Shown here: one piece after another, positions 1-62,298 of the stretch
Layout of the letters: each line of letters begins with the position of its first letter
Numbering within the stretch: the first letter of the stretch is position 1
Source: an uncultured Bacteroidales bacterium
Lineage (GTDB): Bacteria; Bacteroidota; Bacteroidia; Bacteroidales; FEN-979
Length of the DNA: 62,298 bases
Reading direction: 5' to 3'
Assembly (NCBI GenBank): GCA_903925275.1
Contig: CAIYES010000164.1
Location: forward strand, 1 to 62,298
Position numbers and translations under genes: made by a program
The notes under the pieces: model-generated
What the model was told of the DNA's origin: nothing
Seen by the model: only the letters and a program-made list of their open reading frames with translations
Databases searched by the model: none

Positions 1-1313
1 TCAGATCAATTCTCACCGCCCTGGGCATCATTTTCGGAGTTGCCGCAGTCATCACCATGATGGCCATCGGAAACGGGGCTAAAAAAGAGATTCTCGACCA
101 GATGAAACTCGTAGGGGTCAACAACATCCTTATTGTTCCCAAATCTGAAAAACAAAAAAATACTTCATCTCAATCAGGAGATCAAAATTCCCAGTCGTCA
201 GAGCAGAATACAGACAAGAATAAAGGAAAATTTTCGCCCGGACTCAGCCTAAAAGATGCCGAAGCCATCAAAGAATTCATTCCGACAGTGTCAAAAGTAA
301 GCCCTGAGGTGATTTATGAAACCGACATTGTCAAAGATGGCATTAAAACCTCATCTAAATTTGTAGGTGTTACTCCCGATTTCTTTCATGTTTTTGCCCT
401 GGATCTTCAGGAAGGCCATATGTTCAACGATGAACAGCTTAAAGACGGAAAAGCCGTTTGCATCATAGGCCCCGTGATCAAATCCAAATTTTTCCCTACT
501 GAAAAAGCAGAAGGGAAAGACATCAAATGCGGTCCGATCTGGTTGCGGATCATCGGGGTATTGAAAAAAAGGGAAGTCAGCCAGTCAAGCATCGACAACC
601 TCGGCATTTCTGACTACAACAACTCTGTTTATGCTCCTATACAAACATTACTGCGCCGGTTCAGGGACCGTTCAATGATTACCGCAGCCTCCATTCATGG
701 CAGTAATGACTATTCTGATGATAACAATGGCATGAATATCGATGTAGGAGCAGATAAAAGTTTCAGCCAGATTGATAAAATCGTAGTTCAGGTGAAGGAA
801 AGCAGCGAAATCGGACCGACAGTTGAAATCCTGAAAAAGATGATGATCCGGCGTCATGCCGGTGTGGAGGATGTTGAAATAAAAGTCCCTGAACTGTTAC
901 TGAAGCAGGAACAACGCACAAAAGATATCTTTAACATTGTTCTGGGTGCCATTGCCAGTATCTCATTGCTGGTCGGCGGAATCGGCATCATGAATATCAT
1001 GCTGGCTTCAGTAATGGAACGCATCAAGGAAATCGGCATCCGCCAGGCCATTGGCGCCACAAAACGCGATATTGTATTGCAATTTCTTACAGAAGCTACA
1101 TTGTTAAGCATCAGCGGCGGAATGATCGGGATCATTCTGGGGCTTGCCCTTTCTAAAATCATCATGGAACTTACCGATATCCTTACCATCGTTTCCCCGC
1201 TTTCCGTAATCATTTCCTTTGGGGTTTCAGCTTCTGTCGGGATTATTTTCGGATATATGCCTTCACAAAAAGCTGCCCGTCAGGACCCTGTTGAATCTCT
1301 GCGACATGAATAG
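1..1313 (+). CDS. ABC transporter permease, MacB/FtsX family (5' end cut by window edge)
   Basis: The frame of ORF 57..1313 stays open back to nt 3. That stretch reads RSILTALGIIFGVAAVITMMAIG, a typical MacB N-terminal TM helix. A large periplasmic domain follows, then a C-terminal FtsX-type TM bundle (GGIGIMNIMLASVMERIKEIGIRQAIGATKRDI). The stop overlaps the start of a TolC-family gene. Confidence 0.85.
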   Translation, partial: RSILTALGIIFGVAAVITMMAIGNGAKKEILDQMKLVGVNNILIVPKSEKQKNTSSQSGDQNSQSSEQNTDKNKGKFSPGLSLKDAEAIKEFIPTVSKVSPEVIYETDIVKDGIKTSSKFVGVTPDFFHVFALDLQEGHMFNDEQLKDGKAVCIIGPVIKSKFFPTEKAEGKDIKCGPIWLRIIGVLKKREVSQSSIDNLGISDYNNSVYAPIQTLLRRFRDRSMITAASIHGSNDYSDDNNGMNIDVGADKSFSQIDKIVVQVKESSEIGPTVEILKKMMIRRHAGVEDVEIKVPELLLKQEQRTKDIFNIVLGAIASISLLVGGIGIMNIMLASVMERIKEIGIRQAIGATKRDIVLQFLTEATLLSISGGMIGIILGLALSKIIMELTDILTIVSPLSVIISFGVSASVGIIFGYMPSQKAARQDPVESLRHE

Positions 1314-2811
1314 CCAAACGACCATGCGAATGAAACAGCTAATCCATTTCTGCACTGCATTTATTCTAATCTGCAGTCTGAATGCCAGCGGCCAGGGAAA
1401 TGTTCGATACCTTACCTTGCAGGAGTCAATCGAAATCGCAAAAGCCAATTCTCCCGATGCATTGAATGCTAAACAGGTTTTCAGAACCAGTTACTGGGAA
1501 TTCAGATCCTACCGCGCCTCCAACCTGCCTGCCCTGGGACTATCGTCTACCCTGCCCTATTTGAACCAGGGTTTTTCAACTTACCAGGACAGCTCGGGAA
1601 ACCGGTCTTATGTTCGTTCCCAATATCTGAGTACGAAAATGTCCCTGGGGCTTACGCAACAAATAGGCATCACGGGAGGAACAATATCGCTCAATTCTTC
1701 GCTGGAGGGAACCTGGAATCAGGCAGGGGGCAATTCCGATCCGTTCCTCAGTATTCCGATAAATGTCGTGCTCAACCAGCCGTTGTTCACATTTAATAAA
1801 TTCAGGTGGGACCGGAAAATCCAGCCGCTGAAATACACTCAGGCAAAACGGAAATACCTTGAAGACATTGAACAGATCTCAATCACGACGATAAACTATT
1901 TCTTTAATCTTTTACAGGCCCAGGTCGAACAAAAAATCGCCAGGGTTAACCTGTCCAATTACGATACCATGTTCCGCATTGCCAAAGGCCGGTTTCAGCT
2001 GGGAAAGATAGCTGAAAACGACTTGTTGCAAATGGAACTCAATTTCCTTAAAGCACAGGCTGCTGTCGAAAATGCCGACCTGAATCTCGAAAATGCACAG
2101 TTCCGCTTCAAATCCTATGTACGCATTAAGAATTCCGAACAGGTGCGTCTTGTAGCCCCGGCAGATATTGGTTTTTTTACCATCGACCCCACCTCTTCAG
2201 TCGGTCTGGCCGTCGAATACTCATCAACATCGCTTGACTTTAAAAAACGGCTGCTGGAAGCAGCCCGCCAGGTTAATGCCGCAAAAATGGAGGATCGCTT
2301 TGATGCAAATATCCATGCAGAGATAGGGCTCTCAAAATCCGGGGCGACGGTTCCCGATTCCTATATCAAGCCACTCGACAACCGAACCCTCGCAGTCGAA
2401 CTCACTATTCCCATCCTCGATTGGGGCGTGGCCCATGGAAAGATCAAAATGGCAGAGTCGGAAGAAGAGATCGTAAAAAACTCCATTGATCAGGAAAATA
2501 TCGATTTCAAACAAAATGTTTATCTTAAAGCGGTTCAGTTCAATATGCAAAAGAATCAGGTCAGGATTGCAGCCAAATCCGATACCGTTGCAAAAAAAAG
2601 CTTCGATGTAACAAAAGGCCGGTACCTGATTGGAAAAATAAACAGCATACTCGACCTGAACAATGCCCAGATCGAAACTGACGGTGCCGAAAAAGCCTAT
2701 TACATGGCATTGCAGACATACTGGCAAAACTACTTCGAAATGCGTAAGCTTACCCTGTTTGACTTCCGCGACAACAAACCCCTTGAATTCGATTTTACCG
2801 ACATTAAATAA
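1306..2811 (+). CDS. TolC-family outer membrane efflux protein
   Basis: Start chosen at the ATG at 1306, which gives MNSQTTMRMKQLIHFCTAFILICSLNASGQ as signal peptide and overlaps the upstream stop. The body has two long alpha-helical coiled repeats typical of OM efflux factors (LTLQESIEIAKANSPD..., LDLNNAQIETDGAEKAYYMALQTYW). It is positioned after a MacB-type permease. Confidence 0.8.
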   Translation: MNSQTTMRMKQLIHFCTAFILICSLNASGQGNVRYLTLQESIEIAKANSPDALNAKQVFRTSYWEFRSYRASNLPALGLSSTLPYLNQGFSTYQDSSGNRSYVRSQYLSTKMSLGLTQQIGITGGTISLNSSLEGTWNQAGGNSDPFLSIPINVVLNQPLFTFNKFRWDRKIQPLKYTQAKRKYLEDIEQISITTINYFFNLLQAQVEQKIARVNLSNYDTMFRIAKGRFQLGKIAENDLLQMELNFLKAQAAVENADLNLENAQFRFKSYVRIKNSEQVRLVAPADIGFFTIDPTSSVGLAVEYSSTSLDFKKRLLEAARQVNAAKMEDRFDANIHAEIGLSKSGATVPDSYIKPLDNRTLAVELTIPILDWGVAHGKIKMAESEEEIVKNSIDQENIDFKQNVYLKAVQFNMQKNQVRIAAKSDTVAKKSFDVTKGRYLIGKINSILDLNNAQIETDGAEKAYYMALQTYWQNYFEMRKLTLFDFRDNKPLEFDFTDIK

Positions 2812-2857
2812 TCGTTATTCTTCTGCCGTTTTATTCATACTGCTTCTAAATAATCGT

Positions 2858-2865
2858 TATCTTTG
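2858..2865 (+). promoter_or_regulatory. Bacteroidota sigma-A -7 box (TAtcTTTG) for the peroxiredoxin gene
   Basis: Exact match to the TAnnTTTG consensus, 35 nt upstream of the ATG at 2900. Confidence 0.5.
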
Positions 2866-2899
2866 CAAAAAAAACACTCAACCTTAAACATCATTCATT

Positions 2900-3532
2900 A
2901 TGGCAGTATTAGTTGGAAAAAAAGCTCCTTTATTTGAAGCCGAAGCCGTTATCAATGGCGGCGAATTTGTTGACAAGTTCTCACTTGCCCAATACATCGG
3001 AAAAAAACATGTGGTATTTTTCTTTTACCCTCTTGACTTCACGTTTGTCTGTCCCACCGAAATCATCGCTTTCCAGGATAAATTAGCTGAATTCGAGGCA
3101 AGAAATGTTGCAGTTGTAGGATGCTCGGTCGATTCAAAATTTTCACATTGGGCATGGCTCAACACTGAGCTGAAAAATGGCGGGATCAAGGGTGTGAAGT
3201 TCCCGATTGTTTCTGATCTTTCCAAGACCATTTCAGCAAACTATGACGTATTGGCCGGAGAATATGTTTATACTGAAGACGGCATTATGGAATTCGAAGG
3301 AGGCCCTGTTGCTTTACGTGGTCTCTTCCTTATCGACAAACAAGGTATCGTCAGGCACCAGGTTGTTAATGATCTCCCGCTTGGAAGAAGTGTTGATGAA
3401 GCTCTCCGTATGGTGGACGCGCTACAGTTCTTTGAAGAAAACGGTGAAGTTTGCCCTGCAAACTGGCATAAAGGCGACAATGGCATGAAAGCAACCGCCG
3501 AAGGTGTTGCCGATTATCTGAGTAAACACTGA
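2900..3532 (+). CDS. Typical 2-Cys peroxiredoxin (AhpC/TSA family)
   Basis: Peroxidatic Cys motif DFTFVCPTE and resolving Cys motif GEVCPANW. The 210-aa length fits the family. Confidence 0.92.
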   Translation: MAVLVGKKAPLFEAEAVINGGEFVDKFSLAQYIGKKHVVFFFYPLDFTFVCPTEIIAFQDKLAEFEARNVAVVGCSVDSKFSHWAWLNTELKNGGIKGVKFPIVSDLSKTISANYDVLAGEYVYTEDGIMEFEGGPVALRGLFLIDKQGIVRHQVVNDLPLGRSVDEALRMVDALQFFEENGEVCPANWHKGDNGMKATAEGVADYLSKH

Positions 3533-3557
3533 TTTACCTGACCCTTAACCGGAGAAG

Positions 3558-3591
3558 AGGCTGTTTCAAAATATTGGGACAGCCTTTTTTC
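3558..3591 (+). terminator. Rho-independent terminator hairpin between convergent genes
   Basis: aggctgt (3558-3564) pairs with acagcct (3579-3585), followed by a T run through 3591. Confidence 0.7.
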
Positions 3592-3634
3592 TATATTATC
3601 GTACCGCTAATTGCATCGATAAATCAATCCTGAT

Positions 3635-4408
3635 CTATTCTGCCCTTTTTGCCTCATTCCAGTAAACATCCATTTCGGCAAGGGTCATCTCATGCAAAGG
3701 TTTCTTTAATTCCCTTGCGCTTTCTTCAAGATGCCTGAACCTTTTGATAAATTTCCGGTTTGTTCCCTCCAGAGCATCTTCCGGGTTCACCTCAATAAAA
3801 CGGGCATAATTGACAATGGCAAAGATCAAATCCCCAAGCTCGTTTTCCTTTTTCTTATGGTCGCCTTTTCCCTCAACAACTTCCTTTAGCTCATTCAACT
3901 CTTCAAGTACTTTTTCCCACACCTGCTCTGGTTTTTCCCAGTCAAATCCAACCCCGCTTGCCTTTTCCTGAATGCGATAGGCTTTAACCATCGCAGGTAA
4001 ACCTGCCGGCACACCCGAAAGAACAGATTTATTCCCTTTTTCCAACAACTTAATTCTTTCCCAGTTATCATGAACCTCTTTGGCATCTTTCACCTCAACA
4101 TTGCCAAAAATATGCGGATGACGATGAATCAATTTCGCTATAATATTTTCGATTACGTCTTTGATATCAAACGAATTGCTTTCAGAGGCAATCTTTGAAT
4201 AAAAAACAAGATGAAGCATCAAATCTCCAAGCTCCTTCTTTATTGAATCCATGTCTTTCTGTAGAATTGACTCTGATAACTCGTAGGTCTCTTCAATAGT
4301 AAGGTACCTGAGTGATTCAATGGTCTGCTTCTTATCCCATGGGCATTTGGCTCTGAGCTCGTCCATGATTTCAAGGAGCCTCTGAAATGCAGCGATTTTC
4401 TCTTCCAT
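3635..4408 (-). CDS. mazG: Nucleoside triphosphate pyrophosphohydrolase MazG
   Basis: Tandem MazG domains with EExYEL and ELGDLxxxxV motifs (IEETYELSESI, ELGDLMLHLVF, ELGDLIFAIVN). Start taken at MEEKIAAFQRL (ATG at 4408) rather than the upstream ORF start. Confidence 0.88.
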   Translation of the reverse strand: MEEKIAAFQRLLEIMDELRAKCPWDKKQTIESLRYLTIEETYELSESILQKDMDSIKKELGDLMLHLVFYSKIASESNSFDIKDVIENIIAKLIHRHPHIFGNVEVKDAKEVHDNWERIKLLEKGNKSVLSGVPAGLPAMVKAYRIQEKASGVGFDWEKPEQVWEKVLEELNELKEVVEGKGDHKKKENELGDLIFAIVNYARFIEVNPEDALEGTNRKFIKRFRHLEESARELKKPLHEMTLAEMDVYWNEAKRAE

Positions 4409-4504
4409 CAATATTATTTTCAGCAAAAGTAAGCATTTCAAGTTTGTACCGTTATTATAAGTCAGAATTGTAGTTGAAAGTACCTGCAAATGGACAATTC
4501 ATGA

Positions 4505-4512
4505 TAAATTTG
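4505..4512 (+). promoter_or_regulatory. Candidate -7 box TAaaTTTG
   Basis: TAnnTTTG match 38 nt upstream of the 4550 start. Confidence 0.4.
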
Positions 4513-4549
4513 TCACCCGTTACCCGGCATGCCAGAAATTGATTAAAAA

Positions 4550-5716
4550 TTGAAATTCAAGTCTGCCCTCTATCGCTTCACGAGCATTGTGCTGCTGATA
4601 TTCATGTTTTCAACACATGGATCATCGCAGTTTCAGCATAAACTATTCTCTTCTAATATGGTCATCGAAGGGAAACTCCATTACGGTTTTTTATATGCCC
4701 AACACGTTGAACTTGAATTGTTCAATGCACATTTTCCAGCCTTCGAAATCAGCATTCAGAAAATGACGTATGGAAAAAGCAAATGGGAACGTGCATATAA
4801 TTATCCCTTGATTGGTTTGGCATTTTTTGGTTCAGGTTATGGCAATAATCCTTCTCTTGGCCAGGTATTCGCATTGATGCCTTTTATCAACTTCCCACTT
4901 TTCAAACACCGGAATTTTACAGCCGGGTTCCGTCTTGCCCTTGGCCTTGGATATGTGACAAAACCATTTGACCGTATTACCAATTATAAAAATCTGGCCA
5001 TCGGATCGCATCTGAATGCTGCAGCCAATATGATGCTGGAGGCAAGGTACAGGGTGAATTACTTCTTGACATTAAGCACCGGGATCAGTTTGCAACATTT
5101 TTCAAATGGGTCACTTAAACTACCAAACTATGGTCTGAATGCCCCATTGATCAATTTCGGGGTGGCTCTTCGTCCCTTTAAAGAGAATCAGAATATTGAT
5201 GATCGTTTTTATGCTCCTACCGAACCATTTGAAGCAATAATCCGTCATACGATCGAATTCAACGTTGGCGGGCTGCTTGGATTTAAAAACATGAAGGCTG
5301 TTTTTGGTCAGAATTTTTTTGTTTATCATATTTTCGAAAATACCCTCATCAGGATCAGCCAAAAAAGCAAAGTCGGACTGGGACTCGATTTTTCCTACGA
5401 TCCTTCTCAAATAAAAATACTTGAAATTCATGATATCCCGATAACCAATAAATTGAGCATAATACGTCCAGGTGTAAACGCTGCATATCAATTAATTATA
5501 TCTAAAATTGGATTTGTTTTCAATTTGGGCTGTTATCTTGGTGGCAAAGAAAAAAGCAATGGCCCACTTTATGAAAAATTATCACTTCAGTACGACTTTT
5601 CAAAAGATTTTTTTGCAACAGTAATGCTCAAAGTACATTGGGGCAGAGCTGATTATATAGGTTGGGGTCTGGGTTATAAATTTGATGTAAAATATGGAAG
5701 AAAAACTGTCAGATAA
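4550..5716 (+). CDS. Putative lipid A 3-O-deacylase (PagL-like) / acyloxyacyl hydrolase outer-membrane protein
   Basis: Signal peptide and beta-strand-rich sequence with an HFSNGS motif, which resembles the PagL His/Ser catalytic signature. The TTG start at 4550 is uncertain. Family assignment is from memory of the motif only. Confidence 0.55.
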   Translation: MKFKSALYRFTSIVLLIFMFSTHGSSQFQHKLFSSNMVIEGKLHYGFLYAQHVELELFNAHFPAFEISIQKMTYGKSKWERAYNYPLIGLAFFGSGYGNNPSLGQVFALMPFINFPLFKHRNFTAGFRLALGLGYVTKPFDRITNYKNLAIGSHLNAAANMMLEARYRVNYFLTLSTGISLQHFSNGSLKLPNYGLNAPLINFGVALRPFKENQNIDDRFYAPTEPFEAIIRHTIEFNVGGLLGFKNMKAVFGQNFFVYHIFENTLIRISQKSKVGLGLDFSYDPSQIKILEIHDIPITNKLSIIRPGVNAAYQLIISKIGFVFNLGCYLGGKEKSNGPLYEKLSLQYDFSKDFFATVMLKVHWGRADYIGWGLGYKFDVKYGRKTVR

Positions 5717-6461
5717 AACGGTTAAGCAGATACTATTGCATATCCTGTTATTTCTGGGAATGCTATGCATGATTCCGGGATGTGCAAAGGATGGAGGCGT
5801 CTGTATTTCAACAAGCGGACAGGTAATCCAACAGGCCCGGAACATTCCCGATTTTAATCAGATTGATTTACAGGACAATGTTAACCTGATCATTACCACA
5901 GATTCCGTCAATCAGGTCATCGTGGAAGCCGGCAAAAACATTATCAGCGGTATCACAACGAATGTTGTCGACCGGCAACTTCTGATCCGGAACAACAATA
6001 AATGTAATTGGTTCAGGGATTATAACAAGCCTATCAATGTAATTGTTTCCACCCACAGTCTGTGGAAGATAATTTACAATGGTTCCGGGAATATCAGTAC
6101 CTCAGGCACCCTGAAACAAGATTCATTAAGTTTGGAGGTCTGGGGTGGGTGTGGAACCATCAATCTATCGCTCGACCTCTGGCAGGGCAGTTTCAGCTTG
6201 AATATGGGGACAGTCGATTTCAGGCTTCACGGGGTTTGCGCCATCACATCAGTTTACTCAGGCGATTATGGTTTATATGATGCCAGGGATATGAAAACCG
6301 GTTACACATTCATTACCAACAAAGGATCGAACGACTGCTATGTTCAGGCAGTCAACGACCTTGAAGCAACTATTGGTTCTATTGGGAACATTTATTATAA
6401 AGGAGAACCAAAATCAATCAACATAAAAATCAATGGTTCGGGTAAGGTGTTGCCATTGTGA
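5694..6461 (+). CDS. Lipoprotein with DUF2807 / putative auto-transporter adhesin head (GIN) domain
   Basis: Lipobox MIPGC. Repeated beta-helix-like G-S-G blocks (NGSGNISTSG, GGCGTINLSL, IGNIYYKGEP..INGSGKV) are characteristic of DUF2807. Confidence 0.7.
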   Translation: MEEKLSDKTVKQILLHILLFLGMLCMIPGCAKDGGVCISTSGQVIQQARNIPDFNQIDLQDNVNLIITTDSVNQVIVEAGKNIISGITTNVVDRQLLIRNNNKCNWFRDYNKPINVIVSTHSLWKIIYNGSGNISTSGTLKQDSLSLEVWGGCGTINLSLDLWQGSFSLNMGTVDFRLHGVCAITSVYSGDYGLYDARDMKTGYTFITNKGSNDCYVQAVNDLEATIGSIGNIYYKGEPKSINIKINGSGKVLPL

Positions 6462-6463
6462 GG

Positions 6464-7939
6464 TCAATAAGCTCTGGCAAATAAAACCCGTTGATTCGAA
6501 GGTTTGCCGGAATAAACGCATTTCCCTGTTTCAAAAGTATTGTCAAGTGGAATGACCCTGATGGTAGCCTTGGTCTCTTCCTTGATTTTGACCTCAGTTT
6601 CAGCGGTGCCATCCCAATGGGCGGAAATAAAACCGCCTTTCTCATCCAGCACATTTTTAAACTCTTCCCAACTATCAACCCGGTATGTATTGTTCTCACG
6701 GAAAGAGAATGCCCGGTCATATAAATTCTTCTGTATCTGATCGAGCAGATGAATCACTTTATTCTCGATATCCGTAAGTTGCAATACCTCTTTCTCCAGT
6801 GTATCCCTGCGGGCAATTTCTACAGTTCCCTGTTCAATATCCCTTGGTCCAACCGTAAGGCGCACTGGTACCCCTTTGAACTCATATTCCGAAAATTTCC
6901 ACCCCGGTTTATGCGTGTCACGGTCATCATATTTTACAGTAATCCCTTTGGATTCCAATGCCTTCTTAATTGGCAGTACTGTCTTTGAAATCAGTGAAAG
7001 TTGTTCTGGCGTTTTAAATACCGGAACAATTGCCACCTGAATCGGTGCAAGTTTTGGAGGAAGAACCAGCCCATGATCGTCGGAATGCGACATGATCAAC
7101 GCTCCCATCAACCGTGTGGAAACTCCCCAGGAAGTCGCCCAGACATAATCCAATTGATTTTCCCGGTTAAGAAACTTTACATCAAACGCTTTTGCAAAAT
7201 TCTGTCCTAAAAAATGGGATGTGCCGGCCTGCAATGCTTTTCCATCCTGCATTAACGCTTCGATGGCATACGTTTCAATGGCTCCGGCGAAACGTTCAGC
7301 CGGCGATTTTGTCCCTTTGATCACCGGGATAGCCATCCAGTTTTCAGCAAAGTCGGCATACACATTAAGCATGGTTTCGGCCTCAATAACGGCTTCTTCC
7401 CTGGTTGCATGGGCTGTGTGTCCCTCCTGCCAAAGGAACTCTGTTGTTCTGAGGAAAAGACGTGTTCGCATCTCCCAACGAACAACATTAGCCCACTGAT
7501 TAATCAAAATCGGAAGGTCTCGATACGATTTAATCCAATTTTTATATGTATCCCAAATAATGGTTTCTGATGTAGGTCTGACTATTAACTCTTCCTCCAG
7601 CTTCGCATCCTCATCCACAATAATACCTTTTCCATCAGGAGAATTCTTTAACCGGTAGTGTGTAACAACAGCGCATTCTTTGGCAAAACCTTCAACGTGG
7701 CTGGCCTCTTTGCTGAAAAACGATTTTGGAATAAAAATCGGGAAATAAGCATTCGAATGTCCTGTTTCTTTAAATTTTTTATCCAAAACACCCTGGATTT
7801 TTTCCCAAATGGCGTAACCATAGGGTTTAATCACCATACATCCTCGTACTGCAGAATTCTCAGCTAAATCGGCCTTAATAACCAGATCGTTATACCATTG
7901 AGCATAATTTTCTGCGCGGGTAGGGAAATCTTTCGCCAT
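6464..7939 (-). CDS. proS: Proline--tRNA ligase (archaeal/eukaryote-like class II type)
   Basis: 491 aa. N-terminus [42 protein letters not shown], class II motifs, and a C-terminal ProRS-C1 domain ending in Y. Confidence 0.96.
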
Positions 7940-8057
7940 TTAAATACTGGTATAATATTTGTTAATAATTCATTGCTTTATATGAGCGCAAAAATACGAA
8001 AAATATCCCGATTCTAAAGAGACAACAGACTTTCCAGATTTTAAAAGTGAACGCCTT

Positions 8058-9416
8058 ATGAAAAAATCAGCATTGATTATCGCAATCATCAGCCTTGCTG
8101 CCGTTGCCTGTACAACACAAAAACAGGCAACTTCCACTGTCAGCGATGATGTTTACTATTCCTCCAAAAGAAGTGAACAACCGGTTTCCAATACCCCCAA
8201 ACCGCAAACCACAACTGCCCAGGTCATCACAACTCCCGACACATTGAAGGTTCAAAAATCAAATTCATCTTCATTTGCAGATGATTACAACGATTATTCC
8301 TATTCTGGCAGGATCAGCCGATTCAGCAATAAAGATACCACCAAAGGATATTTTGATGAGTCTTTTGCTGACGGATCTTCAAATTCCAGCGAAGGAGGCA
8401 GCAATCCGAATGTGTCTATTTCCTTTGGATTGGGTACAGGCTACGGTGGGTTCTATAACTCCCCTTCGTACTTTGGCATGGGTTGGGGTTACCCATATTC
8501 GAGTTGGGGATGGGATTATGGGTGGGGTTTTCCCTATTCCGGCTGGGGATATAACTATGGTTGGGGTTACCCCTATTATGGATGGTATAATCCATGGTAC
8601 AGCCCATGCTGTTATTGTTACGGATACAATGACTGGAATAATGGCGGATATCCTTATTATAATTCCAATACCTATTATGGTTCAAGAAATTCCACTTACC
8701 GGACTGATGGAGGAAGAAGTACAATGAATTCCAGAAATTCTTCGAACCCTGTCAATGGCAACGTTATTCAGAACGACCGGTCGCGAGTCACACCCAATTA
8801 TTCCAGAAACACCGCCAAACCTTCAACACCAGTTGTTCCGGCAAACCAGGAAAAATATCGCTATACAAGGCCGGCAAACAACCAACAAACGATTTACCAG
8901 AGAAGTACCGGACGGAATCAGGTTCAAAATCAAAGTACAACGCAGCGTCAACCACCAACACCACGATACGTCAGACCGGAAAATGTAACCCCTGCACAGC
9001 GTTCAGGTTCTGCACAAAGTTATTCTTCACCGGTTTACAGACAACCCAAATCCAGTCAGGAATATCTTACGCCAAGGTCACAAAACCCTGGCACTACCAG
9101 GGCGTCGAATCAAAACAGTGGTATCAGGAGTAATTCTACCACTACAGGGTCTGGTACCCGTCAATATACACCACCGTCATCAAACAGAACTTACACGACA
9201 CCAACCAGATCGAGCTCATCGGGCAATTCGACCCCTTCACGCACTAATTCAACCTACTCTGCACCATCCCGTTCGGGAAACAGTGGATCTTATTCTGCTC
9301 CTTCTAATTCAAATGGAGGAGGAAGCTATTCAGCACCAGCGAGATCGGGTGGAAACAGCGGAAGTGCACCATCCGGAGGTAGCGGTAACAGCGGAGGTGG
9401 CGGGAGACGCAGATAA
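8058..9416 (+). CDS. Low-complexity lipoprotein with a W/Y/G-rich (YxWGxW-like) core and a long S/T/N/R/P-rich tail
   Basis: Lipoprotein signal (LAAVAC). Core reads GWGYPYSSWGWDYGWGFPYSGWGYNYGWGYPYYGW. The C-terminal ~250 aa are almost entirely S/T/N/P/R/G/Q and end in GGGGRRR. Coding status is supported mainly by ORF length and the signal peptide. Confidence 0.6.
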   Translation: MKKSALIIAIISLAAVACTTQKQATSTVSDDVYYSSKRSEQPVSNTPKPQTTTAQVITTPDTLKVQKSNSSSFADDYNDYSYSGRISRFSNKDTTKGYFDESFADGSSNSSEGGSNPNVSISFGLGTGYGGFYNSPSYFGMGWGYPYSSWGWDYGWGFPYSGWGYNYGWGYPYYGWYNPWYSPCCYCYGYNDWNNGGYPYYNSNTYYGSRNSTYRTDGGRSTMNSRNSSNPVNGNVIQNDRSRVTPNYSRNTAKPSTPVVPANQEKYRYTRPANNQQTIYQRSTGRNQVQNQSTTQRQPPTPRYVRPENVTPAQRSGSAQSYSSPVYRQPKSSQEYLTPRSQNPGTTRASNQNSGIRSNSTTTGSGTRQYTPPSSNRTYTTPTRSSSSGNSTPSRTNSTYSAPSRSGNSGSYSAPSNSNGGGSYSAPARSGGNSGSAPSGGSGNSGGGGRRR

Positions 9417-9444
9417 CTCATGTGTAACCAATAAACTTAAATCA

Positions 9445-10911
9445 ATGAAAAAATCATTCATTATAACCTTGTTGATCATCTTGTCCTGCTCATTGGCAAA
9501 TGCCCAAACAGCGGAAGATGCCTTACGTTTCTCGCGTGTTTTATACAGCGGTACGGCCAGGTTTAACGGACTGAGTGGAGCCTTTGGCGCGGTTGGCGCA
9601 GATTTTTCATCACTTGCCACAAACCCTGCAGGAATAGGTCTTTACAACGCGTCTGAAATGACCTTTACCATTGCTCCAACCGTCGGGAGCTCATCCACCA
9701 GCTATAATGGTTCGACCGCCAGCGATAACCGGATAAATTTCGGGATCGGGAATATCGGGTTTATTTTCAACATAAATCCCTATACGAAAAACAAAAGCGG
9801 TGTGCTGAGAAATGTCAATGTTGGTATTGGATTTAACCGGCAAAACGATTTCAACAACAGGGTCGTCATTCATGGAGTTAACATGAAGAATTCAATGATG
9901 CAAAGCTATGCCAACACTATGAATGAAAGGCAAATTGATACTGCGCAAGTTCAGGACAGCTATCCTTTCGACTTTGGCCTGGCCTATGGAACAAACCTGG
10001 TTTATTTTGATAAAACCACTAAACAATACTACTGTGATGCAGCCTACGGAGGTGTCATTCAGGATAAAACCATCGATACATACGGATCGATGAACGAACT
10101 TGATCTCTCCATTGGGGCAAATTTAAACGATCAGCTTTTTTTCGGGCTAACGTTCGGGGTTCCATCGATAAATTACTATGAAAACAGCATCTACAAGGAA
10201 TCCGATGTGAAAGATACCATTCCTAATTTTATCTCCCTCGATTACCGGTATAACCTTCATACACGCGGAACCGGCATCAATTTAAAGTTCGGACTGATCT
10301 ATAAACCGGCTGACTGGTTCAGGATCGGAGCCAGTATCCATACGCCAACATGGTATCCGAGCATGCGCGACCAGTGGTTTAGCAGCATGCAATCAACATT
10401 CGTTGACTCACTGGGCTGGAATTCTATCCAATATTCTCCAATCGGAACATATGATTACCGGCTAACCACACCTTTTCGTGCAATGGGGGGTCTTGCTTTT
10501 ATCATTGGACAATACGGGTTGGTTAGTGCCGATTACGAGTATGTGAATTATTCACAAGCACGGTTTAATTCAGTTGACGACAGTTACACTGATGTGAACA
10601 ACGAAATCAAGAACAGTTATAAATCCTGGGGTAACATCAGGGTAGGCACGGAATGGAGATTGTTTAATTTTCGCATCAGGGGTGGTTTTGCTTACTTCAG
10701 CAATCCATATCAATCGAAGATGAACAACAGTGAGCGATACCAGGTATCAGGGGGAGTTGGATACCGTGTAAAACATTTTTTTGCTGATTTAACCTATGTG
10801 TGGACTAAAATGGACCAGCAATACTATCTGTATGACCCGACGATGGTAAACCCAACTACTGTCACATACAATACGAATACACTATCTACGACGATCGGCT
10901 TCAGGTTTTAG
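9445..10911 (+). CDS. Outer-membrane beta-barrel protein (FadL/PorV-like N-terminal motif)
   Basis: Start taken at MKKSFIITLLIILSCSLANAQ; the ORF track's upstream extension runs through the low-complexity gene. It has a GTARFNGLSGAFGAVGADFSSLATNPAGIG motif, alternating beta-strand pattern, and a terminal aromatic (GFRF). Confidence 0.6.
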   Translation: MKKSFIITLLIILSCSLANAQTAEDALRFSRVLYSGTARFNGLSGAFGAVGADFSSLATNPAGIGLYNASEMTFTIAPTVGSSSTSYNGSTASDNRINFGIGNIGFIFNINPYTKNKSGVLRNVNVGIGFNRQNDFNNRVVIHGVNMKNSMMQSYANTMNERQIDTAQVQDSYPFDFGLAYGTNLVYFDKTTKQYYCDAAYGGVIQDKTIDTYGSMNELDLSIGANLNDQLFFGLTFGVPSINYYENSIYKESDVKDTIPNFISLDYRYNLHTRGTGINLKFGLIYKPADWFRIGASIHTPTWYPSMRDQWFSSMQSTFVDSLGWNSIQYSPIGTYDYRLTTPFRAMGGLAFIIGQYGLVSADYEYVNYSQARFNSVDDSYTDVNNEIKNSYKSWGNIRVGTEWRLFNFRIRGGFAYFSNPYQSKMNNSERYQVSGGVGYRVKHFFADLTYVWTKMDQQYYLYDPTMVNPTTVTYNTNTLSTTIGFRF

Positions 10912-12450
10912 ACACAATTTTTCAACCCTGATTAAACCAGCCTTTGCCTTTTGGTTCAGGCTGGTTTTATATTCCCGGGTATTGATTGATAAACAGTTAT
11001 GATAAGCGCTATCCGCTTTTACCCAGTCGCCGGTATTTTCATAAAGCAATCCCATCTGGTAGGCAGCACCTGCAGCAAAATAAAAGGGTTCCTTGCTGCC
11101 CTGTTTTATGGTTTGCCGGTAATATTCGAGTGCTTTGGTCAGATTACCTGTTTCATGATAAATCCTCCCCAACCGGTAATTGTATTCAATCATGTCCCGT
11201 TTTGATTTAACACTTGCTTTGATGCTATTGTACAGTAGTTCATTCAATGCCCGGCTATAGTACCCTCCATCAAACAACAACCGGGCACGAAGCAATATTA
11301 CATTGGGAAGTGTATTTTTTTCTGCCTCATTAACAGCTTGTTTATCTTCATCGATGTTTGAAACTCCCTTTGCCTGAACATGCCTCATGATTTGGTGAAA
11401 TTTGACGGTATCGCCCCTAAGCAAAGCAATCCAGCTTAATTTCTGGTAAGCAGAGCGTAAATAATTCTGCCCCTTGAAATTTTTAATGAATTTTTCAAAA
11501 TACCCGGAAGCGGTAAAATCCAATGTGTTGAGTCGAGCCATTCCTTCAAGATAGTCCAGATAATAAAATGGATACCGTTGTGAAAGCGATGTGCGTTCCT
11601 GCAAAAGAGCCAAAGCTTCATCATTTTGCCCGTTTTTCATCAGTACAGATGCATTTGCAAAGATCAGCAAAGGGCTTTTAAGGGATTGAATGTCATTGTG
11701 CTGATTATTTAACAGATTGAGCACCGGTAATGCATCCTTCTTATTCTTTTGCAGGTTTGCTGCCAGGAAAGCAAGGTAGAATAAAGCTTCAGGCTTATAG
11801 AGCAGCGCTATTTTATCTGATCCAGTATATTCCGCAACCTGTCGAATCTCCTTTATCCCTGTCTCCATTGATCCATCAAGACCCATCAGGTCAGCTACCC
11901 ATTTGTAATTCTCAGGGATGATGCCAACTATAACATGCACCATCCCAAGTCCAATCTTATTGACAACAAAAGAAGGGTATTTGGTTTCATTTGCCGAAAA
12001 TAGTGCATGTGCTTTTCGAATTTCAAAGGCTGCTGAAGTATAATCCCCAAACTTCAGTCTGGCAAATGCCCATTGAATGTGTACCTCTGCAAGACAAAAA
12101 TCATGATACGGTGTATCTTTCCAACCCTTTTCCAACCTGCTTATCCTGTCCGGTTTGTTCTCTTTAAGAAGGTGATAAACGTTGCGATCCTCTCCGATGA
12201 ACAGGGTCAAAAAATCAATATAATTTTCTAAATATAGCGGGATAAGGTTGGAAGGATCTGTCTCTTTTTCTATTTCAATAAGCCTGTGGGCTTCAGAAAA
12301 CTGCAGGGATAAAATTGCCTGGTATGTGCGTTGACAATTCTCATCGAAATTGAACTGTGCCTGCAGCCCTGGCATAAAAATCAGAAAGGCACCCAACATC
12401 AGAAAATATCTGATCAGGGGTGCCTTTCCCACTATATATTCAGTTGTCAT
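10882..12450 (-). CDS. TPR-repeat protein with signal peptide
   Basis: N-terminal hydrophobic signal (LMLGAFLIFMPGLQAQ) and multiple TPR-like A/Y/L-patterned repeats (ALEYYRQTIKQG, AAYQMGLLYENTGDW). The ATG at 12450 overlaps the TGA of the upstream gene by 1 nt. The 3' end overlaps the convergent gene by 30 bp. Confidence 0.7.
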   Translation of the reverse strand: MTTEYIVGKAPLIRYFLMLGAFLIFMPGLQAQFNFDENCQRTYQAILSLQFSEAHRLIEIEKETDPSNLIPLYLENYIDFLTLFIGEDRNVYHLLKENKPDRISRLEKGWKDTPYHDFCLAEVHIQWAFARLKFGDYTSAAFEIRKAHALFSANETKYPSFVVNKIGLGMVHVIVGIIPENYKWVADLMGLDGSMETGIKEIRQVAEYTGSDKIALLYKPEALFYLAFLAANLQKNKKDALPVLNLLNNQHNDIQSLKSPLLIFANASVLMKNGQNDEALALLQERTSLSQRYPFYYLDYLEGMARLNTLDFTASGYFEKFIKNFKGQNYLRSAYQKLSWIALLRGDTVKFHQIMRHVQAKGVSNIDEDKQAVNEAEKNTLPNVILLRARLLFDGGYYSRALNELLYNSIKASVKSKRDMIEYNYRLGRIYHETGNLTKALEYYRQTIKQGSKEPFYFAAGAAYQMGLLYENTGDWVKADSAYHNCLSINTREYKTSLNQKAKAGLIRVEKLCLKPEADRRR

Positions 12451-13367
12451 CAATGCACTGCACTCACGATACCATCATCTACCAAAATACGGCCACAATA
12501 TTCACAAACAATAATTTTTTTATGCATTCTGATGTCAAGTTGGTGTTGTGGAGGAATTTTATTGAAACATCCGCCGCATGCATCACGTTCAATCTGAACA
12601 ACTGCCAAACCATTGCGGGCAATTTTCCGGATACGGGTATAGGCCATAAGCAAACGATCTTCGATAAATTGCCGGTTCTCCTCGGAAATTGTTATCAAAT
12701 CATTTTCCTCTTTCTCGGTTTCTGCGATGATGTCATCCAATTCATTGCGCTTTATCTCAAGGTCATTTTTACGATCCTGTAAAACTTGCTGAAAACTTTC
12801 GATCTCCTCCTTTTTAAGTTCGAGTCCGGCCAGATACTCCTTAATTCTTTTTTCAGAAAGCTGAATTTCGAGGTTCTGGTATTCGATTTCCTTTGTCAAT
12901 GAATCGTATTCCCTGTTGTTGCGCACATTCATCTGCTGGTCTTCATATTTTTTAATCAGTACCAAAGCATCTCTGATTGCATTTTTTTTATCCGTAATGG
13001 ATTTGTCCATGACAAGTGTTTCCTGTATATAATTATCCACACGGGTTTCCAATCCGGCAATTTCATCTTCGAGATCCTGAACCTCCAATGGAAGTTCACC
13101 CCGGATGATTCTGATTTTATCAACCTGAGAATCAACTTGTTGAAGATTATACAATGCAATAAGTTTCTTTTCAATCGTAACTTCTCCTTTTTCATCAACG
13201 CCCTCTGATTTGGCTTTTATACCAGTCTTAACGATCGGTTTTTCTTCGGCCACTTCTTCAATTTTTGCAACATTTATTTTTGCAGGATCAGCCTCCTTTT
13301 TATCAGGTTTCCTGGCCAATTTTGAAGGTTTGGAAGTAGCGATTGGCTTGCTTATCATTTTTGCCAT
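12450..13367 (-). CDS. Zinc-ribbon/coiled-coil protein (COG1579 family, usual partner of Nif3)
   Basis: Long coiled coil followed by CGGCFNKIPPQ...VCEYCGRIL (C4 zinc ribbon). It has a lysine-rich N-terminal extension. It sits directly downstream of a Nif3-family gene, which is the conserved pairing. Confidence 0.75.
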   Translation of the reverse strand: MAKMISKPIATSKPSKLARKPDKKEADPAKINVAKIEEVAEEKPIVKTGIKAKSEGVDEKGEVTIEKKLIALYNLQQVDSQVDKIRIIRGELPLEVQDLEDEIAGLETRVDNYIQETLVMDKSITDKKNAIRDALVLIKKYEDQQMNVRNNREYDSLTKEIEYQNLEIQLSEKRIKEYLAGLELKKEEIESFQQVLQDRKNDLEIKRNELDDIIAETEKEENDLITISEENRQFIEDRLLMAYTRIRKIARNGLAVVQIERDACGGCFNKIPPQHQLDIRMHKKIIVCEYCGRILVDDGIVSAVH

Positions 13368-13377
13368 AAACACATTT

Positions 13378-14472
13378 TTAAAAATAATTAACCGGATTGG
13401 TATTTTCTTCTGAAATAAGGAATGCAAAGGTAGGAAATTTTTCGATAAGCGTAGTAAAAACCCATTCTTTTACCCATTGTTCACTTTCATAATGGCCAAT
13501 ATCAGCCAGGAGCATCTTTTTTTCCAAGCCAAAAAAATCATGATATTTCAGGTCGGCTGTAAGGTATGCTTCTGCCCCGGAACACAGTGCTTTCGCGATA
13601 AGAAAACTGCCGGAACCACTACACAGAGCAACTGTTTTAATTTTCGTTGAAAAAAAATCCGAATGCCTGATAACAGGGACTCCAAATGACTTTTTAACCA
13701 GCTCCAAAAATTGGGGCTGATCCAATGGTTGTTCCAAATCACCTATCAACCCGGCACCTGATTGAGCATTGGCATTTTTGAGTGGATAAATGTCATACGC
13801 AACCTCCTCGTAAGGATGGGCATCAATCAAGGCTTTCAATATCCTGTTTTCAAGATGACCGGGAAAGATGACCTCGATGCGGATTTCCTTTTCAACGTGC
13901 ACGCTGTTTTTCTCTCCGACATAAGGATTTGCAAGATCAGAGGCACGGAATGTTCCCTCGCCTTCAACATTGTAACTGCAATAACTATAGTTTCCAATAT
14001 GCCCGGCACCAGCTTCAAACATGGCATTTCTGACATTACCGGCATGGTCAACCGGACAAAAAGTAACCAATTTCGATAACAATCCAATTCCCGGACTGAG
14101 AATTTTATATTTTGAAATTCCGATTTTCGAAAAGAGATACGCATTAAGTCCATGCAGTGAGTTGTCCAGATTCGTATGAATTGCATACACTGCTATGTCA
14201 TTTTTTATTGCCAGTGTTATAATTGTCGTCTCCGGCTGACCGGGAGTCAGCTTTTTAAGTCCCCTGAAAATAAAGGGGTGGTGAGCAATAATAAGGTTGC
14301 AGTTTTTCCGGATGGCTTCCATCATAACCTCTTCGGTAAGGTCGAGGCACAGCAACGCTTTTTGAAATTCCCATTCCGGATTACCCGTCAAAAAACCACA
14401 ATTGTCATAATCTTCCTGAAAAGCAAGTGGGGAAACAGACTCCAGGTATTGTCCGATTTCAGCAATTTTCAT
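13378..14472 (-). CDS. Nif3-like dinuclear metal center protein (GTP cyclohydrolase 1 type 2 homolog)
   Basis: N-terminus LESVSPLAFQEDYDNCGFLTG, IIAHHPFIF and IAVYAIHTNLD metal-binding motifs, an inserted PII-like domain, and a C-terminal GHYESE. Confidence 0.88.
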   Translation of the reverse strand: MKIAEIGQYLESVSPLAFQEDYDNCGFLTGNPEWEFQKALLCLDLTEEVMMEAIRKNCNLIIAHHPFIFRGLKKLTPGQPETTIITLAIKNDIAVYAIHTNLDNSLHGLNAYLFSKIGISKYKILSPGIGLLSKLVTFCPVDHAGNVRNAMFEAGAGHIGNYSYCSYNVEGEGTFRASDLANPYVGEKNSVHVEKEIRIEVIFPGHLENRILKALIDAHPYEEVAYDIYPLKNANAQSGAGLIGDLEQPLDQPQFLELVKKSFGVPVIRHSDFFSTKIKTVALCSGSGSFLIAKALCSGAEAYLTADLKYHDFFGLEKKMLLADIGHYESEQWVKEWVFTTLIEKFPTFAFLISEENTNPVNYF

Positions 14473-14628
14473 TTTTCATTGTTTTTGCGAAATCAAAGGT
14501 ACACATTTTCAACGATGAAGATTCCGTAACCCTGTTCATAAAATGGTTAAAAGTATGCCAAGAATGATCTTGAGGCAATCATAAAAAGAGCAAATTTTGT
14601 AATCTGATTCTACATTAGCTGGGAGATT

Positions 14629-15024
14629 ATGAAAACACCCGTTGTCTTTGTTGTTGATACAAACCCGGTACATCGGAGTCTCATAAAATATTACCTGGGG
14701 CTCAGCAAGTTAATAAATGTACACACATTTCTATCCGTTGAAGAGTGTTTATACCGAATGAAAAAAAATCTCATTCCTGATTTTATCATTACGGATTATA
14801 ATCACAAGGATGGAACCGGGTTTGAATTTCTGCGCCATGTTAAAGAGATCTCACCTTCGATCAAAGTTATTTTTTTTGCCTCTTTTGATGATCCCGCAAT
14901 TGCCATAAAGCTGCATGATGCCGGCGCTGCAGATTATGTTCCGAAGTCAAACAAACCCGATATTGGTATTTCTGAATTAATACAAAATATCAGGTTTCTC
15001 GCAAGGGAAATAGCAATATCCTGA
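14629..15024 (+). CDS. Stand-alone response-regulator receiver domain protein
   Basis: 131 aa with a CheY-like pattern: VVFVVD near the N-terminus, FIITDYNHKDGTG (phospho-acceptor Asp region), and a conserved Lys in DYVPKS. There is no output domain. Confidence 0.72.
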   Translation: MKTPVVFVVDTNPVHRSLIKYYLGLSKLINVHTFLSVEECLYRMKKNLIPDFIITDYNHKDGTGFEFLRHVKEISPSIKVIFFASFDDPAIAIKLHDAGAADYVPKSNKPDIGISELIQNIRFLAREIAIS

Positions 15025-15126
15025 TTTATAGCATCAGGCACCTAAATATTTTCTGTTTTGTTAGGGTCATTTTTTTGCAAAAAATGTATTTGGGTGACTT
15101 TTTTTTATAATTTAGGTGCTTCAATT

Positions 15127-16182
15127 ATGACAAGAATCTTCCAGGTTATATTGTATCCCTTTGCTTTGTGCTATGGCTTGATCATGCAGATCAGGAATTG
15201 GCTGTTTGACCTGCATATATTGCCTTCCAGAAAATTCGACAACCCAGTAATTTCAATAGGGAACCTGACGTATGGCGGAACAGGAAAGACGCCCCATATT
15301 GAATATCTGATCAGACTTTTATCTCCAAAGATGGCTGTAGCAACCCTGAGCCGGGGATATGGCCGGAAAAGCAGCGGATTTATCATTGCCTCGAAGGAGT
15401 CGAATGTTAAATATATCGGCGATGAACCCTTACAATTTCTTAAGAAGTTCGAAAGCGTCAAAGTTGCGGTTGATGAAAAACGCAGCCGGGGCATAGCGTT
15501 ACTTCTTAAGAAATATCCCGAATTGGACGTGATACTTCTGGATGATGCTTTTCAGCATCGTTATGTACAACCCGGTCTGTCTATACTTTTAACGGATTAT
15601 CACAGGCTTTACCCTGCTGACTATATACTTCCAACGGGTACCCTGCGTGAGTTCAAATGCGGGGTGAAGCGGGCCGACATCATAGTAGTTACAAAAACAC
15701 CCAAAATTTTCTCTCCCATCACACGCCGACGAATTTTGCAGGATTTACGGCCAGGAAATCACCAGCGGGTATATTTTTCCTTTATAAAATACAATGAACC
15801 CATTGCAGTATATGATCCGCTGAACCTGTTGTTTCCGGCCAAAGTATCGAACATACTTCTCTTTACAGGTATTGCGAACGATTATCCTCTTCGGGAATAT
15901 CTTGAAAGGATGTGCAGGGAATTGATCGTTATTAAATTTGCTGATCATCATCCTTATTCCCTGAATGACATTGAAAAAATCATCAAAACTTTCCATGATC
16001 TGCCTACCCTGAAAAAAATTATAGTTACCACTGAAAAAGATGTGATGAGGTTAAAAACTCCCGGGTTAAGCACTAATCTGAAAAGTTTACCGTTATTTTA
16101 CGTTCCCATGGAGATCGATTTTCATGGAACAGATAAAGAAAATTTTGACAATGAGATTTTAAAATATGTTGCAAAAACTTAA
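15127..16182 (+). CDS. lpxK: Tetraacyldisaccharide 4'-kinase
   Basis: P-loop GNLTYGGTGKTP, TLSRGYGRK, and ILLDDAFQH motifs. Start taken at the ATG at 15127 (MTRIFQ). Confidence 0.88.
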   Translation: MTRIFQVILYPFALCYGLIMQIRNWLFDLHILPSRKFDNPVISIGNLTYGGTGKTPHIEYLIRLLSPKMAVATLSRGYGRKSSGFIIASKESNVKYIGDEPLQFLKKFESVKVAVDEKRSRGIALLLKKYPELDVILLDDAFQHRYVQPGLSILLTDYHRLYPADYILPTGTLREFKCGVKRADIIVVTKTPKIFSPITRRRILQDLRPGNHQRVYFSFIKYNEPIAVYDPLNLLFPAKVSNILLFTGIANDYPLREYLERMCRELIVIKFADHHPYSLNDIEKIIKTFHDLPTLKKIIVTTEKDVMRLKTPGLSTNLKSLPLFYVPMEIDFHGTDKENFDNEILKYVAKT

Positions 16183-16981
16183 AGAGACGATAGAATATCT
16201 TGAAAGCAGGATTTCTCTTAAACCCGAAATTGGAATTATTCTTGGAACCGGCTTAGGCGGGTTAGTCAATGAAATCGATATCCACCATACCATCCCGTAC
16301 GAATTTATCCCCAATTTCCCTGTTTCAACTGTTCAGGGACATCATGGACAATTAATTTTCGGGATCATGGGTGGGAAAGCGATTGTTGCGATGCAGGGAC
16401 GATTCCATTACTATGAAGGTTATACCATGCAGGAAATTACCTTCCCGGTGCGGGTAATGAAGTTTTTGGGTATTGAACTTCTGATCCTTTCAAATGCAAG
16501 TGGCGGGGTGAATCCTGATTTTGAAGTTGGTGACATCATGGTAATCAACGATCATATCAACCTCATGAAAGACAATCCGTTGATTGGAAAGAATGAAGAT
16601 GAGATCGGTGTGCGTTTTCCTGATATGAGCAATGCCTATGATCCTGCCCTTATAGAAAAGGCAAATAAAATTGCCATCAAACAAGGCATCAAGTTGCAAA
16701 ATGGCATTTATGCTGCCGTTTCCGGTCCAACCTATGAAACGCCTGCCGAATATCAATACATCCGTACGATCGGAGCAGATGCTGTTGGCATGTCTACTGT
16801 TCCTGAGGTAATTGCTGCACGGCACATGGGTTTGAAATGTTTTGCGGTTTCAATTATTTCAGATCTTGGGGTTCCCGGAAAAATTGTAGTGATATCGCAC
16901 AAACATGTTATCGACGCGGCCGCTGCCGTTGAACCTGTTATGACTGGCATCATTAAGGAGATGATTGCAAGTGAACTTTAA
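16166..16981 (+). CDS. Purine nucleoside phosphorylase (PNP/MTAP family 2, trimeric type)
   Basis: Motifs GIILGTGLGG, QGRFHYYEGY, GPTYETPAE, GADAVGMSTVPEV. It overlaps the lpxK end by 17 nt. Confidence 0.9.
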   Translation: MLQKLKETIEYLESRISLKPEIGIILGTGLGGLVNEIDIHHTIPYEFIPNFPVSTVQGHHGQLIFGIMGGKAIVAMQGRFHYYEGYTMQEITFPVRVMKFLGIELLILSNASGGVNPDFEVGDIMVINDHINLMKDNPLIGKNEDEIGVRFPDMSNAYDPALIEKANKIAIKQGIKLQNGIYAAVSGPTYETPAEYQYIRTIGADAVGMSTVPEVIAARHMGLKCFAVSIISDLGVPGKIVVISHKHVIDAAAAVEPVMTGIIKEMIASEL

Positions 16982-17466
16982 TTTACGGAAATATCCAGGA
17001 CTTTAATTTTCCAGCGATAACCGATTTTACAGCGTTTCTGACTGAGGGAAAGGCATATCAATCCACCACCTAACATCGAACCCGATATAATAAACAAATC
17101 GGGACTAAATACCGGCTCATTGTTAAGCAGGTGATTGATTACGATGATGGTAAAAATACCCGCACTGCCATAAACTAAATATTTCCCGATTTTTTTGGGG
17201 AAGTAAAATCGTTTATACACTGATCCGATTTCGGTCAGGCGAACATCGAACGGCCGCAATTCTTCAACAGAGATCACACTATCCCTTATTGACCATAACT
17301 TGCCCTTTAACAGTGTGTCTTGTTTTGAAACCCTGAGTTTGAGATAATCACCCGTATGGTAGAAATATCTTGTTGACCTACCCATTTTTTCGATGAGCAG
17401 CGTTTTTTGCGGAAAAGCGGAGACTGCCAGGATAAACAAAACAAGGAGAAGAAGAAGTCTTTTCAT
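16978..17466 (-). CDS. Hypothetical membrane protein
   Basis: Signal peptide MKRLLLLLVLFILAVSAFPQ and two C-terminal TM helices. No family recognised. Confidence 0.45.
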   Translation of the reverse strand: MKRLLLLLVLFILAVSAFPQKTLLIEKMGRSTRYFYHTGDYLKLRVSKQDTLLKGKLWSIRDSVISVEELRPFDVRLTEIGSVYKRFYFPKKIGKYLVYGSAGIFTIIVINHLLNNEPVFSPDLFIISGSMLGGGLICLSLSQKRCKIGYRWKIKVLDISVN

Positions 17467-17524
17467 CTTGATAAGAAACAGTAAATGTAATAAAAATTGG
17501 TAATTGCTTACCTTTGTGGTCTGA

Positions 17525-18826
17525 ATGAAAAAAAAAACAACTTTCTTTTTTTTTCTCCTTATTTTCATCCAATGCAGTCATGACGACAAGAGAACTTTGT
17601 CGGTACTACCTGGCATCGGACTAACATCAGCTATGCCTGGAAATCGTGACTCAACAGGGGAAAAAGTGCATTTCCCCGGGTCAGCAGATTCTTCAGGAAC
17701 AAAAATCAGTTCAGCAAACCGTCAGGGAAAAAGAAAAAAAACGCCAACTATCCATGATGGCGAAAAGTCCAGTGACATATTCAGAAGGAATAATGATTCA
17801 ATATTTATCGACCGGTTAAATTTCCTCAGATCAAACAGAATCGACCTTGATCTCAATGAACCGGTCAGTAAAAATTTCCTTTTTCCCCCCATCGAAACTC
17901 AAAAATCACCATCAATGATCACCCTGAGCAGTGAATCATTTTTATCAATTCACTTCGACAATGATATTATAGACTACACAGACCGTTTTTATACAAATGG
18001 TATAAAAATTGACCTCATCACTCCGAGTCTGGCCATGAATCCGGTGCGCTGGATGATGATCCCTTACTGGAGTTCCGGAAAGAATTATTACGGACTTACC
18101 GTAGTTCAGAACATGTACACCCCTTCGACCACAAAAAGAGGGGGGATTTTATATGGTGATCGTCCATATGCAGCCTACCTGTATCTTGGAAGTTTCAAAA
18201 TCACCCTTGATCCTGATCATAACTACCGGCAAACCAGTGAACTTGATATTGGAATCATCGGGCCAAAATCGTATGGTGAATGGGTCCAGCGTTCGTTTCA
18301 CAACGCTGTTCCTACCAACAATGAACCTCTTGGATGGGAATATCAGATACAAAATGATCTGGTTTTGAATTATTCAATAAAAGCGGAGAAGGGCATCTGG
18401 GGCAGGAAAAATATTGATTTGCTGCTCTCTTCTTCCGGGGAGATTGGAACATTGTATACCAATCTGAGCGGAGGTTTTCAATTCAGAACAGGATGGTTGA
18501 ACCCCTACTTCAGCAATATCGGCGTTGCAAAAAAGAGGACGCTGCAAAATGCCGGTTTAAGAAAATTCCAATTTATTTTCTTTATCAAAGGATCAGGGAA
18601 GCTTGTGGGGTATGATGCGACACTGGAAGGAGGTCTGTTTAACAAATCCAGTGCTTATACATTGCCTGCCAGCACGATTTCAAGGGTGGTAATGCAGAGC
18701 AGCGGTGGAATATCTGTTTCTTACAATGGGTTTCGAGTTGACCTCGAACAATTTGTACTGAGTCCTGATTTTCATAATGGCTGGTGGCATAAATGGGGTC
18801 ATTTGTCACTGGTTTTTTGCCTTTAG
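17525..18826 (+). CDS. Putative lipid A deacylase LpxR family (DUF2219) protein with an N-terminal low-complexity extension
   Basis: The block HFDNDIIDYTDRFYTNGIKIDL resembles the conserved DUF2219/LpxR N-terminal motif. The C-terminal ~320 aa are beta-rich. The first ~110 aa are a signal peptide plus a S/G/K-rich region. Confidence 0.55.
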   Translation: MKKKTTFFFFLLIFIQCSHDDKRTLSVLPGIGLTSAMPGNRDSTGEKVHFPGSADSSGTKISSANRQGKRKKTPTIHDGEKSSDIFRRNNDSIFIDRLNFLRSNRIDLDLNEPVSKNFLFPPIETQKSPSMITLSSESFLSIHFDNDIIDYTDRFYTNGIKIDLITPSLAMNPVRWMMIPYWSSGKNYYGLTVVQNMYTPSTTKRGGILYGDRPYAAYLYLGSFKITLDPDHNYRQTSELDIGIIGPKSYGEWVQRSFHNAVPTNNEPLGWEYQIQNDLVLNYSIKAEKGIWGRKNIDLLLSSSGEIGTLYTNLSGGFQFRTGWLNPYFSNIGVAKKRTLQNAGLRKFQFIFFIKGSGKLVGYDATLEGGLFNKSSAYTLPASTISRVVMQSSGGISVSYNGFRVDLEQFVLSPDFHNGWWHKWGHLSLVFCL

Positions 18827-18840
18827 TTGTTAATAAATAA

Positions 18841-18885
18841 AATCCGGCCAGGGAGACAAACTTTGCCGGATTAACTCTATTTTTG
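18841..18885 (+). terminator. Hairpin plus T tract after the LpxR-like gene (weak terminator); overlaps a TAttTTTG box
   Basis: aatccggc (18841-18848) pairs with gccggatt (18864-18871). The T run at 18880-18884 comes only after an 8-nt gap. TATTTTTG at 18878-18885 lies 4 nt before the dnaB ATG. Confidence 0.35.
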
Positions 18886-18889
18886 GCGC

Positions 18890-20398
18890 ATGGAAGATAA
18901 GAATACCAGAAAGCGAACCCGCAAGCCGTTGTTGAATGAACAGGTTTTTGAACATGGCAAAATCCCTCCCCAGGCTCTGGATCTGGAAGAGGCCGTTCTT
19001 GGAGCCATGATGCTTGAGAATGACCGTTTGGCGGAAGTCATCGAAATACTTAAACCGGAAGTTTTTTACAAGGAAAACCATCAGATCATTTTTTTAGCTA
19101 TTCAGCGGTTATTTGGCCAGAATGAACCGGTCGACATTTTAACCGTAACTGAAGAACTTCGGAAGAGCGGCGAACTTGATATTGCAGGTGGCCCCTATTT
19201 TATCACCATGCTGACGAACCGCGTTGCCTCAACTGCAAACATTGAATTTCATTCGCGGATCATTTTACAAAAATTTATTCAGCGTGAACTCATCAGGGTA
19301 TCATCTGAAATAATCAAAGATGCTTACGAAGATACCACGGATGTTTTTGACTTGCTGGATAAGGCTGAAAACGGCCTCTTTGCCATCAGCGAAGGCAGCA
19401 TTGGAAAATCATACATGGATATGCAGTCCATCATTTCGGAAGCCATCAAAGAGATTGCTGCCGGAAGAAATCAGCAGGGGAAGTTAAGAGGAGTTGGTTC
19501 GGGCTTTACTGAATTAGACAGAATTACGTCAGGCTGGCAAAAGTCCGACCTGATCATCATTGCTTCAAGACCTGGCATGGGAAAAACGGCGTTCGCCCTC
19601 ACCATGGCACGCAATGCCGCCATTGATTTTAAAAAACCTGTTGCCGTTTTTTCGCTTGAAATGTCGTCGATACAGTTGGTTACGCGGTTGATGTCGAGTG
19701 AAACTGAAATTGCGCAAGATAAATTACGCAAGGGAGCCATGGAAGATCATGAATGGGCTCAATTAAATGCACGAATCACCTCCCTGATCGATGCTCCGCT
19801 TTTTATTGATGATACGGCCGCCTTGTCGATCTTTGATCTCCGTGCTAAATGCCGCCGGTTGAAGGCACATCATGACGTTCAACTGATCATCGTAGACTAC
19901 CTGCAACTCATGCAGGGAAACCAGGATACCAGGGGCAATCGCGAACAGGAGATCAGCAGTATTTCGCGAGCATTGAAGAGTTTGGCCAAAGAGTTAAATG
20001 TACCGGTTATTGCCTTATCTCAGTTAAGCCGGGCATCAGAAAAACGTGAAAAAGCTGCCAAACCGATTCTTTCCGACCTGCGTGAATCTGGTTCCATTGA
20101 GCAGGATGCAGATATGGTTATGTTTATCTACCGCCCTGAGTACTACAAAATTGATGTGGATGAAAATGGCGATTCAATGTCGGGGGTAGCAGATGTCATC
20201 ATCGCTAAAAACAGGAATGGCCCCCTGAAGGATGTCAGGATCAGGTTTGTTGCGAAGTACGCGAAATTTGTTGATGCAGAAATGGAGTATACTCCTGTCA
20301 ATAATATTCCTGCCAATACATCGTTTGAGGGTTCAGTCAGAACCCGCACGGTGATGTCGAAAATGGATGACGATGACAAACATGAAATGCCCTTTTAA
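18890..20398 (+). CDS. dnaB: Replicative DNA helicase DnaB
   Basis: N-terminus PPQALDLEEAVLGAMML, Walker A ASRPGMGKTAFAL, IIVDYLQLM, RESGSIEQDADMV. The 502-aa length leaves no room for an intein. Confidence 0.96.
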   Translation: MEDKNTRKRTRKPLLNEQVFEHGKIPPQALDLEEAVLGAMMLENDRLAEVIEILKPEVFYKENHQIIFLAIQRLFGQNEPVDILTVTEELRKSGELDIAGGPYFITMLTNRVASTANIEFHSRIILQKFIQRELIRVSSEIIKDAYEDTTDVFDLLDKAENGLFAISEGSIGKSYMDMQSIISEAIKEIAAGRNQQGKLRGVGSGFTELDRITSGWQKSDLIIIASRPGMGKTAFALTMARNAAIDFKKPVAVFSLEMSSIQLVTRLMSSETEIAQDKLRKGAMEDHEWAQLNARITSLIDAPLFIDDTAALSIFDLRAKCRRLKAHHDVQLIIVDYLQLMQGNQDTRGNREQEISSISRALKSLAKELNVPVIALSQLSRASEKREKAAKPILSDLRESGSIEQDADMVMFIYRPEYYKIDVDENGDSMSGVADVIIAKNRNGPLKDVRIRFVAKYAKFVDAEMEYTPVNNIPANTSFEGSVRTRTVMSKMDDDDKHEMPF

Positions 20399-21662
20399 TT
20401 TTTCAGGATTTCTTATTGCTTTTCTTTTCATTTCAATGATTCATTCTGCCCATGGAGCTTACCTGCTCATTCCGATGGACGGATCCCAGAAAAATCATCT
20501 GAAGGCATACGGAATTGCTTACTGGGTATTGAAAAAGGATGTTGAAGTAAGCTGGCTCCTGAATTACCGGGGAGGAAGTTTTATGTTCCGGTATATCAAG
20601 ACGCTTGAGGAGGAGTGTACCATACGCGGCGTGAGTACCCAGATTATAGCAGATGCACAGGCCGCAGCCATTCTGCAGGAGATCTCAGATCCGCAGGTTA
20701 ACATGGAAAATATCAAATTGCATAAAGCGCCAAAGATTGCTGTTTATTCGCCCAAAAATAAACGACCCTGGGATGATGCAGTGACGCTTGTACTTACCTA
20801 TGCTGAAATTCCATACGATGTGGTGTATGACGAGGAAATCATGACCGGCGCCCTTCCAATGTATGACTGGTTGCATCTTCATCATGAGGATTTCACTGGA
20901 CAATATGGTAAATTCTGGGCTGCATTTAAAAACTTCCCCTGGTATCAGGAGGATGTAGCATCCCAGGAGGCAAGTGCAAAAAAACTGGGATTCAGTAAAG
21001 TTTCCCAGATGAAACTCGCTGTTGCCGGAAAAATCCGTGATTTTGTTGCCGGGGGCGGTTATCTTTTTGCCATGTGTTCGGCACCCGACAGTTATGATGT
21101 TGCCTTATCGGCCAATGGTGTTGATATCTGTGATGTGATGTTCGATGGTGACGCACCCGACCCGGATGCTCAGTCAAAGTTGAATTTCAGCAATTGTTTT
21201 GCCTTTGAAAACTTCGATCTTGTCACCAATCCTTATACGTATGAAATATCATCCATCGATGTTACAGAAACCAGGCCAAGAACCATCTTAAGGGAAAATG
21301 ACTTTTTTACCTTATTTGAATTTTCAGCCAAATGGGATCCAATACCAAGCATGCTTTGCCAGGATCATGAGTCGATGATTCATGGATTTATGGGACAGAC
21401 CACGGCCTTCAACAAGAAATATGTCAAATCGAATGTGATCCTGCTGGGTGAGACAAAATCGCTGAACGAAGTCCGGTACATTCACGGTGATTTCGGGAAA
21501 GGAACCTGGACATTTCTCGGGGGGCATGATCCCGAAGACTACCAACATCTTGTGGGAGATCCGCCGACAGATCTTAATCTTCATCCCAATTCCCCGGGAT
21601 ACCGGCTGATTTTAAACAATATCCTTTTCCCCGCGGCAAAAAAGGAAAAGCGGAAAACGTAG
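20382..21662 (+). CDS. Conserved secreted hypothetical protein (family often labelled 'asparagine synthetase B' in Bacteroidota annotations, from my recollection)
   Basis: Signal peptide ending SAHGAY. The start overlaps the dnaB 3' end. No catalytic motif is recognisable; KIAVYSP...WDDAVT may indicate a flavodoxin/GATase1-like fold. Confidence 0.5.
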   Translation: MKCPFNFSGFLIAFLFISMIHSAHGAYLLIPMDGSQKNHLKAYGIAYWVLKKDVEVSWLLNYRGGSFMFRYIKTLEEECTIRGVSTQIIADAQAAAILQEISDPQVNMENIKLHKAPKIAVYSPKNKRPWDDAVTLVLTYAEIPYDVVYDEEIMTGALPMYDWLHLHHEDFTGQYGKFWAAFKNFPWYQEDVASQEASAKKLGFSKVSQMKLAVAGKIRDFVAGGGYLFAMCSAPDSYDVALSANGVDICDVMFDGDAPDPDAQSKLNFSNCFAFENFDLVTNPYTYEISSIDVTETRPRTILRENDFFTLFEFSAKWDPIPSMLCQDHESMIHGFMGQTTAFNKKYVKSNVILLGETKSLNEVRYIHGDFGKGTWTFLGGHDPEDYQHLVGDPPTDLNLHPNSPGYRLILNNILFPAAKKEKRKT

Positions 21663-21663
21663 G

Positions 21664-22152
21664 TTAAAGTTTCCGCTCATAGATTTCATTTGACCAGGCA
21701 AAATCATTCAAAACATCCCCGTCAAAATCCTCTTTGGAAGTGAGTTTCCATTGGTTATAATCTATTTCAGGAAAGAACACATCGGCGTCAAATGATTTAT
21801 GAATCCATGTGAGGTACAAACGATCGGCAAAAGGTAAAAACTGTTTGTATATGGAGGCTCCGCCTATCACGAAGTTTTCCTCAGACGGATTGCATTTGGC
21901 AATGGCTTCGGCAATCGACCAGGCCATCTCACAGCCTTCGAGTTCCTCCCCTTTTACGTCGGTGATCACAATGTTGCGGCGGTTTGGCAGGGGCCTGCGG
22001 GGGAGTGACTCATAGGTTCGTTTTCCCATGATTACAGGATGTCCGCTGGTTATCCGTTTAAATCTTTTAAGATCTTCCGGGATATGCCACAACAGATCAT
22101 TGTTTTTCCCTATGGCCATGTTTTCAGCAATGGCTACGATAATGGATATCAT
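21664..22152 (-). CDS. folA: Dihydrofolate reductase
   Basis: MISIIVAIAENMAIGKNNDLLWHIPEDLKRFKRIT and VIMGRKTYESLP motifs. It lies downstream of thyA. Confidence 0.93.
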   Translation of the reverse strand: MISIIVAIAENMAIGKNNDLLWHIPEDLKRFKRITSGHPVIMGKRTYESLPRRPLPNRRNIVITDVKGEELEGCEMAWSIAEAIAKCNPSEENFVIGGASIYKQFLPFADRLYLTWIHKSFDADVFFPEIDYNQWKLTSKEDFDGDVLNDFAWSNEIYERKL

Positions 22153-22162
22153 ACGCTAATTT

Positions 22163-22957
22163 TTAAACTGCAATATCCCCTTTGATATGCGGGTGCGACT
22201 CGTAATTTACCAACTGAAAATCTTCAAACCGGAAGTCATCTATGCCTATCACCTCCGGGTTGATTTTCATTTGCGGCAATGGCAAGGGTTGACGTGTTAA
22301 CTGGAGTTTCACCTGGTCGATGTGATTCAGGTAGATGTGGGCATCACCGAGGGTATGCACAAACTCGCCCGGTTTAAGTCCGGTAACCTGAGCCATCATC
22401 ATGGTCAACAGGGCATAGGATGCGATGTTAAATGGTACGCCTAAAAAAATATCACAACTACGCTGGTACATCTGGCAGGAAAGTTCGCCATTTGCCACAT
22501 AAAACTGAAACATCAGGTGACACGGGGGTAAGGCCATGTTGTCGAGATCTGCGACATTCCAGGCACTTACGATATGTCTCCGCGAGTCAGGGTTGGTCTG
22601 AATCGAGTTCACCACTTGGGCTATCTGGTCAACATGGGAACCATCCGATTTTGGCCATGACCGCCATTGATAGCCATAAACAGGCCCAAGTTCCCCGTTT
22701 TCACGTGCCCATTCATTCCAGATGGTCACCTTATTGTCTGAGAGATATTTAATGTTTGTTGCTCCCTGAAGAAACCAAAGCAGTTCATGAAGTATTGACC
22801 TCAGGTGCAGCTTTTTTGTAGTCATCAGCGGAAAGTTCTCCCGGAGATCAAACCGCATCTGGTAGCCAAAAACACTGATTGTGCCGGTACCGGTACGATC
22901 CTGCTTTTGAACGCCATTTTTCAGGACATGGTCGAGGAGGGAGAGGTATTGTTTCAT
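22163..22957 (-). CDS. thyA: Thymidylate synthase (ThyA type)
   Basis: 264 aa. Motifs DRTGTGT, WNEWA, LPPCH (catalytic Cys), [16 protein letters not shown]. The protein ends in IAV. Confidence 0.97.
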
Positions 22958-22960
22958 AAT

Positions 22961-23008
22961 AAATAGCGAAATAGCGAGGTAGCGAAATAGCGAAATAGCG
23001 AAATAGCG
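22961..23008. repeat. Tandem octamer array (AAATAGCG)x6, one unit variant AGGTAGCG
   Basis: Read directly from the sequence. It fills most of the 66-bp spacer between the permease stop (23024) and the thyA ATG (22957). Confidence 0.95.
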
Positions 23009-23023
23009 AAATAAAAAAATTAG

Positions 23024-24280
23024 TTACAGTTGTACAGGAGCAGAAAAGGTTTCAGGGTCGTGCTTGTGGCGGAAGAGGATGGCAAATAAAACCGCGACCA
23101 CCAGTGAATAGGCGGCAAATGTAAGCCAGATTCCTTTCCAGTCGAACTGCCCGTTTCCCAGCGTAAAAAAATTGTCGATGACGATCCCGCTGATTCGGCT
23201 GCCCAGGAATGCGCCAAATCCGTTTGACATCACCATGAATAGACCCTGTGCGCTGGCTCTGATACCGGGATCACTTTGCGATTCAACATACAGAGATCCT
23301 GAAATATTAAAGAAATCGAAAGCCATTCCATAAATAATACAGGAAGCAATGATCATCCAGAGGCCGCCTGCCGGGTCACCGTAAGCGAAGAGCCCAAACC
23401 TCAACACCCAGGCAATCATGCTGAAAAGCATCACTTTCTTAATTCCGAACATTCTCAGGAAAAATGGAATGGTAAGGATGAACAGCGTTTCGGAAATTTG
23501 TGAAATTGACATAATTATCGCAGGATATTTAACAGCAAGCAAATCCTTAAATGCATGTATTTTTGCAAAATCGTGCAGGAATGTATCTCCGTATGCATTT
23601 GTCAATTGCAAAGCAGCCCCCAGCAACATTGCAAAGACAAAAAACATGGCCATTTTCGAATTTTTGAAGAGTTTGAATGCATCCAGGCCAAGCGCACTTA
23701 TTAAAGAATTTTGCTGTGTTCTTCCCAACGGGGGGCACTTGGGCAATGTAAATGAATAAATGCCAAGCAATAACGAAGCAATGGAAGCAACATAAAACTG
23801 AACAGCAGAAGTTTCGAATCCAGTAAGGCTGATGATCCATAAGGCTACGATGAAACCGACTGTCCCCCACACCCTGATGGGAGGATATTCCTTAACAATA
23901 TTCAGACCCTGGCTTTTCAGGGTTGAGTAACCAACCGTAATGGAGAGCGATATAGTCGGCATATAAAAAATCATGTTAACCAGCATGATCCAGAACATGG
24001 TTGAAGGATCGTTGACAAGAGGTATCATAAAGAGGACAACCGCTGCACAAATATGAAATATTCCATAAAGTTTTTCAGCGTTCAGCCACCTGTCGGCGAT
24101 AATACCGGCTATTGCAGGCATAAAGAGGGATGCAATGCCCATGGTCGAAAATATTGCACCAAACCCGGTACCCGACCAATGCTTTGTTTGAAACCAGTAG
24201 GCTCCGATGGTAAGGAGCCAGCAACCCCAGATAAAAAACTGTAAAAAATTTAACAGGATAAGACGTAGCTTGATGCCCAT
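23024..24280 (-). CDS. Nucleoside:H+ symporter family permease (NupG/XapB-like MFS)
   Basis: 418 aa with about 12 TM helices. The N-terminus KLRLILLNFLQFFIWGCWLLTIGAYW is typical of the Nuc_H_symport family. It sits upstream of thyA-folA on the same strand. Confidence 0.8.
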   Translation of the reverse strand: MGIKLRLILLNFLQFFIWGCWLLTIGAYWFQTKHWSGTGFGAIFSTMGIASLFMPAIAGIIADRWLNAEKLYGIFHICAAVVLFMIPLVNDPSTMFWIMLVNMIFYMPTISLSITVGYSTLKSQGLNIVKEYPPIRVWGTVGFIVALWIISLTGFETSAVQFYVASIASLLLGIYSFTLPKCPPLGRTQQNSLISALGLDAFKLFKNSKMAMFFVFAMLLGAALQLTNAYGDTFLHDFAKIHAFKDLLAVKYPAIIMSISQISETLFILTIPFFLRMFGIKKVMLFSMIAWVLRFGLFAYGDPAGGLWMIIASCIIYGMAFDFFNISGSLYVESQSDPGIRASAQGLFMVMSNGFGAFLGSRISGIVIDNFFTLGNGQFDWKGIWLTFAAYSLVVAVLFAILFRHKHDPETFSAPVQL

Positions 24281-24324
24281 GCGATGTTATTTTAAAAGTG
24301 TAGGAAAATCAGCGTGGAGAGGAA

Positions 24325-24909
24325 TTATTTTCGTTTGTATAGTTCATCCCGGATTTTGGAAGCTTTTTCATATTCTTCATTTTCAATGGCATGCTGAAGC
24401 ATCTCTTTCAGTTCTGCTGAAGTAGCATCGGCAAAAGAAATATGTTCTTCAACTTCGCTTTCAACCTTTGAATCTTCAGATTTCGATAATTCAGCTTCCT
24501 CTTCCATCAGGATGCCGGCGGCAACCATAATACTTTCATAAGTATATACCGGGCAGCCAAACCTCAGCGCTATGGCGATGGCATCTGAAGTCCTGGAATC
24601 AACCTCCTGTTCAATTTTGCCATCAGAACAAATCAGTTTGGCATAAAAAACACCTTCGCTGAATTTATTGATCACCACTTCGGTTACTGCAATGTGATAA
24701 ACATCGGCGAAAGATTTAAAGAGATCGTGGGTTAAAGGGCGGGGTGTTCTGATTTTTTCGAGTTCGATGGCAATGGCCTGAGCCTCGAATCCACCAATAA
24801 TGATTGGCAACCGACGTTTCCCATCATGCTCACCCAGAATGAGTGCATAAGCGCCACTTTGCGACTGGCTGTAAGACATTCCGATGATATTCAACCTGAT
24901 TTTTTCCAT
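24325..24909 (-). CDS. Bifunctional nuclease family protein (DUF151) with C-terminal UVR motif
   Basis: Start taken at MEKIRLNIIGMSYSQSQSGAYALILGE, followed by LPIIIGGFEAQAIA and RPLTHDL. The C-terminal ELKEMLQHAIENEEYEKASKIRDEL is UvrB/C-like. Confidence 0.8.
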   Translation of the reverse strand: MEKIRLNIIGMSYSQSQSGAYALILGEHDGKRRLPIIIGGFEAQAIAIELEKIRTPRPLTHDLFKSFADVYHIAVTEVVINKFSEGVFYAKLICSDGKIEQEVDSRTSDAIAIALRFGCPVYTYESIMVAAGILMEEEAELSKSEDSKVESEVEEHISFADATSAELKEMLQHAIENEEYEKASKIRDELYKRK

Positions 24910-25005
24910 TTTCCGATCCCGGGAGTTCCCAAATACAAACCTACGGGAATTTTCCCTAACAGACAAAAGATGTTCAAAAATTCTGTGTTTTCTCAAAATT
25001 CTTTC

Positions 25006-25013
25006 TATTTTTG
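25006..25013 (+). promoter_or_regulatory. -7 box TAttTTTG for hppA
   Basis: TAnnTTTG match 30 nt upstream of the ATG at 25043. Confidence 0.5.
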
Positions 25014-25042
25014 TAACAGTTCAAATAATTAAATAGGTATAT

Positions 25043-27463
25043 ATGAAAAAAGCCATTACGTTCATCACGGCTTTGCTATTGCCATTTCTGACGATGGCAA
25101 GCGAAGCAAATCTTGTAATTCCTGCAGGAATAAGAGATCAATCAATTTTATATTGGGGTTTTTTGATCACGTTTGCAGGTTTTATGTTTGGATTATTCCA
25201 GTTTCTGAAAGTAAAAAAAATCGGTGCACATAAATCCATGCTGGATGTAGCACAGGTCATTTTCGAAACAGCAAAGACTTATCTCGTTCAGCAAGGAAAG
25301 TTTTTAATGATTCTTTTTGCATTTATAGGATCGGCAGTGGCATTTTATTTCGGATGGCTCTCTGATGCTCATTTTGGTATCGGAGGCGTATTGATGATCT
25401 TAGGTTGGACGGTAATCGGCATCCTGGGTTCCTATAGTGTTGCCTGGTTTGGAATCAGGATGAACACGCTGGCCAATGCACGGATGGCTTTTGCTTCGCT
25501 GGAAAGGAAACCGATCAAACTTTTGAATATTCCTTTAAATGCAGGGATGAGTATCGGCGTGGTGCTGATTTCGCTTGAACTGATCATGATGCTGATTATT
25601 TTGATGTTTGTACCGGGAGAATATGCCGGTGCAAGTTTTATTGGATTTGCCATTGGTGAATCATTAGGCGCTTCAGCATTGAGAATTGCCGGGGGTATTT
25701 TTACAAAAATCGCCGATATTGGTTCCGACCTGATGAAGGTGATTTTTAAAATCGGAGAAGATGACCCAAGAAACCCGGGGACTATTGCCGACTGCGTTGG
25801 CGACAATGCCGGCGACAGCGTTGGCCCCACCGCCGACGGCTTTGAAACTTACGGGGTTACCGGTGTTGCTCTGATCTCCTTTATCGTGCTTGCTGTTTTC
25901 AATCCTGAAATACAGGTACAATTACTTACCTGGATTTTCGTGATGAGAATCTTTATGATCATCACCTCCATCGTATCCTTCTGGATCAACAGCGCCATCA
26001 GCAAGGCGAAATACAGCAACGTAGATGACCTTGACTTTGAGAAACCATTGACTTCACTTGTCTGGATCACTTCTATTTTATCCATTATCGTAACCTTCGC
26101 AATCAGCTACATAACGATCAGCGACCTTCCAAACGACCTTTGGATTACCTTATCAGTCATTATCAGTGCCGGAACCCTGGGTGCTGCATTGATTCCTGAG
26201 TTTACCAAACTTTTCACGAGTCCCAAGTCGACTCATGTCAATGAAGTGGTTGTTGCATCACAGGAGGGTGGCGCATCGCTCAACATCCTTTCAGGCCTGG
26301 TTGCCGGTAATTTCAGTGCTTTCTGGCAGGGCATGGTTTTTTTCCTGCTGATGTTTATTGCCTATTTTGCAAGTACCTTCGGGTTAAGTAACTTCATGAT
26401 CTATCCTTCCATCTTCGCCTTCGGGCTGGTGGCCTTCGGGATGCTCGGTATGGGACCCGTTACGATTGCTGTTGACAGTTATGGACCGGTAACCGACAAT
26501 GCACAGTCCATTTACGAATTATCGCTCATCGAGGAGATCCCGGGCATCAGCGCCGAAATCGAAAGGGACTTCGGATTCAAGCCTGATTTTGAAAAATCAA
26601 AGCATTATCTTGAAGCCAATGATGGTGCCGGAAATACGTTTAAAGCCACAGCAAAACCGGTACTGATAGGTACTGCAGTTGTGGGGGCCACCACCATGAT
26701 CTTTTCGCTGATCCTGGTCATAAAAAAATCACTGGGCATCGAGCCCGAGCAGATCCTGAACCTGCTGAACCCATATACCATTCTTGGATTTTTACTAGGA
26801 GGTGCGGTTATATACTGGTTCAGCGGCGCATCGATCCAGGCAGTGACGACAGGAGCCAGCCGGGCCGTGGCTTATATCAAGAATAACATCAACCTCGACC
26901 CCAACGCACCGAAAAAAGCCGACACAGCCAAATCGAAAGAGGTGGTTCAAATCTGCACTGTATATGCCCAGAAGGGGATGCTGAATATTTTCATCGCCAT
27001 TTTTTCATTCGCCCTGGCCTTTGCATTCTTGTCATCTCCCACCGGTCTGACCGATTCGATGACGGGTGCTGAGAAACTCAGTTTTGCATTGCCTGTCTCA
27101 CTTTTCGTTAGTTACCTGATCTCAATTGCCTTCTTCGGTTTATACCAGGCCATTTTTATGGCCAATGCCGGCGGCGCCTGGGATAATGCCAAAAAAGTGA
27201 TAGAAGTGGATATGAAAGAAAAAGGAACTGAACTTCACGCCGCTTCGGTGGTTGGTGATACTGTGGGCGACCCATTCAAAGACACATCCTCTGTAGCCAT
27301 GAATCCTATCATCAAGTTTACCACTTTGTTCGGGTTGCTGGCCATGGAAATTGCCTTATCGGAAAGTTTCAGGGCAGTAGCACATTACATCGGACTTGCA
27401 TTTTTTGCAGTTGCGCTCTATTTTGTTTACCGTTCATTTTATAAAATGCGGATCAGAGACTAA
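25043..27463 (+). CDS. hppA: Membrane-bound proton/cation-translocating pyrophosphatase (divergent, long form)
   Basis: Multi-TM protein with the DxxxxD-type motifs DCVGDNAGDSVGPTADGFE and GDTVGDPFKDT, plus GGAWDNAKK. The GNTFKA motif has Lys where K+-dependent enzymes have Ala. Confidence 0.88.
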   Translation: MKKAITFITALLLPFLTMASEANLVIPAGIRDQSILYWGFLITFAGFMFGLFQFLKVKKIGAHKSMLDVAQVIFETAKTYLVQQGKFLMILFAFIGSAVAFYFGWLSDAHFGIGGVLMILGWTVIGILGSYSVAWFGIRMNTLANARMAFASLERKPIKLLNIPLNAGMSIGVVLISLELIMMLIILMFVPGEYAGASFIGFAIGESLGASALRIAGGIFTKIADIGSDLMKVIFKIGEDDPRNPGTIADCVGDNAGDSVGPTADGFETYGVTGVALISFIVLAVFNPEIQVQLLTWIFVMRIFMIITSIVSFWINSAISKAKYSNVDDLDFEKPLTSLVWITSILSIIVTFAISYITISDLPNDLWITLSVIISAGTLGAALIPEFTKLFTSPKSTHVNEVVVASQEGGASLNILSGLVAGNFSAFWQGMVFFLLMFIAYFASTFGLSNFMIYPSIFAFGLVAFGMLGMGPVTIAVDSYGPVTDNAQSIYELSLIEEIPGISAEIERDFGFKPDFEKSKHYLEANDGAGNTFKATAKPVLIGTAVVGATTMIFSLILVIKKSLGIEPEQILNLLNPYTILGFLLGGAVIYWFSGASIQAVTTGASRAVAYIKNNINLDPNAPKKADTAKSKEVVQICTVYAQKGMLNIFIAIFSFALAFAFLSSPTGLTDSMTGAEKLSFALPVSLFVSYLISIAFFGLYQAIFMANAGGAWDNAKKVIEVDMKEKGTELHAASVVGDTVGDPFKDTSSVAMNPIIKFTTLFGLLAMEIALSESFRAVAHYIGLAFFAVALYFVYRSFYKMRIRD

Positions 27464-27483
27464 CCATCTGTTTCATGCAAAAG

Positions 27484-27521
27484 CGAGGCTGTCGGAATTA
27501 TTCTGGCAGCCTCGTTTTTTT
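27484..27521 (+). terminator. Rho-independent terminator of hppA
   Basis: cgaggctg (27484-27491) pairs with cagcctcg (27507-27514), followed by T7. Confidence 0.85.
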
Positions 27522-27523
27522 AG

Positions 27524-27558
27524 TGACAAATGACGAATGACAAATGACAAGTGACAAA
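27524..27558. repeat. Tandem heptamer array (TGACAAA)x5 with variants TGACGAA and TGACAAG
   Basis: Read directly from the sequence. It begins 3 nt after the hppA terminator T tract. Confidence 0.9.
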
Positions 27559-27631
27559 TTTTACAAATAAAAAAGTTTAAGGCAACCTTTGGGGGGAGTT
27601 GTGTTATCTTTATGCAGGATAATGAATTCAT

Positions 27632-28216
27632 GTGGAGGAAGCACTGATAAAGAAAGCTATTGCCCGGGATATTAGCGCCATTGAAGCGTTGTATGACCAG
27701 TATGCACCAACTTTACTAAGCGTTTGTTTCCGATATTGCGGCAACCGGGATGATGCTGAAGACATACTTCATGATGGTTTTATCAAGATAATACAGAATA
27801 TTCATACATTCAGAATTCGTTCCGGAGCAACCCTGGAAGCATGGATGAGGCGGATCATGGTCAATACCGCCCTGAATTTTTTACGGACCCGGTCGAAAGA
27901 GAAAAACTTCGTCGATATCAATCCAATTCTTGATACAATTGATATTCACGATGAGGAGGTTTCCGACCCTGAGGAAATCTATCTTCAGGTGGACCGGGAA
28001 AAGATATTGGAACTTATCTGTGATCTGCCTGCAGGCTACAGGACGGTATTCAACCTTTACGTTTTTGAACAATACGGGCATAAGGAGATTGCAGAACTCC
28101 TCGGATGCTCCGAAAATACATCCAAGTCGCAGCTTTCAAAAGCCCGTGGCTTGCTGAGAAAAAAAATAAACAAACTGGTCAATATCAAAACAACACCAGC
28201 CTATGAAAAAGTATAA
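27632..28216 (+). CDS. ECF-type RNA polymerase sigma-70 factor
   Basis: Region 2 (DAEDILHDGFIKI, EAWMRRIMVNTALNFLR) and region 4 (YRTVFNLYVFEQYGHKEIAELLGCSENTSKSQLSKAR). The start is a GTG at 27632. Its end overlaps the next gene by 14 nt. Confidence 0.88.
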   Translation: MEEALIKKAIARDISAIEALYDQYAPTLLSVCFRYCGNRDDAEDILHDGFIKIIQNIHTFRIRSGATLEAWMRRIMVNTALNFLRTRSKEKNFVDINPILDTIDIHDEEVSDPEEIYLQVDREKILELICDLPAGYRTVFNLYVFEQYGHKEIAELLGCSENTSKSQLSKARGLLRKKINKLVNIKTTPAYEKV

Positions 28217-29612
28217 TCATCCATCCGACGAATTCTTCAGGGAGGCGCTAAAGGATCATCGGATGGAGCCTTCAGATGCAGCCAGGAAGGCCTTCCTGAA
28301 AGATGTCTCAGCGCTTCCCGCAGTATCTAAGAAGGGGAGAACAGGGTTAATCGTTTTGTCAGCAGCTATTGCATTGGTTGGCATGGGAATCATTCTCTGG
28401 TTCGCAACAGAAAAGAAATCGTCTGTTTCCTCCGCAAACGATATCAAATATACTGCACAACAATCGGTAAGGGCTGAAAATTTTCAGCCCAAACAACCAC
28501 AACAGGTAGGGGTTGAAAATATTCAATCCCAACAACCACCACAACAGGTAGGGGTTGAAAATATTCAATCCCACCAACAACCAAAAAAGGTAGGGGCTGA
28601 AAATATTCAACCCAAACAACAACAACAACAACAACAACAACAATCAGTAAGGGCTGAAAATTTTCAGCCCCAACGACAACCACAATCGGGGATGATTAAA
28701 TCTCCGGTTCTTACAAGTGAAGCAGAAACAACCGCCTTGACCGCAATTAACAATCAGGTTGCGATTATTTCTGAACCGCCTGCCAAATCAATTGATGACA
28801 TTTCAGTCAATCCTTCGGTGACAAACTCCGATACAACCGTACATATTAAAAAGCCAGATTCACCAATACCACCTGTTTCCGGGGCAAGAGAAACACCTCC
28901 GCCTACCTACAGAGAAACCAAAAAAATGACGCCTTTCATAGGGGTTTATTACACGCCGGAATGGATGTTCAACACACTGGAGGGAACAAAATTCGTCAAC
29001 AACTTCGGACTTGAAGGAACTTTCCATTTCGGCAGGTTCTCCATTCGGACAGGAGCCGGTTTTTCCATTACCAAAGGCACCAATGAACTGATTGTGGCGT
29101 ACAATGATTTTCTGGGCTCCTATAATAAATTAGACTCCATGAAATTTACATGGAACAATCCTGCACAGCAATATGTCCCGAAATTATACATGAGCAACCA
29201 GGATGTATGGGATAGTTTGATGAAAGTTGACTATGCAAGAGTAGTAAAAAGATATACCTATCTGCAGATTCCCATGATCATGGGGTATGATTTCGTTCAA
29301 TCTGACAAAATTTCGGTTGGTGTACGTGTAGGACCTGTTTTGTCGGTACTGCTGGCGACAAAACAATTATCGGCTGCGTATGATCCGGGCAATAAAAGGG
29401 TTGTCAGTATAAACGATATTGCACCCGAACAGGTCAGCCTCAACTGGCAGGCGATGGCCGGACTCAACACATCTATTCGTGTGACAAAAGCGTTGCAGTT
29501 TGAAGCAGAACCCTCAATCAGGTATTATTTTAACTCAGTTTATGAAAAACCAGTGCCTTCATGGAAGCCATGGTCGATCAGCATTCGCCTCGCAATGATG
29601 TTGTATTTTTAA
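28203..29612 (+). CDS. Anti-sigma-like membrane protein with an internal repeat region and a C-terminal outer-membrane beta-barrel-like domain
   Basis: Translationally coupled to the ECF sigma gene. It has a short cytoplasmic N-terminus, one TM helix (LIVLSAAIALVGMGIILWF), a Q/P-rich repeat region, and then beta-strand-rich sequence ending in an aromatic residue (MMLYF). Confidence 0.6.
   Translation: MKKYNHPSDEFFREALKDHRMEPSDAARKAFLKDVSALPAVSKKGRTGLIVLSAAIALVGMGIILWFATEKKSSVSSANDIKYTAQQSVRAENFQPKQPQQVGVENIQSQQPPQQVGVENIQSHQQPKKVGAENIQPKQQQQQQQQQSVRAENFQPQRQPQSGMIKSPVLTSEAETTALTAINNQVAIISEPPAKSIDDISVNPSVTNSDTTVHIKKPDSPIPPVSGARETPPPTYRETKKMTPFIGVYYTPEWMFNTLEGTKFVNNFGLEGTFHFGRFSIRTGAGFSITKGTNELIVAYNDFLGSYNKLDSMKFTWNNPAQQYVPKLYMSNQDVWDSLMKVDYARVVKRYTYLQIPMIMGYDFVQSDKISVGVRVGPVLSVLLATKQLSAAYDPGNKRVVSINDIAPEQVSLNWQAMAGLNTSIRVTKALQFEAEPSIRYYFNSVYEKPVPSWKPWSISIRLAMMLYF
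28467..28671. repeat. Five in-frame copies of a 20-24 bp palindrome (GGGCTGAAAATTTTCAGCCC and variants) plus (CAA)9
   Basis: Copies at 28467-28490, 28506-28530, 28548-28572, 28590-28613 and 28647-28671. The first and last contain a perfect 20-bp palindrome. Copy-to-copy distances are 39, 42, 42 and 57 bp. (CAA)9 lies at 28617-28643. Confidence 0.9.
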
Positions 29613-29726
29613 AAAATCATCAAATCCCGGGCAACCATTTATAGTTTACGGGTTAATAAATCAGAAAACATCCGGAACCTGTTTCAAATAAAATTATTAA
29701 ATTTACAAATCTCAAAACCAACCATT

Positions 29727-32015
29727 ATGAAAAAGTTACTTTTCCAATTCATGTTCATGTTACTAATCTTCCCGGCATTTTCACAGGGATATATAAGCGT
29801 TTCCGGCACTGTCACCGATATTGCAACCGGCAACCCGATCCCGAATCAGGCTGTGACGATTCTGTCGGATTCAACCACCGGGTTCGTTTATTATCAAATG
29901 GTGTTCACGGACAATGCCGGATTTTACTTTGATACAATTGCTGTGACGTTGGGCGTTTCAGGAACATTGTTTATCCAGACCTATGATTGCAACAGTCTGT
30001 TACATGAAGATGTGTGGAACTATACGCCCATGCAAACCCACACCTCGGATTTTTCGATTTGCTATGCCAACACCGGAGGTTGCCAGGCATTCTTCATTTA
30101 CAATGTGAGCGATAGCAACATGGTTTCTTTTCAGGATATGTCGACCGGGAGTCCGGCGATCATTTCCTGGAGTTGGAATTTTGGTGATCCTGCAGCAGGA
30201 ACGAACAATACATCCACATTGCAAGATCCGGTTCATATTTATTCCATGCCAGGAACCTATACCGTGTGCCTTACGATTCAAGGATCCGACAGTACATGCT
30301 CTGACATGTATTGTCAGGCAGTAGTCCTTGGATCCAGTGGTAACTGCGATGCTCTATTTACGTTCTATGCTGACACTGCATCTTCAGCAAATACCATTCA
30401 TTTTGTTGATCTGTCTACAACAGGTTACGGGCATATCTCAACCTGGACATGGTCCTTTGGCGATGGGAATACTCAGACCATTGCATATCCAGCCAACCCG
30501 AATGTCACCCATACCTATTTATCCAACGGTACCTATACACCCTGTTTAACGATTCAGGGGAATGACAGTAGCTGCTATGACCACGTCTGCGCTACAATCG
30601 TTATCGGACCTGACCCCGGATGCATAGCCAATTTCACCTATTCAGATTCCACCAATAACGGCACCGTCCAGTTTTTCGATCTGTCCCAGGCAGGCGGAGG
30701 TGCCCCGATCATTGCATGGAACTGGAATTTTGGAGATCCTGCTTCCGGCACAAATAATTCCTCCTCATATAGAAACCCTGTCCATTCCTTTACAGCACCC
30801 GGAAACTATACTGTTTGCCTGACCATCCAAGGCGCCGACAGCTCCTGTTTTGATGAAATCTGCAAAACAGTAGTCGTTGGGGACACTACTGGTTGCCAGG
30901 CCTATTTCACCTATACCTGTACCGCACCTACTTTTGTTACAGTTCAATTTTCCGACTTGTCAACCGGCAATCCAACAGGATGGCTTTGGAGTTTCGGTGA
31001 TGGCACTTCATCAACCATTCAGAACCCGGCCCATACCTTCGCTGCTACCGGCACTTTCAACGTATGTCTTACCATTACCGGGAATAATTGCACCAGCACC
31101 TATTGCCAGGATGTGGTAGTCCAGGACAGTACAAATTATCATCAGATTTACGGGCAGGTTTTTGAAGGCGATTTCCCACTGCCAATGGGTGCGGTAATGA
31201 TTTTCTCATTCGATACCACTGCCAATTACCAGCCTTATGTTGATGTATCGATCATTGATTCAAACGGGGTATATTATTTCACCTCGGTTCCTGATGGCAG
31301 TTACTATATTCTTGCCATTCCGTTTGATTCAAACGGCTATCTCCCTACCTATTACGGCAATACAATCAATTGGGAGCAAGCAACGATCGTCACAACAACA
31401 GGAACCCTGAACAATCCTTATAACATCAATCTTGTCGCTTCGGAACAAATGATCCCCGGACCAGGTTCTGCAACAGGCCAGATCAACATGGGTGACCTGA
31501 GCACTGCAATGGTGGATAAAATCAATATGATCCTGAAAAATGACCAGGGTAAAGCAATTGGTTTTACAAAGGTTTCCACTGAAGGAGCATTCAGTTTCCC
31601 AACGATGGCTTATGGCACCTATTACCTGCACCCGGAAATGCCAGGTGTAACCAGCGATAACATCATGATCGTCCTAACACCCGAAAAACCTCATGCCGAT
31701 GTAGTCCTGACATTTACCGGGAATAAAATCCAGGGCATCAATGATATCACAACCCTGGTTGACCAATGGTCGGTGTATCCGAATCCGGTTACCGATCATG
31801 TTTCTGTCAGTCTCGATATGAAACAAGGTACGCCAGTCGTTGCTGAAATCTATAACATGACCGGGCAGTTATTGTCAAGCTCTACAGTTGTTTTACATAA
31901 TGGAAATAACATCATTTCTCTTTCAACTGCTTCTTTGACATCCGGATTATTCACGCTTCGTATCTATTCGAAAGAAGGGGTGAACATTCATACCAAACTG
32001 GTAAAGACCAGATAA
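29727..32015 (+). CDS. Secreted PKD-repeat protein with T9SS C-terminal sorting domain
   Basis: Signal peptide and an N-terminal CarboxypepD_reg-like segment. Four PKD repeats follow (W.W.FGD...NP.H.Y...G.Y.V.LT), each followed by a Cys pair. The C-terminus WSVYPNPVTDHVSVSL...GLFTLRIYS matches the Por secretion tail pattern. Confidence 0.85.
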   Translation: MKKLLFQFMFMLLIFPAFSQGYISVSGTVTDIATGNPIPNQAVTILSDSTTGFVYYQMVFTDNAGFYFDTIAVTLGVSGTLFIQTYDCNSLLHEDVWNYTPMQTHTSDFSICYANTGGCQAFFIYNVSDSNMVSFQDMSTGSPAIISWSWNFGDPAAGTNNTSTLQDPVHIYSMPGTYTVCLTIQGSDSTCSDMYCQAVVLGSSGNCDALFTFYADTASSANTIHFVDLSTTGYGHISTWTWSFGDGNTQTIAYPANPNVTHTYLSNGTYTPCLTIQGNDSSCYDHVCATIVIGPDPGCIANFTYSDSTNNGTVQFFDLSQAGGGAPIIAWNWNFGDPASGTNNSSSYRNPVHSFTAPGNYTVCLTIQGADSSCFDEICKTVVVGDTTGCQAYFTYTCTAPTFVTVQFSDLSTGNPTGWLWSFGDGTSSTIQNPAHTFAATGTFNVCLTITGNNCTSTYCQDVVVQDSTNYHQIYGQVFEGDFPLPMGAVMIFSFDTTANYQPYVDVSIIDSNGVYYFTSVPDGSYYILAIPFDSNGYLPTYYGNTINWEQATIVTTTGTLNNPYNINLVASEQMIPGPGSATGQINMGDLSTAMVDKINMILKNDQGKAIGFTKVSTEGAFSFPTMAYGTYYLHPEMPGVTSDNIMIVLTPEKPHADVVLTFTGNKIQGINDITTLVDQWSVYPNPVTDHVSVSLDMKQGTPVVAEIYNMTGQLLSSSTVVLHNGNNIISLSTASLTSGLFTLRIYSKEGVNIHTKLVKTR

Positions 32016-32035
32016 ACTTCCAATATCAGATCAGA

Positions 32036-32071
32036 AAAGCCGCTTCGGACTTCCGGAGCGGCTTTTTTTTC
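32036..32071 (+). terminator. Rho-independent terminator
   Basis: gccgcttcgga (32039-32049) pairs with tccggagcggc (32052-32062) with one G-U pair, followed by T8. Confidence 0.85.
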
Positions 32072-32166
32072 TTTCCAACCAGTCTTAACAATTTTAACCT
32101 TTGCTGATAGTCATTTCAATCATGCGGGAATCACCTTTATTTGTTTAATTTTTCACAAACTTTTAA

Positions 32167-32174
32167 TACTTTTG
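32167..32174 (+). promoter_or_regulatory. -7 box TActTTTG for gcvP
   Basis: TAnnTTTG match 33 nt upstream of the ATG at 32208. Confidence 0.5.
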
Positions 32175-32207
32175 CGACAGCTTCAAAAATCCTCAAAAAT
32201 TCCTCTT

Positions 32208-35066
32208 ATGATCAACAACAACTTTGCAAGAAGACACAACGGACCATTCGGCAGTGAAATCAATAAGATGCTTGAGAAGGTCGGCGTTACCTCTTTGGAT
32301 CAGCTTATTGACCAAACAGTTCCATCTTCCATCCGGATGAAAACACCGCTTGACCTCCCCATTGGGATGAATGAATATCAGTACCTCAATCATATTAAAT
32401 CAATCGGCAATAAAAACAAACTTTTCAAGACCTTCATCGGGTTGGGTTACTATAATACCATTGTTCCTGCCGTCATTCTGCGCAACATACTCGAAAACCC
32501 GGGATGGTACACCGCCTATACTCCTTATCAAGCCGAAATATCACAGGGAAGACTTGAGGCATTGCTGAATTTTCAAACCATGGTATGCGATCTTACTTCG
32601 ATGCCCATTGCGAATGCATCATTGCTCGACGAGGGCACCGCTGCGTCAGAAGCCATGATCATGCTCTTCAACAGCCGCTCCCGCGACGCTGTAAAAAGAG
32701 GCGCCAACCATTTCTTTGTTTCCGAGAACCTCTTCCCGCAATCGATCGATGTTATCCGTACACGCGCCATTCCTCTTGGCATCGACCTTATCATCGGGAA
32801 GCAGGATGAATTCAATTTTAACGATATGGTTTTCGGTTGTGTGATCCAGTATCCGAACCAGCACGGGGCAGTGTGCGATTATGCCACGATTGTCGGAAAG
32901 GCGCATCAGGCAGGTGCCATGGTTGCTGTTGCGGCTGACTTGCTGAGCCTCACCCTGCTTACCCCTCCGGGAGAATGGGGCGCCGATATCGTTTTCGGAT
33001 CGACCCAGCGATTCGGCATCCCGATGGGATATGGCGGGCCGCATGCAGCCTACTTTGCCACACGTGATGAGTACAAGCGTCAGATGCCAGGGCGCATCAT
33101 CGGTGTTTCGGTTGATGCCAACGGCAACCGGGCACTGCGTATGGCGCTTCAAACCCGCGAACAGCATATCAAACGTGAAAAAGCAACTTCCAACATCTGT
33201 ACATCCCAGGTATTGCTTGCCGTTATGGCCGGTATGTATGCCGTTTATCATGGTCCAAAAGGATTGCGTCAGATCGCCCGCCACATCAATATTCTCACCG
33301 GGGTTTTGTCCAAAGAAGCACAGAAATACGGATATCAGCAACTAAACGATTACTTCTTTGATACTGTAATGATCCGGATCCCGGAAGGAGTATCAATGGA
33401 GGCTATCCGCAACGCTGCATTAAATAGCCAGATGAACCTTCGCTACATTGACGACAGGCATATCGGCGTAAGCATTGACGAAACAACTTCCTTGTCGGAT
33501 ATCAACGCCCTCGTGGAGATATTTGCCAAAGCCAATGGTAAAACCTATGTTGAGTTTGTCTGCATCCCCGCGGAATGTGAACTCATCAACACGCTTCCCC
33601 AGCAGTTAACACGCACCTCAGCATACCTCACGCATAAGGTTTTCAACAGCTATCACTCTGAAACCGAGATGATGCGCTATATCAAAAAACTGGAGATCAA
33701 GGATCTTGCGCTTAACCGTTCAATGATCCCATTGGGTTCCTGCACCATGAAACTGAATGCCGCATCGGAACTGTTCGCGCTGAGCTATCCCGAATTTGGC
33801 GGAGTTCACCCTTTTGTTCCAAAAGATCAGGCTGAAGGATATCAGTTCCTGATTGAAGAACTTGCGAAAGACCTGGCAACCATTACCGGCTTCGATTCGG
33901 TTTCCTTTATGCCCAACTCGGGCGCTGCCGGTGAATATGCAGGGTTGATGGTAATCCGGCAATACCATATCGCAAATGGCCAGGGGCATCGCGATGTCTG
34001 CATCATCCCCTCATCGGCCCATGGTACCAATCCGGCCAGCGCTGCGATGGCCGGGATGAAGGTGGTGGTTGTAAAATGTGATGACAAAGGAAATATCGAC
34101 GTAAATGACCTACGTGAAAAGGCAGTTCAGTATAAAGATACTTTGTCAGCATTAATGGTTACCTATCCTTCGACCCATGGAGTTTTCGAAGAGGAGATTC
34201 TTGACATCATCCGCATTATTCATGAAAACGGCGGACAGGTTTACATGGACGGTGCCAACATGAATGCCCAGGTCGGACTGACCAATCCTGGCATCATCAA
34301 GGCTGATGTTTGTCACCTGAACCTGCATAAAACTTTTGCCATTCCTCATGGTGGCGGTGGCCCCGGCGAGGGTCCGATTGCTGTTGCAAAACACCTTTCA
34401 CCCTATCTGCCGAAACATGTGTGCGTTGAAACCGGTGGCCAAAACGGCATTACAGCCGTTGCTTCCGCACCTTATGGCAGTGCCCTTATCCTCACCATCT
34501 CCTACGCCTATATCAAGTTACTTGGTGGTGCCGGACTGACCGAAGCCACTAAAATGGCCATCCTGAATGCAAATTATCTCAAATCATGCCTGGAGCCCTA
34601 CTACCCGATCCTCTATTCAGGAAAGAATGGTCGTTGTGCACATGAGATGATCGTTGATTGCAATGCAATCAGCCGGCAAACCGGCATAGGAGCCATCGAT
34701 ATTGCCAAACGGTTGATGGATTATGGCTTTCACGCGCCTACCGTTGCTTTTCCGGTTCACGGCACCCTGATGGTCGAACCTACTGAGAGCGAACCCTATT
34801 CGGAGTTGAACCGATTCCTTGAAGCGATGATCGCCATCAAGGGAGAAATTGAAGAAATTGCATCAGGTAAAGCCGATAAAGTGATAAACGTGATCATGAA
34901 AGCGCCACACACCGCTCAGATGGTTTCGGCCGATGAATGGAACCTCCCCTATTCGCGCCAGAAAGCAGCATTTCCGGTTGATTCGTTAAAAGAGGACAAA
35001 TACTGGCCTACGGTAACCCGTATCGACGATGCATTTGGTGACCGGAATCTTGCGTGCACAGCGTAG
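32208..35066 (+). CDS. gcvP: Glycine dehydrogenase (decarboxylating), single-chain P protein
   Basis: 952 aa from MINNNFARRHNGP. Motifs NPGWYTAYTPYQAEISQGRLE, HLNLHKTFAIPHGGGGPG (PLP Lys) and MVEPTESE. Confidence 0.96.
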   Translation: MINNNFARRHNGPFGSEINKMLEKVGVTSLDQLIDQTVPSSIRMKTPLDLPIGMNEYQYLNHIKSIGNKNKLFKTFIGLGYYNTIVPAVILRNILENPGWYTAYTPYQAEISQGRLEALLNFQTMVCDLTSMPIANASLLDEGTAASEAMIMLFNSRSRDAVKRGANHFFVSENLFPQSIDVIRTRAIPLGIDLIIGKQDEFNFNDMVFGCVIQYPNQHGAVCDYATIVGKAHQAGAMVAVAADLLSLTLLTPPGEWGADIVFGSTQRFGIPMGYGGPHAAYFATRDEYKRQMPGRIIGVSVDANGNRALRMALQTREQHIKREKATSNICTSQVLLAVMAGMYAVYHGPKGLRQIARHINILTGVLSKEAQKYGYQQLNDYFFDTVMIRIPEGVSMEAIRNAALNSQMNLRYIDDRHIGVSIDETTSLSDINALVEIFAKANGKTYVEFVCIPAECELINTLPQQLTRTSAYLTHKVFNSYHSETEMMRYIKKLEIKDLALNRSMIPLGSCTMKLNAASELFALSYPEFGGVHPFVPKDQAEGYQFLIEELAKDLATITGFDSVSFMPNSGAAGEYAGLMVIRQYHIANGQGHRDVCIIPSSAHGTNPASAAMAGMKVVVVKCDDKGNIDVNDLREKAVQYKDTLSALMVTYPSTHGVFEEEILDIIRIIHENGGQVYMDGANMNAQVGLTNPGIIKADVCHLNLHKTFAIPHGGGGPGEGPIAVAKHLSPYLPKHVCVETGGQNGITAVASAPYGSALILTISYAYIKLLGGAGLTEATKMAILNANYLKSCLEPYYPILYSGKNGRCAHEMIVDCNAISRQTGIGAIDIAKRLMDYGFHAPTVAFPVHGTLMVEPTESEPYSELNRFLEAMIAIKGEIEEIASGKADKVINVIMKAPHTAQMVSADEWNLPYSRQKAAFPVDSLKEDKYWPTVTRIDDAFGDRNLACTA

Positions 35067-35112
35067 GGAAATGGTGAAATGGTGAAATGGTGAAATGGTG
35101 AAATGGTGAAAC
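35067..35112. repeat. Tandem octamer array (GGTGAAAT), about 6 units
   Basis: Starts at the first base after the gcvP TAG. Four perfect internal units are flanked by two degenerate end units. Confidence 0.92.
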
Positions 35113-35224
35113 GTACTTAGGAGATACCGGAGGGATGGTGTTGTGTTGTGGTGTACCACAGATTTTATCATAATGTGGGGATAATAAATATTCCGGTTGA
35201 GCAGATAAATATTTTCTAAAAAAA

Positions 35225-36055
35225 ATGAGGATAAAAAAATTACTATTATCTATCGGCATTTTGTTCTTTGCAGGATATACCTTACTTTACTGGGGCTGCG
35301 CCAACTCTGATACCAACCCTGATTACAATTACGGCCAGGCTGCTGATAATGCCCTTGCCGAAAATTTGTATGAAGATGCTGGCGACTGGTCGGATATATC
35401 GATGGAATTTGATTTTCCTAAATCGACGCAGATTGACACTGTTTACAAAGGAACCTGTGTTTCATCAACACTTGACACCACCGTGACGCCCCACAAACTT
35501 ATTATTAATTTTGGCACGGTCAATTGCAAGTGTGATGACAACAAATACCGGCGGGGAAAGATCATTGTAACCTATTCCGGAAAATATTTTCAGCAAGGTA
35601 CTGTCGTCATCGATTCTTTTGCCAACTATTATGTGAATGATAATAAAATTCTGGGGACGCGCACGATTACGAATAAGGGAAGGAATGAAGCCAATCATAT
35701 GTATTGGGACCTGATTGTTGCAGGTCAGGTGATAACTTCCAAAAACGGTGGGACGATTACCTGGAATTGTGAACGTACCAGGGAATGGATTGCCGGAGAA
35801 GGGCAGACACACGCAAACTGGGAGTTTGGTATTACCGGTACGAGCAATGGCTCAAGAAACGGAGCATTAACTTACACCAGCACAATTACGCAACAGTTGA
35901 TCAGAAAAGGCAGTTGTCCCTGGATTGTAAGCGGTTTAATTGATATTCAACCTCTCGATCAACCCAAAATCGAATTGGATTACGGGAATGATACTTGTGA
36001 CAGCAATATTTTTGCCACCATCAATGGCAAAACCATTACGCTCTTGTTAAAGTAA
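35225..36055 (+). CDS. Hypothetical lipoprotein
   Basis: Signal peptide with a lipobox-like YWGC. No family recognised. The mature part is Cys-containing and beta-rich. Confidence 0.5.
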   Translation: MRIKKLLLSIGILFFAGYTLLYWGCANSDTNPDYNYGQAADNALAENLYEDAGDWSDISMEFDFPKSTQIDTVYKGTCVSSTLDTTVTPHKLIINFGTVNCKCDDNKYRRGKIIVTYSGKYFQQGTVVIDSFANYYVNDNKILGTRTITNKGRNEANHMYWDLIVAGQVITSKNGGTITWNCERTREWIAGEGQTHANWEFGITGTSNGSRNGALTYTSTITQQLIRKGSCPWIVSGLIDIQPLDQPKIELDYGNDTCDSNIFATINGKTITLLLK

Positions 36056-36184
36056 AAAACAATGAGGATTTGATTAAATCCACCTGCCCCTACCTGATCC
36101 CCTTCTGCACAAGCAGTTCCCTTATTTGATGATGTTTATTTTTCATAAAAAAGATGAAATTTGCGTCAGAAATAAAGAATAAAT

Positions 36185-37375
36185 CTACATCGTTTCAAGA
36201 CAAATTTTGATTTTTTGCCAAGTATTGTCGATATCGTTGTCAAGTCCTACTGAAAAGCGTACGAGTCCCTCCGATAATCCCATCTCACGTTGGATCTCCT
36301 CAGGAACCTCGGAAGAAGTACTTTTTCCCGAATTGCTGAAAAGTGTTTTAAAATATCCTAAGCTTACGGCTAAGTATCCGACACCTGCTTTCTCCATCAT
36401 TTCCATCAATTTGGCTGCACGCTCGGCTGTAACCATATCGATGGCGATCAGGCCTCCAAAGCCGAATTCGGGATTCATCATCTCTGTCAGTTTTTTATGC
36501 CCTTTGTTTTCAGGAAGACCCGGATAGTTGATCTTCAAGCCAAACTCTTTGAACTTCCCGGCAAGGTACATGGCATTTTTGCTATGCTGCTTCATGCGAA
36601 GGTGCAGTGTATGCAGATTTTTCAGAATGCTTGATGAACGCAGCGGATCCAGCGCGGGACCAAGCAACATCGCAGTACCGGCGTTGACATCGCTCAGCGA
36701 ATCGATGAATTCTTTGGTTGCGCAAATGGCTCCTGCAACACAGTCGTTTTTTCCGTTGATAAATTTGGTCATGCTGTATACAACAACATGAGCGCCCAAT
36801 TTGAACGGAGCAATGATCATCGGGGTAAACGTATTGTCAACCACCAACCGGATATTGTGATCATCGGCAATTTTTGCAAGTGCAGGAATATCCGATATCT
36901 GTAACAAAGGATTGGTCATTGATTCGGTATAGATCATCTTTGTTTCAGGACGAATGGCCTGTTTTACAAGTTCAAGATTGGTAATATCAACAAATGTCAC
37001 ATCGATATTGAATTTTTTCACATAGTTGAACAAAAAGGCGAATGTGCCTCCATAGGTTGTCAAGCTGCAAACGATATGATCTCCACTGTTGCAAATCTGT
37101 AAAATGGAGCAGGTGATCGCTGCCATTCCGGAGGCAGTGACCCAGGCCGATTCGGTACCCTCCATAGCGGCAAGGGCATCGGCCAGGTATTTGTTGGTTG
37201 GGTTCCAGTGGCGGGAATAGAGGAAACACCCTACAGCTTCGCCATGAAATGTGTCCATCATGGTTTTTGCCTGCATAAAAGTAAAGGTGGCAGAATCGCA
37301 AACAGAAGGATTGACATCCCCAAATTCACCAAATTGAAGAAGATCGAAAATCTTTGTTGATGGGTCATTTTGCAT
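36185..37375 (-). CDS. Methionine gamma-lyase-like Cys/Met-metabolism PLP-dependent enzyme
   Basis: Start taken at MQNDPSTK. The N-terminus GEFGDVNPSVCDSATFTF resembles the MGL family. YSMTKFINGKND is the PLP-Lys region. It is divergent from an Lrp/AsnC regulator. Confidence 0.72.
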   Translation of the reverse strand: MQNDPSTKIFDLLQFGEFGDVNPSVCDSATFTFMQAKTMMDTFHGEAVGCFLYSRHWNPTNKYLADALAAMEGTESAWVTASGMAAITCSILQICNSGDHIVCSLTTYGGTFAFLFNYVKKFNIDVTFVDITNLELVKQAIRPETKMIYTESMTNPLLQISDIPALAKIADDHNIRLVVDNTFTPMIIAPFKLGAHVVVYSMTKFINGKNDCVAGAICATKEFIDSLSDVNAGTAMLLGPALDPLRSSSILKNLHTLHLRMKQHSKNAMYLAGKFKEFGLKINYPGLPENKGHKKLTEMMNPEFGFGGLIAIDMVTAERAAKLMEMMEKAGVGYLAVSLGYFKTLFSNSGKSTSSEVPEEIQREMGLSEGLVRFSVGLDNDIDNTWQKIKICLETM

Positions 37376-37591
37376 GATAAATGGATTTTGGAATTCGTAT
37401 GATGATTTTTGTTTTTTATACCCGGGAACTGACCAAGACTGATACAATTCCCGGTGCAAAAATAAGATATCATAAGCAAATATTCATATTTTATAACATA
37501 TTATAATATTTTCTGACAATATTTTTTAATTTTGTTATCAAAATCAATGTTTATTACCCAATTTGAAATTAAATTATTATAAAATGAGCTT

Positions 37592-38059
37592 ATGAGCTTT
37601 AAACTTGATGGTTTAGATAAACGCATTCTTTCCTTTCTCATGAAAGATGCCCGGATTCCATTTCTTGAAATTGCCAGAAAGTGCAACGTTTCGGGAGCAG
37701 CCATCCATCAGCGGGTGAACCAGATGATTACCGGGAAGGTTGTCTCAGGCTCCCATTTCAATGTTGACCCGAAAGGATTGGGATATGGTACGTGTGCCTT
37801 TATCGGTTTGGTGATAAACCTGGTTTCGACCAGCACCCATGATGTGGTTTTCAAAAAAATCACCCAGATCCCGGAGATTGTAGAATGTCATCATGTTTCG
37901 GGCAAATATTCGTTGTTTGTAAAAATCTATGCGAAAGACAATGAACACTTGCGTAAGCTAATAACGGACAATATCCAGTCGATACCGGAAGTGACCACTA
38001 CAGAAACTTTTATATCCCTGGAAGTCGGGTTTCAGCGGCAGTTAGACGCTGGATTATAG
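37592..38059 (+). CDS. Lrp/AsnC family transcriptional regulator
   Basis: LDGLDKRILSFLMKDARIPFLEIARKCNVSGAAIHQRV (HTH) plus a C-terminal RAM/AsnC_trans_reg domain. Confidence 0.88.
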   Translation: MSFKLDGLDKRILSFLMKDARIPFLEIARKCNVSGAAIHQRVNQMITGKVVSGSHFNVDPKGLGYGTCAFIGLVINLVSTSTHDVVFKKITQIPEIVECHHVSGKYSLFVKIYAKDNEHLRKLITDNIQSIPEVTTTETFISLEVGFQRQLDAGL

Positions 38060-38064
38060 GAGCC

Positions 38065-38829
38065 TTATGTCCTCAGGTACGACGCGCCATTCATATCAAG
38101 AATGCAGCCGGTCATATACGCAGTGCCATCCGACGCCAGCATGAGTATAGCTTTGGCGATCTCTTCCGGTTGGGCCACCCGGTTCATTGGGCTTTGACTT
38201 TCAATTTTTTTTCGATTTTCAGGTACCAGGCAGGATGATGTCATATCGGTCTCCACGAATCCGGGGGCAATGGTGTATATATAGACATGATGCTTTGCCA
38301 GTGCTAAAGCCATGCTTTGTCCGAGAGCGTTCATTCCTGCTTTGCTTGCTCCATAAGCCCAGGCGTTGGGTTCACCGCGGAAAGCGCCACGGGAAGTAAC
38401 ATTTACAATCTTACCTCCGCCGTTTTTAATCATTTCACGGGCAACAAGGTTTGACAGCAAAGCAGGACCGGTGAGGTTCACCCTTATCGTTTGTTCCCAA
38501 TAATTCAGAAAGTCTTCGATGGAAATACCAGTCATATCTGATTCTTCAAAAATCCCGGCATTATTAACCAGGATATCGATACGACCATAAATTTTTATCA
38601 TTTCCGGTATTAATCGTTTCAAATCCGCCGGATTGGCCATATCTGCCTGGACCATCATGTGTTCTTTGCCGGGAAGTGAGGACAGTACATTTTCAGCAGC
38701 TTTTTGGTTCGTGTGATAATGAATGATGACGGTTGCCCCGCATTCAGCAAAAAGCAGTGCGGTGGCCTTTCCGATTCCTCGGGAGGCACCGGTTACCAGG
38801 ACAATTTTATTGTCAAAAGATATTTCCAT
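38065..38829 (-). CDS. SDR family oxidoreductase (FabG-like)
   Basis: TGASRGIGKA cofactor motif, NNAG, and catalytic YGASKAG. Confidence 0.88.
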   Translation of the reverse strand: MEISFDNKIVLVTGASRGIGKATALLFAECGATVIIHYHTNQKAAENVLSSLPGKEHMMVQADMANPADLKRLIPEMIKIYGRIDILVNNAGIFEESDMTGISIEDFLNYWEQTIRVNLTGPALLSNLVAREMIKNGGGKIVNVTSRGAFRGEPNAWAYGASKAGMNALGQSMALALAKHHVYIYTIAPGFVETDMTSSCLVPENRKKIESQSPMNRVAQPEEIAKAILMLASDGTAYMTGCILDMNGASYLRT

Positions 38830-38863
38830 GAATGTTTAAAGAATTATTACTGGAAATTTTTTC

Positions 38864-39463
38864 TTAAATGTACTTTTTCAAAATTGCCATAAGCTCCTCA
38901 TAATCCGTTACAACCGGAAATTCGGGATAATCGCTGATCACATTTTGCGGCGGTCTGAACAGGATGCCAACATCGGCCTGCTTGAGCATGCTGATATCGT
39001 TGTACGAGTCACCCATAGCGATCACCTGGTACTTCAATCCCTGCAGGGCTTCTACAGTTTTGCGCTTTGGATCTGGCTGCCGGAGTTTATAATCGATGAT
39101 CCGGTTTGTTTCATCCATCACGAGGGTATGGCAAAAGAGCGTAGGTCGGCCAAGTTGTTTCATGAGCGGATCGGCAAACTGGATAAATGTATCGGAAACA
39201 ACGATCAGTTGCGTACGTTCTTTAACCCAGTTTATGAATTCAATGGCACCCGGAAGCGGCCTGATTTGTTCGATCACATGCTGAATATCGTGCAATTTCA
39301 ATCCATGCTGATCGAGAATCTTCATGCGGCTGTGCATGAGCAGATTGTAATCGGGTTCATCGCGGGTTGTGCGGCGTAGTTCTACAATGCCTGTTTTGTC
39401 GGCCACATTGATCCACACTTCAGGTACGAATACACCTTCAAGATCTGAACAAAGTATATACAT
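38864..39463 (-). CDS. thrH: Phosphoserine phosphatase / homoserine phosphotransferase bifunctional protein ThrH-like (HAD)
   Basis: Near-colinear with my recollection of Pseudomonas ThrH: CSDLEGVFVPEVWINVADKTGI, SDTF, YKLRQPDPKR, GDSYNDISML. It sits directly downstream of thrC. Confidence 0.8.
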   Translation of the reverse strand: MYILCSDLEGVFVPEVWINVADKTGIVELRRTTRDEPDYNLLMHSRMKILDQHGLKLHDIQHVIEQIRPLPGAIEFINWVKERTQLIVVSDTFIQFADPLMKQLGRPTLFCHTLVMDETNRIIDYKLRQPDPKRKTVEALQGLKYQVIAMGDSYNDISMLKQADVGILFRPPQNVISDYPEFPVVTDYEELMAILKKYI

Positions 39464-39491
39464 GGTGATTTTTGTTAAAATTGATGAGAAT

Positions 39492-39619
39492 ACTTGAAGC
39501 TACTCCGAAAACTCTTTTTACCGCTAAGACGCTAAACTTATATGCTTGAATTTTAAATATTTGCGTCTTAGTGGCTTGGTGGTTAAATTTGTTTTTGACT
39601 TTTTGGAGCAGGCTCAATA
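39492..39619. repeat. ~127-bp imperfect palindromic intergenic element, copy A
   Basis: Terminal inverted repeat TTGAAGCTACTCCGAAAA / TTTTGGAGCAGGCTCAAT. Internal hairpin CTAAGACGC...GCGTCTTAG. Conserved blocks are shared with 44243-44370. Confidence 0.8.
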
Positions 39620-39645
39620 CGAATTATACATTTTGAGTGTTGCTT

Positions 39646-41022
39646 TTATAATTCTTTTAATAAATAATCTTTAAAATCCTGATAATTATTGGGCAAAGTT
39701 CCATAATTCTCAGGTTTATCATCGAGCCCTTCCAGGCTTTTGGGTAACGGAGGTATTATGCCAAGAAGTCGCTGGATCTCTTCAGAGAATTTTGCAGGAT
39801 GTGCCGTTTCAAGCGACACGCACAATTGGTCATCACGGTCGAGTGCGGGATTTGCTTTAAGGTATTCCATCAATCCGGCCCAACCTACTGCACCATGAGG
39901 TTCCAACACCAGTTTATAGGTTTGATATGCCTTGCAGATGGTATCTTTGGTCTGCTGATCTGAAATACTGACCGAAAAAAGCTCCTTCCGCAGCAATTCC
40001 ATATCTGCCGGCTGATGGATGATACCACGCTCATCCATCATGCCGCCATTGAGGGCGACCACCCTGGCCAGGTTGCTGGGGTGACCTACGTTCATGGCGC
40101 TGGAAATACAATTCCGTGAAGGCTCAATTTTATCATATTTCCCCGAATAAAGGAAGTTCGGAAATTCATCATTCCCGTTGGTTGCAATAACCAGTTTCCG
40201 AACCGGCAATCCCATCTTCATGGCAAGAATCCCGCCCATCATATCGCCGAAATTTCCTGATGGGACTGAAAATATGATTTTTTCAGGATGGTTGTCCATT
40301 CTCAGCATCGAGAATGCATAGAAATAATAGACAATCTGGGGAATCAAACGGCCAATGTTGATCGAGTTGGCTGATGATAAACCCAGGGTTTCAAGTTCAG
40401 GATCGGCAAATGCCTGTTTGACCAATGACTGGCAATCATCGAATTTGGCGTCCAGAGCCAGAACCCGGACGTTTTTACCCAATGTGGTCATCTGTTTTCG
40501 CTGCCTTTCGGTAACCTCCGCCCTCGGAAAAAGCACCACAAGTTCAATGTTATCCAATCCATAAAAGGCATTTGCCACCGCGCTTCCGGTATCGCCGGAA
40601 GTAGCAGTAAGAATAAGGAGTTTCTTATTTTCCTGCTTAAGGTAATACTGCATCAAACGGCCCATCATCCGGGCGGCAAAATCCTTGAATGAAGCAGTAG
40701 GTCCCTGGTCGAGGCGCATAACAAACTTTCGTGCGCAAACGTGCTGAATCGGGATTTCAAAGTCATAGGCATCTATAACGATCCGGCGCAACTCATCTTC
40801 CTCAATTTCACCGGCCAGGTAATGTCGTGCCACTTCGAATGCGATTTCATCATACCTTTTCCCTGTAAATCCCAAAATCGTTTCAACAGACAGTAACGGA
40901 ACAGATTCCGGCAAGTATAACCCTCTGTCAGGCGCCTGCCCTTTGAGCAATGCCTGACTGAAGGTAACTTTTTCTGAATTCAGATTGGTTGAGTAATAGC
41001 GCAATGAATGTTCCATAACCAT
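39646..41022 (-). CDS. thrC: Threonine synthase
   Basis: GPTASFKDFAARMMG (PLP Lys), ATSGDTGSAV and PSGNFGDMMGG motifs. The start could be 41022 or 41016. Confidence 0.92.
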   Translation of the reverse strand: MVMEHSLRYYSTNLNSEKVTFSQALLKGQAPDRGLYLPESVPLLSVETILGFTGKRYDEIAFEVARHYLAGEIEEDELRRIVIDAYDFEIPIQHVCARKFVMRLDQGPTASFKDFAARMMGRLMQYYLKQENKKLLILTATSGDTGSAVANAFYGLDNIELVVLFPRAEVTERQRKQMTTLGKNVRVLALDAKFDDCQSLVKQAFADPELETLGLSSANSINIGRLIPQIVYYFYAFSMLRMDNHPEKIIFSVPSGNFGDMMGGILAMKMGLPVRKLVIATNGNDEFPNFLYSGKYDKIEPSRNCISSAMNVGHPSNLARVVALNGGMMDERGIIHQPADMELLRKELFSVSISDQQTKDTICKAYQTYKLVLEPHGAVGWAGLMEYLKANPALDRDDQLCVSLETAHPAKFSEEIQRLLGIIPPLPKSLEGLDDKPENYGTLPNNYQDFKDYLLKEL

Positions 41023-41111
41023 TCAGGAATTAAGTAGTTGACGGCTTGTAAGAAAAACTACAAACTCTTAAAGATTTTATGAATCAGCACCACGAGGCAA
41101 CAATAAGTATG

Positions 41112-42347
41112 TTAATAAGCCTGCGGGAACTTGCCTGATATGAAATCTTCTTTCACTTTTACTTCACTGTCTATCTTGTCGAAAGCCTGTGCCATATCGC
41201 CGATCAGATCTTTTTCATCCTCGATGCCGATGGATAACCTTATCATTGAAGGTGTAATGCCGGCTTTGCGCATTTCAACCTCTCCCATGGCCGAATGCGT
41301 TGTGGAAGCCGGGTGTGTAACGATCGACTTGCAGGTTCCGAGATGGGTGGCATGCGTCAGGATCATCAAGGCATCGATAAACCTTGTTGCCTGTTCATAG
41401 GTCCCATTCAGTTCAAATGACATCAGCGAACCGCACCCTTTCATCTGAGGCATTATCATTTTATGGTACGGATTGGATTCAAGTCCGGGATAATTTACAA
41501 AATTCACCTTGGGATGTGCCTCCAGATAAGTTGCAATGGCCATTGCATTCTGACAATGCCGTTCCATTCGCAGCGACAAGGTTTCAAGGCCATTGATGCT
41601 GAGCCAGGCATTGAACGGCGCCATGGCCGGTCCAAGGTACCGTATCCCGTTTTGCCGGATTCCTTCAACGAGCGCCTTTGACCCACAAATGATACCTCCA
41701 AGGCTGGTTGCATTTCCGCAGATATATTTGGTAGTGGAGTGAACGATGATATCGGCTCCCAGCAGTATGGGTTGCTGTAAAGCAGGTGTAGCAATGGTGT
41801 TATCGACAACCAACGGCAGGTTCTTTGATTTCGCAAGGGCAGACAGGGCCCGAATATCGGCAATGAATAAGGAAGGATTGCTGGGACTCTCAACAAACAG
41901 GAACTTTGTTTTTGGGGTAATTGCAGCAGCCCAGGCATCGATTGATTCGGGGCTGGTTACCCAGTTGACTTTGGCCCCCATTTTTGGCAGACCTACATTA
42001 AACAGACCGAATGTTCCACCGTAAACACGGTTTGAAGAGACCACTTCATCGCCTGCTGAAAGCAGATGATGGGTCAGTAAAAAAATGGCCGACATGCCGG
42101 ATGCTGCAGCAATAGCACCTTCGGTGTTTTCCAGGGCAGCCATGCGGTTCTCAAACACCTGAACCGTCGGGTTATCCCATCGGCCATAAGTAAATCCGGG
42201 CTTTTCCCCGGTGAAAATGGCAGCGGCCTCCTGTGCATCGAGATAGGGATAGGCTACCGATTGATAAATGGGTACCGTCATAGAATCAGGTTGGAAATCT
42301 GACTTCCCGGCATGAATAGCTTTGGTATTAAATCCGCGGTTTGGCAT
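41112..42347 (-). CDS. O-acetylhomoserine/O-succinylhomoserine sulfhydrylase family PLP enzyme (MetY/MetZ-like)
   Basis: TKAIHAG, YGRWDNPT and HSTTKYICG (PLP Lys) motifs. It lies in a cluster with thrC. Confidence 0.8.
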   Translation of the reverse strand: MPNRGFNTKAIHAGKSDFQPDSMTVPIYQSVAYPYLDAQEAAAIFTGEKPGFTYGRWDNPTVQVFENRMAALENTEGAIAAASGMSAIFLLTHHLLSAGDEVVSSNRVYGGTFGLFNVGLPKMGAKVNWVTSPESIDAWAAAITPKTKFLFVESPSNPSLFIADIRALSALAKSKNLPLVVDNTIATPALQQPILLGADIIVHSTTKYICGNATSLGGIICGSKALVEGIRQNGIRYLGPAMAPFNAWLSINGLETLSLRMERHCQNAMAIATYLEAHPKVNFVNYPGLESNPYHKMIMPQMKGCGSLMSFELNGTYEQATRFIDALMILTHATHLGTCKSIVTHPASTTHSAMGEVEMRKAGITPSMIRLSIGIEDEKDLIGDMAQAFDKIDSEVKVKEDFISGKFPQAY

Positions 42348-42685
42348 AGGCTCCTCCTTTGATTTTTTTTGGGTTTACTTTTTTAAAAATGACAGATATT
42401 CTAAAATTAAACAAACATAAAAAATAAATCAATTGATACCTGACAGAAAACATGGCACATTCAATAATATTTTAATCAAAACACTGGTATTCGTAAATGC
42501 TTTTAGAAATCAGCAGGTTATTTAACAACCTGAGGCTTGTTCTTCCATGATCCTGCATTTTTTTTAACCAAATAGTCACAACCTGTCATATGGGCCAATG
42601 GAAAAAAGGGTTGCATAAAATTCAAATGAGTCGAAATTAATAATCATTACTGTACAAGGCAGGATTACAGCCCATGAGATTTTAG

Positions 42686-42693
42686 TATCTTTG
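42686..42693 (+). promoter_or_regulatory. -7 box TAtcTTTG for lpdA
   Basis: TAnnTTTG match 23 nt upstream of the ATG at 42716. Confidence 0.5.
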
Positions 42694-42715
42694 CGAATTC
42701 CAAAAATCAGAAAAA

Positions 42716-44104
42716 ATGAATTATGATATTATCGTGATAGGGAGTGGTCCGGGAGGATATGTTGCTGCAATCAGGGCAGCTCAGCTTGGAATGAAAGTCG
42801 GCGTGGTCGAACGTGCTGAATTGGGTGGAATTTGCCTGAATTGGGGTTGCATTCCAACAAAGGCATTGCTTAAGAGCGCCTCTGTATTTCAATATTTGCA
42901 GCATGCCGCTGAATATGGAATTTCGGCTGGGGAAGCCAAAGCCGATTTCCCGGCTATTATCAAGCGCAGCCGTGATGTTGCCGACCAGATGAGCAAGGGG
43001 ATCCAATTCCTTTTAAAGAAAAATAAGGTTGAACACATCCAGGGTTTCGGAAAAGTGAAACCCGGAAAAATAGTGGAGGTGACCGATAGTTCAGGGACAA
43101 CAACAGAATATCCGGCAAATCATATCATCATCGCTACCGGTGCACGTTCGCGGGAGCTTACAAACCTCCCACAGGATGGCAAAAAGATCATCGGTTACCG
43201 TGAGGCCATGACCCTGCCGGAACAACCCAAATCAATGGTGGTGGTCGGTTCAGGCGCTATTGGCTCCGAGTTTGCATGGTTTTATCACTCAATCGGCACT
43301 AAAGTAACACTTGTTGAAGTATTGCCGAATGTTGTTCCTGTGGAGGATGAAGAAGTTTCAAAAGTGTTGGAACGTTCGTTCAAAAAGGCCGGCATGAAAG
43401 TAATGACAGGCGTTTCGGTTGAATCGGTTGATACCAGCGGGGAAGGTTGTAGCGTTGTCATACAGACAAAAAAAGGTCAGGAGATCATTGCATGCGATGT
43501 CGTTTTATCGGCAGTGGGCATTGCCACAAACATCGAAGGGATCGGATTGGAAGATGTCGGGATTGTAACTGAACGCGGAAAAGTGGTTGTTGATGATTTT
43601 TATAAGACCAACGTTGATGGCTACTATGCCATTGGCGATATTGTACGCGGGCCAGCGCTCGCGCACGTTGCTTCACACGAGGGTATTTTATGTGTGGAGA
43701 AAATCGCCGGGAAACAGGTTGAACCACTTGATTATGGCAATATACCCGGATGTACTTACACGCATCCGGAGATTGCATCGGTTGGGATGACTGAAAAAGC
43801 TGCCAGAGAAGCCGGCTATGAAATACTGGTGGGAAAATTTCCGTTTACTGCATCGGGAAAAGCAACTGCCTCAGGGGCACGTGATGGGTTTATCAAAGTG
43901 GTTTTCGATGCAAAATATGGCGAATGGCTTGGCGCCCATATGATTGGCGACAATGTTACCGAGCTGATCGCCGAAGTGGTCGTGGCAAGGAAATTGGAAA
44001 CCACCGGCAAAGAGATCATCGAATCGGTTCACCCCCACCCGACTATGTCGGAAGCGATTATGGAGGCGGTGGCCCAGGCCTATGGGGAGTGCATTCACCT
44101 GTAG
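42716..44104 (+). CDS. lpdA: Dihydrolipoyl dehydrogenase
   Basis: GSGPGGYVAAIRAAQLG FAD motif, redox-active GGICLNWGCIPTK, a second GxGxxG, and C-terminal HPHPTMSE. Confidence 0.95.
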   Translation: MNYDIIVIGSGPGGYVAAIRAAQLGMKVGVVERAELGGICLNWGCIPTKALLKSASVFQYLQHAAEYGISAGEAKADFPAIIKRSRDVADQMSKGIQFLLKKNKVEHIQGFGKVKPGKIVEVTDSSGTTTEYPANHIIIATGARSRELTNLPQDGKKIIGYREAMTLPEQPKSMVVVGSGAIGSEFAWFYHSIGTKVTLVEVLPNVVPVEDEEVSKVLERSFKKAGMKVMTGVSVESVDTSGEGCSVVIQTKKGQEIIACDVVLSAVGIATNIEGIGLEDVGIVTERGKVVVDDFYKTNVDGYYAIGDIVRGPALAHVASHEGILCVEKIAGKQVEPLDYGNIPGCTYTHPEIASVGMTEKAAREAGYEILVGKFPFTASGKATASGARDGFIKVVFDAKYGEWLGAHMIGDNVTELIAEVVVARKLETTGKEIIESVHPHPTMSEAIMEAVAQAYGECIHL

Positions 44105-44212
44105 CAATGCAAGCAATGCAGACAATGCAAGCAATGCAGACAATTCAAGCAATGCAGACAATGCAGACAATGCAAGCAGTGCAGACAATGCAAGCAATGC
44201 AAGGAATGCAGA
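44105..44212. repeat. Tandem nonamer array, 12 units (CAATGCAAG / CAATGCAGA)
   Basis: Counted unit by unit. It starts at the first base after the lpdA TAG. Confidence 0.97.
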
Positions 44213-44242
44213 AAAAATGAAGTCAAAATAAAGAATATATAA

Positions 44243-44370
44243 CTGAGCCTACTTTGAAAACACTTTTTTACCGCGAAGGCACGAAGAGGTTGAAAATAAA
44301 ATATTGAATTTAAAATACTTGCGTAACGTCGCGGTTTAAATATGTTTTTAACTTCTCTGAGCAGGCTCAC
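44243..44370. repeat. ~127-bp imperfect palindromic intergenic element, copy B
   Basis: It shares with 39492-39619 the blocks GA(A/G)(G/C)CTACT..GAAAAC, CTTTTTACCGC, TTGAATTT(T)AAATA(T/C)TTGCGT, TTAAAT.TGTTTTT.ACT and GAGCAGGCTCA. It has its own internal stem, ACCGCGA...TCGCGGT. Confidence 0.8.
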
Positions 44371-44390
44371 AATTCAAGTTAACTGATATG

Positions 44391-44480
44391 TCTGCATTGT
44401 CTGCATTGCTTGCATTGTCTGCATTGTCTGCATTGTCTGCATTATCTGCATTGTCTGCATTGTTTGCATTGTTTGCATTA
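44391..44480. repeat. Tandem nonamer array, 10 units (TCTGCATTG / CTTGCATTG), reverse complement of the 44105-44212 array
   Basis: Counted unit by unit. It ends 13 nt before the rfbC ATG. Confidence 0.97.
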
Positions 44481-44493
44481 AAAATAAAAAGTT

Positions 44494-45036
44494 ATGGAAA
44501 TCATTCGCACACCCTTAGAGGGATTATTGATCATCAAGCCAGATGTGTTTGAGGATGAGCGCGGTTATTTTTTTGAATCGTTCAGCCATGAGAAATTCTT
44601 CAAAGTCGGACTTGATCTTACATTCGTTCAGGACAATGAATCGAGGTCGAAAAAAAATGTCCTTCGCGGTCTTCATTTCCAGGCTCCGCCATTTGCCCAG
44701 GGAAAATTAGTGCGGGTAATGCGAGGCTCGGTGCTGGATGTTGCTGTTGATATCCGGAATGGCTCCCCTACTTATGGCAAATGGGAGTCGATCGTACTTA
44801 CCGGGAAAAATAAATGGATGTATTGGATTCCTGCCGGATTCGCACATGGTTTTGCAACCCTGGAGGATGATACCATTTTTTTCTACAAATGTACCAACGT
44901 TTACAACAAAGCTTCGGAAGGCAGCATCAACCTGAATGATCCGGATCTGAACATTGACTGGGGAATAAAGGATCCGGTGATTTCCGAAAAAGATAAGGTT
45001 TCTCCTGTGTTCCAGGGGTTTGTAAGTCCTTTTTGA
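44494..45036 (+). CDS. rfbC: dTDP-4-dehydrorhamnose 3,5-epimerase
   Basis: DERGYFFESF, LRGLHFQ, QGKLVRV and AHGF motifs. 180 aa. Confidence 0.94.
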   Translation: MEIIRTPLEGLLIIKPDVFEDERGYFFESFSHEKFFKVGLDLTFVQDNESRSKKNVLRGLHFQAPPFAQGKLVRVMRGSVLDVAVDIRNGSPTYGKWESIVLTGKNKWMYWIPAGFAHGFATLEDDTIFFYKCTNVYNKASEGSINLNDPDLNIDWGIKDPVISEKDKVSPVFQGFVSPF

Positions 45037-45132
45037 TTTGGTAAACAGGTGAGGATGGACAGGCGGATTGATTTTTTAAAAATATACCGCCGTGGCTTTG
45101 TGACTTTGTAAATCATTGACTTATTGAAAAAT

Positions 45133-46134
45133 ATGCAAAAAAAACTATATTATACCTCAGGCGTCCTTTGCTTGTTATTGGTATGTTTTATCTCCATCTA
45201 TGCTATCGTGGAGGTGAAAAACCAGAACAACGAATACAACGCTCTTTTTAACCGGCATATGAAGATATTTTCGCCGGAGGTTCCGGCAACAGCTAATTTT
45301 GCCGGAGAAGTCGTTCCAATGGAATTGTATTACGTCAGAGAGGCCTTTGATCGTGAGATCATGGCAAGCACCTTTATGCATTCTTCGTCAATTATGATGT
45401 TCAAGCGTGCCAACCGATGGTTTCCTGTGATTGAACCCATTCTGAAAAAAAATGGGATCCCTGACGATTTCAAGTTCCTGGCACTCGCTGAAAGCAACCT
45501 GGTTAATGTGGTATCGCCAGCCGGCGCTGAGGGTTACTGGCAATTTATCAAGGCAACAGGCATGAAATACGGACTTGAAATCAATGACAACGTTGATGAA
45601 AGATATAACATGGAGAAAGCCACACAAGCTGCCTGTGATTACTTCAAAGATGCGTATAAAGACTTTAACAGCTGGACGCTCGTTGCCGCCTCCTATAACC
45701 GGGGAATAGATGGTGTTGATAGAGCGCTGGAAAATCAAAATGTCAGTAATTACTACGATTTGTACCTCAATGAGGAGCCTTCCCGCTACGTTTTCCGCAT
45801 CATCGCCATCAAGGAGGTTTACAACCATCCTGTCCGTTATGGATTTTACCTGCGTCAACGGGATTTCTATCCGCAACTGAACTGCCGTTCTATTGTGGTT
45901 GACAGCAGCATCGTCAATTTGCCTGCTTTTGCCAAACAAATGTCAATCAATTACAGGATCCTGCGTGAATTGAATCCATGGATCAAAAATTACAGTTTGC
46001 CTAACAAATCGAAAAAAACATACATCTTCCAGTTTCCAAAGGAGGGTGCATTGAATTTTGAAACACTTATGAAAAAGGTTCCTTCAGGCGAAACGTTTTT
46101 CCATGATACACTGAAATTTAACGAGGTTCACTAA
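45133..46134 (+). CDS. Lytic transglycosylase (SLT domain) protein, membrane anchored
   Basis: N-terminal TM helix. SLT motif LALAESNLVNVVSPAGAEGYWQF (catalytic Glu) and AAYNRG. Confidence 0.82.
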   Translation: MQKKLYYTSGVLCLLLVCFISIYAIVEVKNQNNEYNALFNRHMKIFSPEVPATANFAGEVVPMELYYVREAFDREIMASTFMHSSSIMMFKRANRWFPVIEPILKKNGIPDDFKFLALAESNLVNVVSPAGAEGYWQFIKATGMKYGLEINDNVDERYNMEKATQAACDYFKDAYKDFNSWTLVAASYNRGIDGVDRALENQNVSNYYDLYLNEEPSRYVFRIIAIKEVYNHPVRYGFYLRQRDFYPQLNCRSIVVDSSIVNLPAFAKQMSINYRILRELNPWIKNYSLPNKSKKTYIFQFPKEGALNFETLMKKVPSGETFFHDTLKFNEVH

Positions 46135-46157
46135 AGTTACTGATTTTCGCTGTTACC

Positions 46158-48980
46158 GTGGAAGAAAATTTGGAAGTATTCGGTGCCAGGGTTCACAACC
46201 TGAAAAATATTGACCTGATCATTCCCCGCAAAAAGTTTGTTGTGTTTACAGGCTTAAGCGGAAGTGGCAAGTCATCGCTTGCATTCGACACTATTTACGC
46301 CGAAGGCCAGCGACGGTACATGGAAACCTTTTCAGCTTATGCCAGGCAGTTCATCGGCAATCTGGAAAGGCCTGATGTGGATAAAATCAACGGACTAAGC
46401 CCGGTCATTTCCATTGAGCAGAAATCAACCAACCGGAACCCCCGATCGACCGTTGGGACGATCACCGAAATCTACGACTTCATGCGCCTGCTTTTTGCCC
46501 GGGCTGCCGATGCTTACTCATATGTTACCGGAGAGCAGATGGTCAGGTACAGTGAGCAGCAGATTGTCGAACTGATCCTTATACAATACACCGGGAAAGA
46601 TATCCTGGTGCTGGCACCAGTGGTAAAAGGACGTAAAGGGCATTACCGCGAACTGTTTGAGCAGATCCGCAAGCAAGGTTTTCTCAATGTTCGCATCGAT
46701 GGCGAGGTTAAGGAAATTTCGCATGGATTGCAACTTGACCGGTATAAAATCCATGATATTGAAATCGTTATCGACCAGATCAACATCCATCCGGAATCAA
46801 AAAAAAGGCTGGCAGGCTCTGTCAACCTGGCCCTGCGACATGGGAAGGATGTGTTGATGATCCTCGACAGGCACTCCGATACCGCCCGCCATTTCAGCCG
46901 CCTGCTGATGTGCCCTACTTCAGGAATCTCCTACAACGAGCCTGAACCGAACTCGTTTTCATTCAATTCTCCTTACGGGGCTTGTGCAAAATGCAATGGA
47001 CTTGGAACAATTTCCGAAATTGATATCAACAAAATCATTCCTGACCGTTCAAAAAGTATTAAAAAAGGAGGGATTGTTCCAATCGGGGAATATAAAAATT
47101 CCTGGATTTTCAAACAGATAGAAGCCATCGGTGAAAAATACGGATTTAACATTACCACACCCATTGATGAGATTCCTGAAAATGCCATCAATGTAATTTT
47201 AAACGGATCCGATGAAGTCTTCAGGGTAAAGAATGAATACCTCGGCGTATCATCGAGCTATTCACTGAATTTTGAAGGGATCGTAAGTTTCATAAACTCC
47301 CAGCACGCCGAAGCAGCCCCTGCCGGCATCATGAAGTGGGTGAGTAGTTTTATGAATAAAATGCCATGTCCGGAATGTGGAGGTGCGCGATTGAAAAAAG
47401 AATCTCTTTTTTTTAAACTCGGCGGAAAAAACATATCAGAATTGGCCAATACCGACCTTGTAAATCTGGCCATCTGGTTTGACCAACTCAATGACCAACT
47501 TGATGAACGAAAACGGACCATTGCCTTTGAGATCATCCGGGAAATCAGAAGCCGGATTCAATTCCTGCTCGATGTCGGTATCGGCTATCTGACGTTGAAC
47601 CGCACAGCACGAAGCCTTTCGGGTGGCGAAAGTCAGCGGATCCGATTGGCTACCCAGATCGGTTCACAATTGGTCGGAGTGCTGTATATCCTGGATGAAC
47701 CCAGTATAGGCCTCCACCAGCATGACAACCTAAGGCTCATTCACGCGTTGAAAAGTCTGCGTGATACCGGAAACTCTGTCATCGTGGTTGAGCATGACCA
47801 GGAAACCATCATGGCTGCCGATCATGTGATCGACATCGGGCCGGGAGCCGGGATCCATGGCGGAAGGATCGTTGCGCAGGGTACGCCTGCCGAAATCATG
47901 AACAGTGAGCAACTTACCGGGCTTTATCTGAGCGGAAAGCGAAAAATCAGGATTCCGACCGAACGCAGGAAAGGCAATGGCAAATTTCTTAAACTGACAG
48001 GTGCTACAGGCAATAACTTAAAAAACATTGAGCTGAGACTTCCGTTGGGAAAACTGATCTGCATCACAGGGCTCTCGGGAAGCGGGAAATCATCGCTTAT
48101 CAATGAGACCCTTTATCCGATTCTCAGTCAGCACTTTTTCCGGTCGGAACAAAAACCGTTGCCGTACGAAACGATCGAAGGAATTAAAAACATCGACAAG
48201 GTCATCGAAATTGACCAGTCGCCCATTGGACGTACTCCCCGATCCAATCCTGCCACCTACACGAAAATGTTCGACGACATCAGAAAACTCTATGCTGAAT
48301 TGCCGGAATCAAAGATCAGAGGCTATAAACCCGGTCGGTTTTCTTTCAATGTGAAAGGAGGACGATGTGAAACCTGCAAAGGGGCTGGGTTGCGTGTGAT
48401 CGAGATGAATTTTCTGCCCGATGTATATGTTCCATGCGAAACCTGTCAGGGACACCGGTACAACCGTGAAACCCTGGAAGTCCGGTACAAAGGAAAATCC
48501 ATCAACGACGTACTCAATATGACCATTGAACAGGCTGTGGATTTCTTTGAGAACATTCCGTTTATCGTCCATAAAATCAATACGATTAACGAGGTCGGCC
48601 TTGGTTACGTCACCCTGGGTCAGCAATCGACCACCCTTTCAGGGGGCGAAGCGCAACGTGTCAAACTTGCAACGGAACTATCAAAAACAGACACTGGAAA
48701 CACCCTTTACATCCTCGACGAACCAACCACCGGATTGCACTTTGAAGATGTAAAGGTACTACTTTGCGTGCTCAACAAGCTGGTTGCAAAGGGGAATACA
48801 GTGTTAGTGATCGAACACAACATGGAAGTGATAAAGGTTTCAGACCATATCATCGACATGGGGCCGGAAGGGGGTGAACGTGGCGGTCATATCCTTGCCG
48901 AAGGCACACCGGAGGAGGTTGCGCTGCATCCATCAGGTTTCACGGCTCGTTACCTTAAAGAAATCCTCGGAATTACGTGA
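46158..48980 (+). CDS. uvrA: Excinuclease ABC subunit A
   Basis: Two ABC modules (GLSGSGKSSL twice, LSGGE twice), zinc-finger Cys pairs, 940 aa. The start is a GTG. Confidence 0.97.
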   Translation: MEENLEVFGARVHNLKNIDLIIPRKKFVVFTGLSGSGKSSLAFDTIYAEGQRRYMETFSAYARQFIGNLERPDVDKINGLSPVISIEQKSTNRNPRSTVGTITEIYDFMRLLFARAADAYSYVTGEQMVRYSEQQIVELILIQYTGKDILVLAPVVKGRKGHYRELFEQIRKQGFLNVRIDGEVKEISHGLQLDRYKIHDIEIVIDQINIHPESKKRLAGSVNLALRHGKDVLMILDRHSDTARHFSRLLMCPTSGISYNEPEPNSFSFNSPYGACAKCNGLGTISEIDINKIIPDRSKSIKKGGIVPIGEYKNSWIFKQIEAIGEKYGFNITTPIDEIPENAINVILNGSDEVFRVKNEYLGVSSSYSLNFEGIVSFINSQHAEAAPAGIMKWVSSFMNKMPCPECGGARLKKESLFFKLGGKNISELANTDLVNLAIWFDQLNDQLDERKRTIAFEIIREIRSRIQFLLDVGIGYLTLNRTARSLSGGESQRIRLATQIGSQLVGVLYILDEPSIGLHQHDNLRLIHALKSLRDTGNSVIVVEHDQETIMAADHVIDIGPGAGIHGGRIVAQGTPAEIMNSEQLTGLYLSGKRKIRIPTERRKGNGKFLKLTGATGNNLKNIELRLPLGKLICITGLSGSGKSSLINETLYPILSQHFFRSEQKPLPYETIEGIKNIDKVIEIDQSPIGRTPRSNPATYTKMFDDIRKLYAELPESKIRGYKPGRFSFNVKGGRCETCKGAGLRVIEMNFLPDVYVPCETCQGHRYNRETLEVRYKGKSINDVLNMTIEQAVDFFENIPFIVHKINTINEVGLGYVTLGQQSTTLSGGEAQRVKLATELSKTDTGNTLYILDEPTTGLHFEDVKVLLCVLNKLVAKGNTVLVIEHNMEVIKVSDHIIDMGPEGGERGGHILAEGTPEEVALHPSGFTARYLKEILGIT

Positions 48981-49017
48981 TATTTCCGTACATTTGATCC
49001 TTTAAACAGAACCATTG

Positions 49018-49728
49018 ATGCAGGCTGAAGATTTAGCAAAATTGAAAGAATCAATACAACCCAAAAACTGGTCGGAAACGATCAGCTATGACACCTGGGA
49101 AATTTTAAAGGTAATATCCGAGATGGTTGAGGGGTTTGAAAAACTGAGCCGGATTGGCCCCTGCGTATCTATTTTTGGCTCTGCACGCATCAAGGAAGGT
49201 CATCCCTACTACAAACTGGCGGAAGAAATTGCATACCTGATGACAAAGGCCGGCTTTGGAATTATCACCGGTGGCGGTCCAGGAATTATGGAAGCTGCCA
49301 ACAAAGGGGCTCATTTTGCAGGAGGAAAATCAGTGGGATTAAACATCAACCTTCCGTTTGAACAAAGTCCCAATCCGTTCATCGACCGTAATAAGCTCCT
49401 GAATTTTAATTTCTTTTACGTCCGAAAAACAATGTTCATGCGTTATTCCATGGGCTTCATCGCCCTGCCGGGCGGATTCGGAACCCTCGATGAACTCACC
49501 GAGGCGATCACCCTGATCCAGACACATAAACTGGTGAACTTCCCGATTGTACTGGTTTCACGTGCTTACTGGCAGGGACTGATCGACTGGATCACCAGTA
49601 CCGTGCTTGCTGAACAGAACATCAGTGCAACAGATCTTGAAATTTTCAAAATCGTTGATACTGCTCAGGAAGCTGTTGGATACATCACAGAGTTTTACAA
49701 GACATATGCCCTTAAACCTAACTTCTGA
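49018..49728 (+). CDS. LOG family / TIGR00730 Rossmann-fold nucleotide-binding protein
   Basis: GGGPGIMEAAN and PGGFGTLDEL motifs. Confidence 0.88.
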   Translation: MQAEDLAKLKESIQPKNWSETISYDTWEILKVISEMVEGFEKLSRIGPCVSIFGSARIKEGHPYYKLAEEIAYLMTKAGFGIITGGGPGIMEAANKGAHFAGGKSVGLNINLPFEQSPNPFIDRNKLLNFNFFYVRKTMFMRYSMGFIALPGGFGTLDELTEAITLIQTHKLVNFPIVLVSRAYWQGLIDWITSTVLAEQNISATDLEIFKIVDTAQEAVGYITEFYKTYALKPNF

Positions 49729-49777
49729 AAAGGGTCAGTTATTTGATTATTTTTGCATTTTTAACAAAGCTTCCTTC

Positions 49778-50155
49778 ATGCCAAGAAGAAAGAAAAAAGA
49801 ACCTCGTGAACTTTTAATTGAATCGGTGGTCACTGCTATGACGGACACAAAGGCAAAAAACCCTGTCATTCTTGATTTTTCAGGAATGAAAGGCGCGGTT
49901 TGTGATGCATTTGTTATTTGCCATGGAAGCTCGCGTACACAAACAGAGGCCATTGCCGATCATATAATCGAAGAGGTAAAAAAACAAACCGGCCAAAATC
50001 CATGGCATAAAGAGGGTTTTGAAAATGCGGAATGGATTTTGATCGACTATGGCGACGTGGTCACCCACATTTTTCAGGAAGAACGGCGAAGATTCTACAA
50101 CATAGAGCAATTATGGGCCGATGCTCCTTTAACAAAGGTTGACTCACACGCATAA
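49778..50155 (+). CDS. rsfS: Ribosome silencing factor RsfS
   Basis: Start at MPRRKKKEP. Motifs CDAFVICHGSSRTQTEAIADHI, EWILIDYGDVVTHIF and YNIEQLW. Confidence 0.88.
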   Translation: MPRRKKKEPRELLIESVVTAMTDTKAKNPVILDFSGMKGAVCDAFVICHGSSRTQTEAIADHIIEEVKKQTGQNPWHKEGFENAEWILIDYGDVVTHIFQEERRRFYNIEQLWADAPLTKVDSHA

Positions 50156-50187
50156 ACAGAGATACTTATTTTTTGGAATCAGACAGA

Positions 50188-52197
50188 ATGGCAGAAAAAG
50201 GAAATAGTTTTATACCTCCAAAGGGCAAACGACCCAAATTTAGTTTTTACTGGATCTATGCGATCCTGGCAATTGTTTTTATCGCTATCCAATATTTCAA
50301 CTATTCTAACCCGGTGCAGGAAAGATCCTGGAACAAACTGGAGGAAATGCTGAAGAAACAGGATATTGAAAAACTTGTGGTTATCAACAAGGAGAAGGCC
50401 GAAATTTATATTAAAAAAGACAAGCTTAAATCGGATACCGCATATAAAGAATTCACCAAGCGCAGTTTCGGATCTACCTCTTCATCCGGCCCTGAGTTTT
50501 TCTACCAGATCGGTTCTGTTGATATTTTTTATGGTCTGTTAAAAGATACCCGCGATTCAATCGTATCGCAAATGAAACATGACTCGGTTCCTGCCGCTCA
50601 GATCATGGAATTTCAGGAACAATATCCCTACCCCCCTTCAACCGACTCGAGGAAAGATATATTTGGCGACATTTTTTCGTACCTGCTGCCAATCATCGTT
50701 CTGATTGGCGCATGGTTCCTGATCATGCGTTTCATGAGCAAGGGCGGTGGCGGCGGAGGTCAGATTTTCAACATCGGAAAATCAAAAGCACAACTTTTTG
50801 ATAAAGATACCAGCGTTAGCATTACCTTTAATGATGTGGCAGGACTGGAGGAGGCCAAGGTAGAAATTATGGAGATCGTCGATTTCCTTAAAAATCCGTC
50901 AAAATATACCAACCTTGGTGGGAAAATCCCTAAAGGCGCCCTCCTGGTCGGTCCCCCGGGAACCGGGAAAACATTGCTGGCCAAGGCAGTGGCAGGCGAA
51001 GCCAAAGTTCCCTTCTTCTCCATCTCAGGTTCCGATTTTGTTGAAATGTTTGTCGGAGTCGGAGCATCACGCGTTCGTGATCTTTTCAGGCAGGCAAAGG
51101 AAAAAGCGCCATGCATTATTTTTATTGATGAAATTGATGCCATCGGACGGGCACGTGGACGCAACGCCATCACAGGTGCCAATGATGAGCGTGAAAACAC
51201 GCTGAATCAGCTTCTTACTGAAATGGATTGTTTTGGCACCAATGCCGGCGTCATTATTCTGGCAGCTACCAACCGTGCCGATATCCTCGACCGTGCCCTG
51301 ATGCGGGCCGGACGTTTCGATCGTCAGATCAATGTTGAACTCCCCGACCTGGAAGAACGTAAAGCGATTTTCAAAGTACATTTAAAACCATTGAAATTAG
51401 ATCCGGGACTGGATGTTGATTTCCTTGCCAAACAAACCCCGGGATTTTCAGGCGCCGATATTGCCAATGTTTGCAACGAATCAGCTTTGATCGCTGCTCG
51501 TAAAAACAAACAAATCATTGAGAAACAAGATTTTCTAGATGCCATTGATCGCATCATCGGCGGGTTGGAAAAACGCAATAAAATCATCTCCGTCCATGAA
51601 AAAAAGGTGATTGCTTACCATGAATCGGGACATGCCACAACAAGCTGGCTGCTGGAGTATGCTCATCCGCTGGTGAAGGTTACCATTGTCCCGCGTGGTA
51701 AAGCACTGGGAGCTGCATGGTACCTGCCCGAAGAACGGCAAATCACTACCTATGAGCAGATGTTCGACGAAATTACTTCTGCCATGGGTGGACGTGCCTC
51801 AGAAGAACTCATCTTTGGAAAAGTTTCGACAGGCGCATTGAACGACCTCGAAAAGGTTTCAAAACAGGCCTATGCCATGGTGGTTTATTTTGGATTGAAC
51901 AAAGAGATCGGCAACATCAGTTTTTACGATTCCAGCGGACAAAACGAATACGCATTCCAGAAACCGTACAGCGAAAAAACTGCTGAGACCATTGATCAGG
52001 AGGTGCGTAAAATCGTTGAAAGCGCCTATGAACGGGCTAAAGTACTCCTTGGCGAAAACCGGGAAAAACTTGAACGGCTGGCCACTTTATTGTTAGAGCG
52101 GGAAGTCATCTTCAGGGAAGACCTGGAGGAAATATTCGGTAAGCGTCCTTGGGACAAAGAGGAAGAAAAACTACCACAAGCAACTTTGTTATCTTAA
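50188..52197 (+). CDS. ftsH: ATP-dependent zinc metalloprotease FtsH
   Basis: Two TM helices, Walker A GPPGTGKT, Walker [12 protein letters not shown] region, and zinc site HESGHA. Confidence 0.96.
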
Positions 52198-52214
52198 TCT
52201 GATCCTGGAAAAAC

Positions 52215-52868
52215 ATGGAAGAGAGTACCTCCAGAGAAAAGATCCTGAAAAAAGTAAGGGATGCACTGATCGAAAAGACAGAGACGCCCTACCCCATTAT
52301 TGATCAGGATTCTTCCGTTTACCAGGATATTACAGAACCTCTTGATGTAACGTTTGCTGAAGCCCTGGTAAAAATCGCCGGAAAGTTTGTTTATTGTGAA
52401 AACGAAGATGAATTTACCGGTATCCTTAAATCATTCATTCTTGAAAAAGACTGGGGAGTTCTTTTCTGCCAGGATGAAAAACTCCATCAATTGCTGAAGC
52501 TGGGTGGAATTCCATACGAATCTGATACTGAAGCTATATTAGATGCCAGGATCGGAATTACCAGATGCGAATCCCTTATTGCCCGGCTTGGTACCGTGAT
52601 GGTATCGTCGCGTTTGAGCCCCGGCCGCAAGATCACTGTTTATCCTGAAATTCATCTGGTCCTGGGATATACTTCACAATTGGTGCCCGATCTGAAACAA
52701 GCCCTGGCAAACATCAAGAAAAAGTACCGGGATAATTATCCATCAATGGTTTCATTGATAACAGGACCAAGCCGTACAGCCGATATTGAAAAAACACTTG
52801 TCATGGGTGCTCATGGACCAAAGGAACTTTATGTTTTTTTAATTGATGACTCAATACCTTTAACATAA
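52215..52868 (+). CDS. LUD domain (LutC/YkgG-like) protein
   Basis: The size, the C-terminal ITGPSRTADIEKTLVMGAHGP block typical of the LUD domain, and the ftsH-cdsA neighbourhood. Confidence 0.68.
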   Translation: MEESTSREKILKKVRDALIEKTETPYPIIDQDSSVYQDITEPLDVTFAEALVKIAGKFVYCENEDEFTGILKSFILEKDWGVLFCQDEKLHQLLKLGGIPYESDTEAILDARIGITRCESLIARLGTVMVSSRLSPGRKITVYPEIHLVLGYTSQLVPDLKQALANIKKKYRDNYPSMVSLITGPSRTADIEKTLVMGAHGPKELYVFLIDDSIPLT

Positions 52869-52879
52869 CATGACCGCGG

Positions 52880-53740
52880 ATGAGTAATTTCCTGACCCGT
52901 ACCATTACCGGTTTATCAATGGTGTTCATCCTGCTCATGGCACTTTTTTTCAGCGGTTGGGTCTTTGCCTCCATTTTCCTCGTCATAACCATTCTCGGAC
53001 TATGGGAATTCTATGGGCTTATCAGCAGTGATGAATGTCACCCGCAAAAATACTACGGAACCTTTGCAGGTGCTTTGTTTTTTGCAGGCACTGCTATAAT
53101 TTGCTTACTCCCGGCTTACAATAATTCCGATCAGCTTTGGGTTTCCTTTATGCCATTTATACTGCCGATCCCGCTGATCTTTTTATCATTCGTTATTGAA
53201 ATCTACCGGAATAAGCCAAAACCGTTGGTCAACATTGCCACTACTACCATTGGCTTTCTGTATATTGCTTTGCCGTTATCATTGTTAATTTTCTTCAATC
53301 GACCCGGTGTGCTTCACTTTTGGGGTATGCCGGTTATCCTGGTAAGCTATTTCGGATTTACCTGGATGGACGATACAGCAGCGTATCTGTATGGCAAACA
53401 ATTTGGGAAACATAAATTTTTTGAACGCATCTCTCCCAAAAAAACATGGGAAGGAACCATTGCCGGAGCGATTGTCACCCTGGCTGCTGCATTTGGCCTC
53501 CATTTTCTTGTTAAAGATTTAATCCTGATTGACTCGCTGGCACTGGCTTGTATTGTCCTCTTTTTCGGCACACACGGTGACCTTGTTGAATCGCTTCTCA
53601 AACGCAGCCTTAACATTAAGGATTCCGGAACCATCCTGCCGGGACATGGTGGCATACTTGATCGTTTTGATACCATGCTAATCTCGGCACCTTTTGTATT
53701 TTTGTATTTCTTTTTACGACATTCTATCTTATACCCATGA
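52880..53740 (+). CDS. cdsA: Phosphatidate cytidylyltransferase
   Basis: Polytopic membrane protein. C-terminal signature SLLKRSLNIKDSGTILPGHGGILDRFD. Confidence 0.9.
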   Translation: MSNFLTRTITGLSMVFILLMALFFSGWVFASIFLVITILGLWEFYGLISSDECHPQKYYGTFAGALFFAGTAIICLLPAYNNSDQLWVSFMPFILPIPLIFLSFVIEIYRNKPKPLVNIATTTIGFLYIALPLSLLIFFNRPGVLHFWGMPVILVSYFGFTWMDDTAAYLYGKQFGKHKFFERISPKKTWEGTIAGAIVTLAAAFGLHFLVKDLILIDSLALACIVLFFGTHGDLVESLLKRSLNIKDSGTILPGHGGILDRFDTMLISAPFVFLYFFLRHSILYP

Positions 53741-54396
53741 CAATTCACCGAGAAGGATACAAGACCATCATCATCGCTTTTTTATTTGTTGCTGCAGTTC
53801 TGCTGGCTTTAAACGATATCCTGGTTGATCAATCCTGGTTTCATTACTGCATGTATGCACTTTGTCTTTGGTTTTTTATCATGATCGTAAGGTTCTTCCG
53901 ATCACCAAAACGCATTTGCAATGGTGGGGACAAAGTGATCCTGTGTCCGGCCGATGGGAAAATCGTGGTAATTGAACGCACACTTGAACCGGAATACTTC
54001 AAAGATGAGCGGATCCAGGTTTCCATCTTTATGTCAGCAACCAACGTGCATGTCAACTGGTTCCCGGTTGGAGGTGAAATCGTTTATTACTATTACCATC
54101 CGGGCAAACATATGGTAGCGTTCAACCCCAAGGCATCGCTGGAGAATGAACGGGCCACAACGGTCATTCAAACCATTGATCACAAAAAGATCCTTGTCAG
54201 GCAGATCGCCGGTGCAATGGCCCGCAGGATAAAATGCTACCCGAAAGTTGGTGAACCTGTTAATCAGGGTGAGGAACTTGGCTTTATTAAGTTCGGATCG
54301 CGCGTTGACCTCTTGCTCCCTGTTGACACGAAATTAGAGATTTCCCTGAATCAGAAAGTGACCGGACAAAAAACCATCATCGGTCACCTGAGTTAA
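53737..54396 (+). CDS. psd: Phosphatidylserine decarboxylase proenzyme (short, Bacteroidota type)
   Basis: Two N-terminal TM helices and the GFIKFGSRVD self-cleavage (G-S) motif. A 4-nt overlap with cdsA. Confidence 0.9.
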   Translation: MTIHREGYKTIIIAFLFVAAVLLALNDILVDQSWFHYCMYALCLWFFIMIVRFFRSPKRICNGGDKVILCPADGKIVVIERTLEPEYFKDERIQVSIFMSATNVHVNWFPVGGEIVYYYYHPGKHMVAFNPKASLENERATTVIQTIDHKKILVRQIAGAMARRIKCYPKVGEPVNQGEELGFIKFGSRVDLLLPVDTKLEISLNQKVTGQKTIIGHLS

Positions 54397-54403
54397 TATC
54401 CGT

Positions 54404-55063
54404 TTATTCATCGAGCGCCCGCTTCAGAAATGTGTTGAAAGGATACATTACGCTGAAAGCCATTATCAAAAGATCATAAAAATGATCTGATTCTACGATT
54501 TCATTCCTGAGCGGGAAAGTCAGTATATAATGTTTGTGCTTCAACAGTTCGATTTCCTGAAAATCTTTCGGAAAATCCTTAGGCGCCATTTTGACCTTTT
54601 CTATTTCCTGCAAACCATCGCTGTATTTCCTGATCTTTTTATCATTAAGAATTGACAAAAATTCATTTACATTATAATAAATTTCCTTCCTGATTTTCTT
54701 AAGCTGTTCCGGTTCCGGCATATAAACCCCCACTGAGATAAAAGAACCTCCCGGCTGAAGATGAATGTAATAACCCGGTCCGGTACCTTTTCGTCCGGCA
54801 TGGGTGATCCATGCCCCCATGTTGGTTTTGTAGGGTGATTTATCCTTGGCAAACCGCACATCGCGAAAAATACGGAACATGCAATCCTTTGCCTCAATGT
54901 ATTTCACCGATTCGTCGAATTTGGCAATTGCCGGAATTATTGAGTTTACAAATGATTCAACCTCCTTCTTTGCCTCATCGTACTGCTTTTTATGTAATTG
55001 GAACCATTCACGGGTATTATTTTCCTGGAGCTGAGCCAGAAAATCCAGAACTATTTTTTTCAT
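54404..55063 (-). CDS. DUF2461 (TIGR02453) family protein
   Basis: Start taken at MKKIVLDFLAQLQENNTREWF. Motifs RIFRDVRFAKDKSPYKTNMGA and PGYYIHLQPG. Confidence 0.78.
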   Translation of the reverse strand: MKKIVLDFLAQLQENNTREWFQLHKKQYDEAKKEVESFVNSIIPAIAKFDESVKYIEAKDCMFRIFRDVRFAKDKSPYKTNMGAWITHAGRKGTGPGYYIHLQPGGSFISVGVYMPEPEQLKKIRKEIYYNVNEFLSILNDKKIRKYSDGLQEIEKVKMAPKDFPKDFQEIELLKHKHYILTFPLRNEIVESDHFYDLLIMAFSVMYPFNTFLKRALDE

Positions 55064-55212
55064 AGGATCATTTTTTTGAGCAAACTTACACAATAATCCT
55101 GAAAAATATGATGGTCTAACCATTCCTCCACCCATGAATACATCAGGAAAAAAAAATTCCAAAAACCGATTTACTTTTTTGATTATTTCCGATTAAGCAG
55201 TAAAACAGCGTG

Positions 55213-56028
55213 ATGAAAACAACATTGTCATGTGGTATCCTGCTTCTCTTAACCATATTGAAGGGATACTCCGCAGGCGAGCGCATTCCGGCGGGAGGCC
55301 GCTCACTGGCCATGGGCGGGACTTCCGTCTCACAATGCGATCTCTGGTCGTTGAGTAATAACCAGGCCGGCGCTGCCTGGTTAAAGGGAGGCGGCGCCGG
55401 CCTGGGCTCCGAAAATCGATTCCTTCTGGCAGATCTGACTTACGAACAACTCGGATTGGCCGTGGCGTGGAAAGCAGGAACCTTCGGCCTTTTCATCAGC
55501 CGGCTTGGCAATAACCAATACAATGAACTGAAAGCGGGGTTAAGCTATGCACGGAAATTCGGAAAACATTTCTCTGCAGGCGTTCAACTGGATTACCTGC
55601 GGATTCATATCATGGATGACTATGGCAACAAGAGCCTGGTGTCGTGTGAAATCGGATTGCAATACCATGCCGACCGGCACCTGATTATCGGGGTTCACCT
55701 GATCAACCCGGTGCCGGTAAAAATCACAGAATACCCGTCGGAACTGCTGCCTTCAACCTTGTGTGCAGGTCTTTCATATCTGTTTTCCGATGCTTTTATC
55801 GTAAATATCGAAGTTGAAAAAGACCTTTTAAATAAACCGTTGTTTCGTGCCGGAGCAGAATATCATTTTGCCAAGCCGATGTATGCCCGTATCGGACTAT
55901 CAGTCAACCCCATGGCGTTTAGCTTCGGATTTGGCCTGGAATTCGGTAAATTAACCATCGACATTGCTTCGGGATACCACCAGGCGCTTGGGTTCAGCCC
56001 TGCCGGATCCATAATTTATTCATTCTGA
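55213..56028 (+). CDS. Small outer-membrane beta-barrel protein (PorV/PorQ-like N-terminal motif)
   Basis: Signal peptide, then GGRSLAMGGTSVSQCDLWSLSNNQAGAA, alternating beta-strand pattern, and a C-terminal IIYSF. Confidence 0.55.
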   Translation: MKTTLSCGILLLLTILKGYSAGERIPAGGRSLAMGGTSVSQCDLWSLSNNQAGAAWLKGGGAGLGSENRFLLADLTYEQLGLAVAWKAGTFGLFISRLGNNQYNELKAGLSYARKFGKHFSAGVQLDYLRIHIMDDYGNKSLVSCEIGLQYHADRHLIIGVHLINPVPVKITEYPSELLPSTLCAGLSYLFSDAFIVNIEVEKDLLNKPLFRAGAEYHFAKPMYARIGLSVNPMAFSFGFGLEFGKLTIDIASGYHQALGFSPAGSIIYSF

Positions 56029-56140
56029 TGCCATTGATTTTGTTCCGGCAATCTACTGGACAACCTGACTTGCAAACAATTTGAAAACAGATCCTGAACG
56101 CTCTCCGAAAAAGGTCATGAACAGAGAAAAATAAGATTCC

Positions 56141-58231
56141 ATGAAAAAAATAAAGCAATTGCTGGTTGTCCTTGCCGCACTCTCAGTTAGTCCCGTAATA
56201 CTTATGGGCCAAGTCGATCAACTTAACGATCAGATCGAAAAGTCTGTTGAAACACTTGAATTGGATCATGATTATGCCGATCTTTTTGAAGACCTCGACG
56301 ACCTGGCGAGAAAACCTGTAAAAATCAACAAAGCGACCGAAGAGGAAATCAATACAATTCCATTTCTCTCTCAAAATCAGCGGAAAGCCCTTCTGGATTA
56401 TATGACGACATATGGCGAAATTTTTTCGCTTTATGAACTTCAGTCGATCCAGGGTTTTGATTCGTTGATTCTAAAGAGAATAGCGCCCTTTATTGCAATT
56501 TCACCCCCGTCGCGCTCACCCACTCCAACGCCAGGCAATCTGATCAGGTTTGGCCATCACGACATCCTGCTGCGCTATGAACAAGGATTTCCAAAATCCA
56601 TGGGGTTTCTGACCAATGATTCTCTTCGGGCAAACAACCCTGAATCATATTATAAGGGGAGTCCGCAACGATATTATTTCCGTTACAACTATACCTGGTT
56701 TGATAAGATTAAAATCGGCATTGCCGGTGAAAAAGATCCGGGTGAGCAGTTTTTCAGGGGACCCCAGTCTGCAGGTATGGATTTTTATGCAGCCTGTTTG
56801 TCCTTAAGCAACATCGGGATTCTGAAAAACATGACGATCGGAAATTTCAGGGTCTCATACGGGCAAGGATTGACGATGGGTTCAGGTCTTACGCTTGGTT
56901 CAGTTCCGGGCTTTTCAACCAACATAACGATGGCCAATGGCATAAAACCCAGCCTGGGAATGAGCGAAGAATCCTATTTCCGGGGATTGGCTGCCACGAT
57001 AAAAATCAAGCCTTTTGAAATTAGCGGGTTTATTTCGTACCATCCGCGTGATGCTACAGTTTCACCTACCGACTCCGCTTCCAACTTTGCTGAAGAGATA
57101 AGTTCATTCATAACAACCGGTTATCACCGGACCGGGTTGGAAGTAGCAAAAAAGAATGTCCTGAAGGAACTGGTTTGTGGTGGAAATATCAGCTTCAGCA
57201 AGGCTCCCAGCCAGCAACTTGGCTTCAAAATCGGAATAACGGGAATATTTGTTCATTTCTCGTCTCGTGTGACTCCGCGGGTTTATCCTTACAATCAATA
57301 CAATTTCGTCGGAGATAAAAACTTCAATTTCGGCCTGGATTACCAGGTAAGATTTCGCAGGCAATATCTGTTCGGGGAGATCAGCCGGAGCATGAACTCC
57401 GGGATTGCCTTTGTTGCAGGGGCAGTAATTACCCCGGACTCACGGGTTTCGCTTACAGCAATATACCGGAATTATATGCCATCTTACCAAAACCTCTTTT
57501 CCAATGCATTCGGACAAAACGGCCTGAACGCCAATGAGCAGGGCATTTATGTTGCAATCAATGCGGCATTGCACCCTAAACTCAATTTATCAGGCTATGC
57601 CGATCTCTTTACCTTTCCATGGTTGAAATACCGGGTTGATTCCCCGACACATGGTCAGGAATTCGGAACGTTGCTGACATGGCAGGCTGCTAAAAACGTA
57701 ACGATAGGGCTCAGGTTTTATCAGAAAAATACCCGGATCAATGGCACCACCGAACCGGATGTTATCATGCATAAACTCAGTTCTCATATTACCAGGAGTT
57801 ACAGGTGCAACATCGTGTGGATTCCTGAGGAAAAATTGGTTTTTAAAACCCGGATCGAAGTAAAGGAAGCATCGGAGCCATCAGCGAATTGTGCTGTTGG
57901 ATATTTTATTTGCCAGGATATAACATTTAACTATAAAAAATGGCTTTCGACTGTCACTGTCAGGTTTGCCTTGTTTGATGCTCCGGAATACGAAACAAGG
58001 ATTTATACCTATGAGCCGGAGGTGTTGTATGCATATTCCGTTCCTGCCTGCCAGGGAAAGGGAATGAGAACTTGTGTGGTAATGAAATTCAGTGCCGGCA
58101 GAAAGGTTGATATCTGGGTGAGGGGCGGATTAACTTATTATACTGACCGGAATGAGGTTGGCAGCGGGCTTGACCTCACAGAAGGCAATGTTCGCGGGGA
58201 ACTTACCGGGCAGTTGATGCTCCGGTTATAA
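56141..58231 (+). CDS. Helix-hairpin-helix (ComEA-like) domain protein fused to a large beta-rich, probably outer-membrane, domain
   Basis: Signal peptide. INKATEEEINTIPFLSQNQRKALLDYMTTYGEIFSLYELQSIQGFDSLILKRIAPFI fits the ComEA HhH pattern. About 560 aa of beta-strand-rich sequence follow. Confidence 0.65.
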   Translation: MKKIKQLLVVLAALSVSPVILMGQVDQLNDQIEKSVETLELDHDYADLFEDLDDLARKPVKINKATEEEINTIPFLSQNQRKALLDYMTTYGEIFSLYELQSIQGFDSLILKRIAPFIAISPPSRSPTPTPGNLIRFGHHDILLRYEQGFPKSMGFLTNDSLRANNPESYYKGSPQRYYFRYNYTWFDKIKIGIAGEKDPGEQFFRGPQSAGMDFYAACLSLSNIGILKNMTIGNFRVSYGQGLTMGSGLTLGSVPGFSTNITMANGIKPSLGMSEESYFRGLAATIKIKPFEISGFISYHPRDATVSPTDSASNFAEEISSFITTGYHRTGLEVAKKNVLKELVCGGNISFSKAPSQQLGFKIGITGIFVHFSSRVTPRVYPYNQYNFVGDKNFNFGLDYQVRFRRQYLFGEISRSMNSGIAFVAGAVITPDSRVSLTAIYRNYMPSYQNLFSNAFGQNGLNANEQGIYVAINAALHPKLNLSGYADLFTFPWLKYRVDSPTHGQEFGTLLTWQAAKNVTIGLRFYQKNTRINGTTEPDVIMHKLSSHITRSYRCNIVWIPEEKLVFKTRIEVKEASEPSANCAVGYFICQDITFNYKKWLSTVTVRFALFDAPEYETRIYTYEPEVLYAYSVPACQGKGMRTCVVMKFSAGRKVDIWVRGGLTYYTDRNEVGSGLDLTEGNVRGELTGQLMLRL

Positions 58232-58232
58232 A

Positions 58233-58261
58233 GTGAGGCTGCCGATATTCAGCAGCCTCAC
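58233..58261. terminator. 10-bp GC-rich hairpin between convergent genes (possible bidirectional terminator)
   Basis: gtgaggctgc (58233-58242) pairs with gcagcctcac (58252-58261). An A7 run follows on the + strand (a T run before the stem on the - strand), so no clean U tract follows the stem on either strand. Confidence 0.45.
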
Positions 58262-58325
58262 CTCAAAAAAATTCATCTTCAAAAAACAGTTTCTGCGATC
58301 CAGCCTTTGGCCAATACCCTAAAAA

Positions 58326-58883
58326 CTATTTATTATGCGGATTCTTCATTTTTCCCAAACCTTCCAATCCATGGATATTCATTCCTTTCGACAGTTTGGA
58401 AACAGTTGACAGGTCAATGTTGCCGGTAAGACTTAGCACGGCCACTTCGGTTTTATCCTTCATGAGCATCACCATTTCATTGATTTTGCCGCTGGCATCC
58501 TGTTTGGTCATAAATTTGATATTTTGCCTACCTTCGTTCACGGTCATTAATTCCTTGTAAGTACTGGCTGGAAATACGCCGGCGAATTCGTTGTAAACTG
58601 AAACCGCTTTCACAACATTCGTGGAATCGAATGAAAAGGTCAGCACCTTCAGTCCTGAGAGTTGCTCCATCATTTTTTTCATCTCCACCATGTTCGTATC
58701 TTTCGAATCGCCCTTGCCCATCTGCATGAGCATCTGGAATAGTTCTTTCGAGATATTTACGCTGGTAAAGCCATCCTGACTGGCATATTTGTCAAACACT
58801 TTATCGATTGGACTTTGGGCATTCAAGAGCAGTGGTACCGTCAGGAATACCATACAAACTAAACTTAACATCATCTTTTTCAT
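58326..58883 (-). CDS. DUF4252 domain protein
   Basis: Signal peptide. The size, the FDKYASQDGFTSVNISKELF start, and the position as third gene after an ECF sigma and a membrane protein fit the conserved Bacteroidota trio. Confidence 0.7.
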   Translation of the reverse strand: MKKMMLSLVCMVFLTVPLLLNAQSPIDKVFDKYASQDGFTSVNISKELFQMLMQMGKGDSKDTNMVEMKKMMEQLSGLKVLTFSFDSTNVVKAVSVYNEFAGVFPASTYKELMTVNEGRQNIKFMTKQDASGKINEMVMLMKDKTEVAVLSLTGNIDLSTVSKLSKGMNIHGLEGLGKMKNPHNK

Positions 58884-58885
58884 GG

Positions 58886-59461
58886 CTATTTTGATTTTTT
58901 GGACTGATTTTGAAATTCGTCCGGGTTTATAAATATGGGTTGATATTGATAGAATTTATTGAAAAGTTGCATATTTTTCATTGCCTTATCGACCATTTGA
59001 AGGCGGGATACCTCTTTTAAACCGGTATTCAGGTTTGATGAGACCAGGAGCAGTGCTTCGCTTGCCTCAGTGTATGCAAGTTCCGTGTTATAATTATTAT
59101 TGCGTGACTTTTCAGTTTTAAAAACATCATGCTGAAAAGTATATAAAAAGCTGATCAGCAAAAGGATGGTTGCGGCGATACCTGTGATGAACAGGAACCT
59201 GTTTCGTTTAGGGATCATTGGCACAACTTGCTTTTCAACAGGTTTTTCGGAAAAATGCCGGGTCAACGTTACATCGAAATTCTCATCATTGATCTCCTGC
59301 TGCTGTTCATCAGCAAAGAAAACAAACAATGGCTTGTGCGACTTAAGGTGCGCAGGGATCTTCTGCCCTCTGAAAAAATCCCGGAGGAGTTTTTCTTCAC
59401 GGAGGCTGGTGTTGCCCTCGTAAAACTTTTCAAGCAAAACTTCAATTTCTTTGGTATTCAT
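58886..59461 (-). CDS. Hypothetical single-pass membrane protein (putative anti-sigma factor)
   Basis: One central TM helix (FLFITGIAATILLLISFLY). It overlaps the upstream ECF sigma gene by 20 nt. Confidence 0.5.
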   Translation of the reverse strand: MNTKEIEVLLEKFYEGNTSLREEKLLRDFFRGQKIPAHLKSHKPLFVFFADEQQQEINDENFDVTLTRHFSEKPVEKQVVPMIPKRNRFLFITGIAATILLLISFLYTFQHDVFKTEKSRNNNYNTELAYTEASEALLLVSSNLNTGLKEVSRLQMVDKAMKNMQLFNKFYQYQPIFINPDEFQNQSKKSK

Positions 59462-59957
59462 ATACTTTTGTATTTGTCAGCAGTTCACGGATCCGTTTCC
59501 TGGCACGTGACAGTGCAACACGAATGGCGTTTTCGTTCATATCAACAATTTCAGCGATCTCGTTAAATTCATACCCTTCAATATCCCTCAGATGAACGAT
59601 GATTTGTTGTTGTTCAGGAAGTGTTTTCATTGCCTGGTGAATCCCATGGATCAGATCAGAATAATCCGCGCTGGTTTCTCCCGGTATATTTTCGAGGAAC
59701 AGACGGTGATTTTCCATATTTTCAACGGGGTAGCGTTTGGCTTTTATTTTATCGAGGCATAAGTTTTTAGTCGTGATCATGGCCAGTGCTTCCACACTGC
59801 GGTATTCATCGAGTTTATCACGGCGGTTCCAAAGTTTTATAAATACCTCCTGCACAACATCTTCCGATTCTTCGGTATGGTCAAGAAACCGTTTGGCAAA
59901 GCGGAAGAGCTTGTTTTTCAATGGATATACTTTATTTTGAAATTCCTGGAGGTTCAT
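59442..59957 (-). CDS. ECF-type RNA polymerase sigma-70 factor
   Basis: Start taken at MNLQEFQNKVYPL. Region 2 ESEDVVQEVFIKLW and region 4 QQIIVHLRDIEGYEFNEIAEIVDMNENAIRVALSRARK. Confidence 0.88.
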   Translation of the reverse strand: MNLQEFQNKVYPLKNKLFRFAKRFLDHTEESEDVVQEVFIKLWNRRDKLDEYRSVEALAMITTKNLCLDKIKAKRYPVENMENHRLFLENIPGETSADYSDLIHGIHQAMKTLPEQQQIIVHLRDIEGYEFNEIAEIVDMNENAIRVALSRARKRIRELLTNTKVYEYQRN

Positions 59958-60059
59958 ATGGCGAATGAGACGAAGATTCAGATAAAATATTACAGGAGGA
60001 CAAAAAAATGTAAAAAACTGTATTTGATCATGATGGCTTGCATGGTATGCAAATTTGAC

Positions 60060-60067
60060 TATTTTTG
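60060..60067 (+). promoter_or_regulatory. -7 box TAttTTTG for the POT transporter gene
   Basis: TAnnTTTG match 50 nt upstream of the ATG at 60118. Confidence 0.45.
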
Positions 60068-60117
60068 CAATATACATTCCCGATAATCCAATGATTATTC
60101 ACCAAAACTTATAACTT

Positions 60118-61785
60118 ATGTTTAAAGGACATCCAAAAGGGCTTTATGTCGCATTTTTCGCCAATATGGGCGAACGGTTCGGTTACTATACCATGCTGGC
60201 CATTTTCTTATTGTATCTCCAATCGAAATTTGGCTGGACGACCACTCAGGCAGGCCATGTGTATGGTATTTTCCTGTTTGGGATTTATTTTCTTCCCCTT
60301 GTGGGCGGGTTGCTTGCCGACAATGTTCTGGGTTATGGAAAAACGATCATGATCGGAATAATTGTAATGTTTTTGGGATATGCCCTCTTAGCGATGCCGG
60401 GCACCAGCGAGTATTTCATCTACTTTGCTCTTGCCGTCATTTCAATGGGAACCGGTTTATTTAAAGGAAATTTACAAGTCCTTGTAGGGAACATGTACGA
60501 TGATGCAAAGTATAGCAAACTCCGGGATTCTGCCTTCAATCTGTTTTATATGGGAATCAATATCGGTGCATTTTTTGCTCCTAGCGCTGCAGGCGGAATG
60601 CGGAACTGGATCCTTTCCCGCAATGGTTTTACCTATGATTCTGCCATTCCAAGTCTGGCACATAAATTTTTAAACAAAACGCTTGAGAACACGACCCAAC
60701 TTGAGCAATTGGCACATACACAGGCAGGCGGCCGAATTACCGACCTAACCGATTTTTGTAATCAGTACATTGCAAGTATCAGTCAGGCTTACAACGCCGG
60801 CTTCGCCGTAGCTGCCTTGAGTATGATCGCTTCTTTGCTTATTTTTATTGGATTCAGAAAATATTACAAAACTGCTGATGTAACCCACAAACAGCAAAAA
60901 GCAGCAAAATCTGCCAACCTGATCGAACTAACGGCAAGCCAGACCAAAGACCGTCTCATTGCACTTGGGTTGGTTTTCTTCGTTGTCGCCTTTTTCTGGA
61001 TGGCCTTTCACCAGAATGGTTTCACTTTGACAATTTTCGCCAGGGATTATACTGTGTCGTCTGTATCGCAGGGATCGGCAATTATCTTCAACCTGTCGAC
61101 CTTCTTGCCATTGTTGATCGGCATTTTGGGTTTGGTCCTTCTGTTTGGCAAAGCCAATTCGGGTAAAACAAAAATAGCAGGGGCATTGATGGCGATAGGT
61201 TCGATCATTGTTGCTTTTTTCACGATTCGCATGCTTCAGCCTGAAGGAAATAAAATTTCGCCAGAAATTTTTCAGCAATTCAACCCGATTTTTATCGTAT
61301 TTATTACCCCAGTAATTATCGGTTACTTTGCTTATCTGAGTAAAAATGGGAAGGAACCTTCATCACCAAAGAAAATCGGGATCGGGATGTTGATCACGGC
61401 CGTTGGTTTCCTGATCATGGTTGTTGCTTCACAAGGGCTGATGAGCCCGGCTGAACTGGCTGTAAAAGGGGGCGTTTCCGACACGCTACGTTCACCATAC
61501 TGGTTAATCGGTACATATTTTACACTGACCATCGCTGAATTATTCCTTAGCCCTATTGGTATCTCGTTTGTGTCGAAGGTTGCCCCTCCTCAATTCAAGG
61601 GATTGGCACAGGGAGGCTGGTTTTGTTCTACTGCTATTGGCAACATGCTGGCTGGTTTTATCGGACCTTTCTGGGATAAATGGCAGCTATGGCAATTCTT
61701 TATGCTGCTGGTAGCCCTGACTGTTTTATCTGCAATATTTATTTTCTCGATCCTCAAACGTTTAGAGCGGGCGACCACCAGCTAA
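60118..61785 (+). CDS. Proton-dependent oligopeptide transporter (POT/PTR2 family)
   Basis: N-terminus HPKGLYVAFFANMGERFGYYTM and GGLLADNVLG (PTR2 signatures), with about 14 TM helices. Confidence 0.9.
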   Translation: MFKGHPKGLYVAFFANMGERFGYYTMLAIFLLYLQSKFGWTTTQAGHVYGIFLFGIYFLPLVGGLLADNVLGYGKTIMIGIIVMFLGYALLAMPGTSEYFIYFALAVISMGTGLFKGNLQVLVGNMYDDAKYSKLRDSAFNLFYMGINIGAFFAPSAAGGMRNWILSRNGFTYDSAIPSLAHKFLNKTLENTTQLEQLAHTQAGGRITDLTDFCNQYIASISQAYNAGFAVAALSMIASLLIFIGFRKYYKTADVTHKQQKAAKSANLIELTASQTKDRLIALGLVFFVVAFFWMAFHQNGFTLTIFARDYTVSSVSQGSAIIFNLSTFLPLLIGILGLVLLFGKANSGKTKIAGALMAIGSIIVAFFTIRMLQPEGNKISPEIFQQFNPIFIVFITPVIIGYFAYLSKNGKEPSSPKKIGIGMLITAVGFLIMVVASQGLMSPAELAVKGGVSDTLRSPYWLIGTYFTLTIAELFLSPIGISFVSKVAPPQFKGLAQGGWFCSTAIGNMLAGFIGPFWDKWQLWQFFMLLVALTVLSAIFIFSILKRLERATTS

Positions 61786-61852
61786 AGGACCTTCATTTCC
61801 TGAATATTTTTGGCTGGTGGCACTGCGGAATTTTTCGTATGACAAATAACGA

Positions 61853-62298
61853 ATGTTGAATACCGAACGATTTCCATGGGGCCATCCACGGCGTTTTAAT
61901 TCCTATACAGAACATATCCGGAAAGCATTTGGCGGACGGATGCAGAAGGTCGTGGTGCATGCAGGATTCACCTGTCCGAACCGCGATGGCACTAAGGGCG
62001 TTGGCGGCTGCACGTATTGCAACAACGACGCGTTTAACCCTTCCTATTGCAACCCGGCAGAACCGCTGCATACCCAGATTGCCAAAGGCATAGAATTTCA
62101 TCTGGTCCGATACCGCAAAGCCTCGAAATACCTGGTATATTTTCAGCCATACAGCAATACCTATGCAGCACTGGACAAATTGAAGGCGTTATACGAAAAT
62201 GCGCTTGATTTCCCGAATGTAGTCGGTCTGGTAATTGGCACCCGGCCCGATTGCATCGATGACCCCACCCTGGCTTATCTGCAGGAACTATCGTACAA
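61853..62298 (+). CDS. Radical SAM protein, TIGR01212 (YhcC-like) family, 3' end cut by window edge
   Basis: Not in the ORF track because it has no stop. My translation from the ATG at 61853 is MLNTERFPWGHPRRFNSYTEHIRKAFGGRMQKVVVHAGFTCPNRDGTKGVGGCTYCNNDAFNPSY..., containing the CPNRDG..GGCTYC cluster motif. The frame is open to the window end. Confidence 0.8.
   Translation, partial: MLNTERFPWGHPRRFNSYTEHIRKAFGGRMQKVVVHAGFTCPNRDGTKGVGGCTYCNNDAFNPSYCNPAEPLHTQIAKGIEFHLVRYRKASKYLVYFQPYSNTYAALDKLKALYENALDFPNVVGLVIGTRPDCIDDPTLAYLQELSY

Follow-up and report, generated by a model that had tools for sequence, protein, structure and literature searches.

The locus described here raises the question why five copies of a short DNA palindrome lie in a single reading frame of a gene from an uncultured freshwater Bacteroidales bacterium, present in lake samples (runs X1-X4), and whether the DNA or the encoded peptide is the unit that has spread. 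The palindrome, GGGCTGAAAATTTTCAGCCC, is perfect over 20 nt at two sites of the window (the entire analysed stretch of 62,298 nt, a single contig), namely 28471-28490 and 28651-28670, between which three degenerate copies are placed, GTAGGGGTTGAAAATATTCAATCCC at 28506 and 28548 and GTAGGGGCTGAAAATATTCAACCC at 28590. As had been stated in an earlier sequence-only reading, the copies start 39, 42, 42 and 57 nt apart, each distance being divisible by 3, and all five belong to an ORF (28203..29612, +, 469 aa) that stays open through the array. The latter adds about 70 aa, with SVRAENFQP, VGVENIQS and VGAENIQP as array peptides. Likewise confirmed were open frames on the opposite strand, 28359..28643(-) and 28444..28683(-), and a (CAA)9 tract, which extends from 28615 to 28643 and comprises 9.7 units. 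The dyad, previously given as 20-24 bp, measures 20 nt in the perfect copies, but the upper value of 24 nt did not hold, the degenerate copies consisting of a stem of 8-9 bp with a 4-nt loop.

The array and its host gene

The features of the locus are the following:

27632..28216 (+): ECF-type sigma-70 factor gene (Pfam Sigma70_r2 and Sigma70_r4_2; NCBIfam sigma70-ECF, 99.6 bits at a cut-off of 42.9)
28203..29612 (+): host gene, 469 aa (ORF list, homologue search, AlphaFold2 model, Foldseek)
28338..28409 (+): predicted transmembrane helix, residues 46-69 (AlphaFold2 helix 46-69; hydrophobic GLIVLSAAIALVGMGIILWFA)
28422..28871 (+): predicted disordered, hypervariable linker with the REP array, residues 74-223 (AlphaFold2 pLDDT <50 over 74-223)
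28467..28494 (+): REP copy 1 (type A), GTAA-GGGCTGAAAATTTTCAGCCC-AAAC, perfect 20-nt palindrome, encoding VRAENFQPK; single-stranded DNA hairpin of -8.5 kcal/mol, z = -5.05
28506..28533 (+): REP copy 2 (type B), GTAG-GGGTTGAAAATATTCAATCC-CAAC, encoding VGVENIQSQ; 9-bp stem, z = -4.15
28548..28575 (+): REP copy 3 (type B), encoding VGVENIQSH; z = -4.21; 38/40 identical to copy 2 when the spacer is included
28590..28617 (+): REP copy 4 (A/B hybrid), GTAG-GGGCTGAAAATATTCAACCC-AAAC, one C-A stem mismatch, encoding VGAENIQPK; z = -2.27
28615..28643 (+): (AAC/CAA) x 9.7 tract encoding poly-Q, spacer of copies 4 and 5 (Tandem Repeats Finder, 100% matches)
28647..28674 (+): REP copy 5 (type A), GTAA-GGGCTGAAAATTTTCAGCCC-CAAC, perfect palindrome, encoding VRAENFQPQ; z = -4.62
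28929..29606 (+): predicted C-terminal beta-barrel, residues 243-468 (AlphaFold2 strands, pLDDT up to 98; Foldseek matches to small outer-membrane barrels)

Allowing up to three mismatches, the palindrome is matched three times in the 62-kb window, compared with 0.01 matches expected from shuffles, and a chance palindrome was rejected on this basis. Outside the array, the contig holds no further copy of the palindrome and no similar GTAG hairpin. Every copy begins with GGG and ends in CCC, save for a G-T wobble or mismatch in copies 2-4, so that a stem bottom of three G-C pairs is present; stems across the five copies have 8-10 bp and loops 0-4 nt. When folded as single-stranded DNA, four of the five hairpins reach z-scores between -4.2 and -5.1, while copy 4, with two mismatches to the palindrome, is weaker (z = -2.3). 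RNA folding of the entire array gives z = -10 against shuffles. Compared to type A, the type B copies carry a compensatory C-G to T-A change that keeps the stem while giving a different peptide (A to V, P to S); in copy 2, pairing is retained by this double change together with one G-T wobble.

Two other classes of element were rejected, a CRISPR-like array because here the spacers, too, are repeats and the units keep the frame, and intrinsic terminators within the gene because the coding strand has no T-run. A terminator scan gave nothing credible, the coding strand offering no terminator-like context, all Rfam matches of the array were far below gathering scores, and no family from a Pfam/NCBIfam search covers residues 85-160 of the host protein. 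That the array is an artefact or chimera of metagenome assembly, arising from repeat collapse or expansion, is extremely improbable: Logan contigs, being short-read unitigs, do end inside it, but a second sample, assembled independently (L121), agrees at 100% identity across 3,410 bp that span the array, a third sample (P0001) has an equal copy number with one amino-acid change, and the ORF remains open.

The sigma factor gene and the start of the host gene share 14 nt, and the gene order H+-PPase, sigma factor, host gene is also found in L121 and in the orthologous locus L117. According to the AlphaFold2 model, the host protein is predicted to consist of a short cytoplasmic helical N-terminus, one transmembrane helix, a disordered linker of about 150 aa and a C-terminal 8-stranded OmpA/OmpX-like beta-barrel. 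Foldseek matches of the model are OmpA, NspA, Ail, OmpX and OmpW (target TM-score 0.55-0.70), and Pfam gives a weak match to OMP_b-brl_2; the barrel is 96 and 75% identical to those of the homologues P0002 and P0003, respectively. The array is predicted to sit in the disordered linker between the inner-membrane helix and the barrel, and the proposal of an insertion-tolerant linker at this place agrees with the predicted disorder and with the hypervariability of the segment in homologues. Poly-Q runs are likewise present in P0002.

The palindrome in other genomes and its association with RAYT genes

In a genome collection of 596 Gb, the exact 20-mer GGGCTGAAAATTTTCAGCCC occurs at more than 116 other loci from many phyla, with about 0.5 expected by chance, and these occurrences are both coding and non-coding, which supports the suggestion that the palindrome is the propagating unit and the peptide a passenger. 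A literature search found no paper carrying the 20-mer. An exact 54-mer across copy 5 had no match in the genome collection, and a protein-based locus search, dominated by the poly-Q pattern, gave only two relatives, at 47-48% identity. The usual form elsewhere is GTAG-GGGCTGAAAATTTTCAGCCC-CTAC, mostly outside long ORFs. Outside the query, the exact palindrome is flanked by GTAG on the left in 45 of 122 cases, by CTAC on the right in 50 and by both in 33, with GTAA as second commonest left flank (18/122) and CAAC as a recurrent right flank (10/122); the combination GTAA...CAAC, as in copy 5, recurs in Fibrimonadales and at other loci. In several MAGs, the palindrome is spread over many contigs (10 in Chitinophagia WB8_1A_246, seven each in Saprospiraceae maxbin.128 and Fibrimonadales Co191P4bin13). 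The type B variant, as in copy 2, is also found in an intergenic REP cluster (L120), and belongs to the REP subfamily seen there.

Within genes, the palindrome is in frame in unrelated proteins, namely UvrD, an RsmI-like protein, AroD-AroE, a NuoF-like protein, LeuRS, RecJ and an MmeI-like methylase. These in-gene copies always read V[G/R]AENFQP, corresponding to the sole stop-free frame of the palindrome on either strand.

In two Bacteroidota genomes, the palindrome both flanks and sits inside a RAYT gene (TnpA_REP subclass 2.4), an arrangement known as a REPtron. In L021, exact copies at 3400 and 4191 lie on either side of a Y1_Tnp gene (3498..4127), which contains a further copy, and the RAYT of L068, 45% identical to that of L021, has an internal copy plus an exact copy about 150 nt downstream. 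Both proteins show the HuH motif NH[IV]H as well as WQ and YIxNNP-like motifs, and their homologues are named RayT by JGI. Furthermore, VGxxNFxPL peptides follow the HuH motif in nearly all of the best 120 RAYT homologues, a feature published as the hallmark of subclass 2.4 (PMC6006769). A tblastn search of the 62-kb window with the L021 RAYT found no homologue.

Judged by its sequence, the palindrome falls among the GTAG-tagged double-foot REPs known from RAYT/TnpA_REP transposases of subclass 2.4 (Bertels group 4). In the window, the 5' foot GT[AG]G is represented by GTAG in copies 2-4, while copies 1 and 5 have GTAA, and the canonical 3' foot C[TC]AC is absent, copies 1-5 ending in AAAC, CAAC, CACC, AAAC and CAAC, respectively. 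Since these 3' feet are noncanonical, whereas L117 keeps CTGC and CTAC (its copies end in CTGC, CTAC, CTGC and CAAC) and CAAC recurs elsewhere, the window copies look like diverged derivatives and not like canonical units.

Conservation among homologues and proposed origin of the array

Of 303 homologues found for the host protein, the best 120, mostly full-length, were compared. Array repeats are present in only three of these, the window protein, P0002 and P0003, while in the remaining 117 the linkers are similarly long but unrelated in sequence, an outcome in favour of the sequence-only reading, which had proposed such an alignment. The linker shows zero conserved columns in an alignment of 60 homologues; nevertheless, despite unrelated linkers, total protein length is 444-493 aa (5th-95th percentile). 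Against P0002, which is 81% identical, the array is the fastest-changing segment, with 31 identities over 83 alignment columns compared to 88-96% for N-terminus and barrel, and copy number and arrangement differ. Logan contigs from related populations show a 9-nt in-frame deletion at 28491 and also a divergent array. The 20-kb stretches around the orthologues L118 and L119 contain no copy of the GTAG hairpin.

L117 is the sole repeat-bearing orthologue compared at the DNA level, and its repeats are encoded by dyad-symmetric DNA, not by the non-palindromic codons that would have spoken for selection on the protein. Fourfold-degenerate sites between the window and L117 are near saturation (26/72 identical, random expectation 25%), but the palindrome core is identical at 19 of 20 positions, including all six codon third positions. 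With third positions retained at such divergence, it is the DNA and not the peptide that is conserved between the two. Copies 2 and 3 of L117 are decaying, and the decayed copies, copy 4 of the window among them, have z-scores from -1.1 to -2.3.

These data bear on the reading of the array as an ordinary protein-level tandem repeat, selected for (V/S)(G/R)AEN(F/I)QP, which might for instance serve in periplasmic interactions, with a coincidental DNA dyad. In its favour, three related proteins keep the peptides at a similar point of the linker, and every indel preserves the reading frame. Against it, the same DNA occurs more than 90 times elsewhere, for the most part outside long ORFs, and also in unrelated proteins; codon third positions are unchanged in spite of saturated divergence; the variant copies retain base pairing although their amino acids differ; no Pfam repeat family was matched; and the motif is absent from 117/120 homologues. 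Selection for the peptide is hence very unlikely and already largely refuted.

Most probably, the array goes back to a double-foot REP with GTAG tag that entered the linker DNA and was then tandemly duplicated. One or two REP units would first have entered the DNA for the disordered linker of this envelope-spanning protein, an entry which may have been RAYT-mediated and have taken place on single-stranded DNA. Only a single frame of the unit, on either strand, is free of stops, the GTAG foot giving TAG in one frame and GGCTGA giving TGA in another, and due to this lone stop-free frame, copies surviving in genes read V-G/R-A-E-N-F-Q-P. Tandem duplication or slippage, acting on units of palindrome plus spacer, would subsequently have enlarged and altered the array, with selection retaining only length changes divisible by three. 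Tandem duplication, by whichever mechanism, is favoured over five separate insertions by the spacer sequence common to copies: copies 2 and 3 share 38/40 positions, and copy 5 is identical to copy 1 at 36/40, including 12 nt upstream. Finally, the insert would be tolerated, and probably neutral for the protein, as linker sequence is apparently unconstrained and homologues have linkers of similar length.

A single old neutral insertion, though, does not explain two persisting perfect palindromes and a near-identical core in a saturated orthologue. For these two features, repeated seeding, gene conversion or some constraint at the DNA or RNA level would be needed in addition. Constraint of the last kind would apply if the REP-derived hairpins had been co-opted for a function in the host gene, a reading compatible with the REP origin that adds selection on the dyads. 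They could act as mRNA structures slowing translation or stabilising the sigma-operon transcript, or as a slippage or RAYT-targeted hotspot tuning linker length. Besides the persistence of the core and of two perfect copies, the compensatory stem change in type B, the RNA folding score of the whole array and reported roles of REPs in mRNA stability and termination (PMC3733652) would fit, and the protein length held across homologues suggests that linker length may matter. Co-option is rather improbable all the same, as 117/120 homologues function without such hairpins, copy 4 and copies 2 and 3 of L117 are decaying, the close relative P0002 differs in copy number and arrangement, neither an Rfam family nor a terminator-like context on the coding strand was found, and persistence is also explicable if REPs elsewhere in the genome form a pool that seeds the gene repeatedly. 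In a broader form, active maintenance of the dyads, either by RAYT re-seeding of the same linker with an existing REP as preferred target or by selection of hairpins as mRNA or DNA structures controlling the sigma-linked gene, is equally improbable. If true, either version would explain the 19/20 core between orthologues near synonymous saturation, and with re-seeding the linker would, of itself, keep supplying an envelope-spanning sigma regulator with new variants of length and sequence.

If derived from a REP by entry and duplication, the array illustrates how a selfish DNA hairpin turns into protein sequence: the stop codons of the element set one frame, the disordered linker takes up the insert, and tandem duplication then makes a repeat protein segment. 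VGAENFQPL-type peptides in metagenomic proteins also mark REP insertions, which is of use in annotation.

Relation to described palindromic repeats

Double-foot REPs belonging to RAYTs of subclass 2.4 (Quentin et al., 2018; PMC6006769) and intragenic REPs (Di Nocera, De Gregorio and Rocco, 2013; PMC3733652) have both been described before. With the former, the present element shares the short hairpin with three G-C pairs at the stem bottom, the GT[AG]G foot, seen in copies 2-4 of the window and, in most copies elsewhere, mirrored by its reverse complement at the opposite end, the distribution over Bacteroidota and scattered other phyla, the identical sequence flanking and in frame inside subclass 2.4 RAYT genes (L021, L068), and in-frame insertion that leaves the ORF unbroken. 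In contrast, the window copies have CAAC, AAAC or CACC as 3' feet and GTAA as 5' foot in two cases, form a head-to-tail array of five in a single gene, and are seen on one 62-kb contig without dispersed copies or a RAYT on it.

The intragenic REPs of Di Nocera et al. (PMC3733652) similarly occur as in-frame units, dimers and clusters, encoding 43-82 aa compared to about 70 aa in the window, and are thought to be tolerated in flexible linkers. They are enriched in repair and tRNA synthetase genes, and the present palindrome is found elsewhere in UvrD, RecJ and LeuRS. Head-to-tail arrays, however, are rare there, GTAG REPs were reported from Proteobacteria, Cyanobacteria, Chloroflexi and the PVC group while Bacteroidetes had only CGTC REPs, and a sigma-linked envelope-spanning barrel protein is apparently not among the hosts described there. 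In-frame REP insertion of such kind is thus already documented, and the present case is clear but fairly ordinary, adding an uncultured freshwater Bacteroidales bacterium to the documented occurrences of intragenic GTAG REP arrays. Published work is exceeded in two points only, that the core is identical in many phyla and that it persists in orthologues which have diverged, and both could inform on the spread of subclass 2.4 RAYT-REP systems.

REPINs and BIMEs of Pseudomonas and E. coli are comparable in their regularly spaced REP clusters, the link to a single-copy RAYT and the spread within a genome. REPINs, however, are inverted REP pairs, intergenic and associated with RAYT groups 2 and 3, whereas each unit of the window is a near-perfect palindrome in itself, lies head to tail with the next in coding DNA and is linked to group 4 / subclass 2.4.

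The comparison with Rickettsia palindromic elements (RPE) made by the sequence-only reading stands as far as the behaviour is concerned, both being palindromic repeats inserted in frame into genes that stay open and gain a peptide, but not for the identity of the element, which by the published descriptions is a GTAG-tagged double-foot REP rather than an RPE. RPE-4 and RPE-6 have been placed among the tagged REPs of the CGTC super-family by Di Nocera et al. (PMC3733652) and are set apart by their descriptions from the GTAG units of the window, and for RPE-1 the palindromic insertion is described as longer (PMC3733652), compared to hairpin units of 28 nt here. Moreover, RPEs were described in Rickettsia, with no described RAYT association, while the window comes from a freshwater Bacteroidales bacterium.

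The palindrome array and its host protein

The palindromes described in the sequence-only reading, together with their positions, spacings and the neighboring CAA-type tract, are present in the window sequence as claimed, all five copies and the tract lying within one ORF and following each other at start-to-start distances of 39, 42, 42 and 57 nt.

28203..29612 (+): host ORF, 469 aa, overlapping the 3' end of an ECF sigma factor gene (27632..28216)
28471-28490: perfect 20-nt palindrome GGGCTGAAAATTTTCAGCCC, copy 1 (type A)
28506, 28548 and 28590 (starts, GTAG foot included): three degenerate copies, 2 and 3 of type B and 4 a hybrid of types A and B
28615-28643: (AAC)9.7 tract
28651-28670: perfect palindrome GGGCTGAAAATTTTCAGCCC, copy 5 (type A)

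This pattern is well beyond chance, as the window holds three matches to the palindrome at up to three mismatches versus 0.01 in shuffled sequences. On folding as single-stranded DNA, four of the five hairpins reach z-scores of -4.2 to -5.1, and the whole array folded as RNA has z = -10. An assembly artefact is ruled out by an independent assembly from another sample, matching at 100% across a 3,410-bp stretch that contains the array, and by a third sample showing an unchanged copy number and one amino-acid change.

At E <= 1e-5, 303 homologues of the host protein were found, the best 120 being mostly full-length, while no Pfam model covers the whole protein. In the AlphaFold2 model, built from a 60-sequence alignment, two short N-terminal helices are followed by a TM helix (residues 46-69), a stretch without confident structure (residues 74-223, pLDDT below 50) and a confident beta-barrel (residues 243-468), which Foldseek matches to the 8-stranded barrels OmpA, NspA, Ail, OmpX and OmpW. 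Having both a TM helix and an outer-membrane-like barrel, the protein appears to bridge inner and outer membranes, a predicted envelope-spanning architecture with an inner-membrane helix, a disordered spacer of about 150 aa and an OmpA/OmpX-like 8-stranded barrel. The order of the ECF sigma gene and the host gene is conserved together with an upstream H+-PPase gene.

The array corresponds to residues 85-160 and thus falls in the linker between TM helix and barrel, in line with the earlier placement. Among the 120 homologues, spacer sequences are unrelated, and total length is 444-493 aa in 90% of them. AEN[FI]QP repeats occur in only three, namely the window protein, P0002 (81% identical to it and from the same sample as homologue P0001) and P0003 (54% identical), so that the repeat segment, previously suspected to be an insertion, is an addition within a small sub-lineage. 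Homologue P0028 bears a different linker repeat at residues ~150-215 (IVNPSIQSSIVNPPIVNP and so on); uptake of other repetitive DNA into the linker may have occurred in other lineages.

Assignment to a REP family and link to RAYT transposases

When scanning one genome per species (596 Gb), the exact 20-mer was found at 116 or more loci, compared to about 0.5 expected by chance according to our arithmetic. Although not part of the query, the 4-nt flanks are frequently GTAG on the left (45 of the 122 listed occurrences) and CTAC on the right (50/122), and the full 28-nt palindrome GTAG-GGGCTGAAAATTTTCAGCCC-CTAC is present in 33/122. Hosts among the matches listed are mainly Bacteroidota, besides Planctomycetota, Chloroflexota, Fibrobacterota, candidate-phyla-radiation (CPR) bacteria, Cloacimonadota, Ignavibacteriaceae and others. 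In the same matches, the palindrome is on at least 10 contigs of the Chitinophagia MAG WB8_1A_246 and on at least seven in each of two other MAGs, and a few occurrences resemble plain terminators (A-run, hairpin, T-run).

In the anatomy of palindrome and flanks, the element is like the GTAG-tagged repetitive extragenic palindromes (REPs) of Di Nocera et al. (2013, PMC3733652). A closer match are the double-foot REPs of TnpA_REP subclass 2.4, with GT[AG]G as 5' foot, C[TC]AC as 3' foot and a stem base made of three G-C pairs (Quentin et al., 2018, PMC6006769). The window copies differ from the canonical form by a GTAA 5' foot in two copies and a 3' foot of CAAC, AAAC or CACC, and are for this reason filed as diverged derivatives. 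Judged by sequence features, the Rickettsia palindromic element initially considered would not be the proper family; the correct name would be GTAG double-foot REP of the RAYT subclass 2.4 type.

The identical 28-nt GTAGGGGCTGAAAATTTTCAGCCCCTAC is shared by many phyla (loci L001-L116), as a result either of transfer of the RAYT-REP system from phylum to phylum or of sequence convergence. The DNA outside the feet is likewise palindromic at many loci (L008, L029, L074, L082, L095 and L113), as if the element had come to lie within the loop of a pre-existing hairpin or terminator.

A link to the transposases is seen at two loci.

RAYT (subclass 2.4) REP loci with flanking or downstream palindrome and an in-frame copy after the HuH motif
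L021, 3400-4210: Flavipsychrobacter MAG
L068, 3582-4320: Bacteroidales MAG

The L021 gene (209 aa, Pfam Y1_Tnp match above threshold) is flanked by exact palindromes at 3400 and 4191 and has a further one inside, read as VGAENFQPL directly after the HuH motif MPNHVHGII. The L068 homologue, 45% identical, shows VGAENIQPLRSPGDNIQPLR at the equivalent place and an exact palindrome about 150 nt downstream. Their homologues number 7,865 or more, and JGI has given several of them the name 'REP element-mobilizing transposase RayT'. Nearly all of the best 120 possess a VGxxNFxPL-type REP peptide after the HuH motif, often in partial tandem repeats. Such RAYTs with internal REP peptide are known in outline (Quentin et al., 2018), while the scale is striking. 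The type B (VGVENIQS) and type A (V[G/R]AENFQP) peptides of the window correspond to two REP-peptide subfamilies among the RAYT homologues. In the 62-kb contig of this freshwater Bacteroidales organism, which the window covers in full, tblastn with the L021 RAYT revealed no homologue, and other REPs of the same or similar kind were found neither elsewhere in this contig nor in the 20-kb neighborhoods of two orthologues.

Reading frame and conservation of the core

As read from the sequence, the element is open in the frame GTA GGG GCT GAA AAT TTT CAG CCC CTA C, while the +1 frame is stopped by TAG within the foot and the +2 frame by TGA within GGCTGA. With a single stop-free frame, intragenic copies are always read as the same peptide, and, the element being its own reverse complement, the same rule applies to the opposite strand, which explains the open reverse-strand frames already noticed across the array. 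At 22 of the loci analyzed, an ORF of 150 codons or more runs through the palindrome, and the reading is [VGR]AENFQP in 22/22. The hosts are unrelated, with Pfam matches to UvrD helicase, RsmI-like methylase, AroD-AroE, a NuoF-like subunit, LeuRS, RecJ and an MmeI-like methyltransferase; a further one is an HsdM-like gene. In Fibrimonadales, the palindrome encodes part of the extreme C-terminus of very large predicted proteins (~1,500-1,700 aa). In-frame copies in unrelated genes give the same picture as was published for intragenic REPs (PMC3733652).

In the P0003 gene (L117), the repeats are not encoded by non-palindromic DNA but by four units at a 33-nt period, with the feet GTAG, CTGC, CTAC and CAAC kept and a perfect 8-bp stem in the last unit. 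At 4-fold degenerate sites of the barrel, window and L117 agree in 26/72 (36%) versus 25% expected from composition, a synonymous divergence close to saturation. Nevertheless, the core GGGCTGAAAAT[T/A]TTCAGCCC is identical at 19/20 positions, including 6/6 codon third positions. Within the window, a compensatory exchange separates type B from type A: a C-G pair has become T-A through C to T on the left side of the stem and G to A on the right, which alters the peptide from A to V and keeps the stem. An accompanying C to T turns P into S and leaves a G-T wobble in the likewise kept stem. Elsewhere, the B variant was found only at L120, in an intergenic cluster of GGGGTTGAAAATATTCAACCCC copies. 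Third-position identity at near-saturation and stem-keeping peptide changes argue against selection at the peptide level, and the 19/20 core at such divergence argues against a single ancient insertion undergoing simple decay. Persistence of the core would then be due to repeated seeding of REPs into the linker, conversion from a genomic pool, or a DNA/RNA-level constraint on the dyads.

The initial interpretation of the DNA palindrome as the propagating unit is supported in substance. Intragenic in-frame REPs and the RAYT subclass 2.4 REP class are already published; beyond these accounts go the occurrence of one and the same 28-mer in many phyla, a core kept between orthologues at saturated synonymous divergence, and a five-unit, two-subtype array in a sigma-linked, predicted envelope-spanning protein.

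Array turnover and other repeats in the window

The array has the layout A-B-B-B'-A. With their spacers included, copies 2 and 3 agree at 38/40 positions; copies 1 and 5 agree at 36/40 when 12 nt of upstream sequence are counted in. Since spacers are shared, the array was probably built by tandem duplication of palindrome-plus-spacer units and not by five transposition events. Half-unit and whole-unit tandem repeats of the element occur at L004, L035, L039, L078, L093 and L104, and tandem repetition is likewise found in RAYT loops, for example, VGAENVGAENVGAENFLPL, and in L117. Aligned with P0002, the array shows 31 identities in 83 columns, 32 of the columns being gaps, while identity is 88% across the N-terminus, 73% across the remaining linker and 96% across the barrel, which makes the array the fastest-changing part of the host protein. 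Contigs from related populations have a 9-nt in-frame deletion directly after copy 1 and an array of different composition.

Besides, the gap between ORFs 42716..44104(+) and 44494..45036(+) contains a large, unusual inverted structure, in which 12 tandem 9-nt units (44103-44210, AGCAATGCA / CAATGCAGA) and 10 inverted ones (44389-44479, TGTCTGCAT) flank an AT-rich core of ~180 nt. Shorter units are repeated at three other sites.

Short arrays of tandemly repeated 7-8 nt units in the window
22961-23013: AAATAGCG, 6.6 units
27524-27559: TGACAAA, 5 units
35068-35111: GAAATGGT, 5.5 units

The ECF sigma gene begins about 70 nt downstream of the TGACAAA array, which directly follows a terminator-like hairpin. 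Arrays of this kind with 7-9 nt units, which resemble cyanobacterial STRR heptamers, adjoin the GTAG palindrome in other genomes at L013, L020, L031, L049, L085, L090, L093 and L106.

Follow-up and report, generated by a model that had tools for sequence, protein, structure and literature searches.

MITEs such as ERIC/IRU (127 bp), Correia/NEMIS, RUP, and Nezha are small, non-coding, intergenic elements that carry terminal inverted repeats and are flanked by target duplications, occur as many dispersed copies, and fold as one long hairpin. Inside operons, palindromic MITEs can lead to RNase III cutting or to altered mRNA decay (PMC10969869). A different kind of intergenic repeat is represented by VNTRs with units of 5 to 11 nt, which run head to tail without spacers, lie only between genes, are missing from the equivalent spacer of close relatives, and have heptamers as their commonest class. 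The STRR heptamers of cyanobacteria are simple-sequence repeats of the same general class. VNTR arrays, including those built of TAACTGA, frequently start where a coding region stops or finish immediately ahead of a start codon. Long simple-sequence repeats of this class are known but occur sporadically, and intergenic heptamer arrays have been reported in some Bacteroidetes; MacGregor's survey contains essentially direct sets only (PMC4679880).

Here, we analyze the spacer between lpdA and rfbC in a 62,298-nt stretch of DNA from an uncultured Bacteroidales bacterium, which we refer to as the window. This spacer is probably best described as a nested, locus-specific composite, in which these two known kinds of bacterial repeat DNA are combined in an unusual, heritable arrangement. 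The element at its core belongs to a family that shares the MITE features listed above but differs from ERIC- and Correia-type elements in its TGAGYCYRCTCCGAAAA ends, its 4-bp ANNT-type duplication, and its inner arms of three octamers, and the copy in the window is further set apart by the inverted arrays that bracket it. The arrays of this lineage, with their head-to-tail 7–9-nt units, share the VNTR features; at this locus, they differ from the described cases in having another unit and in that two arrays of the same unit are inverted around a MITE. Long inverted arms of short tandem repeats, with a variable number of units and a central segment, are also found in the FB transposons of Drosophila, but FB elements transpose as a unit and have many copies, whereas the composite in the window is limited to one locus and has one arm that predates the rest. 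Within the Bacteroidales, tandem repeats and a MITE occur together in BrickBuilt of Porphyromonas gingivalis, which contains a 23-nt minisatellite, is always intergenic, and varies in repeat number (PMC4596501). The BrickBuilt minisatellite is internal to the element, enclosed by its inverted ends, and is mobilized along with it (PMC4596501), whereas the arrays in the window are external to the element, were present at the locus before it, and are mutually inverted.

Results

Anatomy of the lpdA–rfbC spacer

The 389-nt spacer is filled by a block of repeats that extends from the lpdA stop codon to 13 nt short of the rfbC ATG (Table 1). By direct reading, it consists of 12 nonamers on the left and 10 reverse-complement nonamers on the right, separated by 178 nt, with the first base of the left array falling immediately after the lpdA stop TAG (44102–44104). 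TRF placed the left 9-nt array at 44103–44210 with 12.0 copies (44105–44212 when read with an 18-nt unit) and the right 9-nt array at approximately 44389–44480 with 10.1 copies; both run head to tail without spacers, with a period of 9 and 0% indels. When up to three mismatches are allowed, the window contains 22 matches to a 16-mer of the unit, where 1.2 would be expected, and 21 of the 22 fall within the two arrays. The genes at the locus are adh_short, HAD, ThrC, Cys_Met_Meta_PP, lpdA, rfbC, SLT, UvrA, LOG, RsfS, and FtsH.

Much of this layout had been described in a first-pass annotation made from the sequence alone. The two inverted nonamer arrays, the 178-bp core, and their placement between the lpdA stop and the rfbC ATG proved exact when compared with the sequence, TRF, and the ORF calls, and the imperfect palindrome of ~127 bp noted within the core is real and has a paralog elsewhere in the window. 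The same annotation held that the locus is neither a CRISPR array nor a canonical terminator. In agreement with this, the nonamer units are contiguous, with no unique spacers between repeats, and a scan of the spacer for intrinsic terminators returned 0 sites, there being no short GC-rich stem with a U tract and the stem being followed by an A-rich tail. Nor did the three ORFs that cross the spacer match any Pfam family, as anticipated from their lack of a coding signature.

Table 1. Features of the lpdA–rfbC locus, numbered from the first letter of the window
Feature	Coordinates	Strand	Basis
lpdA (dihydrolipoyl dehydrogenase), upstream gene	42716..44104	+	ORF list; Pfam Pyr_redox_2 E = 1e-68, Pyr_redox_dim E = 1e-36
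Left array, 12 nonamers CAATGCAAG/CAATGCAGA, unit CAATGCAGR, ancestral VNTR	44105..44212	+	TRF, sequence, orthologous arrays
Left linker, 31 nt, A-rich	44213..44243	.	Sequence; 88% identity to L135 linker
Core, 126-bp imperfect palindrome, somewhat degenerate MITE copy	44244..44369	+	Paralog, family alignment
Right linker, 21 nt: one direct nonamer CAATTCAAG (44370–44378), then TTAACTGATATG	44370..44390	.	Sequence
Right array, 10 nonamers TCTGCATTG/CTTGCATTG/TTTGCATTG, derived inverted VNTR copy	44391..44480	-	TRF, inverted-repeat pairs
A-rich 13-nt leader (AAAAATAAAAAGT T), unpaired, before rfbC start	44481..44493	+	Sequence, folds
rfbC (dTDP-4-dehydrorhamnose 3,5-epimerase), downstream gene	44494..45036	+	Pfam dTDP_sugar_isom E = 4e-71
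Second MITE copy, without flanking arrays, between two minus-strand genes	39495..39616	+	nhmmer E = 1e-36; alignment

The core is a copy of a MITE family

To define the family to which the core belongs, we scanned one genome per species (GTDB) with a 20-base pattern taken from the 3′ end of the core. The scan yielded 50 loci, about 40 of which lie in Bacteroidales, Bacteroidia, or Lentimicrobium MAGs; the remaining matches are chance occurrences inside genes of unrelated phyla. Two MAGs contain ~11 to 12 matches each and three others 4 to 5 each, and the 62-kb window itself has two copies. A long-read assembly is among the MAGs richest in matches.

The family consensus runs from TGAGTCCACTCCGAAAAC to GTTTTCGGAGCAGGCTCA, and its two termini are formed by the inverted repeat TGAGYCYRCTCCGAAAA. 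Of 15 aligned copies, 14 to 15 retain the terminal pairs, and the core copy in the window has two mismatches per terminal end. Both the terminal and the inner arms pair, with compensatory changes in five pairs, and the inner arms are built of three octamers per side (GACACCAA ACCACAAA AACACAAA and TTGGTGTC CTGGTGAC TTGGTGTC). Family members range in size from 47 to 243 bp, and the 126-bp core in the window is non-coding.

Among 34 distinct two-ended copies (37 table rows, three elements having been recorded on both strands), 17 are abutted by identical 4-bp direct repeats, mostly of the form ANNT, as compared with ~2 expected even when the ANNT bias is allowed for. Because these duplications occur far above chance, the family must have transposed. 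Near-identical copies are also present at separate loci of one MAG (L008, L029, and L048). The core copy in the window has no target duplication (TAAC versus CAAT), and the second copy has a possible ATAC duplication if its left end is shifted by 1 nt.

By definition, then, the core family is a MITE, save for an autonomous partner insertion sequence, of which none was found in about 880 kb of loci, where no pair of ends lies more than 250 bp apart. The term "MITE-like" in the first-pass annotation was therefore apt for the core, since the family has many copies, terminal inverted repeats, and target-site duplications. The family appears to be undescribed and to reside in uncultured Bacteroidales and Lentimicrobium-like bacteria. 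A search of Rfam gave no match at the gathering score for the whole window, and only chance-level matches for the two core copies at E values up to 10; the plasmid database had no match to either the whole spacer or a consensus-like MITE; and a full-text literature search for the terminal sequences returned unrelated primer matches only.

The nonamer arrays are not part of the element

The arrangement of tandem repeats as long inverted arms resembles that of eukaryotic foldback elements, and the inner arms of the MITE family are themselves composed of three octamers per side, both of which would suit a mobile element of the foldback type, with the arrays as variable-length terminal inverted repeats of one transposable unit. 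We aligned the left flank of each family copy to the reverse complement of its right flank. The window locus scores 129 in this comparison, and all other copies score 37 or less, including about 10 from the long-read MAG. Inverted flanking arrays accompany none of the other ~34 family copies, although several copies are embedded in direct arrays, which consist of TTGGAAT/C at L043 and of AAAGTAAA at L007 and L027. Because no other copy has inverted arrays, these are not a trait of the family, and the composite is not a foldback transposon.

The history of the left array leads in the same direction. A metagenome scan with LpdA returned 80 loci, of which 20 keep the gene order lpdA–rfbC–SLT, and in 19 of these the lpdA–rfbC spacer is 3 to 180 nt long. 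In L055 and L137, whose LpdA is about 91% identical to that of the window, the spacer is 37 nt long and contains two direct CAATGCAGR units with neither a core nor an inverted array; in L055 the layout is TAA-aat-CAATGCAGG-CAATGCAGG-tail. L056 (LpdA 86%) has about eight direct nonamers, the first of which overlaps the stop codon, and likewise has no core and no inverted array. Its spacer aligns equally well to the left arm of the window on the plus strand (score 105) and to the right arm on the minus strand (score 103). Other relatives have unrelated 7–8-nt arrays in the same spacer (L057, L066, L075, L076, and L101) or almost no spacer, and further outgroups at about 90% identity have spacers of 30 to 74 nt without the nonamer. 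A-rich tails resembling the leader in the window are present in L055 and L137, as well as in L135, described below.

These loci show that the left array is ancestral: a direct CAATGCAGR array after lpdA predates both the MITE and the inverted arm at this locus. The foldback element with VNTR arms that had been put forward as one interpretation is thus contradicted on two counts, by relatives without the element whose direct arrays are orthologous to the left array and by the ~34 other copies without inverted flanks. Since, in addition, the whole composite is seen at one locus only and is not bracketed by a target duplication, we regard a transposable unit that includes the arrays as highly improbable.

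The composite is inherited and varies in unit number

A protein search identified an LpdA 96% identical to that of the window on two contigs, L135 and L136, which come from other samples and another assembler. Both have the same order of parts as the window, in a spacer of 321 nt. In L135, the left array comprises about seven direct units, mostly TAATGCAGA. The MITE is decaying, with 72% identity to the core in the window and its right terminal repeat lost. The right linker of L135, TAATTCAAGCTAACTAAAATG, is 81% identical to its counterpart in the window and starts with one direct unit (TAATTCAAG); it is followed by about six inverted units and an A-rich tail. Two more contigs with the identical LpdA have, judging by gene coordinates, spacers of 312 nt, exactly one unit fewer than 321. 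A fifth contig with this LpdA stops 46 nt past lpdA.

The third codon positions of lpdA differ by 15% between the window and the L135 lineage. Across the relatives, the number of units is 2 (L055 and L137), about 8 (L056), 7 + 6 (L135 and L136), and 12 + 10 (the window). Exact-protein look-ups with lpdA and rfbC of the window returned only window-identical sequences. The finding of the same composite in the relative with 96% LpdA identity, together with the 9-nt difference between assemblies, indicates that the locus is real, heritable, and variable in unit number. The composite arose after the split from the 91% lineage and is inherited by at least two diverged lineages, and the arrays are shown to gain and lose 9-nt units. 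The arms had been called VNTRs in the first-pass annotation, a label that holds given the variation among relatives and the 321- and 312-nt spacers in different assemblies.

Inverted repeats are typical sites of mis-joins, and unitig-type assemblies are indeed interrupted within the arrays, which is to be expected where repeats exceed k in length, so that a chimeric fold-back or a collapsed repeat has to be considered. An identical 389-nt spacer is present, however, in other public assemblies of the window strain, an orthologous and diverged composite occurs in other samples processed with other assemblers, and each array would be shorter than a typical 150-nt read. An assembly chimera, named at the outset as the result that would undo the finding, is contradicted by the separate assemblies and the diverged relative, and we consider an artifact of this kind extremely unlikely.

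Origin of the inverted arm

The relatives show the starting point of the composite, a slippage-prone CAATGCAGR array abutting the lpdA stop, already present in the ancestor at a very short lpdA–rfbC junction. The 126-bp palindromic MITE lies in the middle of this spacer and presumably arrived before the inverted copy arose. The reverse-complement copy of the array on the far side was most likely produced by replication template switching, that is, by fold-back copying around a hairpin. Template switching can create and extend hairpins (PMC8794818, PMC13100816), and a reverse-complement copy of neighboring DNA beside a hairpin is its signature (PMC8794818, PMC13100816, PMC7202029). The locus resembles the described growth of quasipalindromes in that an inverted copy of the neighborhood stands beside a hairpin and in that the arms of such structures tend to homogenize (PMC8794818, PMC13100816, PMC7202029). 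It differs in scale, as the described events mostly involve a few to tens of bases and the putative event here would have copied about 90 nt of array.

The left and right linkers are not significantly complementary to one another (shuffle test, p about 0.13), a point against a simple one-step fold-back copy. The MITE is flanked by the motif TAACTGA, with one occurrence at 44240 and another at 44380, the TAAC(TGA) on the right lying 10 nt past the CAAT that abuts the element. This pattern would be accounted for just as well if the order were reversed, with the arrays inverted first and the MITE, together with 10 nt, inserted into their loop afterwards. The genomes compared have an LpdA that is either 96% or at most about 91% identical to that of the window. 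TAACTGA itself, the motif of the heptamer arrays surveyed in PMC4679880, is not enriched, with 7 matches against 5.4 expected.

Predicted fold and likely consequences for expression

The two arms are complementary over 87 nt at 90% or over 89 nt at 87%, and pairing is also possible in many registers offset by 9 nt. The predicted RNA fold of the spacer has a free energy of -181 kcal/mol (z = -15.8) and the predicted DNA fold one of -108 kcal/mol (z = -12.2), with a long outer stem around an inner hairpin. The register-degenerate stem enclosing a second hairpin that had been proposed from the sequence is thus borne out by the folds and the 9-nt-shifted pairing. The L135 composite is likewise predicted to fold strongly (-104 kcal/mol, z = -7.5).

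Because relatives have spacers that range from several bases to several tens of bases, lpdA and rfbC were probably co-transcribed, as a tight operon that the composite has since opened up. A transcript reading through from lpdA would carry a stem of ~90 bp, capable of slipping in register by 9 nt, around the MITE hairpin and ending 13 nt before the rfbC start. Such a stem would be a plausible site for RNase III or a block to exonucleases, and would uncouple rfbC from lpdA or damp its expression relative to lpdA. RNase III cuts Correia-containing transcripts, and ERIC elements affect mRNA decay (reviewed in PMC10969869); by analogy, the likeliest effect of the composite may be RNase III cleavage or altered mRNA stability caused by the long dsRNA stem. 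As DNA, the same structure would be expected to act as a hotspot for slippage and recombination. We consider the composite probably not to be a dedicated device.

A stronger reading is that the stem is kept by selection as a processing, insulating, or stabilizing element within the operon, with its length, and hence rfbC output, tuned in 9-nt steps. The composite has persisted in two lineages whose lpdA third positions are 15% apart, both of which keep a strong fold, and the A-rich leader ahead of the ATG remains untouched in every case. Unit variants are, moreover, partly common to both arms of one genome (the T-type in L135, and the C-type and AAG in the window), and the arm-to-arm unit distance within a genome, 1.3 to 1.4, does not exceed that between orthologous arms, 1.4 to 2.1; the statistics for this covariation of the arms are weak. 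The shared variants hint at either arm-to-arm exchange or compensatory selection. Complementarity would, however, be retained automatically for as long as both arrays share a consensus unit, most relatives do without the composite and have spacers of 3 to 50 nt, and the MITE inside the stem is decaying in L135, where identity has fallen to 72% and the right terminal repeat is gone. Selection for the stem thus seems to us unlikely, if by no means negligible. Were the stem to prove processed or tuned, it would represent a new kind of phase-variable post-transcriptional control. Independent of any such role, the locus is a clear natural example of a very long hairpin that is built stepwise from an array, a MITE, and an inverted copy, survives inside an operon, and changes in 9-nt steps.

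With a Bacteroidales host, inverted repeats around about 180 bp, and a sugar-nucleotide gene directly downstream, the spacer also recalls the invertons of Bacteroides capsule loci. In that case, recombination between the arms would flip the 178-nt core to control rfbC, and with arms 90 bp long this might not require a dedicated invertase. The Bacteroidetes -7 box TAnnTTTG is absent from both strands of 44050–44520, however, and hence from the spacer in either orientation. All assembled contigs of both lineages have the same orientation, no recombinase gene is found among the neighbors, and rfbC lies outside any polysaccharide locus, with SLT and uvrA coming next. Furthermore, inversion would leave so nearly palindromic a core largely as it was. 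Taken with these observations, an inverton is a very remote prospect. A scan for sigma-70 promoters gave one weak match, no more than in shuffled sequences. The insulator, processing-site, and protein-platform readings of the first-pass annotation thus gain no backing from signals of the promoter or terminator type.

Two other candidates were rejected. A replication origin or iteron array does not fit, as the GC skew does not switch at 44 kb and the nonamer bears no likeness to a DnaA box. Read-through translation of in-frame nonamers, which would add a QCK/QCR tail, was dropped because periods of 7 and 8 occur among other arrays of the lineage and because the longer LpdA homologs are extended at the N terminus (L138).

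Short arrays across the lineage

Arrays with 6–12-nt units, counted from 3.5 copies upward, reach a density of 8 per 100 kb in the window, as compared with 16 in the loci of the MITE-bearing MAGs and 3 among the wider LpdA relatives. Heptamers are the commonest class, accounting for 41 of 76 arrays. Identical heptamer pairs at unrelated loci or in different MAGs number 17, against 0.7 expected under uniform composition, a figure that ignores the A/T-rich composition of these genomes.

A role as binding sites has been proposed for TAACTGA arrays in Beggiatoaceae, cyanobacteria, and Bacteroidetes (PMC4679880), and the nonamers and other 7–9-nt arrays could similarly form a platform for a multimeric protein that binds single-stranded nucleic acid or DNA. 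The high frequency of arrays in the lineage, at 8 to 16 per 100 kb, and the recurrence of the same units across loci and MAGs would be in keeping with this proposal, save that the expectation of 0.7 for recurrence takes no account of A/T-rich composition. Orthologous spacers, on the other hand, have unrelated units or none, copy number is unconstrained, and no candidate protein was identified, all of which leaves a protein platform very unlikely in our estimation. A broader proposal would join this idea to the one on the stem: the arms would be kept complementary by selection or arm-to-arm conversion as a conserved dsRNA stem of the operon that sets rfbC and is adjustable in 9-nt steps, and the 7–9-nt arrays of the lineage would serve a nucleic-acid-binding protein as dispersed functional sites, as opposed to being debris left by slippage. 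We judge this combination to be quite improbable.

The analysis documents a high load of 7–9-nt intergenic arrays in the same lineage that carries the composite. Loci of this type break short-read assemblies, and MAGs of the group are consequently fragmented at exactly these sites.

A divergence step at the lpdA-rfbC repeat block

Across the span 40475-46666, the window and L135, the contig of a relative that carries the same composite of array, MITE, and inverted array, whose LpdA is 96% identical to that of the window, share ≈94% identity upstream of the lpdA-rfbC spacer (thrC to lpdA) and ≈98.5% identity downstream of it (rfbC, SLT, and the start of uvrA), so that divergence changes stepwise at the spacer itself. 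The comparison suggests a recombination boundary at or adjoining the repeat block.

The final codons of lpdA (44087-44104) read GAG TGC ATT CAC CTG TAG and are in partial register with the nonamer (A-TGCA). They include TGCATT, the complement of the core of the nonamer unit, and the 3' end of lpdA may have been the seed of the nonamer array.

Additional copies of the MITE family and their internal structure

The MITE family is represented in the window by a second copy, which has the stop codon of ThrC, a minus-strand gene, on one side and the beginning of a HAD-hydrolase gene on the other. This copy and the one at 44.2 kb are both in the + orientation, though the genes around the second copy sit on the opposite strand. 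The inner arms of the family comprise three octamers on each side. In related MAGs, the arms of many copies, including those at loci L007, L011, L014, L018, L022, L025, L030, and L035, among others, harbor additional short GC-rich palindromes, for example CCTGCCTGCCGCAGGCAGG, ATCCCGATAGCTATCGGGAT, and CCCGTACGTACGGG. In appearance, these nested palindromes resemble small mobile hairpins that form a second layer within the family.

Short-unit arrays and repeats within ORFs

Besides the arrays of the lpdA-rfbC spacer, three further intergenic short-unit arrays occur in the window, and units related to them (AATAGCG, AAATGAC, and AATGACG) are found again at other loci and in other MAGs. Intergenic tracts at loci of related MAGs string together a number of 6-8-nt arrays with differing units, one after another, and copy numbers reach 38; in the tracts of L020, L014, and L043, all array pairs of the same unit are in direct orientation. 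Repeats also lie inside window ORFs: every 42-nt unit of ORF 28203-29612 contains a small inverted repeat (GGGCTGAAAATATTCAGCCC), and an AAC x9.7 run follows these units.

Coordinates of repeat features in the window and at loci of related MAGs
Feature	Position	Strand	Context
Second MITE family copy	39495-39616	+	Without flanking arrays
AAATAGCG x7 array	22961-23020		Occupies all of the spacer that separates a pair of minus-strand genes
TGACAAA/TGACGAA x5 array	27524-27559		After hairpin, downstream of ORF 25043-27463
GAAATGGT x5.5 array	35068-35111		Begins with the base immediately following stop codon of ORF 32172-35066
Compound 6-8-nt array tracts	L020 1040-1763 and 3921-4501; L014 507-779; L043 1762-2589		
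42-nt unit x5	28453-28687		Within ORF 28203-29612
39-nt unit x2.5, 77% matches	8478-8577		Within ORF 8058-9416
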